A stretch of DNA of 64,000 bases from Heterodontus francisci (taxonomy: Eukaryota): contig NC_090399.1 of NCBI RefSeq assembly GCF_036365525.1, positions 46,532,430 to 46,596,429 on the forward strand, written 5' to 3'. The notes beneath the pieces are model-generated. The model saw only the letters and a program-made list of their open reading frames with translations, did not search any database and was not told the DNA's origin. Of this stretch, positions 1 to 64,000 are shown piece by piece; position 1 is the stretch's first letter, and each line of letters opens with the position of its first letter. Position numbers and translations under genes: made by a program.

Positions 1-1631
1 CTGCATTGTCAGAGAGTCAGTACTGAGGGAGTACTGCACTGTCAGAGGGTCAGAACTGAGGGTGTCCTGCACTTTCAGAGGGTCAGCACTGAGGGAGTGC
101 TGCATTGTCAGAGGCTTAGTAATGAGGGAGTGCTGCACTGTCGGAGGGTCAGTACTGACGGAGTGCAGCACTGTCAGAGGGGCAGAAGTGAGGGAGTGCT
201 GCACTGTTGGGGGTCAGTATTGAGGGAGTGCTGCACTGTGAGAGGGTCAGTACTGAGAGAGTGCAGCACTGTCAGAGGGTCAGAACTGAGGGAGTGCAGC
301 ACTGTCAGCGGGTCAGCACTGAGGGTGTGCTGCTCCATCAGAGGTTCAATAATGAGCGAGTGCTGGACTGTCAGAGGGTTAGTAATGAGGGAGTGCTGCT
401 CTGTCAGAAGGTCAGTACTGAGGGAGTGCTGCTCTGTCAGAGGGTCAGTACTGAGGGAGTGCTGCTCTGTCTGTCGGTCAGTAAACAGGGAGTGCTGCTC
501 TGTCTGTCGGTCAGTACTCAGGGAGTGCTGCTCTGTCTGTCGGTCAGTACTCAGGGAGTGCTGCTCTGTCAGAGGGACAGTATTGAAGGAGTGCTGCTCT
601 GTCAAAGGGTCAGTGCTGAGAGAGTGCTGCACTGACGGAGGGTAAGTACTGAGGGAGTGCTGCATTGTCAGAGAGTCAGTACTGAGGGAGTACTGCACTG
701 TCAGAGGGTCAGTACTGAGGGAGTGCTGCACTGTCAGAGGGTCAGAACTGAGGGTGTCCTGCACTTTCAGAGGGTCAGCACTGAGGGAGTGCTGCATTGT
801 CAGAGGCTTAGTAATGAGGGAGTGCTGCACTGTCAGAGGGTTAGTACTGAGGGAGTGCTACATTCTCAGAGGGTCAGTATTGAGGGAGTGCTGAACGGTC
901 AGAAGTTCAGGACTGATGGAGTGCTGCACTGTCGGAGGGGCAGTACTGAGGGACTGCTTCACTGTCAGAGGTTCAGTAATGAGGGAGTGCTGCACTGTTA
1001 GTGGGTCAGTGCTGAGAGTGCTGCACTGTCAGAGTGTTAGGACTGATACAGTGCTGCACTATCAGAGGGTCAGTAATGAGGGAGTGCTGCACGGTCGGAG
1101 AGTCAGTACTGAGGGCGTGCTGCACTGTTAGGGGTCAGTACTGAGTGTGTGCTGCACTGTCAGAGGGTCAGTACTGAGGGAGTGCAGCACTGTCAGAGGG
1201 TCAGTACTGAGGGAGTGCTGCACTGTCAAAGGGTCAGCACTGAGGGAGCGCTGCTCTGTCAGTGGCTCAGTAATGAGGGAGTGCTGCACTGTCAGAGGGA
1301 TATTTCTGAGGGAGTGCTGCTCTGTCAGAAGGTCAGTACAGAGGGACTGCAGAATTGTCAGAGGGTCAGCACTGAGGGAGTGCTGCTCTGTCAGAGACTC
1401 AGTACTGAGGGACTGCTGCTGTGTCAGTGGGTCAGTACTGAGGGACTGTAGCACTGTCAGAGGGTCAGTTCTGAGGGATTGCTGCAGTGTCAGAGGGTCA
1501 GTTCTGAGGGACTGCTGCACTGTCAGAGTGTCAGTATTGTTGGAATGCTGCACTGTCAGACGGTCAGTAATGAAGGTGTGCTGCACTATCGAGGGTTAGT
1601 ACTGAGGGAGTGCTGCACTGTCAGAGGTGCC
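1..1631. repeat. 33-bp minisatellite (GGGAGTGCTGCACTGTCAGAGGGTCAGTACTGA)n, runs off the left edge
   Basis: About 49 degenerate tandem units; the 11-codon periodic ORFs in the track (EGVLHCQRVST etc.) come from this repeat. Confidence 0.97.
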
Positions 1632-2455
1632 CCCCCTTTTAACATTGACCTCTTACGTTTATATTGCCTTTCCTCAATCTTCCTTCCAAAATACATGTGT
1701 TCACACTTCTCTGCATTAAAACCCAGCTGCCGTATGCCTGCCCATTTCACCAGTCTGTCTATTGGAATCTTGGCCATTATCTCTGTGGGGTAAGGGGTGC
1801 TGGAATACAAAGTGGTGGATGTTATACATCAGTTGTACTGAATCTTGGTCAGATCCCACCTGGTTCAGTTCAATCTGTGAACAGCATCTCAGAGAAGATC
1901 ATTTTTCCTTGGAGAGGGTGCAGGGCAGGTTCACCAGAGGGATACATTGGCTGAAAGGGATGTTACCTCAACTTGGCTTGTATTCCCTGGATTATAGAAG
2001 TTTGAGCGGTGATCTAATGGAGATGTTTTTAAGATTAAAATAGTGTTGATACAGGAAAATTATTCCCTCTGATGGGGAATCAAGAATGAGTGGGCATAAT
2101 CTTAATGTTAAAGCTTGCCTGTTTAGGAGGGAGATCAGGAAGAATTTTTTGCACATAAACTGTCGAAAACATCTGGAACTCATTCCTCCAATGGATGTTA
2201 AAAGGAAATAAAATAAATAAAAATAAAAATAAAAAATAAAAAATAAAAAAAATTTAAAAATAAAAAATAAATAAATTTTTTAAAAGAATGTTGGGTAATT
2301 GACGTTTTTAAAACTGAGACCGATATTTTTTATTGGCTAATGGAATAAGGGATTTGGAGAAAAGCTGGGAAAATGGAATTAAGGTGCAGGTCAGCAATGA
2401 TCCAATTTATGGTGTAGCTGGCAGAGGGGCTGAATGGCCTCCCTCAGTTCCAAAT
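1632..2455. mobile_element. CR1-clade LINE 3' fragments (minus piece ~1632-1760, plus piece ~1760-2455) with an internal A-rich tract at 2205-2285
   Basis: RT C-terminal motifs (LVKWA..FNAEKCE, LERVQGRFTR, LGLYSL) and CR1 3' UTR motif GGGGCTGAATGGCCTCC. Confidence 0.85.
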
Positions 2456-2469
2456 GTTGTTCCCTCTGT

Positions 2470-2690
2470 CACTTTCTGTGTCAAACTTTTATCCTCCCTC
2501 GCAATTGATGATGTAAGTATGAGTTTTTATCTGATTGGATCATTCACGATATTTGAAAAGTTTATTTATGTCCACAACTCATACTGTCAGGACGTCAGGG
2601 CTGTGTCACATCCTGTTATTCTGATTAGTTTGTTCGTGCCCAATCAGTACGGAGGTTTCTGAGTCAACAGAATAAGTTCTGGTTTAATAC
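2470..2690 (+). promoter_or_regulatory. MHC-type promoter: X1/X2-like box 2497-2516 and Y box CTGATTGG 2531-2538, plus CRE-like GGACGTCA, CCAAT and AP-1 TGAGTCA
   Basis: CCTCGCAATTGATG resembles the X1 box CCTAGCAACAGATG and is followed exactly 20 nt later by CTGATTGG; it is the only unique sequence upstream of the MHC leader exon. Confidence 0.6.
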
Positions 2691-2694
2691 AATC

Positions 2695-5385
2695 AGGAAC
2701 AGGCACAGTTCACAGACTGAGAGGCACAGTATCAGTACACGACACAGCTAACAGACTGAGAGACACAGTATCAGTACAGGACACAGCTCACAGGCTGAGA
2801 GACACAGTATCAGTACACGACACAGCTAACAGACTGAGAGACACAGTATCAGTACAGGGCACAGTTCACAGACTGAGATACACAGTATCAGTACAGGGAA
2901 CAGCTCACAGACTGAGAGGGACAGTATCAGTACAGGACACAGCTCACAGACTGAGAGGGACAGTATCAGTACACGACACAGCTAACAGACTGAGAGACAC
3001 AGTATCAGTACACGACACAGCTCACAGACTGAGAGGGACAGTATCAGTACAGGACACAGCTCACAGACTGAGAGACACAGGATCAGTACACGACACAGCT
3101 AACAGACTGAGAGACACAGTATCAGTACAGGCACAGTTCACAGACTGAGAGACACAGGATCAGTACACGACACAGCTCACAGACTGAGAGGGACAGTATC
3201 AGTACAGGGCACAGCTCACAGACTGAGAGGGACAGTATCAGTACAGGACACAGCTCACAGACTGAGAGACACAGTATCAGTACACGACACAGCTCACAGA
3301 CTGAGAGGGACAGTATCAGTACAGGACACAGCTCACAGACTGAGAGACACAGTATCAGTACACGACACAGCTAACAGACTGAGAGACACAGTATCAGTAC
3401 AGGACACAGCTCACAGACTGAGAGACACAGTATCAGTACAGGACACAGCTCACAGACTGAGAGACACAGTATCAGTACAGGGCACAGTTCACAGACTGAG
3501 AGGCACAGTATCAGTACACGACACAGCTAACAGACTGAGAGACACAGTATCGGTACAGGACACAGCTCACAGGCTGAGAGACACAGTATCAGTACACGAC
3601 ACAGCTAACAGACTGAGAGACACAGTATCAGTACAGGGCACAGTTCACAGACTGAGATACACAGTATCAGTACAGGGAACAGCTCACAGACTGAGAGGGA
3701 CAGTATCAGTACAGGACACAGCTCACAGACTGAGAGGGACAGTATCAGTACACGACACAGCTAACAGACTGAGAGACACAGTATCAGTACACGACACAGC
3801 TCACAGACTGAGAGGGACAGTATCAGTACAGGACACAGCTCACAGACTGAGAGACACAGGATCAGTACACGACACAGCTAACAGACTGAGAGACACAGTA
3901 TCAGTACAGGCACAGTTCACAGACTGAGAGACACAGGATCAGTACACGACACAGCTCACAGACTGAGAGGGACAGTATCAGTACAGGGCACAGCTCACAG
4001 ACTGAGAGGGACAGTATCAGTACAGGACACAGCTCACAGACTGAGAGACACAGTATCAGTACACGACACAGCTCACAGACTGAGAGGGACAGTATCAGTA
4101 CAGGACACAGCTCACAGACTGAGAGACACAGTATCAGTACACGACACAGCTAACAGACTGAGAGACACAGTATCAGTACAGGGCACAGCTCAGACTGAGA
4201 GGCACAGCATCACTACACGACACAGCTGACAGACTGAGAGACACAGTATCAGTACAGGGCACAGCTCACAGACTGAGAGGGACAGTATCAGTATAGGACA
4301 CAGCTCACAGACTGAGAGACACAGTATCAGTACACGACACAGCTCACAGACTGAGAGGATCAGTACAGGACACAGCTAACAGACTGAGAGACACAGTATC
4401 AGTACAGGACACAGCTCACAGACTGAGAGACACAGGATCAGTACAGGGCACAGCTCTCAGACTGAGAGGCACAGCATCACTACACGACACAGCTGACAGA
4501 CTGAGAGACACAGTATCAGTACACGACACAGCTAACAGACTGAGAGACACAGTATCAGTTCACGACACAGCTCACAGACTGAGAGGATCAGTACAGGACA
4601 CAGCTAACAGACTGAGAGACACAGTATCAGTACAGGACACAGCTCACAGACTGAGAGACACAGGATCAGTACAGGCACAGTTCACAGACTGAGACACAGT
4701 ATCAGTACATGACACAGCTCACAGACTGAGAGACACAGTATCAGTACAGGGCACAGCTCACAGACTGAGAGGGACAGTATCAGTATAGGACACAGCTCAC
4801 AGACTGAGAGGCACAAGATCAGTACAGGCACAGCTCACAGACTGAGAGACACAGTACCAGTACAGGACACAGCTCACAGACTGAGAGGGACAGTATCAGT
4901 ACAGGACACAGCTCACAGACTGAGAGGCACAGCATCAGTACACGACACAGCTCACAGACTGAGAGACACAGTATCAGTACAGGGCACAGCTCACAGACTG
5001 AGAGACACAAGATCAGTACACGACACAGCTCACAGACTGAGAGACACAGTATCAGTACAGGGCACAGCTCACAGACTGAGAGACACAGTACCAGTACAGG
5101 GCACAGCTCACAGACTGAGAGGGACAGTATCAGTACAGGACACAGCTCACAGACTGAGAGACACAGTATCAGTACAGGGCACAGCTCACAGACTGAGAGG
5201 GACAGTATCAGTACAGGACACAGCTCACAGACTGAGAGACACAAGATCAGTACACGACACAGCTCACAGACTGAGAGACACAGTACCAGTACAGGGCACA
5301 GCTCACAGACTGAGAGGGACAGTATCAGTACAGGACACAGCTCACAGACTGAGAGGCACAGTATCAGTACAGGACACAGTTTACT
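2695..5385. repeat. 39-bp minisatellite (ACAGCTCACAGACTGAGAGACACAGTATCAGTACAGGAC)n, about 69 units
   Basis: Direct tandem periodicity; the 13-codon minus-strand ORF (LCLSVCELCPVLI) is a by-product. Confidence 0.98.
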
Positions 5386-5441
5386 GAGAATTGACACTTC
5401 CAGGGAAAGGATTTTCCACAGGCTTCTCCTGCAATGCAACA

Positions 5442-5490
5442 ATGATTGGTCTGATCGTGCTGGTCCTTCTGGGTGGAGGGGTCTGTGCTG
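5442..5490 (+). CDS. MHC class I-like exon 1, signal peptide MIGLIVLVLLGGGVCA(G)
   Basis: ACAATG start, 16 hydrophobic codons plus 1 nt, donor G|GTGAGT; splices in phase to GSHSL of alpha1; too short for the ORF track. Confidence 0.88.
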
Positions 5491-5694
5491 GTGAGTACTA
5501 GGGTCTGTGATGGGCAGTGCCAATCTGGGTACTGGGGTATTAACCCTTGGTTAATGGGTAATGGAGTCTGAGAGGGTCTCGGTGCCAGGCTGGATACTGA
5601 TGGTGGAGACAGAGAGAGAGAGAGAGAGAAACCATGGTTGGGCAGACTGGGGGGAACAGTTTGGGTTCTGAGAGACAGAGGCATGGGGCTGGAG

Positions 5695-6070
5695 ACTGGA
5701 GAACATAGTAACAGGAGCAGGCTGTTCATCCCTTCAAGCATGTTCTATCACTCAAGTAAATCATGGCTGAGCTGCACCACAACCCCACTTTCCACCTTTG
5801 CTCTCTTTGCCCTGATACCCTCTTCTAACAAAAATCTACCGCTGTCAGTTTTGAGAACTCTTAGTGACACCCAACATCCACAGCCTTTTGATGGAGAGAG
5901 TTCCAGATTTCCACGGCCCTTTGTATGAAAACACTGTTTCCTGATTTCACTCCTGAACAGCTTGACTCAAACGTTAAGACAATGTCATCTGGTTCTTGAT
6001 TTACCCACCTGATAAAATTGTTCCTCTCGATCTACCCTATTGAATCCTTTTAATATTTTAAACTCCTCGA
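5695..6070 (-). mobile_element. CR1-clade LINE 3' fragment
   Basis: Reverse complement of CR1 3' end (GAACATAG..AACAGGAGCAGGC, GAGTTCCAGATT, CTACCCTAT). Confidence 0.75.
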
Positions 6071-6644
6071 TCATTTCCTCTCATTTCCCCACATTGAACA
6101 ACATCTGCTACAGTTTTATCTGCTTTATTAATCCATCAATGTTCTTCAGCACTTTCCTGTCACTGTCCACACAATTTACTGTGCTACCTGACTTAGTGTT
6201 GTGAGCAAACTCAGATATACAAGTCTCTGGGGTGAAATTCGGAATGGCGCCCCCACCTCACACTGTGTTAACAGCACAAGCTCAAATGCTGAGGTCTGAG
6301 GAGCCTGGATTTTGGGCCTCGGACCTCACCGTTCTGTAGATGATGCTGGAGGAGGAGGCCACACAGATTAGTGCCCCAGGTTCCAGCTAACTGATCAGGT
6401 TGGATCACAGTGGGTCTGGACGAGGAATGAGTAGGGCTCAGAATGTGTGGTGTGGGGTTCAGTGGAGGATTGGGGAGAGAGAACACCGGCCACGGGAGTA
6501 CGATTTGGGGGTCAGGAGGGTTCTGTGGGATTGGAGGTAGGGTATTGGTAGTTTGAGATTCATGTCCTGATGTCTCTCTCTTTGTGTCAGGTTGGTGTTT
6601 TCAGCTTCAAGTCTGGATGTTTCCTCTCTCTCTGTGGTGTTTTG

Positions 6645-7888
6645 TGTTTGATAAATTTATTCGAGTTCTTTGAGTATGTAACAAGCAGGGTGGATAAAAG
6701 GGAATCAGTAGATATAGTAGAAATAGATTTTCAAAAGGCATTTAATAAAGGTGCCACATAAAAGGTTATTACAGAAGATAACAGCTCATGGTGTTGGGGG
6801 TAATGTACCAGCAGAGATAAAGATTGGCTAACTAACAGGAAACAGAGTCAGGATAAATGGGGCATTTTCAAGTTGGCAAACTGTATGGGACTGGGGCCTC
6901 AACTATTTACAATCTGTTTTAATGACTTGGTTGAAAGAGCCAAGTGTATTGTAACCAAACTTGTGGAGGATAGAAAGATAAATATGAAAGCAAATTGTGA
7001 GGAGAAATCAAAGTCTCTGCAAAGATATATAGATCGGTTAACTGAGCAGGCAAAAATTTGGCAGCTAGAGTATGATGTGGGAAAATGAGAACTTGTCCAC
7101 TTTGTTGGGAAGAATGGAAAAGCAGAATATTATTTACATGGAGAGACTGCAGAATTCTGCACTACGGAGGGATCTGGGTGCCCTTGTATTTGAATCACAG
7201 AAAGTTAGCATGCAGGTACAGCAAGTAATTAGGAAGGTAAATGGAATGTTGGCCTTTATTGCAAGGGGGATGGAGTATAAAAGTAGGGAAGTCTTGCTAC
7301 AACTGTACAGGGCATTGGTGAGTCCTCACCTAAAGTAATGTGTACAGTTTTGGTCTTCTTATTTAAGGAGGGACAAACCTGCATTGGAGGGAGTTCAGAT
7401 AAGGTTAACTTGGCTGAGTACTGGGATAGAGAGGTTGTCTTATGAGGAAAGGTTAAGCGGGTTGGGCCGATACTCATTGGAGTTTTCAAAAATGAGAGTT
7501 GATCTTATTGAAGCATATAAAATTCTGAGGGGGCTTGATAGGGTAGATGCTGAGAGGATGTTTCCCCTCATAGGGGAATCTCGAACTAGGGGGCAGAGTT
7601 CAGAATAAGGGGTCTCCCATTTAAGACAGAAATAAGGAGGAATTTCTTCTCTCTGAGGGTCATTAATCTTTGGAATTCTCTACCTCAGAGAGCAGTGGAA
7701 GCTGGGTCATTGAATATATTCTAGGCAGAGTTAGATATTTTATCTACAAGGGAGTCAAGGGTGATGAGGGACAGCAGGAAAGTGGAGTTAAGGCCAGTAG
7801 CAGATCAACCATGATCTTATTAAATGGCAGAGCAGGCTCGAGGGGCAGAATGGCCTACTCCTGTTCCGAGTTCAAATGTTCTTCTGTT
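6645..7888 (+). mobile_element. CR1-clade LINE, 5'-truncated RT region
   Basis: NLFEFFE..VD..DFQKAF, LGPQLFTI, LYRALV, CR1 3' UTR; many stops and frameshifts. Confidence 0.92.
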
Positions 7889-9207
7889 TTGGGGGTTCAT
7901 GCCCTGATGTCTCTCAGTGGGGGGGGGGGGGGTGGGGGTTGGTGTTTTGGGGTTCATGCGCTGAACCAGAACTGGACACAATACTCTAGTTGTGACCTTG
8001 CCAGAGCTTCGTAAAGGTTCGGCATTACTTACCTGCTTTTGTACTCAGTACTTCTATTTATGAAGCCCAAGATGCCGTATGCTTTCTCAATATGTCCTAC
8101 CACCGCAAAGATCTGTGTACATGGATCCCAAGGTCCCTCTGTCCTTGTACATTCTTCAGAACTGTGCCATGAATTCTACATTGTCTTTCCCCATCCCTTC
8201 TGCCAAAATGCATCACCTCACATTTCTCTCTATGAAATTTCGTCTGCCACTTGCCTGCCCATTCTGCTAGCCTATCTCTGTTCTGTTGCAGTTGATTGGT
8301 ATCATCCTCACTGTTTGCCGCACTTTCAAGTTTGGTATCATCAGCAAATTTTGAAATTTTGCTCTGTTTTCCAGTATCCATGTTATTTATATACATCAAA
8401 AAAGCAATGGTTCTAACACTGAACTTTGGGGAAGACCATTGCCTACCATCCCCCATTCTAAAAAAAAACAACCATTTACTATGATGTGCTGCTTTCTGAC
8501 CTCAAGCCAATTTAAAAAAAATTGAATCTCACACTGACTCTCCTATTTCATGAGCCTAAATGTTAACCCGCCTTTTCTGTGGTACATTGTCAAACGATTT
8601 CCTAAAATCCATGTAGAAATATCCACTGCATTCCCTTTATCAAACTTCAGTTACTTCATCAAAAAATTCAAATAGATTAGTCAGGCACGCTCTGCCTTTT
8701 GCAAATCTGTGTTGGCTTTCCTTAATTAATTCATACCTCTCCATGTGGCTGTTGATTTTTTCCCCGATTATTGTTTCTAAAATCTTATCCACCACTGATA
8801 TTAAACTGAATGACCTATCGTTAGTAGGAGTGCCCTGACATTCTTTCTTGAATAACAGCATCACATTTGCCACTCTCCAATTCTCTGGCACTGCCACTGT
8901 ATTTAGGGAAGATTGGAAGATTATGGAAAGGCCTTCTGCTATCTTCACTCCCACTTCCTTTCGAAACCTGGGATACAAGCCATCCAGAGCAGGTGACTTA
9001 TCGACTCTAAGTCTAGCCAGCCTTTTCAGTACATCCTTCCTATCAATTTTCACCCTATTCATTATCTCTGCCATCTCTGCCTCATATCTCCACTCATATC
9101 TTGCCAGCATTCTCTTCCTCAGTAAACACCAATGCAAAATACTCATACCTTCTTTCTCCCTAATAGCATTCACGCTTTCACGTTGCCTCTTACTACCTAC
9201 TTGCTAC

Positions 9208-10260
9208 TGTTACAGCTGAGGTGGAAGGAATGCACTGTTAATTGAGTCCCACCTCTCCACAGGTCACAGCATATCAATAAATTTTTCCACATACTGAAAC
9301 AGCCAATTAGATACTCCATTTGTCCCCAGAATAAAGCACACAATCCAGGTTGCTTTAAAATTATCTGTTTATTATAAAACCAAATCTTAACCAATAATGA
9401 AGTAAATATATACACCAATCGAAATATTAAAGCCTCATATTGTTATCTTAGCCCTCATGCACACGCACATACATCCAAAAACCTGTTACCTAGGAAAAAA
9501 GGGATTTTTGTTTATAGCTGCTTCAAAGGAATAAAAGGAATAATAAAAAAAACTTGGACTCCAATGATCTGAAAGAAAGTGCTTTGGTTTGGCGAGGTGT
9601 CCCAAAGTCGAATAGTTGGATGCCACTCGAAGTCTTTCCAGGCGAGGTTGATGAACAGTCTGTGTTGCGTAGGCGTTCAAAGAAAGCTTCACATAAGTCT
9701 TCCATCAGGGGTGTCGCAACAGGTGTCAGTTCTCACATTCGATGCTAAAGTTCTTTTCAAGATGTAAGATTTCTGAAAACATTCAGGGTTTCTTCAAAAA
9801 TGCAGGAGGCAACAATACCACGTCATACAAGCTTTTGCTTTTCAACAGCAAGGATTCTTTACAGAGAGGTAATAATTGTCTTGTTCTTCTTCTGATCTCC
9901 TGGCAGGTCTATCTCAAATTCCAATTGCCTGCTTTAGTCCAAACCCACTGGCTTTTAAAGTTCAAAATGAAACTAAATCTTGCCAAGCAAGTCCTATGGC
10001 AATCATAAATGCTCTCTTGTCATACAAAGGGTAGATCTTAGGTCAAACCCCCTGCTAGTTTCCTTGAAATCACTTGGTTTCCAGTATTTGTTTACTGGTC
10101 AAAACCAGGAACCTCTTGTTGACCTTGTTTTTTAAAAAAAAAATATAGCATCCATAAAGTTCAGCTATCTCCAGATGTTTTAATGTCCGCTGAAATCCTT
10201 TTCAGCTTTTTAAAAAAATATAGATTCTCTAGTTTTAATGAAAAAAAAGGAAATATAACA
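9208..10260. mobile_element. Solo LTR (~1050 bp)
   Basis: TGTTA...TAACA inverted termini, imperfect 4-bp TSD CTAC/TTAC, interrupts a CR1. Confidence 0.75.
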
Positions 10261-11019
10261 TTACACGCATGCTAGTAGATAATTTTTGGGTTCCCTTTGA
10301 GCCACCATTATATTCTTATACTCTCTTTCCCAGTTTTATCTTTCTTTTCACTCCCCCTCTCAACTTATTGTTTTTGGCCTGGTTCTCACTTGTCGCTTTC
10401 ACCTGATGTGCATCATATGCCATCTTTTGCTTCATCATCATCTTTACCTCCCTCACCATCTAGGAACCTGGGCTTTGGTTCCCCCGTCTTTCCCTCTGTT
10501 GGAATTTCCTAGTCTGCACTTGAAACACCGCCTCCTTAAAGATCACCCATTGTTCCATTACAGATGTTCCTGTCAATCTTTGGTTCCAACTTACCCGGGC
10601 TAGATCCTCACACATCCCATTGAAGTTAACCCTCTTTCAGGTTGGAAGTTCTACTTTAGATTGTTCCTTGCACTTCTCCATGACTAATCTAAACTTATGT
10701 TACGGTGATGACTCTCACCCAAATATTCTCCTAAAGACACTTGGTCTACTTGAACCACCTTATTCCCAGTACTAGATCCAGCAATGCCTCCTTCCTAGCT
10801 GAACAGAGAACATAATGGTCAAAGAATTCCCCTGCACACATTTCAGAAATTCCTCCCCCTCCTTAACCTTTATTCTAACATTATCCCAATCGATATTTGG
10901 GTAATTAAAGTCTGCAATGTCAGTTCTCTATAGTTCTTGCACATCTCTGTGATTTCCCTGCAGATTCGCTCCTCTCTCTCTCACTATTTGTAGGCTTGTA
11001 AAATACCACCAGTAGTGTG

Positions 11020-13775
11020 ATCTGATAGCTGTTACAGATACATGGCTGCAGGATGACATAGTTTGGGACCTGAATATTGAAGGGTACATGACATTTAGGA
11101 AGGACAGGAAGCTAGGAAAAGGAGGAGGGGTGTCTGTGTTAATTAATGATGGTATTAGCACAATAGAAAGGGATGGCCTAAGTTCAGGAAACCAGGATGT
11201 AGAAACTGTTTTGGTCGAGATGAGAAATGATAAAGCTAAGAAGTCATTTGTGGGAGTGGTGTATAGTCCCCCTGATAGTAACCACATGGTAGGACAGGAG
11301 ATAAAGGAAGAAAAAATGGGTACTTGTCAGAAAGGTACAGTGATATTCATGGAGAATTTTAATCTACATATGGACTGAAAAAAATCAAATGGGCAAAGGT
11401 AGCCTAAATGAGGAGTTCATCGAATTTTTTCAGGATAGCTTCTTCGAACAGCACATTATGGAGTCAATGAAGAACAGACTCTACTAGACCTGGTATTGTG
11501 CAATGAGAAAGGATTAATTAATTAACTCATAGTGATGGCACTCTAAGCAGCAGCGATCATAATATGGATCAATTTTACATTCAGTTTGAGGTAGAGAAGA
11601 ATGAGTCTAAGACTAGTATTTTAAACTTAAATAAGGGCAATTATGAGGGCATGAAAGCAGAGCTAGCAAAAGTGAACTTGCAAAAAAGGTTAGGGAATAG
11701 GTCGATAGAGTTGCAGTGGTAGAAATTTGAGGGGATATTTCAGAATACACATAACAGTCACATTCCAATGAGAAAGAAAAATTCCAAGGGGATGACCCAC
11801 CATCCGTGGGTAACTAAAAAAGTTAAGGATAGTATCCAAGGTAAAGAAAAAACATATAATTGCGCAAAGATGGGTGGCAGGTCAGAAGATTGGACAGAGT
11901 ATAAAAAGCAGAAATAATGCTTAAAAGATTAATAAGGGAGTAAAAATTAGAGTACGAGAGAAAGCTGGTGAGAAATATAAAGACAGATAGTAAGAGTTTC
12001 TATAGATATTTAAAGAAGAAGAGTTCACAAAATGACAATTGGTCTTATAGAAAGTGAGCGTGGTGAATTAGTGAGGGAAAATAAGGAGATGGCAGATGAA
12101 TTGAACAGATATTTTCCATCAGTCTTCACCATAGAGCATAGAAGTAGCATCGCAGAAATAGCTGTAGATCATGAAATGGAAGGGAGGGAGGAACTGAAGA
12201 AAATTACAGTCACCAGGGAAGTGGTACTGAGCAAATTATTGGAGCTGTGGGCTGACAAGTCCCCGGGTCCTGAAGGACTTCATGCTAGGGTTTTAAGGGA
12301 AATGGCTAGTGAGATAGTTGATGTGTTAGTTTTGATTTTCCAAAATCCCCTAGATTCGGAGAAGGTTACATTAGATTGGAAAATAGCCACTGTAACTCCT
12401 TTATTTAAAAAAGGAGGGAGACAGAAAGCAGGAAACTACAGGCTGGTTAGCTTAACATCTGTCATAGGGAAAATGTTAGAAGCTAGTGTTAAAGGTGTTA
12501 TAGCAGGGCATTTAGAAAAATTCAAGGTAATTGGGCAGAGTCAACATGGTTTTGTGAAAGGGAAATCATGTTTAACCAATTTATTGAAATTCTTTGAAGA
12601 AGTATCATGTAATGTGAATAAAGGGAAACCAGTGGATGTACTGTACTTAGATCTCCAGAAGGCATTTGATAAGGTGCCACATCAAAGGTTATTGCGGAAA
12701 ATAAAAACTCATGGTGCAGGGGGTAACATTTTGTCATGGATAAAAGATTGAATAGCTAACAGGAAACAGAGAATAGGCATAAATGAGTCATTTTCTGGTT
12801 GGCAAGGAATTGAATGAAGAGGCTGATGGTATGGTTGCTAAATTTGCTGAGGACACACAGATGGGTAGAAATGTAAGTTGTAAACAGGACATAAGGAGGC
12901 AACAAAGGGATATAGATAGGATAAGTGAGTGGGCAAAGATCTGGCAAATGGAGTGTAATGTGGGAAAATGAGAAGTTATCCATTTTGGCAGGAAGAATAA
13001 AAAAGAAGCATATTATCTAAATGGTAAGAGATTGCAAAGCTCTGAGATGCAGAGGAATCTGGGCCTATTAGTGAATGAACTGCCAAAGGTTAGTATGCAG
13101 GTACAGTAAGTAATTCGAAATGCTAATAGAATGTTATCATTTATTGCGAGGGGAATGGAATACAAAAGTAGGGAGGTTATGCTTCAGTTATACAGAGTAT
13201 CGGTGAGACCACATCTGGAGTGCTGTGTGCAGTATTGGTCTCATTATTTAAGGAAGGATGTTAATGCTTTGGACGCAGTTCAGAGAATGTTTACTAGACT
13301 AATACCTGGAATGGGTGGATTGTCTTAAGAAGGGAAAGGTTGGACAGACTGGGCTTATACCTACTGGAGTTTAGAAGAGTAAGAGGTGACTTGTTTGAAA
13401 CATATAAGATTCTGAGCAATCTTGACAGGGTGGATGTGGAAAGGATGTTTCAACTTGTGGGAGAATCTAGAACTAGGAGTCAGTGTTTAAAAATAAGGGG
13501 TTGCCCATTTAAGAAGAGACGAGGAGAAATTATTTCTCTCAGAGGGTAGCTAGTCTTTGGAATTCTCTTCCTCAAAAGGTGGTGGAAGCAGAGTCTTTGA
13601 ATATTTTTAAGGCAGAGGTGGATAGATTCTTGATAAGCAAGGGGGTGAAAAGTTATTGGGGGTAGGTGGGAATGTGGAGGTGAGGTTACAATCAGATCAG
13701 CCATGATCTTATTGAATGGTGGAGCAGACTCGAGGGGCCGAGTGGCCTACCCCTGCTCCTAATTCGTATGTTTGT
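11020..13775 (+). mobile_element. CR1-clade LINE ORF2 (APE endonuclease + RT), decayed
   Basis: [56 protein letters not shown]1 3' UTR. Confidence 0.95.
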
Positions 13776-14229
13776 ATATTCATCCCATTTTTGCTTCTCA
13801 TCTCTAACCAAATGGATTCTGTCCTTGCCCCCTCAAGGACATCTCTTTCCAATACTACAATATCTTCCCTAATCAGTGCTGTCACCCATCTGCTATTTAT
13901 TTTTCCCTATCTTTTCTGAAGAGTTTGTATCTCTGAATAATAAATGCCAAGCGTCACCATTTTAAAGCCACTTTTCTGTAATTGCCGCTACATCATTTCC
14001 CACACGGCTATTTCTGCTTATTCACCACACCCTGTGCATTTACATTTTTGCATTTTAAACCTGCCCTTGTATTCCTCATAGTCCTTTTCACTCTGCTGAT
14101 CTCAAATATGATACAACTTCCTTCTCTAGTACTATCCAAAACTCTCACTCCTTTATGCAAATTATTCCTCTTTTCTATTTCTATATGCTGATGCCCACCC
14201 CCTGACAATTTAGCATAAACCCTCCGCAA

Positions 14230-15370
14230 GATGGTAGAGGTAAAAGATAGGGTGGAAAGTGATAGGAAGAATGTACTGGAAAGGCTGGCAGTGTTTAGAA
14301 TGGATTAGTCACCTGGTCTGGCTGGCTTGCTAATGGACGCGAGAGTGGAGATAGCGGAAGGGCTTGCCATAATCTTCCAATCTTCTCTATATGCAGTGGA
14401 GGTGCCAGTGGATTAGAAAGTGGCAAATGTGATGCCCTTATTCTAGAAAGGGCATAAAGTCACTTTAACATCAATGGTGGGTAGGGTTCTAGAAAATAGT
14501 GAGCCACTTGTAGAGGTTTGAATTAGTTAAGGAAAGCCTGCATGGATTTTCAAAAGGCAGATTGTGCTTGACTAATGTGCATAAAGCAGAATGGGCAGAC
14601 AAGTCAGTGACGGATGGAATTTAATGCAGAGAAGTGTGAGGTGATGCATTTTGGCAGAAGGAATAGGGAGAGGCAAATATATACTGAATGGCACCATTCT
14701 AAAGAGGAACAGAGGGGCCTGAGGGTGCAGGTGCATTGATCTTTGAAAATGGTAGGACATATTGAGAGAGTAGTTAATAAAGCATATGGGATCTTGGGCT
14801 TCATAAATGGAAACATTGAGTATAAAAGCAGGGAAGTTGTGCTGAATCTTTCTCAAGCTCTTGTTAGTCTACAACGAGTGTATTGTGTTCAGTTTTGGCC
14901 ACCACACTTTCGGAAGGTTCCGTGAGAAGGTAGAATGGTTCCAGGGATGAGGGATTTTTGCTGCAAGATTATGTTGGAGAAGCTCGGGTTGCTGTTGGAG
15001 TAAAGGAGATTGAGGGGAAATTTGACAGAGGGTTTCAAGATTTTGGCAGGTTTGGAAAGGTGGACAGAGAAAAGCTGTTCCTATTAACTAAAGGTACAAA
15101 GATTGGGAAACACAGATTGAAGGCTTTGGGCAAGAGACGCAGGGGGATTATGAGGAAGAAATTTATATGCAACAAGTGGTAATGACCTGGAACTCGCTCC
15201 CTACAAGTGTGGTGTAAGTGGAGATTTCAAAGGGAAATTGGATGGGCACTCGAGGGAAATAAATTTGCAGAGCTACAGGGATAGAGTGGGGGAGTGGGAT
15301 TGGCTGGACTGCTCAGGGAGATCTGGCATGGACCAATGGGCTGAATGGCCTCCTTCTGTGCCATACTGAC
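14230..15370 (+). mobile_element. CR1-clade LINE fragment with internal deletions
   Basis: KAYGILGFI, YCVQFWPPHF, 3' UTR GGGCTGAATGGCCTCCTTCTGTG. Confidence 0.85.
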
Positions 15371-15474
15371 TACATGTCTCCCTGGTGTTTTGGAGTTCGT
15401 GCCCTGATGTCTCACGATGTGGGTTTAGTATTTGGAGGTTCAAGCCCTGGTGTCTCTCTCTCTCCCTGTTTCAG

Positions 15475-15735
15475 GCTCTCACTCTCTCCAGGGTTTCCTC
15501 ACATTCATAACTTCGATTCCCAATCTCCCGGAGTTTCTGGTGGTTGTTTGTCTTGATGAGATGCAGGTGGTTATGTATGACAGTGATCGTATGATGTTGA
15601 TCCCCCGGGATCAGTGGATGATGGAGATTTTGGAACTCATATCCATAGAGCAGCAAACACAGTTCATGTTAAATGTGTATCAGTCTATGAAAGTCAGTAT
15701 TACAGACATCATGTCCCTGAACAACCAGACGAGTG
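15475..15735 (+). CDS. MHC class I-like exon 2, alpha1 domain
   Basis: Polypyrimidine TTTCAG acceptor, G|GTGAG donor, 261 nt phase 1-1; GSHSL..PEF..LD..YDSD..IPR..WM..NQTSG with the N86 glycosylation site. Confidence 0.93.
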
Positions 15736-15834
15736 GTGAGTTTAACAGCGGGGCTGGCAAGGTGGGTGCAGGTAGCAGTGGAGCAGTGTCTGTGTCCCTA
15801 GGATCGAGCTCTGTCCAGCTGTATGCCTGAGGGT

Positions 15835-16330
15835 GCTGGTGGTGGAGCTCCGTGCAGCTGGAGATCTGTGTGCGTCTGTGGTGGAGATCTGTGCAGCTGG
15901 AGATCTGTGTGCGTCTGTGGTGGAGCTCTTTCCCAGCTGGAGATCTGTGTGCATCTGTGGTGGAGCTCTGTCCCAGCTGGAGATCTGTGTGCGTCTGTGG
16001 TGGAGCTCTGTGCAGCTGGAGATCTGTGTGCGTCTGTGGTGGAGCTCTGTGCAGCTGGAGATCTGTGTGCGTCTGTGGTGGAGCTCTTTCCCAGCTGGAG
16101 ATCTGTGTGCATCTGTGGTGGAGCTCTGTCCCAGCTGGACATCTGTGTGTGTCTGTGGTAGAGCTCTGTCCGAGCTGGAGATCTGTGTGTGTCTGTGGTA
16201 GAGCTCTGTCCGAGCTGGAGATCTGTGTGTGTCTGTGGTGGAGCTTTGTACACTGCAGGGGGCTGGGGAAGAGTTGCAGCTCTCTGTCCCGTGGCATGTA
16301 GCTCTTTATCCCTGGTGGAGATCTGAGCCC
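15835..16330. repeat. 39-40-bp minisatellite (GGAGATCTGTGTGCGTCTGTGGTGGAGCTCTGTGCAGCT)n
   Basis: Tandem periodicity, about 11 units. Confidence 0.95.
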
Positions 16331-16394
16331 TGGGGTAAAGAGATCTCAGCTTTCCTGGAGTTAGAGCACTGTGTAGCTGGGGTGGAGAGAGCTT

Positions 16395-16740
16395 TGTGTT
16401 TCTCTATTATCCCCATGACCCTCTGTTCCTCGCCGTGTCACTCACTTCTCCCGTGTCTCTCTATTCTCCATTCTGTTTCTCCCTATTCTCCCCGCCGTCT
16501 CCTTATTCTCCTGTGTCTCTCTGTTCTGCCCCGCATCTCCCTTTTTTCCTGTGTCTCTCTGTTCCCTCGTGTCTTTCTATTTCCCCTATGTCTCTCCATT
16601 CACCCCTCATTTCCCTCCATACCCCCATGTCTGTCCAATCTCCCCATGACTTTCTTTTCTCCCCTATCACTCTCCTCCCCCCGTGTTGCTGTGTTTCCCC
16701 ACTGTCTCTCTGTTTCCCCAATGTTCATGCATTCCCCCAT
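16395..16740. repeat. CT-rich degenerate minisatellite (TGTCTCTCTATTCCCC-like), left part
   Basis: Same motif resumes at 28165-28955 on the far side of an LTR element. Confidence 0.85.
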
Positions 16741-17071
16741 CATAAGAAATGGTTGTTTTATGCCCCCTTCTAAGGTGGCAACATATTTGGCAGCTCAAAG
16801 CCTGTTATGAATTGACTTTCTTGAGATTAAGGTAAGGACAAGTTTATTACATTTTCAGATAACCTATTAGTCACCAGCTCAGGCACTGATTAACAGTTTA
16901 ACACAGAATTGACCCATATTACAGACTGGATAGTAGAGCGTACAATTAGTTTCTCTTGTATTATGGTCTTCAAGATTCTTTCCTCTGCTTCTCTCTCTTT
17001 CTTGTATTTTCTCTTGTCTTTGTTGTTCAAACATTCTCTGCTATACAGGAACAAATTTGAGCTTCTTTTAT

Positions 17072-17402
17072 TCAGTTCAGTTATACAGCACTGAAACAGG
17101 CCCTTCGGCCCACCGAGTCTGTGGCGACCATCAACCACCCATTTATACTAATCCAACACTAATCCCATATTCCTACCACATCCCCACCTGTCCCTACCAC
17201 CTACCTATACTAGGGGCAATTTATAATGGCCAATTTACCTACCAACCTGCAAGTCTTTTGGCTTGTGAGAGGAAACCGGAGCACCCGGAGAAAACCCACG
17301 CAGACACAGGGAGAACTTGCAAACTCCATACAGGCAGTACCCAGAATTGAACCCGGGTCGCTGGAGCTGTGAGGCTGCGGTGCTAACCACTGCGCCACTG
17401 TG
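17072..17402 (-). mobile_element. HE1-type V-SINE inserted in the left LTR
   Basis: tRNA-like head, V-domain core, CR1-like tail; CTTTTAT duplicated on both sides; the empty site is visible in the right LTR. Confidence 0.92.
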
Positions 17403-18424
17403 CTTTTATCCTGAATGCTTTCCAATTAACCCTCCTTTCCTCAATCAGTGATAGGCCTGGTATTAAAGAATGCCTTTTTTAAATAACCAAGGATCATTTT
17501 GTTGTTGTTGTTCACCCTTCTGATTTATATAGGTAATACCCCTTTGTGTTGAATATTTTATCTCAATGCTTTTACATTTCGTGGTCCATTATCACATTAT
17601 GAGACAAATCTATATTTTGTTCTCACTGAGGCTGCTTTCATTGTCCGTCCTCAAGGTCTCATCTTTTAACTGCAAGTAAACATTTTAAAACTTGACATAA
17701 TTTCCCAGAATCCCTCTACCTTGACATCTTGTCTATACTGTGCCCTATTTACTAAGTTTTTCCACTTTATCCATACCACAAAGAAGAGTTCGAACAAAGC
17801 TAAATGTTAGTTAATGATAATAAGTCAGTTGTTAGTTTATAATAGCTAGATTTTAACAATGAATATTGTTGTTAGTACTTTTTTAATAACCTAATAATCT
17901 TACAGCTCCTTTGGTTAAAGGGAAGACATCCTTATTGATTACTCATTAACTATTTTACTATTTTCTAGAAAAGCCACGAGCTCTATGCTTCGTGTCTTAT
18001 AGCATAGTTGTTGCACGAGCCACCTCAAATAGCAAAGCACACAGAGTCCTGCTATTAATTCTATGGCCTCTGTTAGTATCGTAATCATGGACAGTATCTG
18101 GAGCCATGGGTGTTGGTCTACATTATATACAGTCTCCCACCATTGCTGGTCACCTAGCAATTGTATTTCCTGCATTCTACAGTCATTGTTCTGCATCATT
18201 TTTAGTGAGTGTTTCTGTGAGGTGGTGGCCTTTTCTATTCCAGGCTGCAGTGCCGACTGCTGTACTAATAGCCAACCATTCTATATTCTTCATTCTGACC
18301 CACCTAATCATGGTGGCAACATCCCTGGCCCAATCACATTGGTCACAAAAAGTGTCATATCACATTCATTACAATAAGGTATGCTACATCCTGCACAAGG
18401 ACACAATGCTTCCATAATGCATGG

Positions 18425-19235
18425 ATTGCACATTGTTCAGCACCATTCATGACTCCTCAGATACTGAAACAGTCCGTGGAGAAATGCAGCACGACCTGGA
18501 CAATATCCAGGCTTGGGCTGATAAGTGGTAAGTAACATTCGAGCTGCACAAGTGCCAGGCAATGACCACGTCCAACAAGAGAGAATCTAACCATCTCCCT
18601 TGTCATTCAATGGCATTACCATCACTGAATCCCCCACTATCAACATCCTAGGGGCTACCATTGACCAGAAACTGAACTGGAGTAGCCATATAAATACCAT
18701 GGCTACAATAGCAGGTCAGAGGCTAGCAATCCTGCGGCGAGTAACTCACCTCCTGACTCCTCAAAGCCTGTCCACCATCTACAAGGCACAAGTCAGGAGC
18801 GTGATGGAATACTATCCAGTTGCCTGGATGGGTGCAGCTCCAACAACAATCAAGAAGCTCGACATCATCCAGCACAAAGCAGCCTGCTAGACTGGCACCC
18901 CATCCACCACCTTCAACATTCACTCCCTCCACCACCGACGCACAGTGGCAGCAGTGTGTACCATCTACAAGATGCACTGCAGCAACGCACCAAGGCTCCT
19001 TAGACAGCATCTTCCAAACCCGCAACCTCTACCAACTAGAAGGACAAGGGCAGCAAATGCATGGGAACACCACCACCTGCAAGTTCCCCTCCAAGTCACA
19101 CACCATCCTGACTTGGAACTATATCACCATTCGTTGGGTCAAAATCCTGGAACTCCCTTCCTAACAGCACTGTGGGTATACCTACCTCACATGGACTGCA
19201 GCGGTTCACATCCCATGAATGAATAAAAAAAAAAC
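18425..19235 (+). mobile_element. CR1/L2-group LINE 3' fragment (second family)
   Basis: INILGATIDQKLNW, IYKAQVRSVMEY, tail CACATCCCATGAATGAATAAAA. Confidence 0.85.
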
Positions 19236-20189
19236 TTAAGAGGTTATCCAGCTCTCTCTTTACCTGTATCCATCTTATGGATAGTTCATGCTAAGTATTA
19301 TTTTCCTAGCCTTTCAACTGTCTCTCTGAACTTTACTTTTGGTCCCTCTGACCATTACCAGTGTGTTTAATTTATCCTGATTATTTTAAAGACATTTTCT
19401 CTATGCAGTATGTGTCAATGCCTTGATAATTTAAAATATTGTCTCAGTCTACTGGCCATGTCATGCCATGCTGTTTGTCAAGTTGCTGCACATGTCTGAG
19501 ACCCATTCTTCAATGCATTGCACCATGCATTTTGCATGTTAGTTGCTTCACAAATTACTTTTGCACATTTACACCAGTATCCCAACATCGACTCACAGGT
19601 GATTCTATCCCCAAAAGATCAAAAAAAGGGAGAGGGATCTGTCTGAGATCTTTGCTTATGTCCCCTGCATGGTCCCGATGCCTCAGGTAATGGCTAGACT
19701 ATCAAATGCAGCTCTCTTTGAAAAACATTCATCGGCAATTGTACAAATATCTCCAAGAGAAAGCTATCAAATTCCCTACACTTTCCTGACATTCACTGGA
19801 AATTTCTGTACTTGGAAATTCTACACTGTGTTCATTTAACAGTTTGAATTCTAATTTCACCATTGTTTGCCCCCAAAATGTACTGATTAGCTCTTGCATT
19901 AGCCAGAACTAATTACCAATTTCCATTAAATTACAATTGTATTTCTTTAACGAGCTCGGGGTAAAATTTAATGTTCAATCTTCTCATAATATCTTTAAAA
20001 CGGAAATCAAACATTCCCATTTGATTCCAGGCATTTTGTTTGTTTTTTTTTATACGTTAGATGACATTTTAGTTTCTTCAAAGTAACTTGTTAAATTACA
20101 GTGGACTTTTTGCATCTCAAAGTTATCCCAAATTCAAATCGCAGTGTTGCTGGGGTTACAGGTTTTATTAATGTTACAATGATTACATG

Positions 20190-23100
20190 AGAGTCAGAGA
20201 GGTGGCTGACCTGTTTGGAAGCAGACTGGAGTGGGAGGATAGAAATCGGGACCGAAGCCCGAGGCCCACACTTACCTGGGAATTGGAAAGGCATCAGTCA
20301 GGCCTGTGAGGAAGCAGACCAGAGCGGGGGACTATAAATTGGGGCTGAGGCTTGAAGCCTACATTTACCTGGGAGTCAGAGAGGCATTGGACCTGCGAGG
20401 AAACAGCCTGGAGTGGGGGGTTATAAATCAGGACCAAGGCTTGAGGCCCACACTTAACAGGGAGCTGGAGAGGTACACATTGGGAGCTCCTTAGAATCAG
20501 CGCACGCTGAGTTTGAAAAAAATATGTGACCTCACAGCAAAGTCGTAAGCTGATTGGTTGGTGAGTATCTAGTGTTAGTGCCTGTTTGTAAAGAGCTTGA
20601 CACATTCACTACTTTTAAGAAAAGTGGGTTAATAATTCGATTGTAAACAAAAAGGTAGAAGTAAAGTAAAAGCTTTTACTTTTGAACTCTTTCTTAGACA
20701 CAGATGGAACTGATTGGTAAATAATTTTACTTGCTTCTATCTCGTCTCCAGTTTAAAGTAAATAAGCTGAAAGTAAACTTAAAGCACGGCAGGACAGCTC
20801 GGCTGCATGGAATGCCCATCCTGTGGCATGTGGGGAGTCGGGGATGCTTCACAATCACAGGTGCAGGAAGTGCCTCCAGCTGCAAAAATTTGAACTCTGC
20901 GTTTTGGAACTCGAGCGGAGGTTGGAGTCACTGTGGTGCATCTGCAAATCTGAGAACTACATGGATAGGATGTTTAACAACAAAGTGGTCACACCACAGA
21001 TTAAGAGCGTGCAGGCAGAGAGGGAATGGGTGACCGCTAGGTAGTCTAGAAAGACCAGGTAGGTAGTGCAGGGGTCCTCTGAATCTATCTCACTCACGAA
21101 CCTGTTTTCCATTTTGGATACTGATGAAGAGTGATGGTTCGTCAGAGGAATGTAGCAAGAGTCAGGTTTGTGGCACCACAAGTGGCTCAGCTGCACAGGT
21201 CAGGGGGAGAAAGAGTGGAAGGGCAATAGTGGTAGGTGATCCGACAGTTAGGGGAACAGACAGGCTTTTCTGTGGCTGTAGACGTGACTCCAGGATGGTA
21301 TATTGCCTTCCTTCTACCAGGGTCAAAGATGACATTGAACAGCTGCAGGACATTTTTTCAGGGGAGGGTGAACAGCCAGAAATCTTGGTCCACCTTGGCA
21401 CAAATGACATAGGTAGAAAGAGGGATGAGGTCCTGAAAGCAGAATTTAGGGTGCAAGGAAGGAGATTGGAAAGCAGGACACCTAAGGCAGTAATCTCAGG
21501 ATTACTTCCAGTACCATATGCTAGTGAGTACTGAAATAGGAAGATTGAGCGAATGAACATATGGTTGTAAAATGTGTAGGCTTTAGATTCCTGGGGCATG
21601 TGGGAACTGTACAAGATGGACAGGTTACACCTTCACAGGACCGGGACATATATCCTCACGGGGAGATTTTCTAGTGCTGTTGGGGAAGGTTTAAACTAGC
21701 TTGTCATTGGGTTAGGAACCAGTGAGGGAACTCAGATAGGAGAAAAACAAAGCTGGTTATGGGAATTTGAAAAGCTGTGAATGAAAGTGGAAAGCAGAAA
21801 CAAATGCTAAAACCAACCCGGGTCAAAATACAGAATGATGTTAAAAAGGCAGAATTAAAGGCACTCTACCTGAATTCATGTTGCTTTTGCAACAAGCTAG
21901 GTGAGTTAATGGCAAAAGTAGAAGTAAACGGGTATGATTTAATTATCATTACGGAGATGTGGCTGTACGGTGACCAAGATTGGGAACTGAGTATTAAAGG
22001 ATATTTGACATTTAGGAAGGACAGGCAAAAGGAAGAGGAGGTGGGAGAGTGCTGATAATAAGAGATGGGATCAGTGCATTAGCGAGAGAGGATCTTTGCT
22101 CAGAAGAACGGGATGTAGAATCTGTTTGGGTGAATCTAAGAAACAGCAAGGGGCAACAATTGTTTATAGAAGTGATTTACAGGCCATGAAATAGTAATAA
22201 TATAGGGCTTGGTATAAATCAGAAAATTCGAAGTGCATGTAGCAAGGGTAATGCAGTAATCACGGGTGACGTCAATCTACATATAGACTGGGTACATCTA
22301 ATGAGCACCAATGCTGTTGAAGAAGAATTCCTGGAATGTGCCCGAGATGGTTTTCTGGAGCAATATGTTGAGGAACGAACTAGGGAACAGGGTATTTTGG
22401 ATCTAGTATAATGCAATAAGCAGGGGCTTATTAATAATCTGGTGGTAAATGAATCTTTAGGGAAAAGAGAATTAAAGAATTTTCCATGAGGTTTGAAAAA
22501 GATGTGGATATTAAATCTAAACAAGGGAAATTATGAAGGTATGAGGAGGATAGTTGGCCGTGGTGGATTGGAAAAATACATTAAACGTTTTACAGTAGAT
22601 AGGCAATGGCTAGTATTTAAATAATTAATGCATGGTTGACAAAAATGTACATTCCTTTAAGGCAAAAGAACCCAATAGGGAAAGCGAGTCAGCTGTGGCT
22701 AACAAAGGAAGTTAAAGATAAATCAAAGGGGAGGCTTAGAATGTTGCCAAAAGATCATTAGACGGGGGATTGGGAGAATTTCAGAATCCAGCAAAAACGA
22801 CCAAGAAATTGATAAAGAAAGAGAAAATAGAATATGAATGTAAACTAGCAAGAAATATAAATATGGATTGTAAAAGCTTCTATAGGTATGTAAAAAGGAA
22901 AAAATTAGCAAGGACAAATGTGAGTCCATTACAGGCAGAGACAGGAGAATTTATAATGGGAAATAGAGAAATGGCAGAGAAACTAAATAATTACTTTGTG
23001 TATGTCTTCACGGTAGAAGATATAGGAAGTCGCCCTGAAATAATTGAGATCCAGGGGTCTAATGAGAATGAGGAACTGAAAGAAATTAGGATTAGTAAAA

Positions 23101-25014
23101 AATAGTATTGGAGAAATTAATGGGACTGAAAGTTGACAAATCCCTGGGACCCGATGATCTTCACCCTAGAGAGTTGAAAGAGGTGGCAACAGAGACAGTG
23201 GATGCATTGGTGATCATCTTTCAAAATTCTACAAATTCTGCAATGGTGCCTGCAGATTGGAAGGTTGCAAATGTAACCCTACTGTTTGAGAAAGGAGGGA
23301 GAGAGAAAATGGGGAACTACTGAACTGTTAGTCTGAAGTCGGTAGTCGAGAAAACACTAGAATCTATTATAAAGGATGTGATTACTGGACACTTTGAAAA
23401 GAATGGTCTGATTGGGCAGAGTCAACATGGATTTTTGAAGGGGAAAACGTGTTTGACAAACCTGTTGGAGCTTTTTGAGGATGTTACTAGCAGAGTGGAT
23501 AAGGGACAACCATTGGATGTGGTGTATTTGGACTTTCAGAAGGCCTTTGATAAAGTCTCACATAGAGGGTTTATAAGCAAAATTAAAGCGCATGGGAATT
23601 GGTGGTAATATACCAGCATGGATTGAGGATTGGGTAACAGGCAGAAAACAGATTTGGGTGGCAAAGTGACGCAGTGGTTAGCACCACAGCCTCACAGCTC
23701 CAGTGGCCTGGGTTCAGTTCTGGATACTACCTGTGCGGAGTCTGCAAGTTCTCCCTGTGTCTGTGTGGGTTTCCGCCGGGTACCCCGGTTTCCTCCCACA
23801 GCCAAAGATTTGCAGGTTGATAGGTAAATTGGCCATTATAAATTGCCCCTAGTGTAGGTAGATGGTGGGGATGTGGTAGAGAATATGGGGTTAATGTAGG
23901 ATTAGTATAAATGGGTGGTTGTTGGTCGGCATGGACTCGGTGGGCCGAAGGGCCTATTTCGGTGCTGTATCTCTTAATAAATAAATAGATAGCAGGGATA
24001 ATTGTGTCATTCTCAGGTTGACAGGCTGTGACCAGTGGGGTACCACAAGAACCCCAGCTGTTCGCCATCTATAGCAATGTGGGGTCCAATTGTAATATTT
24101 CCAAGTTTGCGGATAACACAAACTTGGTGGGAATGTGAGTTATGAGGGGGATGCAAAGACTCTTCAAGGGGATTTGGAGATGCTAAGTGAGTGTGCAAGA
24201 ACATGGCAGATGGAATATAATGTAGATAAGTGTGAGGTTATCCACTTTGTTAGGAGAAACAGAGCTGCAGACTTTTTCTTAAATTGTGAGAGATTGGATA
24301 GTGTTGATGTCCAAAGGGACCTAGGTGGCGTTGATCATAAGTCAGTCAAAGCTAGCATGCAGGTGCAGCAAGAAATTGGGAAAGCAAACTGTATGTTACC
24401 CTTCAGTGCAAAAGGATTTAGGTACAGGAGCAAAGAAATCTTGCTTCAATTGAACAGAGCATTGGTGAGGCTGCACCTGGAATATTGTGTGCAGTTCTGG
24501 TCCCCTTGCCCGAAGAAGGAAAAACTTGCCATAGAGGGAGTGCAATGGAGGCTCACCAGACTGATTCCTGGGATGGAGGGGTTGTGGAAACTGCAATTGT
24601 ATTCTCTGGAGTTTAGCAGAATGAGAGGCAATGTCATAAAACTTACAAAATTCTTAAAGCAATAGACAGGGGAGATGCAGAAAGGATGTTTCCTCTGGCT
24701 GTGGGGTCTGGAGCCAGGGGACACAATCTCAGAACAAAGGGCATACCATTTAGGACTGAAATGAGGAGGAACTTCTTCACTTAATGGATCTTGAACCTTT
24801 GGAATTCTGTGCCCCAGAGGATGATGGAAGCTCGGTCACTGAGTAAGTTCAAGACAGAGATTGATAGATTTTTAGTTGCTAATGACATCAAGGGATATGG
24901 GGATAGTTTGGGAATGTGGCATTGAGATAGACGATCAGCCATGATCTAGAATGGTGGAGCATGCTTGAAGGGCTGAATGGCCTACTCCTGCTCCTATGTT
25001 CCTGTGTTCCTATG
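20190..25014 (+). mobile_element. Near full-length decayed CR1 LINE (repeat-containing 5' UTR, ORF1 zinc finger + SGNH esterase, ORF2 APE-RT)
   Basis: CPSC/CRKC and coiled coil, AIVVGD..VHLGTNDIG esterase motifs, IITEMW, QHGFLKGKTCLTNL, tail CCTATGTTCCT. Confidence 0.92.
23654..23990 (+). mobile_element. HE1-type V-SINE inside the CR1
   Basis: GCAGTGGTTAGCACCACAGCCTCACAGCTCC head and GGGCCGAAGGGCC tail. Confidence 0.92.
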
Positions 25015-25608
25015 CTTTTCCCCAAAAGGACCTTATTTCTTGATATTCATAGAAACCACCTCGGCTGATTTTTTAGTTTGTTTCTTAATTTGATTATCTT
25101 TTAAATTTAAAATAAATTCCCCTTTGAGTGCTTGAAATAATCACAAATATCAATGGAATTTTGTTTATTAATTCCAATTTCTTATGCCCAGGCTTGGTGG
25201 TATTGCATGGTGTTTTACATTCAAGCCACAAAAGCTTACAACTATTTTAGAGGTAACTTCTATATCTCTTGCTCTTAATTATTTTGTTTTGGAATGTAAC
25301 AATAAAACAAAAGTCTTTGAAATTACAAAGCCTTTAGTCCAAATTGTGGTCGTGCTGTGATATTTGATGTCTGCAGATAGGTTCTTCAATGCAAGCTGCT
25401 GGATCTCTTGCTGTGGCATCTGTTCTCATGAGGGTCTGGAAATCATTGTCACCTGTTTAACAAAGACACAAAGAATCCATTGTGGTTCTGCCCCAATGGT
25501 TTAATTTGTCCAATTATATCTGTCAGTTTAGAAACTTAAAATTTAATAATGCCCAATCAATAAATTCTACACTTAGCAATACACAAGTTGTGTGACAAAT
25601 TAAATGAA

Positions 25609-25963
25609 GGCACAGTGGCGCAGTGGTTAGCACCGCAGCCTCACAGCTCCAACGACCCAGGTTCAATTCTGGGTACTGCCTGTGTGGAGTTTGCAAGTTC
25701 TCCCTGTGTCTGCGTGGGTTTTCTCCGGGTGCTCCGGTTTCCTCCCACAAGCCAAAAGACTTGCAGGTTGGTAGGTAAATTGGCCTTTATAAATTGCCCC
25801 TAGTATAGGTAGGTGGTAGGAAATATAGGGATAGGTGGGGATGTGGTAGGAATATGGGATTAGTGTAGGATTAGTATAAATGGGTGGTTGATGGTCAGCA
25901 CAGACTCGGTGGGCCGAAGGGCCTGTTTCAGTGCTGTATCTCTAAACTAAACTAAAAAAAAAA
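25609..25963 (+). mobile_element. HE1-type V-SINE
   Basis: Full-length copy with A/B-box head and (TAAAC)n/poly-A tail. Confidence 0.93.
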
Positions 25964-28164
25964 GAGCTGCAGTGGGGTTAATTTCTCTGTTAGTTTTCAA
26001 GGGAGCAGAGCAAAATATTCGGAGATACATCACTTTACGTAATCTTTTTGAAAAAATTCATCATCTAAAAAGAACTAGACTCCAAGCCAAACTCCATTTC
26101 AAACTTTTATTCCCCAACTCTTTTTGGTATCCCTAGGGCTTGAAAACAACAAAAATCATTAGTACCATTAGCAACTTCAAAGGAAAATCTCTCCATCGGA
26201 ATGACAGCATTTTAGATTAAACTCCAATTGTTTCCAAAATATTTTAACATCTTTTTGTCAGAGGTTTCTAACCCAATGCAACCAGGGTGATTCCAAATCC
26301 CAATTCAGAGCAATAAATATTTAAAATTCAAAACTGCCATTGTTATACGAGCGAGCCTTCTATCCAGAATTAAAGACTCCCTTATAACTTGACATGATAA
26401 CTTGGAAGTTCCTTGTGGCCATTAATGAAATTCAATTCTTCCCAACTTAACAGGTTAGTTAACCTTAATAATGAAAACTTAATTTAGACGAATACTTACA
26501 AATTGCACACAGAACTGAATAGCACATTTTTTTTAAACAAAAGGTAAATGGAATCATTTTTCTTATTCTTTCTTCAGGCAAAACTATAGACAAGGAACAA
26601 AACAAAAGAAAAAGTTATCTAACATTTTTATAATAACAAAAAACGTAACACCAGCCTCTTAAATAAACTTTAAATGGAAAGAATCTTTCACATATCTCCT
26701 TTATTTATCCCTTCTCTTCCTTAAAGCAATTTCTAATTCCTGACATTTGCTACTTTAAAACAAAAAGTCAGTAAGACATGTCTTTTATTTAAATTGCAAA
26801 AAGCAATAGTAGGTTTTAGACTTTGGCCCAATTAAAACAAAGTGTTGGAAAAATTAAAATTTGATTTCTGCCAGACATCTTCAAAGCTGAAACTTATCTC
26901 TTACAAAATTGCTCCTTGCCTTTTCACAGTTGCAAACTTAAACATTTAAATAAAAGAACACACTTCACCAACATCTTTAATTTAAAATGAAATTCCGTTT
27001 TATATCTCATTTCTGGGTGCATAGTCTGAAATTAAAATGAACACACTCATCAATCACATTCACACTTTTGAATTCAAAAAAAGTTGGAAATATTAATTCC
27101 TGTTGGTTTTGTGTCTATCTTATCTTGAATGAACTCTGTAACTTTCTTGCATTTCTGCTCGAAGACCTGTTTAACATCATTAGACAACATGACTTTGTCT
27201 ATTCTCTTTAAAATCTCCATACTCCCCAAAGGGTTTCCCTCCCAAGACGTGTGTTGGCTGGACTCGCAAACTCAAATTCTTCCTTTCTCTCAAAAAGTGA
27301 TCACAACATACCAAGTCCCTTTTTGGTCACCAGATATAAAATTAGATAAGATAGCAATGTTTTATGCCCCTTTTAAAAGTGGGAGCATATTTGACAGCAC
27401 AAGGCTTGTTGTGAATCGAATTTATTGAGATAAAGGTAAGGAGAAGTTTATTAAGTTTTCGGGTAAACTATTGATAATAAACACAGGTGCTGATTAACAA
27501 TCTAACACAGATACGACCCATATTACAGACTGGATGGTAAAGCGCAGGACTAGTTTCTCTTGTATTCTGGTCTTCACGTTTCTTTAGTCTGTTTCTTTCT
27601 CTCTCGTGTAGTTTCTCCTGTCTTTGTTGTTGCTCAAATATTTTTTGCTGTACAGGGACAAATTCGCGGCTTCTTTTATCCTGGATGCTTTCCAATTTAC
27701 CCTCCATTCCCCCAATCAGTGAGTAGTCTGCTATTAAATGATGTCTTTTTTAATCAACCAAGGATAATTTTGTTGTTGTTGCTAACCCTTCTGATTTATG
27801 TAGGTTGTGTTGAATACTTGATCTCAATGCTTTTACATTTCTTGGTCCATTCTCACACTATGTGACAAGTCTACATTTTGTTCTCATAGAGGCTGTTTTC
27901 ATTGTCTGCTCTCAAGGTCTCGCCCTTTAACTGCAAGTAAGATTTTTAAAACTTGACATAATCTCCCAGAATCCCTCTACCTTGACATCTTGTCCATACT
28001 GTATCCTATTTCCTTGGGTTTCCCATTTATCATACTGCAAAGAAGGGTTCTAATAAAGCTGAATGTAAGTTTATGATAATAAGTCAGTTGTTAGTTATAT
28101 AATAGCTAGATTTTGACAATAATTATTATGGTTAGTAACATTTTAGTAACTTAAGAATCTTACA

Positions 28165-28955
28165 CATCTCTCTAAATTCTCCCCATGTCTCTCTATTCCC
28201 CACCTCTGTCTCTATTGCCCTCCATGTCCCTCTATTCCCCTCCGTGTTCCTCTATTCCCCTCCATGTTCCTCTATTCTCCCCATGTCTCTTTATTCCCCT
28301 GTGTCTCTCTATTCCCCAGGTGTCTCACTAAACCTCCGTATCCCTCTAATCCCTCCTTTGTCTCTAATTCCCCCATGTCCCTCTATTCCCTTCGCGTCCC
28401 TCTACTACCCTGTGTCCCTCGATTCCCCCCTTGTCTCTCTCCCCCATGTCCTTCTGTTCCCCCGTCTCTCTCTAGTGCCCCCATCTCTCTATTCCCCTGT
28501 GCCTCTTTGTTTCCCCTGTGTCTCTCTATTCCCCTCATTTTTCGACATTCCCCCCATGTCTCTCTATTCCTCCCTATGTCTCTATTCCTCCATGTCTCTG
28601 TATTCATCCATGTCTCTCTATTACCCCCCTCAAGTCTATACCCTTCTCATGTCTCTCTATTCCCCTCCCCACATCTCTCTATTTCCCCCAAGTCTCTATT
28701 CCTCCCATGTCTCTCTATTCCTCCTGTGTCTCTCTATCCCTCCCATATCTCTCCATTCCCTCCCCCGCACTGTGTCTCTTAATTCCCCCCGCCCACCTTG
28801 GGACTTTATTCTCTCCCTGTGGCTCTCTCTTCACTTCCTGTGTCTCTATTCTCTTCCCATGTCTCTCTACTCTACCCATGTAACTCTCTATTCCTGCCAC
28901 TCCATGTCTCTCTATTCTGCACCATGCCTTGCTATTTTCCCCTGTCTTGCTCTAT
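28165..28955. repeat. CT-rich degenerate minisatellite, right part
   Basis: ATGTCTCTCTATTCCCC-like units. Confidence 0.9.
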
Positions 28956-28964
28956 AGCATAGAT

Positions 28965-30240
28965 CCCACCCACTACCACAGACTACAAGAGCAGGTCAGA
29001 GGCTGGGAATTCTGTGGCAAGTATCTCACTTCCTGACTCCCTAAAACCTGTCCACCATCGACAAGGCAAAAGTCATGAGTGTGATGGAATACTCTCCACT
29101 TGCCTGGATGGGTGCAGCTCCAACAACACAAGAAGCTCAACAGAATCTAGGACAAAGCAACCCATCCACAACCTTAAACATTCACTCCCTCCACCACCAA
29201 CGCACAGTGGCAGCAGTGTGTATCATCTACAAGATGCACTGCTGTAACTCACAAAGTCTCCTTCGACAGCACCTTTCAACCCTGCGACCTCTACCACCTA
29301 GAAAGACAAGGGCAGCAGATGCATGGGAACACCTGCACCTGCAAGTTCCCCTCCAAGTCACACATCATCCTGACTTTGAAATATATCGCTGTTCCTTCAA
29401 TGTCGCTGGGTCAGAAACCTGGAACTCCCTCCCTAACAGCACTGTGGGTGTACCTACACCCCAAGGATTGCAGCGGTCAATAAGGCAGCTTACCAACTAC
29501 TCCTTAAGGGGAATCATGGATGGGCAACAAATACTGGCCTTTGTAGTGACACCCACATCCCAAGAATGAATTTAAAAAGCTGATGAGTCCACACCTGGAG
29601 TACTGTGTGCAGTTTTGTCTCCTGACCAAAGGAGGGACATACTTACCCTAGAGGGACTGCAAAGAAGGTTCACTAGACTGGTTCCTGGGATGAGAGGATT
29701 GTCCTATAGGAGAGATTGAGTAGACTGGGCCTATATTCCCTGGAGTTTAGACGAATGAGGGTGATCTCAGTGAAACATATAACATTCTAAGAGGTTTGAC
29801 AGGGTAGATGCTGAGAAAATGTTTCCCCTGGCTAGGGAATCTAGAACACGGGGTCACAGTCTCAGAATAAAGCGTCGGCCATTGGGATTGAAATTAGGAG
29901 AAATTTATTCACTCAAAGGGCTGTGAATCTTTGGAATTCTCTACCCCAGAGAACTGTGAATGTTCAGTTGTTGAGTATATTCAAGACAGAGGTTTATGGA
30001 CTTTTGGAGAATTAAGGGATATGGGCAGACTGCAGGAAGATGGCATTGAGGTGGAAGATCAGCCGTGATCATATTGATTGGTGGAGCAGACTCGATGGGC
30101 CAAATGGCCTTCTCCTGCTCCTATTCCTGATATTCGGCTATTCCCAGCTTCTGACCTGCTGTTGTAGCCACAGTATTTATGTGGTTGGTGCAGTTCAGTT
30201 TCTGGTCAGTGGTGACACCCCCAGGATGGTGGGGGAATTC
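28965..30240 (+). mobile_element. Adjacent LINE 3' fragments (CR1/L2-group 28965-29578; CR1 29580-30130; short minus piece to 30240)
   Basis: SVMEYSPLAWMGAAPTT, HLEYCVQF-type sequence, CR1 3' UTR. Confidence 0.82.
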
Positions 30241-30318
30241 AGACTTCAGGAGATGATGGAATTGTGGGTGGGGTCTCGGGAGTGTATCTGATTGGCCCTG
30301 TGTCTGTTTGATTGACAG

Positions 30319-30557
30319 GCTGTGAGCTAAATATGACGGGAACAGGAATGAGTTCCTCCAGTTGGGCTGGGATGGCCAAGACCTGATGATCTACGACCTG
30401 GATAAGGCAGAGTGGGTGGCACAGGCAACATGGGCGCACACTGCCCAGGACAAGTGGAACCAGCAGAATGTACAGATTTGGAAGTTCTATCTGAAACACA
30501 TCTGCATCCAGTGGCTGAAGAACTGGCTGCTGTACAAAGATCAAGTACTGAGACCCA
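30319..30557 (+). pseudogene. MHC class I-like exon 3, alpha2 domain, lacking the first beta strand and carrying a 1-bp frameshift
   Basis: Acceptor TTGATTGACAG then GCEL; the frame changes at AAA 30329-30331 into YDGNRNEFLQLGWDGQDLMIYD..W..KWN..YL..CIQWLKNWL.Y..LRP; phase-1 donor A|GTGGGT (alternative GTGAG at 30562). Confidence 0.88.
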
Positions 30558-30569
30558 GTGGGTGAGAAG

Positions 30570-30970
30570 GGGGGACTGAGGGTTGGTGAGTGATAACGGG
30601 ACTGAGAGTCAGTGAGTGAGGGGAGGGATAGAGAGTCGGTGAGTGAGGGGAGGAACTGATAGTCAATGAGTGAGGGGAGGAACTGAGAGTTGGTGAGTGA
30701 GGGGGGACTGAGAGTTGGTGAGTGATGACGGGACAGAGAGTCAGTGAGTGAGGGGAGGGACAGAGAGTCAGTGAGTGAGGGGAGGAACTGAGAGTCAGTG
30801 AGTGAGGGGACGAACAGAGTCAGTGAGTGAGGGGAGGAACTGAGAGTCGGTAAGTGAGGGGGGGACTGAGAGTCAGCGAGTGAGGGGAGAGGACTGAGAG
30901 TCGGTGATTGGGGGGGGATGTCTGAGTGTCTGTTAATGGGGTATTCTTTGAGTGAGAGTCAGTGAGTGAC
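30570..30970. repeat. ~27-bp purine-rich minisatellite (GAGTCAGTGAGTGAGGGGAGGAACTGA)n filling the alpha2-alpha3 intron
   Basis: Tandem periodicity. Confidence 0.9.
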
Positions 30971-31018
30971 TCTCTATATTGAAGATCCTGTATTGATTCC
31001 ACTTTCTCTCTCTCTCAG

Positions 31019-31044
31019 TCGTCCCCATCATGTCCTTTACCCGT
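31019..31044 (+). pseudogene. 5' stub of MHC class I-like exon 4 (alpha3): (I/V)VPIMSFTR, then repeat sequence and TGA at 31054-31056
   Basis: Strong (CT)n-CAG acceptor, phase 1; the peptide resembles the shark class I alpha3 start (VAPTVSFTR-like, from recall). Confidence 0.65.
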
Positions 31045-31290
31045 ATTACAGTATGACAGGTCCCAGTGTATCCTTGGATATTATAGTGTGACATGGCCCG
31101 GTGGATCCTGGGATATTACAATGTGAAAGCACCTGGTGTATGACCGCTCCTGGTGTATCCTGGGATATTACGATATGACAGGACCCGGCATAACTTGGGA
31201 TATTTCCGTGCAATAGGGCCCTGTGTATTCTGAGATATTGCAGTATGACAGGACCCGGCTTATCCTGGGATATTACTGTACAAGGACCCA
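31045..31290. repeat. 35-bp minisatellite (ATTACAGTATGACAGGACCCGGTGTATCCTGGGAT)n, about 7 units
   Basis: Tandem periodicity starting exactly where alpha3 homology stops. Confidence 0.88.
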
Positions 31291-31325
31291 TATTTTTGCA
31301 ACTAGAAACTTTTTATGTTGTCTGA

Positions 31326-32020
31326 TGTAACATAAATGAGATCTGTGGAGTTCAGTTGATTGAAGATCTCAAACAGGCTTCATAAGTAGCTAACAACTGT
31401 ACACAGTACAGAGCTACTACTTACGGGACTTGCCTCTTGGTGTCACAATTACAGAGTGAGACTGGTACGTAGTCACATGGCTACATCCCCATACTCAGCT
31501 CATTAGCATGCTAAAATTTTAAAGGGACATCTCTCTTAAAGGTCGTCACACTACATCCCCCTTCTTTTCAAAGATAAATCTCATAGGCTAAAAGTAAAAA
31601 TACACAAAATTCGATAACATCAAAATTATTTACAGAGGTGATAGAAATTATGAACTTTACAAGTATAGAGGCTCAAAGTCCACAGGTCGTCTTGATGGTT
31701 GGACAACTTTTGCTTGGGGAGTTTGCACCTCAACTGTTGTGGTTTTTTTCTGTAGTTTCTCCCTCTCTGCATTCAGTTTCTGTTGTTCTGCCTTCAGCCT
31801 GCTAACATACTCTGTTGCTTTTCTCAAGATCTTGGGGCCTTGTCATTCTTGGGAAGCTCTGGCATCTCATCTCAAAGAGCCAGTAGACAATGCTTCAACT
31901 CATTCCTCCTCTGCCTCTTCAGGACACTGTGTGTCCTTCGCCTCTCCTCATCATCCACATCTGAAGGCTTGGGGCTCCAGGTCGAGGACTTGTTGGGGTA
32001 AGAGTCCTACCATTCTCCGA
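31326..32020 (-). mobile_element. Gypsy 3' remnant: short LTR 31326-31555, PPT and integrase C-terminal tail
   Basis: TGTAA...CTACA termini with adjacent TCCCCCTTCTT (PPT on minus strand). Confidence 0.55.
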
Positions 32021-32022
32021 CC

Positions 32023-32230
32023 AGCTACCTACACTAGGAGCAATTTACAATGGCCAATTTACCAATCAACCTGCAAGTCTTTGGCTGTGGGAGGAAACCA
32101 GAGCACCCGGCGAAAACCCACGCGGTCATAGGGAGAACTTGCAAACTCCGCACAGGCAGTACCCAGAACTGAACCCGGGTCGCTGGAGCTGTGAGGTTGC
32201 GGTGCTAACCACTACGCCACTGTGCCGCCC
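32023..32230 (-). mobile_element. HE1-type V-SINE, 3'-truncated
   Basis: Matches head and core of the other three copies. Confidence 0.9.
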
Positions 32231-33489
32231 CGCTTCTCTTACCAATTCTGGTTCATTTCCCATTGTCAGATAGAAGGTTATGTTGAATGGATGAGATGAA
32301 AAGAGGTGAGAGGAAGCTCGTGTGGATCATAAACACTGGCATAGACCAGTTGGGGGCGAATGGCCTGTTTCTGTGCTGTACTTTGTAATTTTAATCATCA
32401 AGTTCATGGCAGTGGCTGCACAGTTTGAGATCTGCTTTCACTTTACCCCCTTTCTGTTCTCCCCTTCCCAAAACCTCTTTGTTCCAGTCAATAATATTTT
32501 TGCTCTACTCCACCATGATGGATGTGTAATATTAATAAAAGATGTAGGATTTTATTTGTTTAATTCTCCCTCCTCCCTCTCACTTTTCCTCAGTTACTTA
32601 AGGATTATAAAAGAAATGTTTCTTCACCTCTTTCTCATGATAAATTTATACTTCCTGTCGAGTTTCCGATGAGTAGCACTCAAACAAGTAGCATTTTCTG
32701 TGCTCCAGACCTCACTGAATATCTCCAGCCACAATCCAAGTAGCTCATAAACATTTCCCTCTGGCTGTGGTCCATCATTTACTCTTCTGTACTCCTCCCA
32801 ACCCCTAATCCTGCTCACCAGCAGTTCACAGTTTCTCGTTTGTAGCTTTGTTACCCAATTCAATGTTTTTATTATTCATTTCCTGTGATCACCGGAAGAC
32901 CAGCATTTTTTGCCCATCCCTAATTGCTCTTGGGAAGGTGGCCGTGAGCTGTCTTGTTCAGCCCCTGCTGTCCTGATATCTGTTTATCTCTGAAGTATGA
33001 GCATAGCTCCCAGTTTATGTTAACTGGTGAGCAAGATTGTTCTGCAGTGACAGTCCTTCAAACTGTTATGGCCAATGTTTTGCTGGGCATGGGGCTTCTA
33101 GTAAATAAAGATTGCAATCTACATTGTTATGTACTACATTCACTAACAGCTTAAACTGAATTAAAGAATGAGATGGAGAAATCTTTTGAATTTGATGTTT
33201 ATTCTGTCACTCGCACCTGACATTTTTTTATGAATTTAGTTTCATGATGTACTCTGTATACTGGAGTACGAAGGAAACAGGGTGAAAACTCACACACCAA
33301 TAACGCATCTCTCTCACACGTATATTTCTGTACAGGAGTGAGAACTCTGCTTTATTATCCTGATGACAAGTGAACTAGTTGGTCCTAATGCACTCTGACT
33401 ACTGTAGTGTCACCAGAACAGGCTAGAAACTACCATGTCCCTGATGTGATTCTATCCCACACAGAATGTGTTCACCGTAGCTGAAACAC

Positions 33490-34293
33490 TGTAGTGCAAG
33501 ATTTAGTTTTGGGAATCACAGATTATCCAAAAAGGGGGTCAAAGCCATAGTTGGTTTTAAAGTAGTTTATTGAGAAGCAGCAGTTTAAATATGATCCTAC
33601 ATGCATAAGCTAAATAGACAGATGAACATACAACCTGTAACATGTTGAATGGTTTACTGATCCCAGATCATACAGATGGTCAGAGCGATGGTGACCATCT
33701 CCTTGATGAATGAGGCAGGCGAGGGTGGTCTCTTCGGTCCTCGGGGTCCTCAGCCTTGCTGAGCTAATCAATGTGTTAGGCCAAAGCCTAACACTCAGGT
33801 GAAGCCGAGCTATGGGAAGATCGCCTTCCGTCCGAAGAAGACTGAAGATTTTCTCCCAAGTAACTGTTTACATCGTTTATTTCTCAGTGCTGTGAGATGT
33901 CCCATTGTCAATCACTTGTTCAATTCCAATTGCCCAATCACCAAGAGACACATACTAAAAGTAAACCCTCCCATGCCCATCACTGTGCCCCTGAAGTCAT
34001 CTTGTTGCTTATCCCTTGCCAGGTATCATTTGTAAACTTCTTCCAGACAATTGTCTAGAGAAGGTACCAAGTTCCAGCTTTAGGAATGCCTTTGTTTCAG
34101 AGTTTGTGCTGGAGTCATGTCCTTGGCAGAGAAAGCAGGCCGACACTGTCCTGTGTGTTTCTGTTGGGAAGATTGCTATGGAATCTTTCTGAATAAGAGA
34201 GCGAGAGAGTGAGAGTTATTTCCATAATATTCAGTCAGTTTTCTTCAGACTTTATAAGGTTACTAGACAGCCATTTCTTCCAGCAGTATTATA
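33490..34293 (-). mobile_element. Possible solo LTR
   Basis: TGTAGTGC start, degenerate inverted end, minus-strand AATAAA near 33567; no clear TSD. Confidence 0.3.
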
Positions 34294-34299
34294 AAAAAG

Positions 34300-34815
34300 G
34301 AGAAAGCAGAACTGGAGGAGGTGCAAAACAGATTGACAAGCCTGATAACAGATCTGAGGGGTTGTAACTGTCAGGAAAGATTGAGCAGACGTGGGCTCTT
34401 TTCTTTTGAAAAGAGAAGGCAGAGGGGTGAGGTGATCCAGGACTATCAGGGTATAAAGGGGATTGATTAGTTACACATTGAGAACACATTTTCACTTGTG
34501 GGGGAGATCAGAACTAGAGATCATAGATGTAACATGGTCACCAATAAATCCAAAAGGGGAATTTACGAGAAACGTCTTTACCCACAGAGCAGTGAGAATG
34601 TGGAACTTGCTACCACAAGAGCAGGTTGAGGTGTTGAACACGGATCCATTTAAGGAGAAGAAAGATAAGCACATGAGGGTTAAAGGAACTAGAATGGTAT
34701 AATGATAGGGTTAGATAAAGAGGAGTGGGAGAAAGCTTGCATGCAGCATAAATACCAACATGGATCAGTTGGGCCGAATGGCCTTTTTCAGTGCTGTAAA
34801 TTCATGTAATTCTAT
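34300..34815 (+). mobile_element. CR1 3' fragment
   Basis: FTRNVFTHRAVRMWNLLP and CR1 3' UTR. Confidence 0.8.
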
Positions 34816-34829
34816 GCAATAGTCTGCAC

Positions 34830-35540
34830 ACACAGTAATAAACCATACACTCAGTAACAAAACATACACTCAATAATAAACCACACACCAGTCATCAACC
34901 ACACACCCAATAATAAATCATTAACTCTGTAATAAACCACTCACCCAGTAATGATCAATACACCCAGTAATAAACTGTAAACTCTCAAATGAACCATACC
35001 CAGTATTAAACCACAGACCCAGTAATAAACTGTACACCTCGCAAGAAACTACACACCCTGTAATAAAGCACACACCCAGCGGTAGATCTCGCACCCAGTA
35101 ATAAACCACACACCCAGAGATAAACCTCACACTCAGTAATAAACTGTACACCCAGTAATAAACCACACACCCAGTCATGAACCATGCACCCAGTAATAAA
35201 CCACACACCCAGTGATAAACGTCATACTCAGTAATAAACTGTACAGCCAATAATAAGCCACATACCCAGTAAAAAACACACAGTAATAAAACATACACCC
35301 AGTAATAAACCATATACCAAGTAATAAATCACACAACCAGGAATAAACCTCACACTCAGTAATAAACTGTGCACCCAGTAATAAACCATCATCCAGTAAT
35401 AAACCCCACACCCACTCATAAACATCAAACAGTAATAACCCTCACACTCCTTAATAAACTGGACATCCAGTCATCATTCAGTTATGAATCATTCACTCAG
35501 TAATAAACTAAGTCCTGTTGCAGACCATGCTCCCAGTAAT
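34830..35540. repeat. 19-bp minisatellite (ACCCAGTAATAAACCACAC)n; further pieces at 38355-38451 and 61901-61927
   Basis: Tandem periodicity; the same unit flanks both ends of the Gypsy element. Confidence 0.92.
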
Positions 35541-35904
35541 TTCCTGTACAACACTGCATCAGCAGCCATATTTGCATCCACCTGTCCCACATCCAGAAAC
35601 CCCCCTCCACAATATATCCTATATCCAAAAGCTCATATACATCAAGGTCTCCCTTTCACCATGTTCCAACCTTCCTGCACCATTTCCAGCAATCGGGGAG
35701 CCAAGATCCATCCTCCTAGTACTCCCAAACTCAAGGATGACAGCACACCGATGCCAATCCACCTCCATTCCTTCCTCAATCCACAAATCTCCTCCTACTG
35801 ATCCCACATCCCAGAATCGCCCTCCCAACATTACCAAACCACACAATCATTTAGAACATGTGGAGGCAGGTGCAAGTAGCAGAACGGTCAATAAGTTGGC
35901 TACA

Positions 35905-38340
35905 AAACACAAAACAGAGACCAGGGATTGAGGTTAGCTACTCAGACTGGTGAAAGGTGGGAAGTGGTGTTCAACAGGGATCGGTGATGAGAGCACTGCG
36001 GTTCACCATTCAAATGATTTGGACAAGGGAATTGGAAGACGATTTCAACATTTACACATGACATCAAATTGGGGATTGGGGCATAGTTAAAAATAAGGAG
36101 GATGGTGACAAAATACAGGAAGACATGATTAAATTTACAGAATTGGCGTGTAGTTGCCAAATTAATTTTAATAAAGACCTGTGTGAAGTGTGAAATTTTG
36201 GTAGGAAGAATAAAGGGGGCGGGGGGCACTTTTTTTTATTCTGTTACAGCATGTGAGCATCGCTGGCAAGGACAGCATTTGTTGCCCATCCCTAATTGAC
36301 CTTGAGGAGGCAATGGTGAGCTGCCTTCTTGAACCGCTGTTGTCCATCTGGTGCGGGTACACCCACAGTGCTCATAGGGAGGGAGTTCCCGGATTTTGAC
36401 CTAAGTGACAGTGAAGGAATGGAGATGTGGTTCCAAGTCAGGATGGTGAGTGACTTGGAGGGGAATTTGCAGGTGGTGGTATTCCATGTGTCTGCTGCTC
36501 TTATCCTTCTAGGTGGTAGAGGTTGCAGTTCTGGAAGTTGCTGTCAAAGGAGCCATGGCAAGTTGCTGCAGTGCATCTTGTATATGGCACACACTGCTGC
36601 CACTATGCACCAATGGTGGAGAGAATGATTGTTTAAGGTGATAGATGGGTTGCCAATCAAGCGGGCTGCTTTGTCCTGAGTGATGTCGAGCTTCTTGAGT
36701 GTTGTTGGAGCTGCACTCATCCAGGCAAGTGGAGAATATTCCATCATACTCCTGACTTATGCCTTGGAAATGGTGGACAGGCTTCGGGGAGTCAGGAGGT
36801 GAGTAACCCACTGCAGAATTCACAGCCTCTGACCTGCTCTTGTAGCCACAGTATTTGTATGGCTGTTCCAGTTAAGTTTCTGGTCAACGGTAAATCCCAT
36901 GGATGTTGATGGTAGGGGATTCAGTGATGGTATTGCTGTTGAATGTCAAGGGGAAATGGTTAGATTCTCTCTTGTTGGAGATTGTGATCGCCTGGTGCCT
37001 TGTGTGATACAAAAATTATTTGTCCGTTACCAGCACAAGCCTGATGTTTTCCAGCACATGCTGCATCTGGGCACGGACTGCTTCAGTATCTGAAGAGTTG
37101 CAAATAGTTCTGAACACTGTGAATCATAAGCGAACATCCCCACTTCTGACCTTATGATGGAGGGAAGGTCATTATTGAAGCAGCTGAAGATGATTGGGCC
37201 GAGGACACTACCCTGAGGAACTGCTGCAGCAATGTTCTGGTGCTGAGATGATTGGATTCCAACAACAACTATCTTCCTTTGTATTAGGTATGGCTCCAAC
37301 CAGTGGAGAGATTTTCCCCGATTCCCATTGACTCCAGTTTTGCTAGGGCTCCTTGATGCCACACTCGGTCAAATGCTGCCTTGATGTCAAGGACAGTCAC
37401 TCTCACCTCAACTCTTGAATTCAGCTCTCTTAGAAAATACAAAAGTAATAAAAATAAATTTTAAAAATTAAAAAAAATATTTAAGATCAATGCTCTATAG
37501 AAAATAAAAGTGGATGGGCGAGAGGAGCAGAGGGATCTAGTGGTATAGATACTCAGACCACCAAAAGCAATGACAAAGGTTAATAAGGCCAAGTGAAAAA
37601 ATCAGACCAAGCTCTGGAGTTTATTTCTACAGGGATAGAATCAGAAAGCAGGAAGGTTATGTTAAATAAAATCAAAATACTCGCATGCTGGAAATCTGAA
37701 ATAAAAACAGAAAGTACTTGTGTCCTGAATGATGTATTTCCAGCACTTTCTGAAGTTATGTTAAACCTGTATTGAACGGTGGTTAGACTACACTTGGAAC
37801 ACTGTGCACAGTTCTGATTTACATATTATTAAAAAAAGGATATAGAGGAACTGGAGTAGGTGCAAAAATAATTTACAAACGTGATACCAGATTTGACAGG
37901 TTGTGACTATCAGGAAATATTGAACAGACGTGGGCTCTTTTCCCTCAAAAAGAGAAGGCAGAGGGGTGAGCTAATTGAGGGCTTTCAGGTCATGAAGGGG
38001 ATTGATTGGTTACATGTTGAGAACATGTTTCCACTTGTGGGGAAGACCAGAACTAGAGATCATAAATGTAAGCTGGTCACTAATAAATGGAAAAGGAGAA
38101 TTGAAGAGAAACTTCTTTACCCAGAGTGGTTAGAATGTGGAACACGCTACCACACGGAGTAGCTGAGGTGATTGGAATGGATCCTTTTAAGGGGAAGAAA
38201 GATAAACACATGAGGGAGAAAAGAATAAAAGGGTATGCTGATCGGGTGAGATAAAGAGGAGTGTTTGGCGCATACATAATGACATAGACCAGCAGAGCTC
38301 AATGACCTGTTTTTCTGTTGCACATTCTATGTCATTCTAC
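35905..38340. mobile_element. Plus-strand CR1 fragment (35905-36220, 37490-38340) split by a minus-strand CR1/L2-group fragment (36230-37430)
   Basis: [12 protein letters not shown] and MEYSPLAWMSAAPTT on minus; GLFSLKKRR on plus. Confidence 0.8.
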
Positions 38341-39984
38341 GTGTTAATCTGTACACAGAGTAATAAACAGTACAGCCGGTAATAATCCACACACCCAGTA
38401 ATGAACTATACACCCAGTCATAAACCATACATCCAGTAATAAACTATACACTGTTAGGATCAGGTGAGAAAGGGGTCTAGGGGTTCCCTCTCAGCCTTTG
38501 TCTGGTTTAACCATAACAGAGTTCAATTTTAAAAACCCCGTGTTTTTGGCTTCCACTGAGTGAATCCTTGTTCACTGCTCTCCAATTGTAAGGCAAATAA
38601 ATCAATCAGACAGGTTTTCTTAGATTTAAACAAGAAAGGTGGAAGTTTATTAAACTCAAACTCTAATGCATTTAAAGACCATGAATAGGTGACACAACCA
38701 CGCGAGCATGCATAAGCGATAAACACACTCGCTAATAGAGACAGAAAAGTGGAAAGAATAAAGGGGAAAAGTTTGAGGCAATAGCTGGGATTTATTTACG
38801 GTCCTTTGAGTTCGATGTAAAGTCTTTGATTGTTTGTAAGTCTTGCCGTTTTGTTGGGGCCCAGTGCAGCTTTAAAACTTGTTTCGATGTAGGAGTCTGT
38901 TTTCTTTTGAGGTTTAAGTGACTTCAGTAGATCTGGAGATTTGAGAGAGAGAGAGTTAGCCAGGAGAGAGGCTTGCTTTTTCCAAGTTCAGTTGCAACCT
39001 CATCAAAACTGTGCTGTGAGCATTTCAAACAAAACCTGGGTCAGCAGGTTGGTCATGTGACTAGCTTTTTTTTTTAACAAACTCCTGCATTTGTGGATTC
39101 TCCATCTAATCAGTCACCCTGGAATGCTGGCTTTCTTACACATTCAATGTCTGGTGATCAAAATGCATTTGGGTTAATTGGATCAGGTAGCAGTTCTATT
39201 GTCTCCAGGCACTGTCTCTTAGTATGCAAATATTTTCCAGCCACTGCTGATCTCTTAAAACAAGTCATTTCTTCATTCCAGCAGCAGTTTAAAATTAATA
39301 TTCACATGATGAAATTAATATGCCTCAATCTTGGTAGGTGGGGTCTTCATGACACCTCCGTACCCAATGGAATGAAATGCGATTTTTAGAAGAGTATTTC
39401 ATTAAAAGGGACTAGAGAGAACAGTAGGTACAGGAACACACACATAGAACATAGAACATAGAACAGTACAGCACAGTACAGGCCCTTCGGCCCACGATAT
39501 TGTGCCGACCCTTTAACCTACTCTAAGATCAAACGACCTACATACCCTTCATTCTGCTATCATCCATGTACCTATCCAAGAGTCGCTTAAATGCCCCTAA
39601 TGTATCTGCTTCTACTACCACCGCTGGCAGTGCATTCCACGCACCCACCACTCTCTGTGTAAAGAACCTACCTCTGATATCTCCCCTAAACTTTCCTCCA
39701 ATCACCTTAAAATTATGCCCCCTGGTGATAGCCCTTTCCGCCCTGGGAAAAGGTCTCTGGCTATCCACTCTATCTATGTCTCTCATCATCTTGTACACCT
39801 CTATCAAGTCACCTCTCATCCTTCTTCGCTCCAAGGAGAAAAGCCCTAGTTCCCTCAACTTTTCTTCATAAGACATGCCCTCCAGTCCAGGCAGCATCCT
39901 GGTAAATCTCCTCTGGACCCTCTCTAAAGCTTCCACATCCTTCCTATAATGAGGCGACCAGAACTGAACACAATATTCAAGATG

Positions 39985-42900
39985 GCTCCTGGGCTGGAAG
40001 CTCCCTAGGAAGCTCCCTTGCTGTTCAACTCTATCCATGGCCATCTGCTCCCATCCCTAACGTTTTCTCCCCCAATCTGCCCTCTTAAACTGTTCAAATT
40101 CCCCTGGCTCTTTAAATCAGTTCATTTTAGCCCTATCTAAAAGTTAACAGTTAGTTTAGTGTATGTTACCTGGGCCCACTGCCCTCCCCCAGCCACACCT
40201 GCTCTTTGTTTTCTCAATGAAATTGATCCGGATGAAACTGACGAGAACAGCTGCCGATACTTTAATCTCCGATCCTGCTGTCTTCACAGTCCAGAGTGTC
40301 TGCAGCCACGGCATGCGGTAAGTCCATTGAGGTGAAGAAGGAGCTGCGGGACCCGAGAGAAGTCCTGTGAAAAGGTGCCCCGAACACCCAAAACATCCAC
40401 GAACGGCCCCCCCCCGGCCGCAACTTCAAAGCGCCCGCGGGAGATGGCTCGGAGAGCATCTGCAGCGCACTGTCGGCAATGCTGCATGCCTTTATTTAAA
40501 CCACTGCAAAAAAAAAACCCTTAGCAAATGTAATCACCTCTAAGTCTGCCAAATGATGCTTCACCTCCCGAAGGACGTAGATGAGCTTTCCGGACGTCGA
40601 TGGTGGGCACTGAGGAAATGGCTTATTACCTGCACCAGATTCCACCCCCCCTCCCCCCCCTTCCACCCCCCCCCACCCCCGTCCCCTTCCCTGCTCCACC
40701 CTCTCAGCTCACCCCCTCACAACCCCGTCCCAGCCCGCCCCCCCCGCACCATCTTCACCCCGCACCCCCTTCCCCTGCACCCCCCCCACCCCCTCCCTCT
40801 ACCCCTCCCCCTTGCATCCCCTCCCCCCACCGGCACCATCCTACACCTGTGTAGGCGCCCCAACAACCCCACTGCCTTGTGGGCGTCTCGGGAGAGACCA
40901 AGGCTAAGGGAGTAAACCCTAACAGAAAATCCGGAGCGGAACCCCGTAGGCGGTCATGTGTCACCTTTGGCATGTTTCCGGCAGTTCCTGCAGCCATACT
41001 GGTGCCAAACGTCGTGTCCTGCACTCCTTTGGACCCCACCAGAAAGGCCGAGAGGGGGGTTTTGACGACTGGGCAACTCTCAACCTCCATAAATTTGCCC
41101 AGGCATGCGCCATGGAGAGGTCACTCCATAGTTGCCTCACAGCGACTGAAACAACACGGAAGGCAGCAGTTACGGGTTATAAGTCCAGATAAATTGGCGT
41201 AGAAACTGGGCGCCACGGGTTGCCTTTGTCGGTGGGAGAGGTCATTGCACCTCACTGGACAGCTACCGCCCGCCTCAAACCGGGCAGCCCCCGGTCAATA
41301 AGGTTCTGTCCCGCCACAGTCTGCCTGCTTCAATGGGTGCTTGGAGCTCAGGGTCATTGCCCGAAAGGTGGACTGATACACCGCACCAAACAACATGAAA
41401 AAAGGAAAGAAGGTACCAGCCCTTCGCTTTGCAAGCTGGAACGTCAGAACTATGTGTCCTGGCCTGTCGGAAGACCTTACACAAATCAACGATTCTCGGA
41501 AGACCGCCATCATTAACAACGAGCTCAGTAGACTCAATGTGGACATTGCAGCACTTCAGGAGACTCGCCTCCCCGCGAGTGGCTCTCTAGCAGAGCAAGA
41601 CTACACCTTCTTCTGGCAGGGCAGGGATCCTGAAGAACCAAGACAGCATGGAGTGGGCTTCGCCATCAGAAACTCCTTGCTCAGCATGATAGAGCCTCCC
41701 TCAAATGGCTCGGAACGCATACTGTCCATCCGACTGCTCACCACCTCTGGTCCAGTACACCTACTCAGCATCTATGCTCCAACACTCTGTTCCGCACCTG
41801 AAGCTAAAGACCAGTTCTATGAACAACTCCATAACATCATTAGCAGCATCCCCAACACCGAACACCTATTCCTGCTGGGGGACTTTAATGCCAGGGTTGG
41901 GGCCGACCATGACTCATGGCCCTCCTGCCTTGGGCGCTATGGCGTTGGAAGGATGAATGAGAACGGGCAGAGACTGCTTGAGTTGTGTACCTATCATAAC
42001 CTCTGCATCACCAACTCGTTCTTTCACACTAAACCCTGTCACCAGGTTTCATGGAGGCACCCAAGATCACGTCGTTGGCACCAGCTAGACCTCATTCTCA
42101 CAAGGCGAGCCGCCTTAAACAGTGTTCAAATCACACGCAGCTTCCACAGTGCGGACTGCGACACCGACCACTCCCTGGTGTGCAGCAAGGTTAGACTCAG
42201 ACCAAAGAAGTTGCATCATTCCAAGCAGAAGGGCCACCCGCGCATCAACACGAGCAGAATTTCTCACCCACAGCTGTTACAAAAATTTCTAAATTCACTT
42301 GTAACAGCCCTTCAAAACACTCCCACAGGGGATGCTGAGACCAAGTGGGCCCACATCAGAGACGCCATCTATGAGTCAGCTTTGACCACCTACGGCAAAA
42401 GTGCGAAGAGAAATGCAGACTGGTTTCAATCTCATAATGAAGAGCTGGAACCTGTCATAGCCGCTAAGCGCATTGCACTTTTGAACTACAAGAAAGCCCC
42501 CAGCGATTTAACATCCGCCGCACTTAAAGCAGCCAGAAGTACTGCACAAAGAACAGCTAGGCGTTGCGCAAACGACTACTGGCAACACCTATGCAGCCAT
42601 ATTCAGCTGGCCTCAGACACCGGAAACATCAGAGGAATGTATGATGGCATGAAGAGAGCTCTTGGGCCAACCATCAAAAAGATCACCCCCCTCAAATCTA
42701 AATCGGGGGACATAATCACTGACCAACGCAAACAGATGGACCGCTGGGTTGAGCACTACCTAGAACTGTACTCCAGGGAGAATGCTGTCACGGAGACTGC
42801 CCTCAATGCAGCCCAGCCTCTACCAGTCATGGATGAGCTGGACATACAGCCAACCAAATCGGAACTCAGTGATGCCATTGATTCCCTAGCCAGCGGAAAA

Positions 42901-44638
42901 GCCCCTGGGAAGGACAGCATTACCCCTGAAATAATCAAGAGTGCCAAGCCTGCTATACTCTCAGCACTACATGAACTGCTATGCCTGTGCTGGGACGAGG
43001 GAGCAGTACCCCAGGACATGCGCGATGCCAACATCATCACCCTCTATAAAAACAAAGGTGACCGCGGTGACTGCAACAACTACCGTGGAATCTCTCTGCT
43101 CAGCATAGTGGGGAAAGTCTTTGCTCGAGTCGCTCTGAACAGGCTCCAGAAGCTGGCCGAGCGCGTCTACCCTGAGGCACAGTGTGGCTTTCGTGCAGAG
43201 AGATCGACTATTGACATGCTGTTCTCCCTTCGTCAGATACAGGAGAAATGCCGTGAACAACAGATGCCCCTCTACATTGCTTTCATTGATCTCACCAAAG
43301 CCTTTGACCTCGTCAGCAGACGTGGTCTCTTCAGATTACTAGAAAAGATCGGATGTCCACCAAAGCTACTAAGTATCATCACCTCATTCCATGACAATAT
43401 GAAAGGCACAATTCAACATGGTGGCTCCTCATCAGAGCCCTTTCCTATCCTGAGTGGTGTGAAACAGGGCTGTGTTCTCGCACCCACACTTTTTGGGATT
43501 TTCTTCTCCCTGCTGCTTTCACATGCATTCAAATCCTCTGAAGAAGGAATTTTCCTCCACACAAGATCAGGGGGCAGGTTGTTCAACCTTGCCCGTCTAA
43601 GAGCGAAGTCCAAAGTACGGAAAGTCCTCATCAGAGAACTCCTCTTTGCTGACGATGCTGCTTTAACATCTCACACTGAAGAATGCCTGCAGAGTCTCAT
43701 CGACAGGTTTGCGTCTGCCTGCAATGAATTTGGCCTAACCATCAGCCTCAAGAAAACGAACATCATGGGGCAGGATGTCAGAAATGCTCCATCCATCAAT
43801 ATTGGCGACCACGCTCTGGAAGTGGTTCAAGAGTTCACCTACCTAGGCTCAACTATCACCAGTAACCTGTCTCTAGATGCAGAAATCAACAAGCGCATGG
43901 GTAAGGCTTCCACTGCTATGTTCAGACTGGCCAAGAGAGTGTGGGAAAATGGCGCACTGACACGGAACACAAAAGTCCGAGTGTATCAGGCCTGTGTCCT
44001 CAGTACCTTGCTCTACGGCAGCGAGGCCTGGACAACGTATGCCAGCCAAGAGCGACGTCTCAATTCATTCCATCTTCGCTGCCTTCGGAGAATACTTGGC
44101 ATCAGGTGGCAGGACTATATCTCCAACACAGAAGTCCTTGAAGCGGCCAACATCCCCAGCTTATACACACTACTGAGTCAGCGGCGCTTGAGATGGCTTG
44201 GCCATGTGAGCCGCATGGAAGATGGCAGGATCCCCAAAGACACATTGTACAGCGAGCTCGCCACTGGTATCAGACCCACCGGCCGTCCATGTCTCCGTTA
44301 TAAAGACGTCTGCAAACGCGACATGAAATCGTGTGACATTGATCACAAGTCGTGGGAGTCAGTTGCCAGCATTCGCCAGAGCTGGCGGGCAGCCATAAAG
44401 ACAGGGCTAAATTGTGGCGAGTCGAAGAGACTTAGTAGTTGGCAGGAAAAAAGACAGAGGCGCAAGGGGAGAGCCAACTGTGCAACAGCCCCAACAAACA
44501 AATTTCTCTGCAGCACCTGTGGAAGAGCCTGTCACTCCAGAATTGGCCTTTATAGCCACTCCAGGCGCTGCTTTACAAACCACTGACCACCTCCAGGCGC
44601 GTATCCATTGTCTCTCGAGATAAGGAGGCCCAAAAGAA
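39985..44638 (+). mobile_element. RTE-clade LINE, full length, with ~870 bp of extra 5' sequence including a C-rich tract
   Basis: Bounded by the two halves of the CR1; single long ORF; short 3' UTR with AAGAAG tail; no clean TSD. Confidence 0.93.
41395..44586 (+). CDS. RTE ORF: APE endonuclease, reverse transcriptase and C-terminal C2H2 zinc finger (1063 aa, uninterrupted)
   Basis: SWNVRT, LQETR, IYAPT, LGDFNARVG, TDH; GVKQGCVLAP, LFADD; CSTCGRACHSRIGLYSHSRRC. Confidence 0.97.
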   Translation: MKKGKKVPALRFASWNVRTMCPGLSEDLTQINDSRKTAIINNELSRLNVDIAALQETRLPASGSLAEQDYTFFWQGRDPEEPRQHGVGFAIRNSLLSMIEPPSNGSERILSIRLLTTSGPVHLLSIYAPTLCSAPEAKDQFYEQLHNIISSIPNTEHLFLLGDFNARVGADHDSWPSCLGRYGVGRMNENGQRLLELCTYHNLCITNSFFHTKPCHQVSWRHPRSRRWHQLDLILTRRAALNSVQITRSFHSADCDTDHSLVCSKVRLRPKKLHHSKQKGHPRINTSRISHPQLLQKFLNSLVTALQNTPTGDAETKWAHIRDAIYESALTTYGKSAKRNADWFQSHNEELEPVIAAKRIALLNYKKAPSDLTSAALKAARSTAQRTARRCANDYWQHLCSHIQLASDTGNIRGMYDGMKRALGPTIKKITPLKSKSGDIITDQRKQMDRWVEHYLELYSRENAVTETALNAAQPLPVMDELDIQPTKSELSDAIDSLASGKAPGKDSITPEIIKSAKPAILSALHELLCLCWDEGAVPQDMRDANIITLYKNKGDRGDCNNYRGISLLSIVGKVFARVALNRLQKLAERVYPEAQCGFRAERSTIDMLFSLRQIQEKCREQQMPLYIAFIDLTKAFDLVSRRGLFRLLEKIGCPPKLLSIITSFHDNMKGTIQHGGSSSEPFPILSGVKQGCVLAPTLFGIFFSLLLSHAFKSSEEGIFLHTRSGGRLFNLARLRAKSKVRKVLIRELLFADDAALTSHTEECLQSLIDRFASACNEFGLTISLKKTNIMGQDVRNAPSINIGDHALEVVQEFTYLGSTITSNLSLDAEINKRMGKASTAMFRLAKRVWENGALTRNTKVRVYQACVLSTLLYGSEAWTTYASQERRLNSFHLRCLRRILGIRWQDYISNTEVLEAANIPSLYTLLSQRRLRWLGHVSRMEDGRIPKDTLYSELATGIRPTGRPCLRYKDVCKRDMKSCDIDHKSWESVASIRQSWRAAIKTGLNCGESKRLSSWQEKRQRRKGRANCATAPTNKFLCSTCGRACHSRIGLYSHSRRCFTNH

Positions 44639-47343
44639 GTCTAACCAGGGCCTTATAGAGCTGCAGCATAGCCTCGCAGCTCTTAAACTCAATCCCCCTG
44701 TTAATGAAAGCCAACACACCATACGCCTTCTTAACAACCCTATCAACTTGGGTGGCAACTTTGAGGGATCTATGGACGTGAACCCCAAGATCCCTCTGTT
44801 CCTCCACACTGCCAAGAATCCTGTCTTTAAGCCTGTATTCTGCATTCAAATTCGACATTCCAAAATGAATCACTTCACACTTTTCCAGGTTGAACTCCAT
44901 CTGCCACTTCTCAGCCCAGCTCTGCATCCTGTCAATGTCCTGTTACAACCTACAACAGCCTTCCACACTATCCACAACTCCAGCAACCTTTGTGTCATCG
45001 GCAAACTTACTAACCCAGCCTTCCACTTCCTCATCCAAGTCATTTATAAAAATCACAAAGAGCAGAGGTCCCAGAACAGATCCCTGCGGAACACCACTGG
45101 TCACCAAGCTCCAGGCTGAATACTTTCCATCTACTACCACCCTCTGTCTTCTATGGGCCAGCCAATTCTGTATCCAGACAGCCAACTTTCCCTGTATCCC
45201 ATGCCTCCTTACTTTCTGAATGAGCCTACCATGGGGAACCTTATCAAACGCCTTGCTAAAATCCATATACACCACATCCACTGCTCTTCCTTCATCAATG
45301 TCACATCCTCAAAGATTTCAATAAGGCTTGTGAGGCATGACCTGCCCCTCACAAAGCCATGCTGACTGTTTCTAATCAAACTATGCTTTTCCAAATAATC
45401 ATAAATCCTGTCTCTCAGAATCCTCTCCAATGCATCTCTCTCATTCATCGAGAAATCCCAAAAGTTGTTCCAGCCTGTCTTTTCTTGGTAGCAGTGCTGC
45501 TTTAAACTGTCCCTTTTGGCATCCCAATAAACATATGGTTTTTGGGGAAGTTTTCCAGTTTGCACATTTCCAGGACTGCCTAGGGTGTCTTTGTTCCTGT
45601 TGAGATCTGCAGGGGGAGAGTTAGATTTAATTAGCCCTAAGTTGGAGTTTTGCTCATGGCTGTCGGCAGTGGGTCATTCCACCCTGAACTCTCTTTCAGT
45701 GCTTTGATGAGTCATGGAAGGCACTTAGCTTTCGAGGTTGGTTGGTTCCCTTTTGTGCTGACTGTGGGGGAATATTCTCTGCTGATCTTCCCTTTGTCCT
45801 CTGGGATATGCCTGCTTGCAGGTATTTGTCCAGATTCTACTGCACACCCCTATGGCACCTCGACTGTGTGAGGCATCACCCTCACGGGTTCCCTGCCCTC
45901 TTCAGGACTTTCTTTGTCTCTGCAGGTTCCTGTAAATGCTGTTAGCAACTCTGGTGGGGTGCGTCTGGTGTCTACATTTACAAAGGAGGATGTGGAGTCG
46001 AATCTATTCAACATTTCAGGGTTGGCCGACTGGACAGTAGGGGTTTTCATCTGGGATTCCATCAGGAATTGCATTAACCTGTCCTTTTTGTCCCTTTTCC
46101 CCCTTTCCTCTCTATCTTTTTGCCAGCCTTGTACCTGTCTGTCCCCTTTTGTTCTCGGCAGTTCACTAGCCCTTTGCTGGAGGTTCCTCCAAACACTGAT
46201 ACAGGACTTAGGGGTTCAGACATCACTGTAGGTTGGGGTTTCCCCTCAACCTGGCACATGTGGCAACTCCAGCAGTACTCCATCACATCTTCATGGAGTT
46301 TTGGCCCGTCAAACTGCTGTCTTACGCAGGCTTTGGTTTTCATATACCAACATGTACAGCCACTGTTGTCTCATTGTCCATTCTTAATATTTTTCTCCAG
46401 TACCTCTGTGGCACCACTAACTAGTGAACCACTGTCCGGTCCTTGCTCTCAGGTCTGTGAGGAGAACTCCACTTTGTCATCAGTATCTCATGCTTTAAAT
46501 GGTAGGAATCAGGGACTCCCTCTGCCTCAATTTCAGACTGGGTAGCCTGTGCTAACTTTCTCAATACTAGATCGGCTCGCTGAGCCTCAGCCAGGGAAGA
46601 TTCATTTAATTCATTCCCTGGGTCTTCTAACTTTCCAAAGAAAGTCTCAGACAGGTAGACCTCATGGTCATCTGCCTGCAGTACTAATTCAGTCTCCTCT
46701 GGGGGAGCTGGTTTGATCATGGCCTGATCCACTACACATTCAGGGAAACTGCAGGAGACCGTCTCCCACCACTGCCCTGCCTCTCTGACCTCCTGTGGTC
46801 TTTACTTCACTACTGGGGAAGCTGCCACTTTCACCCCTGCCAGATCATTACCTAGGAGCAGGTCAACCTCGTCCCCAGCAAAACTAGGGACAATCCCTAC
46901 AGCCACCGGTCCCAAAACTAGGTCGCACTCCAAGTGCACCCAGTGTAAAGGTACAGGTATACACTACCCTCCAATACCATTCACCACCATTCTGGTGTTT
47001 ACTGCACTCGAGGGGGGATAGGTCAGTCCTTTTCCCAGTAAAAAGGATCTAGCGGCCCCTGTATCCCTGAGGCTTGCTTGCCCCACTCGTGGGGTATGGG
47101 GTTACCTTCCCTTCAGACACAAAATCCTGATAGCCCTCAGGAATCCTATTACGTTTTCCTGCATTTGCACCAGTATGCTTCCTGGGTCTTACTATTACTG
47201 CATTTAAAGCCACAGCTTGTTCTGCTGTGATTTCCATCAGGATCACTTCTCCTTCACTGAGCGGGTATGCCCTGATTAACCCTACAGACTTTCCCTCTAG
47301 GTTCCAGCAGTCTGCTCTTAAATGCCCAGCTTTATTACAGTGG

Positions 47344-50300
47344 GAGCCACTGGGAGCTGGGAAAGAAGCTTCACTGTGAGCTGGATGGCGATCCTGAACG
47401 CAGCATCAGCCTGGAGGACACTGATATCCAGGAGGCCGTGCAGGCTGTGGGCTGGCTCACTCGCCAGGGTCGCAACACCCGCCGGACACCTCCCCCCCTT
47501 CCTCCCCCACCCCCTCCTCCCTCGCACCCCCTTCCCCCACCCTCTGCACCCCCTTCCCCCACCCCCTCCCCCTCACACCCCCTTCCCAGCTCACACCCCG
47601 CATCCCCTTCCCCCCATCCCTTCCCCTCTGCACCCCCTTCCTCCACCCACTGCACCCCCTTCCCAGCTCCGCCCTTGCACCCCATTACCCCCACCTCCTC
47701 CCCCCACACCCCCTTCCTCTGCACCCCCTCCCCTCCCCCCTGTATCCCCCCTTCCCAGCTCCACCTCCCCCCACACCCTTCCCACTCGCACCTCTTCTCC
47801 CCCAACCCCTTCCCCCACTCCCTCTCCCAGCTTCCCCCGCATCCCCTTCCCCCCACACCCCGTCCCCCCTTCCCTCTCCATCCATGAAATCACACAGCTT
47901 ACCTGTTCAGGCCCCTGCTCAGGGATAGGAGCTAGCAACCCCACTGCATTGTGGGCATCTCGGGAGAGACCAAGGCTAAGGGAGTAAACACGAAAAGAAA
48001 ATCAGGAGTGGAACCCCGAAGGCAGTCATGTGTCACCTTTGGCATGTTTCCGGCAGTTCCTGCTGCCATACTGGTGCTCTGTACTTCTTTGGACCCCACC
48101 AGCAAGGCAGTGTGGAAGGTTTTGAAGCTTGAGCAACTCACAACCTCCATAGATCCGCCCAAGCATGCGCTATGGAGAGGTCACTCCATAGTCGCCTCAC
48201 AGCGACCAAAACAACATGGAAGGCAGCAGTTATGGGTAATAAGTCCAGCTCAATTACCATAGAGATTGGGTGCCACAGGTTGTCTTTGTCAGTGGGAGAG
48301 GTCATCGCATCTCACTGGACAGCTACTGCCCGCCTCAAACCGAGCAGCTCCCGGTCAGTAAGGTTCTGTCCCACCACAGTCCACCTGCTTCAATGGGTGC
48401 TTGGATCTCAGGGTCATTGCCTGACAAGTGGACTGTAACACCGCACCAAACAGCACGAAAAAGGAAAGATGGTACCAGCCCTTCGTTTTGCAAGCTGGAA
48501 AGTCAGAACTATGTGTCCTGGCCTGTCGGAAGACCTTACACAAATCAATGATTCTCAGAAGACCACCATCATTAACAACGAACTCAGTAGACTCAATGTG
48601 AACACTGCAGCACTTCAGGAGACTCGCCTCCCTGCGAGCGGATCTCTAAGAGAGCAAGAATACACCTACTTCTGGCAGGGTAGGGATCCTGAAGAACCAA
48701 GACAGCATGGAGTGGGCTTCGCCATCAGAAAATCTTTGCTCAACATGATAGAGCCACCTTCAAATGGCTCGGAATGCATACTGTCCATCTGACTGTTCAC
48801 CGCCACTGGTCCAGTACACCTACTCAGCATCTATGCTCCAACACTCTGCTCCCCACCTGAAGCTAAAGACCAGTTATACGAGGAACTCCATAATATCATT
48901 AGTACCATCCCCAATACCGAACACCTGATCCTGCTGGGAGACTTTAATGCCAGGGTTGGGGCCGACCATGACTCAAGGCCCTCCTGCCTTGGGCGCTATG
49001 GCATTGGAAGGATGAATGAGAATGGACAGAGACTGCTGGAGTTGTGTACCTATCATAACCTCTCCATCACCAACTCGTTCTTTCATCCTAAACCCTGTCA
49101 CCAGGTTTTCTGGAGACACCCAGCTGGACCTCATCATCACAAGGCGAGCCTCTATAAACAGTGTCCAAATCACACGCAGCTTCCACAGTGCGGACTGCAA
49201 CACCGACCACTCCCTGGTGTGTAGCAAGGTTAGACTCAAACCAAAGAAGCTGCATCACTCCAAGCAGAAGGGCCGCCCGCGCATTGACACTGACAGAATT
49301 TCTTATCCACAGCTGTTACATAAGTTTCTAAATTCACTTGAAAAAGCCCTTCAAAACACTCCTACAGGGGATGCAGAGACCAAGTGGGCCCACATCAGAG
49401 ACGCCATCTATGACTCAGCAATGACCACCTATGGCAAACGTGAGAAGCGGAATGCAGACTAATTTCAATCACACTTTGAAGAGCTGGAACCTGCAATGGC
49501 CACTAAGCGCACTGCACTGTTGAAATACAAGAAAGCCCCCAGTGAGTTAACATCCATAGCACTTAAAGCAGCCAGTACACTGCACAAAGAACAGCCAGGC
49601 GCTGTGCAAATGACTACTGGCAACATCTATGCAGTCGTATTCAGCTGGCCTCTGACACCGGAAACATCAGAGGAATGTACGATGGCATTAAGAGAGCTTT
49701 TGGACCAACTATCAAGAAGATCGCCCCCCTCAAATCTAAATCGGGGACACAATCACTGACCAACGCAAGCAAATGGACCGCTGGGTGGAGCACTACCTAG
49801 AACTGTACTCCAGGGAAAATGTTGTCACTGATACCACCCTCAATGCAGCCCAGTCCCTGCCAGTCATGAATGAGCTGGACGAACAGCCAACAAAATCGGA
49901 ACTCAGTGAAGCCATTGATTCTCTAGCCAGTGGAAAAGCCCCTGGGAAGGACGGCATTACTCCTGAAATAATCAAGAGTGCCAAGCCTGCTATACTTTCA
50001 GCACTCCATGAACTGCTTTGCTTGTGCTGGGATAAGGGAGCAGTATCACAGGACATGCGCAATGCCAATATCATCACCCTCTCTCAGAACAAGGGTGACC
50101 ACGGTGACTGCAACAACTACCGTGGAATCTCCCTGCTCAGCATAGTGGGGAAAGTCTTCGCTCGAGTAATTTTAAACAGGCTCCAGAGGCTGGCTAAGCA
50201 TGTCTACCCTGAGGCACAGTGTGGCTTTCGAGCAGAGAGATCCACCATTGACATGCTGTTCTCCCTTCGCCAGCTACAGGAGAAATGCCGTGAACAATAG

Positions 50301-51688
50301 ATGCCCCTCTACGTTGCTTTCATTGATCTCACCAAAGCTTTTGACCTCATCAGCAGACGTGGTCTCTTCAGACTACTAGCAAAGATCGGATGTCCACCAA
50401 AGTTACTAAGTATCATCACCTCATTCCATGATAATATGAAAGGCACAATTCAGCATAGCGGCGCCTCATCAGACCCCTTTCCTATCCTGAGTGGCATAAA
50501 ACAGGGCTGTGTTGTCGCACCTACACTGTTTGGGATCTTCTTCTCCCTGCTGCTCTCACATGCGTTCAAGTCTTCAGAAGAAAGAATTTTCCTCCACACA
50601 AGATCAGTCGGCAGGTTGTTCAACCTTGCCCGTCTAAGAGTGAAGACCAAAGTATGGAAAATCCTCATCAGGGAACTCCTTTTTGCTGACGATGCTGCAT
50701 TAAGATCTCACACTGAAGAGTGTCTGCAGAGGCTCATTGACAGGATTGCGGCTGCCTGCAAAGAATTTGGCCTAACCATCAGCCTCAAGGAAACAAACAT
50801 CATGGAACAGGACGTCAGAAATGCCCCATCCATCAATATTCGCGACCATGCTCTGGAAGTGGTTCAAGAGTTCACCTACCTAGGCTCCACTATCACCAGT
50901 AACCTGTCTCTCGATGCAGAAATCAATGAGCGCATGGGAAAGGCTTCCACTGCTATGTCCAGACTGGCCAAGAGGGTGTGGGAAAATGGCGCACTGACAC
51001 GGAGCACAAAAGTCCGAGTGTATCAAGCCTGTGTCCTCAGTACCTTGCTCTACGGCAGCAAGGCCTGGACAATGCATGTCAGCCAAGAGCGACGTCTCAA
51101 TTCATTCCATCTTCGCTGCCTCTGGAGAATCCTTGGCATCAGGTGGAAGGACTGTATCTCCAGCATAGAAGTCCTCGAGGCAGCTAACATCCCCAGCATA
51201 TACACCCTACTGAGCCAGCGGCGCTTGTGATGGCTTGGCATGTGAGTCACATGGAAGATGGCAGGATCCCCAAGGACACTTTGTACAGTAAGCTCGTCAC
51301 TGGTATCAGACCCGCTGGCCGTCCGTGTCTCCTCTTTAAAGATGTCTGCAAACGCGCCATGAAGTCCTGTGACATTGACTGCAAGTCATGGGAGTCAGGT
51401 GCCAGTGATCGCCAGAGCTGGCGGACAACCATAAAGGCGGGGTTAAAGAGTGGCGAGATGAAGAGACTTAGCTGTTGGTCAGAAAAAAGTGTGAAGCGCA
51501 AGGAGAGAGCCAACTGTGTAACAGCCCCGACAACCAATTTTATCTGCAGTGCCTGTGGAAGAGTCTGTCACTCTTGAATTCACCTTTATAGCCACTCCAG
51601 GTGCTGCTCCACAAACCACTGACCACCTCCAGGTGCTTACCCATTGTCTCTCGAGGCAAGGAGGCCAAAGAAGAAGAAGAAGATGAAG
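47344..51688 (+). mobile_element. Second RTE copy, decayed (stops and frameshifts), inserted in the Gypsy gag zinc knuckle
   Basis: Collinear with copy 1; 10-bp TSD ATTACAGTGG (47334-47343 / 51689-51698); (GAA)n tail. Confidence 0.95.
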
Positions 51689-53278
51689 ATTACAGTGGAA
51701 GCACACAGGTCTCCGAGTCTCACTCATACCTACAGCACTATCCTTTTTGGCTGGAGGAGGGCTCTCTGTGTCTCCTGCTTTTCCTTCTCTCACAGGACAG
51801 GACTGCTTGGGCTTCTATCTCCTTCCCACCCTTTGTCCTTTTCGGATTTGTGGGGCTGATTACGAAATGTTTTCCCTGGCTAACCGACTTATAAATGAGA
51901 GCAGACTCATCAGCCAGAACTGTGGCTTTCTGGGCTCTATGAACCTTCTGTTCCTCTACATGTATCTTTATGGAGAGTGGGAAAGAATATTAAAATTCCT
52001 TGAGCAAAATTATCGCTGAGGTCCGCTTTAAAAACCCTCAGCCCCTGGTCAAAAGCCAGCTGCTTATTTCTCTCAAATGCCAGGTAAGTTTGATAGTTCT
52101 GAACTTTTGGTGATAGGCTTTCGGTACTAACTCATTTGCCCTGAAGATAGCATTTTTTGTCAGTTTATAATTGGATAAACTCTCATCTGGTAACAGGGAA
52201 TAAACGTCATGAGCTTTTTCTGTCAGCTTGCTTTGTAGCAACAGAGTCCAAGTCTCAGCTGGCCGCTTTAACTGCCTTGCCAGTTTTTGAAATGATACAA
52301 AAAATGCTTCCATGTGTCCCTCACTGGATTTTGGAATTAATTGGGAAAGTTTTAACAGTTCTGTACCTAGGCCTGCATTACAATCCTCCATATTGGCCGT
52401 GCTTTTACTGGGTTATTCTGTGATCCCTAGTTAACTCAAGCCGCCTCAGCTCTTTCCCTTCACATTCCTTATGGAAGACTCTCTCTCTCTTTCCTCTCTC
52501 TTTTTCTTGACGTTCCTTTTGAAAGGTTCTTTCTCTCTCTCCTCTCACTTTTCTTTCTCCTGTCTCAGTTTCTCTCTGTCCGACCTCTCTCTTTCCCTTT
52601 CTCTTTCCTCACTTTCATTCTGAAAGGCTCTTTCTTTCACTTGTCTCCCTCTTTCTCGTTCTTCAAATTCAAGTTTCCTCTATTCCAATGGTATCTTTGC
52701 TCGCAATACCCTGTCAGAGTCTATTTCTAACTCTGTTTCTGCTTCTTCAGATTCAAGGGAAAAATGGTTGGTCAGTAGTCTTAGGTGTTCAGACTTTCTA
52801 GCCTTGATGCGGTCAGTGATCCCACACTGCTCAGCCATTTTTCTCAACTCCTCCGAAGACAGTGCTTTTAACTTATCCCAAGTGATATCACCCTGGCTTG
52901 GGGCACTAAAGGCTTCAGTCGTAGACACATTAATATTCTAGCACACACAACCACAAAAAAACCTGTATTGAAATCTTTTCTCTTTTTAAAAAAAAAATGG
53001 GATCAATTTTACTTCCCACTTCCAATTTCCTTGTTGTCTGTGGTCCAATCTGGGATGCTCGCCCCCAAATTTCTGTTACGATCAGGTGAGGAAGGGGTCT
53101 GGGGGCTTCCCTCTCAGCCTTTGCCTGTTTTAACCATAACATGGTATAATTTGAAAGACACTGTGATTTTAGTGCCCCCTCAGTGAATTCTTGCTCACTC
53201 CTCTCCAATTGTAAGGCAGAGAAATCAACCAGACAGGTTTTCTTAGATTTAAACAAGAAAGGCGGAAGTTTATTAACC

Positions 53279-53861
53279 TGTTGGATCCCATTAATTGCAC
53301 AAAGAGAGACGAAGTCCAACTGTAGCTTTAAGAAACTTTATTGCAGTACTTCTTGGTTACATCATCAGCAAAGCAAATTACAACAACACCTTTGCCTCCA
53401 CCTTTCTCCTCCGTGGTGGTGCAAGGAAATCAAGCCTTTCTTATAGTTCTTCATACACATCAGTGACACCCCCTTTAAGTTCCCAATTGGTTTACAAACT
53501 CTGCAGTTTCTTGGTGTCAGGGCCTGATTGGGGTCCTGCCTTGTCAATGTGTTTTTAACTCCTTACTTCATCTTCTCATGGCTCTTATCTGTTTTTGAAC
53601 TGTAGTACAATAGGCTTTTATACAGCTGTCCTATGAATCTTGCTTGCTAGTCTACTCCTACTGATAAGCTGTCTGTGCATCCCTGAAGCTATGAAGTCAT
53701 TCTGATAAGCTGTCCCTACAGCACTGAAAGAACTACTATTAATTTCTGATAAGCTGCATGCTGAAGCTCTAAAAGTTAGTTTGTTAGTAGTACATGATTG
53801 ATTAATTATTTCACCTTAAATGTCCCCATGTTATTCTGTTCTCGAAAATTCTGTTCTCACA
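53279..53861 (-). repeat. ERV 3' LTR (583 bp), with PPT AAAGGGGGGAT at ~53862-53872
   Basis: TG..CA termini; minus-strand TATAAAA near 53615 and AATAAA near 53340. Confidence 0.96.
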
Positions 53862-53977
53862 ATCCCCCCTTTGATTCTTCAAAACACTTTTAAGAATCAT
53901 TCCCTTTATCCCACCTGGGTGCCTTTAATGGTCTCTACTAGTCTAGAAACAGCCTTAAACACCCGAAGGGGTCACAC

Positions 53978-55241
53978 TCAATACGTTGCCTGCTTGTGCC
54001 ACAGGAGGGGCCCGCGGGAGCTCTGTAAAGGCATAAGTTTTGCAGGGGCTTCAGTTACTTGTTTACAACAACACTTAATAAGCAAAAACGTCAAATACAG
54101 AATTACAATCATCACTAAAAATAAGACCAAGCCCTGTACCCTATCGAGCCCAGCCAACTGGTCGCCCAACCCCACAGGGTGGAAGCTGGGGATTGTTTTA
54201 GCTTTTCCATCTCCTTTCGGATGTGTGCTGCCAGATCAGAAATTTCTTCGGAGCTATCCGGAATGTAAGTACAGCACTCGGGTCCTATCAGGGCACATGT
54301 ACCCCCCTTTTCTGCTAGGACGAAATCTAAGGCCATTCGGTTTTGGAGTGCTACGGTGCAGATAGCTACCATTTCTGCATTTATTTTATCAAGGGCTTTG
54401 GCGGTGTCATTGGCCACTTTTTCTAGGACCGAAGCAATATTGATGAATCCCCTGGCTAACTTATCAGTCCCATACCACGGGACCATGATTGAGAAAAATC
54501 TCTCAGACTCCATGATTGCTCGTTTCTTTCTTTGTCCCTGAGGTGGCTCATACAGGGAGGTCAAATGATGGATATAGGGTGTAACATAACCTAAGTAGCA
54601 TGATCCTGTCCAGAATTGCTCTAACCAGGGATAGGCTTTGTTGCCGCAAATAAAATAAGTACCGTTGTTGGCAATGGGGTTTCTAGCTGTTTCGGGGTCC
54701 ACCTGCCGGGTGGCGTCCCGATCCTTTAGTTCTTCAAGGTCCTGCAGGAGAATAGATTTAGCGCCTGGAGTCACATTGAAATAGTGGGAGCAGTTACTTC
54801 GTCCCATTTCTCGTCCACCTTTTTGTTCTCTAACTAGGCATTTGAATCCCTGTGGTCTTCCCACGCCTGAGGTGTTAGTAAGGACCAAGAATGGAGGTTC
54901 TCGGGTCCGATTGTAATGGGGCCAAACCACCCCATGAAGGCTCGTCTGTTCCGAGACCCTCTTGCGATCCATTCGGCCGACTCTGATGCATTAAACGGAA
55001 TGGGACGTAAGGGGATGCCTCCCCTGGAGTGGATAGGCACGTGTGCACATATCCAACGGCGGGAGATGTTAGCTTCTTTGGCATAAGTATAGGTCATGTA
55101 AAGGAAAGAGTTAACATGTAATTCTCTGAACACTCGATTAGTTTCCCCATGTGGATAGGTTTGGTTAGACAAAAATGAGCAACTACTTAAAATACTTGCA
55201 AAGAAGATAATAGAAATTTTAAAGATGGCAGCAATTAACAA
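53978..55241 (-). pseudogene. env: ERV env (gamma-type), frameshifted
   Basis: Signal peptide, degenerate CWIC (RWIC), furin site RKKR, ISD LQNRMALDFVLAEKGGTCALIGPECC (CX6CC), TM helix. Confidence 0.93.
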
Positions 55242-55249
55242 TTCAGCGT

Positions 55250-58200
55250 TTAATCACGGGTCGCTCGTTTTACGTGAGAGGCTTGTATCCGGGCTTTCTT
55301 TCCTTCGACTTTAACTGCTGACTGGGTGGTCAGCAGCACTTGGAAAGGTCCCTCCCACTTGGCGCCCAAAGGTACTTTGTGTATTTTCTTCATGCAGACC
55401 CAGATTCCCAGGACGATGTCGTGCCCTCCTTCTGGTGGGTCACCCCAAGCTGCCGATACCTGTGAGGAAGCAGAACTGACAGCATTTGTTAAGTTCTGGC
55501 TATATTCTAGTAAAGCATCACTCATAAAGTGACTACCAGCTTTACGCAGATCAATTGTTCCCGGTAAAGACATGGGTCTCCTGTTATTACTTCAAATGGG
55601 CTCAAGCCTGTAGTTCTGTTCGGGATCGCTCTGAAACTACACAGAACTATCGGCAACGCCTGAGGCCACTTTATTCCTTCCTGGTGATACTTGGATAGTC
55701 GCTGCTTTAGCGTCTGATTCATTCGTTCCACTTGGCCTGATGACTGGGGATGATGAGGACAATGTAAATCCCATGTAATGTTCAGTAGGCGACTGACTTC
55801 CTGACAGACCGCGCCTGTGAAATGAGTTCCTTGGTCAGAATCAATGCTGACCGGTACTCCCCATCTGGGGATGTAATCCTTCGCGGTGTGATTGGCCATG
55901 GCTTTTCTAGCTGGGATGGCCTCTACCCATCTAGAAAATTTGTCGACGATGACTAAAATGCCGGTGTATCCCTGACAAGGTGGGAGAGTGATATAGTCAA
56001 CTTGTAAGCACTGGAATGGGCCGGCTTAAGCAGGGGCTCTTAGTTGAGGCATTATCGTAGTGGGTCCTGGATTGTTTTCCTGACAGACCACACAGCAGTC
56101 AGCTACCAGCTGTGTGTGTTTTTTAAACCCTCGACCCCACCAGCTGTTCTGGAACCGTGCAGTCATCTGTTGCGGGGCCAGGTGTCCCCAGGAGTGAATT
56201 TGTTGGGATAAAAAGGGCATCAGCGCCTGTGGTGCGACGGGTTTCTCAGTGTCCCTTTGTCTCCAGATGCCTCGTCACATATCTTCATCCCTGCTTCTAT
56301 CCAGGTCCATTTTTCATCTTTGGAACATTCACTCTGCATCACTTGTAGGTCTTGTGTCAGACGGGACGTATTCAGTTTACATATTTGCGTCCGTGCATCC
56401 CGGGGATCACCTTGCGAGGCGGCTTCCTTGGCTGCCTTGTCGGCTAGGGCATTCCCCTTTGCCTCTAAGGTGTTGTCTTTCGTATGGGCTTTACATTTCA
56501 AAATGGATACCTTTTCTGGCAATTGCATCGCCTCCAGTAAGTCTCGGACCTCTTTCCCATTTCGAATAGGTGTACCAGCAGCAGTGAGAAATCCTCTTTT
56601 TCGCCACAACTGACCAAAGTCGTGAGCGACTCCAAAAGCATACCGTGAGTCGGTGTAAATATTAGCTGTCTTCCCCTCTGCTATTCGACATGCTTCCGAC
56701 AGGGCTCGCAGTTCGGCTTGTTGGGCCGATGTCCCTGAAGGCAGGCATCCCACTTCCACAACTTCATGTAAGGTTGTAACTGCCCATCCTGCTTTCCGTG
56801 TACCGTTGTCAACAAAGGATGAATCGTCTGTGAAAAGGATTAAATCTGGGTCGAGCAATGCTTCCTCTGCTGCTAGGATTACCTTCTCTGTTTCCTCCAT
56901 AATCTCCACACAATCATGTTCTTCTTCCTCCCTCTCTTCAGGCCACGGGAGCATAGTCGCCAGATTTACCGGGCTGGCCCGGACAATGTGGAGATTGGGA
57001 GTCTCTAGGACTGTTGTCCATCGGGTCCATCTAGCTGCTGTCACTTGGGATACTCGGTTCATAGATAGCAATGTGTGGACTGTGTGCGGACACTTAACAG
57101 TTAACTTTTGATCTAATACCAGACCTGCAGTAGCCATTACTGTTTGACATGTAGCTTCCATAGTTCTTAAACAACTGCCCCATCCTAGGGCGACGGTGTC
57201 CAGTCTTTTCAAATATTATCCAATAGGTCTCTGTTTGTCCCCATGTTCCTGTGTCAGTATGGCAGTCATATATCCCTCTTTTTCATGTACAAACAGGGTA
57301 AACGGTTTCCCGTTGTCGGGGATTCCCAGGGCTGGCGCTGAGCAAAGAGCCCTCTTTAAGTTTTCAAAAGCTTCTTGTTGTTCTTTGGTTAGGGTAACTG
57401 ATTCTTTAGAGGCCCGCTTTCCCTTTAGGAGATCGGTTAATGGTTGAGCCAGCTGTGTGTAGGAGTCGATCCAGTTTCTGTTGAAGTTACACAACCCCAA
57501 AAAGGACCTAAGCTCCTGGATAGTGGTGGGCAGTTTGGCAGCTCGAATGGTGGCGATTCTGTCCTGGGTGAGTTCTCTCTTTCCTTTCGAAATCTTTTGT
57601 CCCAGGTACACGACCTCTCCTTGTGCCATCTGCGCTTTGTCAATACTGGCCTTATGTCCTCTCTGATGAAGGTGGTCCAGCAGGGTACGCAGATCTTGTT
57701 TGTGTTGTTCTTCTGTCTCAGAGGCTAACAGGAGGTCGTCCATGTACTGAATGACCGTGGAGTACATGGAAGGTTACTCCCTCAAATGGTTTGGTAGGGC
57801 CATATGAAATACTGTGGGGCTGTTGTGGAAACCCTGCGGCAGGCGAGTCCAGGTGTACTGTTGTTGTTGTACAGTAAAGGCGAATCACGGTTGGACTTCG
57901 GGTGCCAGTGGCACCGACCAAAATCCATCGGCCATATCGATAACAGAGAAGCATTCGTGTTCTGGCTTCAGGGCATTGAATACCATAGAGGGGTCAGCTA
58001 CCAGAGGGGCCTTTTGATCAATACACTGGTTAGCCTTTCTATAGTCGACAGTAAGCCGCCAGGTCCCGTTTGATTTCAGTACTGGCCACACAGGGCTGTT
58101 TAAGGTACTGTGTGTTTTAACCAGCATGCCTCGCTCCTCTGGCTGTCTAATTACGGGTAGGATTCCTGCAATAGATGTTTGACTGATGGGATATTGTTTA

Positions 58201-58694
58201 GTACAGGGCGGAGCAGATCCTGTAAACGTTGCCGGTTCCATTTGAAGTAGCCCACAATCGTTCTTATCCTGGACCCATATTGGGTGCTCCCTCAGCTGCT
58301 CTTTCTTCAGACTTCTGATAGACCAAGTTACCTGGCCGCCTTTGAAACGCAACGAGGAGTTCAGCTGAGTGAGAACGTTCATACCGAGGAGTGCTTGGTC
58401 CACCGGACCTACCCAGACCGGTGTTATCAATTCGTGCGGACCAAGACTGATGCGTACGGGCTGGGTCCTCTTAATTACCAACCCATTGTCCCCAGCTGCG
58501 TCAGCTCTTTTAGTCTTACTGTCCATCGGTAGGGAGTTTCCGTATTGTTGAGGTAGACACATTAATTCAGCTCCAGTATCTAATAAGAAGTCAATGTCTT
58601 GATCGCCCACCCTCGCAGTTACATACAATCCATCTTTTCTATTTTCTACTAGCGCTAGGAGAGGTACCGAAAGGGCGAGGGAGGGCTCCTCTAG
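55250..58694 (-). pseudogene. pol: ERV pro-pol (protease, RT, tether, RNase H, integrase) with several stops and frameshifts
   Basis: LLDTGA; NSPVWPV..WRLTVDYR, LPQGFHNSP, YMDD; TSAQQAEL, YTDSRYAFG; HHCC, DSDQGTHF, SSGQVERMN, WEGPFQVLL. Confidence 0.95.
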
Positions 58695-60316
58695 TTTTTT
58701 GTCGCATCAATTAAGGAGGACATCTCCTTCTGTTGCTGGGGCGTCAACCATTTGAACTTCTCAAAGAGGTCGTTGGCATCAGTGGAGGGAGCTGGTTTGG
58801 GTGCCAGGTTGCGTCCTTGGCGTCCTCTTCCTTGTCCTCTCGCTCTACACGCCTTAGCCCAATGGCCTTCCTTCCCGCAGTTATAATAGGGACCGGGTCG
58901 CCTAACTTGCTCTTTGTCAGGTTCTTTCGGTACTGGATTCATCTGCACGGCTTGAAGCTTGACTCCCATATCCCTGTCCAGCTGAGCACATCTGTCTATT
59001 AACTCTGAGTATTTCACTCTTACCGCGTCCCACCCCGGTAGGGTGGCCTTCAGTATTTTAGACAGTTCTGGCTTTAGTCCATCAACAAAAGCAGATTTTA
59101 AGGGTCCAAAACCGGTGTCGTCCAGATCCTCTGGAGTAGGGTCTACGATCCCCAAGTATTCCACCCAGGTGGACCTAAACCGCTCTTCATGCTCCCACAC
59201 GTCCTCGGAGTTCTTCTGCTGACAGGATGCAACTTTGATCCAATCCGTTTTTACAGGACAAAACCCTCGCAACCACGTGTTAATCGCAACCCATCCAGCA
59301 TCAAGTAGCTGTTCATCTGCACCCAAAGCAATTTGGACCTCTCTCCTTAGCTTTCGACCCGCTCGCCCAGGCACCATTGCAGCTAGAATCTGTACCCCGT
59401 CCCATGGGTGGAGATCGTAAATTCCCTTCAATTGTTCCAGCTGCTCCCACATTTTCAGACCCCCTTTCTTCGGGTCAGGCAATCTTGTGGACCACTTGTC
59501 GATTTTCTCAGGGGAAGCCGGGACGTGTGTCCAGTACGCGTTGTGCTTGGCCGTGGTGACCTCGCTACCGTTCACAGTCTTCTTTTCCATCTTGACCTTA
59601 ATGCGTTTCTGTTTAAGGGGAGCTAGTCACGGAAATGGTAACCCATCATCATTGTCACTTTCTTCACTGGAAGACTCGGCTAGGCCTGCTTCACGCAGTT
59701 GTATCTTCCGTTGTTCCATTTGTAACGACTTCAAACTCGGATACAAGTTAGTTGGAGGTGGTAGTTGGCTGGGTTCGCAGAGCTGTCCCAGTTCCTTCGG
59801 TTGGGTTGTCTGCTGGTCTTGTAGTTGTTTTTTAAGCTCTTTAATTTCAATCTGTAGCCTTTCCGTTTCAGATTGTTTTTCGGCCACTAGCTTTTCCTTC
59901 GCAAGCTTTTCAATTTCTAACTGTTCCAATTTCAGTTTTTCCTTTGTCAGTTGTTCGCAGACCGCCTTCAATTGATCCTTTGCACTTGTTAGATCGCGAT
60001 CACATTGGGCTTGTCGCATAATCTCATAGCGTTGCCGAATCTGGCCCATTACGGCTAGGGACCATTGGGTCCGTTCTTTATCCTTTAAACGGGTTGTTTT
60101 TCCCCAGACTCTCTTTATATCTTCCAGGGACCACTGTCCCGTGGAGGTGCCATATTTTTGCCCAATTTCGGTGTATATTTTAGCCAGATTAAACTGTTGC
60201 TCTATATATTCTTTCAACTGCCGAAGTATTTCATCTTCGGGAACGTCAGGTGGGGCCCGCCCACCTTTGACAGCAGCTGGTAACTGTCGGTTGCCTTCGT
60301 CTGTCATCTTATCCAT
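58691..60316 (-). pseudogene. gag: ERV gag with one in-frame TGA at 59627-59629
   Basis: ORFs 59627-60316 and 58691-59590 share a frame; coiled coil, LYPSL, capsid-like region, knuckle YYNCGKEGHWAKAC with the first Cys lost. Confidence 0.9.
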
Positions 60317-60579
60317 TCAGGTAGGGAAGTAGGTCTCGAGCCGTCAGGCTTTTCGTCAAATAGGTATTTCGTCAAATACCGCCAAGTTAGACGTCTAGAA
60401 AGGGGGTCTCGAGCCGCACAAGAAAGGGTATTTCTGTCAAATACCGCCAGGTTCGGGATCGCGTGGCAGGGGACCGAAATTTAGACGATGACCAAGGACT
60501 TTTGACACAAAGAGGAGTCCTTACCTCTGGGGGCGCCGATAGGTCCGATGTCTGTGGCTTCAGTCTTTATCCTCCAGCG

Positions 60580-60597
60580 ATCCTGCCGACTACGCCA
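60580..60597 (-). promoter_or_regulatory. Primer binding site for tRNA-Ser
   Basis: TGGCGTAGTCGGCAGGAT is complementary to the vertebrate tRNA-Ser 3' end ATCCTGCCGACTACG-CCA and lies 3 nt from the 5' LTR. Confidence 0.92.
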
Positions 60598-60600
60598 AGT

Positions 60601-61192
60601 TGTTGGATCCCATTAGTTGCACAAAGAGAGACGACGTCCGACTGTAGCTTTAAGAAACTTTATTGCAATACTTCTTGGTTACATCATCAGCAAAGCAAAT
60701 TACAACATCACCTTTGCCTCCACCTTTCTCCTCCGTGGTGGTGAAAGGAAATCAAGCCTTTCTTATAGTTCTTCATACACATCAGTGACACCCCCTTTAA
60801 GTTCCCAATTGGTTTACAAACTCTGCAGTTTCTTGGTGTCAGGGCCTGATTGGGGTCCTGCCTTGTCAATGTGTTTTTAACTTCTTACTTCATTTTCTCA
60901 TGGCTCTTATCTGTTTTTGAACTGTAGTACAATAGGCTTTTATACAGCTGTCCTATGAATCTTGCTGGCTAGTCTACTCCTTCTACTCCTACTGATAAGC
61001 TGTCTGTGCATCCCTGAAGCTATGAAGTCATTCTGATAAGCTGTCCCTGCAGCACTGAAAGAACTACTATTAATTTCTGATAAGCTGCATGCTGAAGCTC
61101 TAAAAGTTAGTTTGTTAGTAGTACATGATTGATTAATTATTTCACCTTAAATGTCCCCATGTTATTCTGTTCTCGAAAATTCTGTTCTCACA
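60601..61192 (-). repeat. ERV 5' LTR (592 bp)
   Basis: About 10 substitutions and one 9-bp duplication (TCTACTCCT) relative to the 3' LTR, by manual count. Confidence 0.96.
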
Positions 61193-62000
61193 TAACCTTA
61201 AACTCGAATTCAGTTAACAACTATGAATACGTAATGCAGCCACACTAGCATGCACATGCGATAAACATACACGCAGATAGAGACAGAAAAGTGGAAAGAA
61301 TAAAAGGAAAACGTTTGAGGCATTAGCTGGGATTTATTGTGGTCCTTTGAGTTCGATGCAGAGTCCTTGATCGCCAGTAAGTCATGCCATTTCAATGGGG
61401 CCCAGTGCACGCTTTAAAACTTGTTTCAATGTAGGAGTCTTTTCTATCTTGAGGTTTAAGTGACTTCAATGGATCTGGAGAGAGAGAGAGAGAGAGAGAG
61501 AGAGCTAGCCAGGAGAGAGAGGCTCTCTTCTTCCAAGTTCAGTTTCAATCTGACAAACTGTCCTGTGCGCAGTTCAAAACCAAAAACCTGGGCCAACAGG
61601 TTGGTCATGTGACTAGCTGTTTTAACAGACTCCTGCATTTGGGATTCTCCATCTTAGCAGACACCCTGTAATGCTGGCTTTCTTACACATTCAGCATCTG
61701 GTGATCAAAATTCATTTGTTTTAATTGGATCAGGGAGCCATTCAATTGTTTCCAGGCATTGTCTCTCAGTATGTAAATGTTTTTCAGCCACTGCTGATCT
61801 CTTTAAACAAGTCATTTCTTCATACCAGCCACTGTTTAAAATTAATGTTCCTATGACAAATTAATATGCCTCATTCTTGACAGGTGGGGTCTTCATGACA
61901 ACACCCAGTGATAAGCCACACACCCAGGGTGGGCATAGTATCAGGTACAAGGGTCAGGTGGGCTATATGTAGGGTGCAAGGGTCAGATGGGCATAGTATC

Positions 62001-64000
62001 TGTAATATTCTGATAACTATCAAGGCTTATTACAGAATATATAAGAGTCTGACAGTTTAAATGATGGGTTTACTTGCACACGTCTTACATCTAAGGCTTC
62101 TACAACTCTCCACGAGGTTCTGTACGGATTACATTACATCACTTCCTTCGATGATGTTCACTGTCCATTTCCATATTCTGCCCAGCAACATACCTATATT
62201 ACATTACACTACTTCTCCCCCCAAGTCTCTGACTTTTCTTTTCAGATTGATATCGACTGTGGTATTTTTACAATTTTGCCATAACACGTTCTTCTTTCTT
62301 TTGAAGGGGTTTCAGTCTTTTTAGTTCCTTCTTCTGACTCTGCTGTGCTTGAGTAGAACTATTGGATGACTCACATTCTTCATTCGAGTTGTCCTCTGGG
62401 TTGATAGATGATTGCAGCATCACTGGTTCATCAAAACTTGGAGATGATTATTCCTCTTGTATTTGCTGCTTCTTTGGTATCACCACCAAGGACCTTTTAT
62501 TTCTTCTTGGTCAGTTTAGACAATGTATGATCATGGATACAGTGATTGTTCGATCCCTACTCCATACCAATTTTGGTCTCTAATTCAAACTGATTTCCTA
62601 GGTTGGATGTCTGATAAGTTTCTGATTCTATGACTTCTGTCATAATTTTCTGATTGATTCAACTGATCTCTATCCTCTCTCTTCCTCACTTTTTCCAAGT
62701 CTTCTGCACTTACTTGTGGCTTGAGTGTTCTTGGGAGTGTAGGTGGTTGGGACTTCAACCTTCTTCCCATTAACAATTCGCATTGAGCTAAACCATTCTG
62801 AAGTGTTGTCGATCGATAACTTAGCAGTGCTGGTTGGAGATCTTCATCCTTTTTCAACAATGCCTTCACAGTCCTTGCACATCTCCATGCTTCACCATTA
62901 GGTTGCGGGCATCTTGGTGAACTAGTGATATGAATAAACTAAACTATTTGAAGCATTCGTTTGCAAATTGCAGCCTATTGTAAGATATTACAGTTTCCGG
63001 AATTCCATGTGTAGGAACAATTTCTCTCAAAGATGTGATTGCAGCTTCTGAACTTTGACCTTGTGGTTGTTTAACTTCAATCCACCTTGAATAATAGTCA
63101 ACAATAATAGTAGAACATTTTACTTCTATGCTGAAAAAGATCGATTCCTAGATTCTCCCATAGTCGAGATGGAAAAGCAGATGACATGAGTGGTTATTTC
63201 GTCTGATGACAATTGAGAGCACACGTGATACATCGCAATATCATCTTTTCAATTTCTTTTGATATGCCAGGCCACCATACTGAATATCTTGCCCTGGTTC
63301 TATACTTTGTAATTCGCAAATGTCCTTGTTGGAATCTCTCCAAGTTCTCTAATCTCAATACTCTGGGGATAACTAATCTCTCATCGTAGATCAGTAAATC
63401 ATCAACGATGCTTAAATGACCTCTCTGTTCATAATATTGTCTTAAAACAAGGCTATGTGGTATGTACGTTGGCCATTCCCCCATTCAAGTAATATTCCCC
63501 GATTTTCACATATACTTTGTCTGTTTCTGCTGCTGAAATGTGTAATAAGGCATCTGCTATCATCTGCTGTTTCCATGGAACATATTCAGTTTTCACATTA
63601 AATCTGATCAATCTTAATCCAAGCCTCTGTACTCTTGGATGTAACTTTGCAAGCTCCTTTGAGTTTAGTAGAGGAACCAATGGTTTATGATCTGTTTCGA
63701 TTTTGAATTGAAGTCCTAGGAGTAATCTGAAAATTTTTCACATGGCCAAGTTGCTGCCAACGCTTCCTTTTCTATGACTGCGTATCTCTGCTCAGTTTCT
63801 GTTAATGAACGAGATGCAAAATATACAGCTCTACCCCTCCCATCTCTCTGGACTTGAAATAGGACCACTTCCAATCCTGTAGGTGATGCATCCACAGCGA
63901 TGATGGTAGATAACTCAGAGTCATAATGTGTTACTACTTCTGATGATGGTAACATGTTCTCAAAGGATTCTTTGACAACACACCATTAACATATTGTTTG
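62001..64000 (-). mobile_element. Gypsy element 3' part (short LTR 62001-62208, PPT, integrase, RNase H), runs off the right edge
   Basis: VDASPTGL..YFASRSLTETEQRYAVIEKEALA, GHL..SVWWPGI, ALLSYRSTTL..ELLMGRRL; CTTCTCCCCCC next to the LTR. Confidence 0.92.

Follow-up and report, generated by a model that had tools for sequence, protein, structure and literature searches.

A decayed, multi-copy provirus from a fish retrovirus lineage probably sister to the gamma- and epsilonretroviruses

Analysis of a window of 64,000 nucleotides revealed a decayed provirus on the minus strand. It is probably a member of a multi-copy family, likely of a shark, within a coherent fish lineage that is placed by the trees as sister to the gamma- and epsilonretroviruses, and likely produces pro-pol by a -1 frameshift. 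Direct observations cover the anatomy, the copy number and the recovery of the clade from each of four Pol domains, as well as the -1 offset, the conservation of the heptamer and the selection on pol.

Structure and decay of the provirus

The provirus was flanked by LTRs, with its domains in the order protease, RT, RNase H and integrase, as in the Retroviridae. Its features were as follows:

61192-53279, minus strand: provirus, LTR-PBS-gag-pro-pol-env-PPT-LTR with target duplication
61193..61197, no strand: 5-bp target-site duplication on the 5' side of the provirus, repeated at both flanks
60601..61192, minus strand: 5' LTR, 592 nt, TGT...ACA ends
60580..60597, minus strand: primer-binding site, tRNA-Ser(AGA), 3 nt past the LTR
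58691..60316, minus strand: gag, with one in-frame stop at 59629
58691..58700, minus strand: gag-pro junction, A-AAA-AAC (58700-58694) in gag phase, then the gag stop
56220..58706, minus strand: pro-pol in a single frame, with protease (DTG), RT (YMDD here), connection and RNase H
55250..56274, minus strand: integrase, with HHCC zinc domain, core and MLV-type C-terminal domain with GPF motif
53978..55253, minus strand: env, gamma type, with SU, RKKR furin site, ISD, CX6CC and membrane anchor
53863..53879, minus strand: polypurine tract
53279..53861, minus strand: 3' LTR, 583 nt
53274..53278, no strand: 5-bp target-site duplication on the 3' side of the provirus

Pfam matches in the translations were RVT_1, RNase_H, rve, MLVIN_C and TLV_coat; the integrase tail matched PF18697 and carried a WEGPFQV motif, while Env matched PF00429. 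An earlier note on this DNA listed motifs of RT, of RNase H and of the ISD-CX6CC type, and these were found in the minus-strand translations where it had placed them. No match to a dUTPase was obtained, and the integrase tail directly abutted env. This copy was dead, with 5 in-frame stops and 4 frame changes in total: besides the gag stop, pro-pol had in-frame stops at 57887, 57776 and 57218, the integrase was broken by a stop at 56028 and two frame changes, and env had two frame changes and an SU CxxC-type site with its first Cys lost.

The 5-bp target duplication described previously was exact at both provirus ends, and a host repeat copy without the insertion (38458-38878) contained the target site once, as an empty paralogous site. 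The primer site (60597-60580) was complementary to the 3' ends of host tRNA-Ser(AGA) genes at all loci scanned (4/4), in agreement with the proposed tRNA-Ser primer. The two LTRs were identical at 573/583 aligned sites with one 9-nt gap (K2P 0.0174), which confirmed the reported identity of about 98%. The fairly recent integration deduced from it was not upheld, since the 1.7% divergence corresponds to ~4 My if a mammalian rate is applied but to ~40 My with the shark rate assumed in PMC4422223. The LTR-flank junction was crossed by one contig of one other organism, with 27 letters on one side (threshold 31), and by no listed contig of two further organisms.

Copies of the family in the genome

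The locus is one decayed member of a multi-copy endogenous retrovirus family, likely of a shark, with at least 80 copies in the genome; the junction 21-mer had 80 exact genome matches and its reversed control 0. Forty copies were examined, and among the 23 with both LTRs located the target duplication was exact at 5 bp in 13 and at 4 bp in 5. The primer-binding site was present in 36/40 copies and the RT active-site motif was YVDD in 23 of the 40 and YMDD in 9, while the first Cys of the Gag zinc knuckle was kept in 24/29 readable copies. A proportion of copies (13/39) kept env, and the complete ISD-CX6CC pattern was found in 10/40, most others being without env.

Third positions held 58 of the 79 non-CpG pol variants shared by at least three copies, against 204 of the 562 singletons (Fisher p 6e-10). 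Purifying selection acted on pol along branches common to several copies, and Pol was made, because 73% of the shared variants fall at third positions.

Gag and capsid

Gag had no Gly at position 2-3 and hence no myristoylation signal, and it contained a K/E/Q-rich heptad stretch (heptads seen by eye), so that the non-myristoylated coiled-coil Gag of the earlier description stands. It further comprised a two-domain capsid, a C-terminal helix and a single zinc knuckle with a zf-CCHC profile match, the first Cys of which was lost in this copy. Pfam and PDB sequence searches of Gag gave no capsid family, and one was found by fold comparison alone. The capsid model (pLDDT 83) had the MLV capsid as top Foldseek match (E 1.2e-5), and its comparison with the MLV capsid (VIA) gave Z 10.8 and rmsd 7.2 over 205 aligned residues, with Z 10.6 and rmsd 2.9 over 87 for the C-terminal domain. 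The predicted capsid fold is nearest to that of MLV.

Phylogenetic placement

All four Pol domains analysed (RT, connection, RNase H, integrase) had the same nearest relatives, namely elements of carp, grenadier anchovy, alewife and cavefish. Support for the clade with these teleost elements was 99-100/99 in RT, 98/97 in integrase, 83/84 in the connection and 83 in RNase H. Recombination at the level of the locus was ruled out, the nearest relatives being identical across every Pol domain. The shark retrovirus lineage suggested previously is not shark-specific, as it has teleost members and close relatives in the data of Xu et al. 2018.

A single-frame RT-RNase H tree (593 columns, 40 rows) gave support of 100/100 for the clade, 100/99 for class I and 100/98 for the two together. 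The gamma plus epsilon clade excluded the fish lineage (97/96 in RT, 100/99 in RT-RNase H). The same branching order was obtained from a four-domain matrix (89/74 at the 29-row node, 100/99 with P0013) and the sister-of-class-I order from the connection domain. From these comparisons, the lineage is placed just outside the gamma/epsilon retroviruses, as their sister in RT-RNase H trees, and its description as deep-branching was borne out. Class III was represented in the trees by avian, turtle and unnamed proteins, with no named ERV-L, ERV-S, XtERV-S, SSSV or lokiretrovirus. The class II references (13 loci from a pattern scan) were left out of placement because they were pulled into gamma in the RT tree (long branch). 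A quick RT tree with Ty3-like outgroups and no named lokiretrovirus row did not give the clade as the first split. AU tests were run on 37-row sets.

The earlier note had also considered a recombinant in which a class III RT is combined with an RNase H and integrase of class I; such a mosaic found no support. A real but ancient mosaic, common to shark and teleost members, in which an RT of snakehead/clade-Huo type was combined with RNase H and integrase from class I in the ancestor of the fish clade, is considered unlikely. Free RT-only trees held the clade weakly on the snakehead/class III side (50/90, 83/51), with foamy viruses joining class I (50/90, 93/80), but longer alignments moved the clade to class I, and AU tests on RT did not reject the sister-of-class-I tree (p 0.198, 0.238, 0.569). 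Integrase grouped with class I (99/98), its tree nesting the clade inside class I; a grouping of integrase with snakehead/class III was rejected (p 0.044) and class I without the clade was borderline (0.051), but RNase H did not reject the latter (0.444), the connection domain gave the sister order, and the modelled capsid also pointed to MLV. The mosaic is in line with the label order of S2 Fig of Xu et al. 2018, where the relatives come last among the clade Huo labels, and with a review that describes repeated acquisition of RNase H and integrase (PMC8922424).

The RT motifs were also present in snakehead retrovirus and in avian/turtle class III-like proteins; that of RNase H was shared by WDSV/WEHV1. 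Under the favoured placement as sister of class I, NSPVWPV, WRLTVDYR, the 5-bp duplication and the lack of myristoylation are likely ancestral states that were later changed in class I, not marks of a crossover.

The gag-pro junction

The A-AAA-AAC heptamer and the gag stop were kept in 33/36 family copies, with the protease in the -1 frame. The offset from the zinc knuckle to DTG was -1 in 16/21 copies and in-frame in 1/21; this -1 junction had gone unnoticed in the earlier note. The heptamer has the X-XXY-YYZ form of a slippery site and lies in phase within the gag/pro overlap. Junctions with 1-6 extra bases had zero matches in the genome. A pattern with a different base ahead of the heptamer had 4 genome matches.

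AAAAAAC and GGGAAAC are gag-pro slip sites in MMTV, BLV, HTLV and MPMV (PMC3835772), and A-AAA-AAC was also seen at the gag end in L087. MMTV, BLV and HTLV differ in being class II viruses, in requiring a further shift at pro-pol and in having a stem-loop or pseudoknot downstream; no such structure was found here. In a programmed -1 site, a stimulatory element of this kind would be expected 5-9 nt downstream. MFE/shuffle folding gave no stable structure 3' of the heptamer (z -0.6 to +1.95), a folding scan gave a weak hairpin starting 1 nt past it, a crude pseudoknot scan gave weak 5+4 bp candidates only, and an Rfam search gave a single sub-threshold chance match.

Among Gag homologues, 19 rows were taken from 82 matches (E<=1e-8, match extending past the zinc knuckle, fused P0069 excluded). 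Eight of the 19 ended in KN, GN or LN, as slippery heptamers would encode, 3 more had this ending one residue earlier, and 8 did not fit. The background was 1.2% and the controls 5/315; this enrichment is not blind, because the rows were chosen after their ends had been seen, and the teleost evidence consists of protein ends, not DNA. In one teleost family, P0424/P0432 end in QEKN while the fused P0022 continues as QEKKLI into the protease, which indicates a junction of the same type as in the shark family. By eye, a cod relative in the part of the Xu et al. 2018 supplement consulted has an in-frame UGA at the corresponding position, and appears to use readthrough, not a frameshift. A metagenome scan for teleost-type junction DNA gave one long clade member, L098, without a protease motif, and the fragment L099, while prokaryote genomes gave none.

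Pro-pol is likely expressed through -1 ribosomal frameshifting where gag ends. That the -1 offset is instead a founder defect, or that Pol comes from spliced RNA, with copies spread by Pol supplied otherwise, is improbable. The lack of a visible stimulatory RNA structure and the in-frame cod relative speak for it, but pol was under purifying selection along shared branches, the heptamer is canonical and in correct phase, and the teleost family of P0022 and P0424 points to the same junction type. Contigs of two other organisms also cross the junction without a gap, and 22/25 family copies have no Met upstream of DTG in the open pro frame.

Under the frameshift reading, reverse transcription would be primed by tRNA-Ser, most ribosomes would halt after A-AAA-AAC to give Gag, and a minority would slip one base back to give pro-pol. 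Retroviral Env is translated from spliced RNA as a general rule, and the same would hold here. The integrase would cut with a stagger of 5 bp, less often 4 bp, and the family would have spread with a working Pol, env being lost later in many copies.

Comparison with known retroviruses

The element resembled class I (MoMLV, REV; WDSV, WEHV) in its one-frame pro-pol, RNase H motif, GPY/F integrase tail, MLV-like capsid, gamma-type Env with ISD-CX6CC and one zinc knuckle as in MLV. It differed in that the fish lineage lies outside the class I clade, gag has no in-frame stop for readthrough, a myristoylation signal is missing and the target duplication is mostly 5 bp, whereas the ERV1 rule is 4 bp (PMC6523648).

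Snakehead retrovirus (L054) had in common the RT motifs WRLT(V/I)DYR and QYTWTRLPQGFH, one zinc knuckle and a coiled-coil-like Gag stretch. It differed by its separate, deeper branch, an in-frame UAG, an identity of just 26% in the RNase H region and an Env without a match to the TM found here.

That the element is an ordinary fish ERV of the epsilon-like kind (clade Mu) which carries a gamma-type Env is very improbable and already largely refuted. RNase H did nest the clade, weakly supported, among epsilon-like rows and has its motif in common with WDSV, the best named matches outside the fish clade were class I, and epsilon-related ERVs with gamma-type Env have been published widely in fish and amphibians (bioRxiv 2021.11.23.469661). 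However, class I excluded the clade in the RT and RT-RNase H trees, and a grouping of the clade with epsilon was rejected by RT (p 0.031) and by integrase (0.002), the latter partly because the epsilon rows were not one clade there; the single zinc knuckle, the -1 junction and the mostly 5-bp duplication also differ.

A class III ERV-L/ERV-S element with a captured class I env, after the manner of the frog XtERV-S, in which a class I TM accompanies a class III gag-pol (PMC8278194), shares the tRNA-Ser primer, TGT/ACA ends, 5-bp duplication (some copies here having 4 bp), gamma-type TM and lack of myristoylation, but is just as improbable, given that XtERV-S has no zinc knuckle and has a dUTPase, YIDD, an in-frame UGA and an ERV-L-related Pol, while the present family has a knuckle, YVDD/YMDD, an MLV-type integrase tail, a -1 junction and no match to the dUTPase that follows the integrase in ERV-L and is absent in ERV-S, and RT rejected a grouping with ERV-L-like elements (p 0.032; avian and unnamed proteins, not named ERV-L/S sequences). 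The class III-like RT of the earlier note was not retained, its motifs being those also found in snakehead retrovirus. The likeness to lokiretroviruses failed on Env, which is of the TLV_coat gamma type here, whereas lokiretrovirus Env resembles negative-strand RNA virus fusion proteins (PMC8922424).

Significance and published relatives

Readthrough is known from gamma, epsilon and snakehead retroviruses and frameshifting from the alpha/beta/delta/lenti side, and the difference is treated as a deep marker (PMC1224870, PMC13517186). The chances appear even that the present family represents an unnamed genus-level lineage of shark and bony fish, sister of all gamma/epsilon, in which a -1 gag-pro frameshift evolved independently of class II, with the heptamer (shark, cyprinid-type) and UGA readthrough (cod-type) at a homologous junction; with both recoding modes at one junction, the lineage would therefore record a switch between readthrough and frameshift. 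If true, frameshifting in a close neighbour of class I that also has an apparent readthrough member would break the gag-pol marker rule, and the two modes would form a natural pair in which to study the replacement of one by the other. The position of the lineage would date the integrase tail, gamma-type Env and capsid type as early class I traits, and the 4-bp duplication, myristoylation and changed RT motifs as later ones.

In a literature search, with most subscription papers outside reach, neither the lineage nor its frameshift was found described. The 'Pol-LGE.1' clade of the anamniote Env paper may be this lineage. Relatives are already in the data set of Xu et al. 2018 (PMC6001957), as the fish ERVs es_lu_ERV3, le_oc_ERV2, ga_mo_ERV4, cy_ca_ERV4 and si_gr_ERV4, an unnamed group which, in the parts of that paper and supplement consulted, appears as RT-tree tips near clade Huo, their genomes not being described. 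In the present trees these relatives fall as the sister group to class I, and the gag-pro junction seen in the shark family is of the -1 type. The protease and RT of the present element resemble those of this group throughout, and its Gag resembles that of es_lu_ERV3 (by eye, supplement). P0009, a member of the fish clade, was near-identical to cy_ca_ERV4 over the passage compared.

Structure of the provirus

The provirus was located at the following position in the window.

61192-53279, minus strand: provirus, 7914 nt

Its LTRs measured 592 and 583 nt with the ends TGT...ACA, and the pair differed at 10 of 583 aligned sites and by one 9-nt gap (K2P 0.0174). A 5-bp duplication was present at both flanks, and the provirus split a host repeat whose unsplit copy at 38458-38878 carries the target site once. 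The primer site matched tRNA-Ser(AGA) genes of the host genome itself, and Pfam matches covered the zinc knuckle, protease, RT and RNase H, an integrase whose C-terminal domain is of the MLV type, and TLV_coat. The LTRs, 5-bp duplication, tRNA-Ser primer site, Pol motifs and ISD-CX6CC Env observed in the earlier note were confirmed. Sequence search of Gag produced no capsid match, but the structure predicted for the intact C-terminal portion of Gag (pLDDT 83) is that of a two-domain retroviral capsid, with MLV as the best match. The window copy is dead because of its stops (gag 1, pro-RT 3, integrase 1) and four frame changes across integrase and env.

The enclosing repeat (53080-53273 and 61198-61420) begins with TGTTA, is 82-86% alike to the unsplit copy, and probably represents a Gypsy-type LTR; at 52680-52937 on the minus strand there is a Gag-like frame.

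The gag-pro junction

In the window family, gag ended in A-AAA-AAC followed by a stop, and protease, RT and RNase H lay in the -1 frame. Among the 40 rows (the window provirus and 39 other genomic copies), both anchors were found in 36, of which 33 had the heptamer and stop, and the junction 21-mer had 80 exact occurrences in the genome. The distance from zinc knuckle to DTG was of the -1 type in 16/21 and in frame in 1/21, and an open pro frame had no Met ahead of DTG in 22/25. No stimulatory RNA structure was found after the heptamer in the junction analyses. Variants common to at least 3 copies were compared with singletons, with CpG sites left out: in pol, 58 of 79 shared variants were at third positions versus 204 of 562 singletons (p 6e-10), and the shared variants of gag and env were at third positions in 30/65 and 30/58, respectively. 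Because the shared pol variants are concentrated at third positions, the genomes carrying the -1 junction probably made working Pol.

The dipeptides KN, GN and LN are encoded by A-AAA-AAC, G-GGA-AAC and U-UUA-AAC, respectively. From 82 matches, 19 Gag homologues (E<=1e-8, match extending past the knuckle; hosts named include fathead minnow and catshark) were picked after the Gag ends had been seen, so the choice was not blind; 8 of the 19 ended in one of these dipeptides and 3 more had it one residue before the end, against a background of 1.2% and 5/315 in control proteins. In the teleost-type P0009 family, Gag ends in QEKN, and a fused record runs QEKKLI into protease.

An in-frame UAG was present at the junction in the outgroups snakehead retrovirus (SnRV), WDSV, MoMLV and the loci L100, L102 and L104. 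At the junction of the L100/L101 retrovirus (L100:2915), which branches between SnRV and the clade under study, the UAG is followed by CAA-UUA, a tobacco-mosaic-type readthrough context. The host names used here for the Xu 2018 elements (pike, gar, cod, carp, whale shark) are what we take the label abbreviations to mean. The Gag frame of the cod element was supported by protein record P0415. In the Xu 2018 supplement (PMC6001957), the authors' consensus, read by eye, continues in frame through UGA-C in the cod and whale-shark elements, and UGA-C is a known readthrough context (PMC13517186).

As judged from these sequences, -1 recoding at gag-pro is likely in this class I-allied lineage, and this is its point of interest. 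Gamma and epsilon viruses and SnRV use readthrough as a rule, and the translational strategy of a retrovirus has been called a global marker (PMC1224870; PMC13517186). A literature search of partial coverage found no account of the lineage's position or its frameshift, and the 'Pol-LGE.1' clade of an Env preprint, as far as its available part goes, may be the same group (bioRxiv 2021.11.23.469661).

Phylogenetic analysis of Pol

Reference rows were IMG/VR loci named by exact look-up (SnRV, WDSV, MoMLV, REV, RD114, KoRV and three foamy viruses), and the WEHV1 label was taken from the matching named hit. To reduce redundancy, tree sets of 70, 37 and 40 rows were drawn from a pool of ~220 proteins plus 40 loci, with class III (ERV-L/ERV-S type) represented by avian, turtle and unnamed proteins in place of named ERV-L/S and lokiretrovirus sequences.

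The earlier note had read Pol as a mosaic of class III-like RT and class I-style RNase H and integrase. Separate trees of RT, connection, RNase H and integrase did not show this: the same clade (the window family with carp, anchovy, alewife and cavefish elements) was recovered in all four, although its integrase and RT-only positions differed. In RT, the clade fell outside class I (gamma plus epsilon; 97/96), and its grouping was rejected with epsilon rows (p 0.031) and, in a sampling of avian and unnamed proteins, with ERV-L-like rows (p 0.032). The single-frame RT-RNase H tree gave the ladder order foamy, ERV-L-like, SnRV, L100/L102/L104, protein record P0013, and the clade as sister of class I (100/98). 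The description of the lineage as deep-branching was upheld by both placements. The RT motifs cited as class III-like were also present in SnRV and in rows resembling class III, with a near form in foamy viruses, and for that reason most probably represent ancestral states.

An ancient exchange between RT and integrase on the stem of this clade is possible but unlikely. It would fit the integrase tree, in which the clade and P0013 were tied to class I at 99/98, a snakehead/class III grouping was rejected (p 0.044) and class I without the clade was near rejection (p 0.051), and also the free RT-only trees, where foamy viruses adjoin class I and the clade lies weakly on the side of the snakehead-related clade Huo, against the deep-sister position. 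However, RT did not reject the clade with class I as a whole (p 0.198, 0.238, 0.569), and RNase H, which placed the clade among epsilon-like rows with weak support, did not reject class I without it (p 0.444). Nor would a genuine mosaic be the first of its kind, since pairings of a class III Pol with a class I TM are already published, in XtERV-S (PMC8278194) and in ERVs related to SnRV that carry a gamma-type Env (bioRxiv 2021.11.23.469661).

Relatives and Env

Searches with the RNase H region and with the RT region (query, the relative P0002 in place of the window sequence) gave the same top group of carp-cluster, Coilia, Alosa, Astyanax and unnamed proteins. The named relatives nearest to the provirus (Heterodontus, Scyliorhinus, Heptranchias) point to a shark as the host. 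By-eye comparison with passages of the Xu et al. 2018 supplement S2 Data (PMC6001957) placed pike, gar, cod, carp and Sinocyclocheilus elements in the same lineage, and in S2 Fig these stand, by label order only, at the bottom of the labels for clade Huo. The P0009 cluster contained 3937 member sequences, many with full-length 1166-aa Pro-Pol frames, which suggests a young expansion.

The window Env was nearest to other shark Envs (55%, 45%), then to a hagfish protein (34%), with the TM clade at 98/96, and was related at 29% to the Env of the teleost-type locus L098. These similarities make an Env exchange inside the lineage possible; such exchange is common among fish ERVs (bioRxiv 2021.11.23.469661). 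Gamma-type Env was also seen in the Myxine glutinosa proteins P0295-P0297, and the clustering of P0295 with shark Envs (98/96) suggests an ERV env in a jawless fish.

Family copies and age

When the 6.0-Gb genome was searched with RT, 304 candidates were obtained; the 40 scored comprise the window provirus and 39 further copies of 94-95% identity, all 39 being retrieved for comparison. Of the 39, 36 retain gag, 19 integrase and 13 env. A pair of LTRs was located in 23/40 rows, with divergence of 0.0095-0.0456 (median 0.026); the target duplications of these 23 were exact at 5 bp in 13, exact at 4 bp in 5 (L002, L014, L015, L018, L029) and without exact match in 5. Since a single family shows both lengths, the size of the duplication is less useful here for telling the classes apart. 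Sequence related to the family was also found in sequencing runs of three other organisms.

The insertion had been called fairly recent, and this was not borne out because the LTR divergence of the window provirus corresponds to ~4 My under a rate of 2.2e-9 and to ~40 My under 2.2e-10, which PMC4422223 assumes for sharks. Of the 40 copies, 23 had YVDD and 9 had YMDD at the RT active site, a difference that may be a recurrent CpG change and not a subfamily trait.

Other repeats in the window

An uninterrupted 1069-codon frame at 41377-44586 (+) showed features of non-LTR retrotransposon endonuclease and RT and looked RTE-like by eye, with a decayed second copy (84-93% alike) ~7040 nt downstream at 48074-51538. 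Long minisatellite arrays were located at 29-1630 and 2566-5070, with units of 33 nt and 39 nt.
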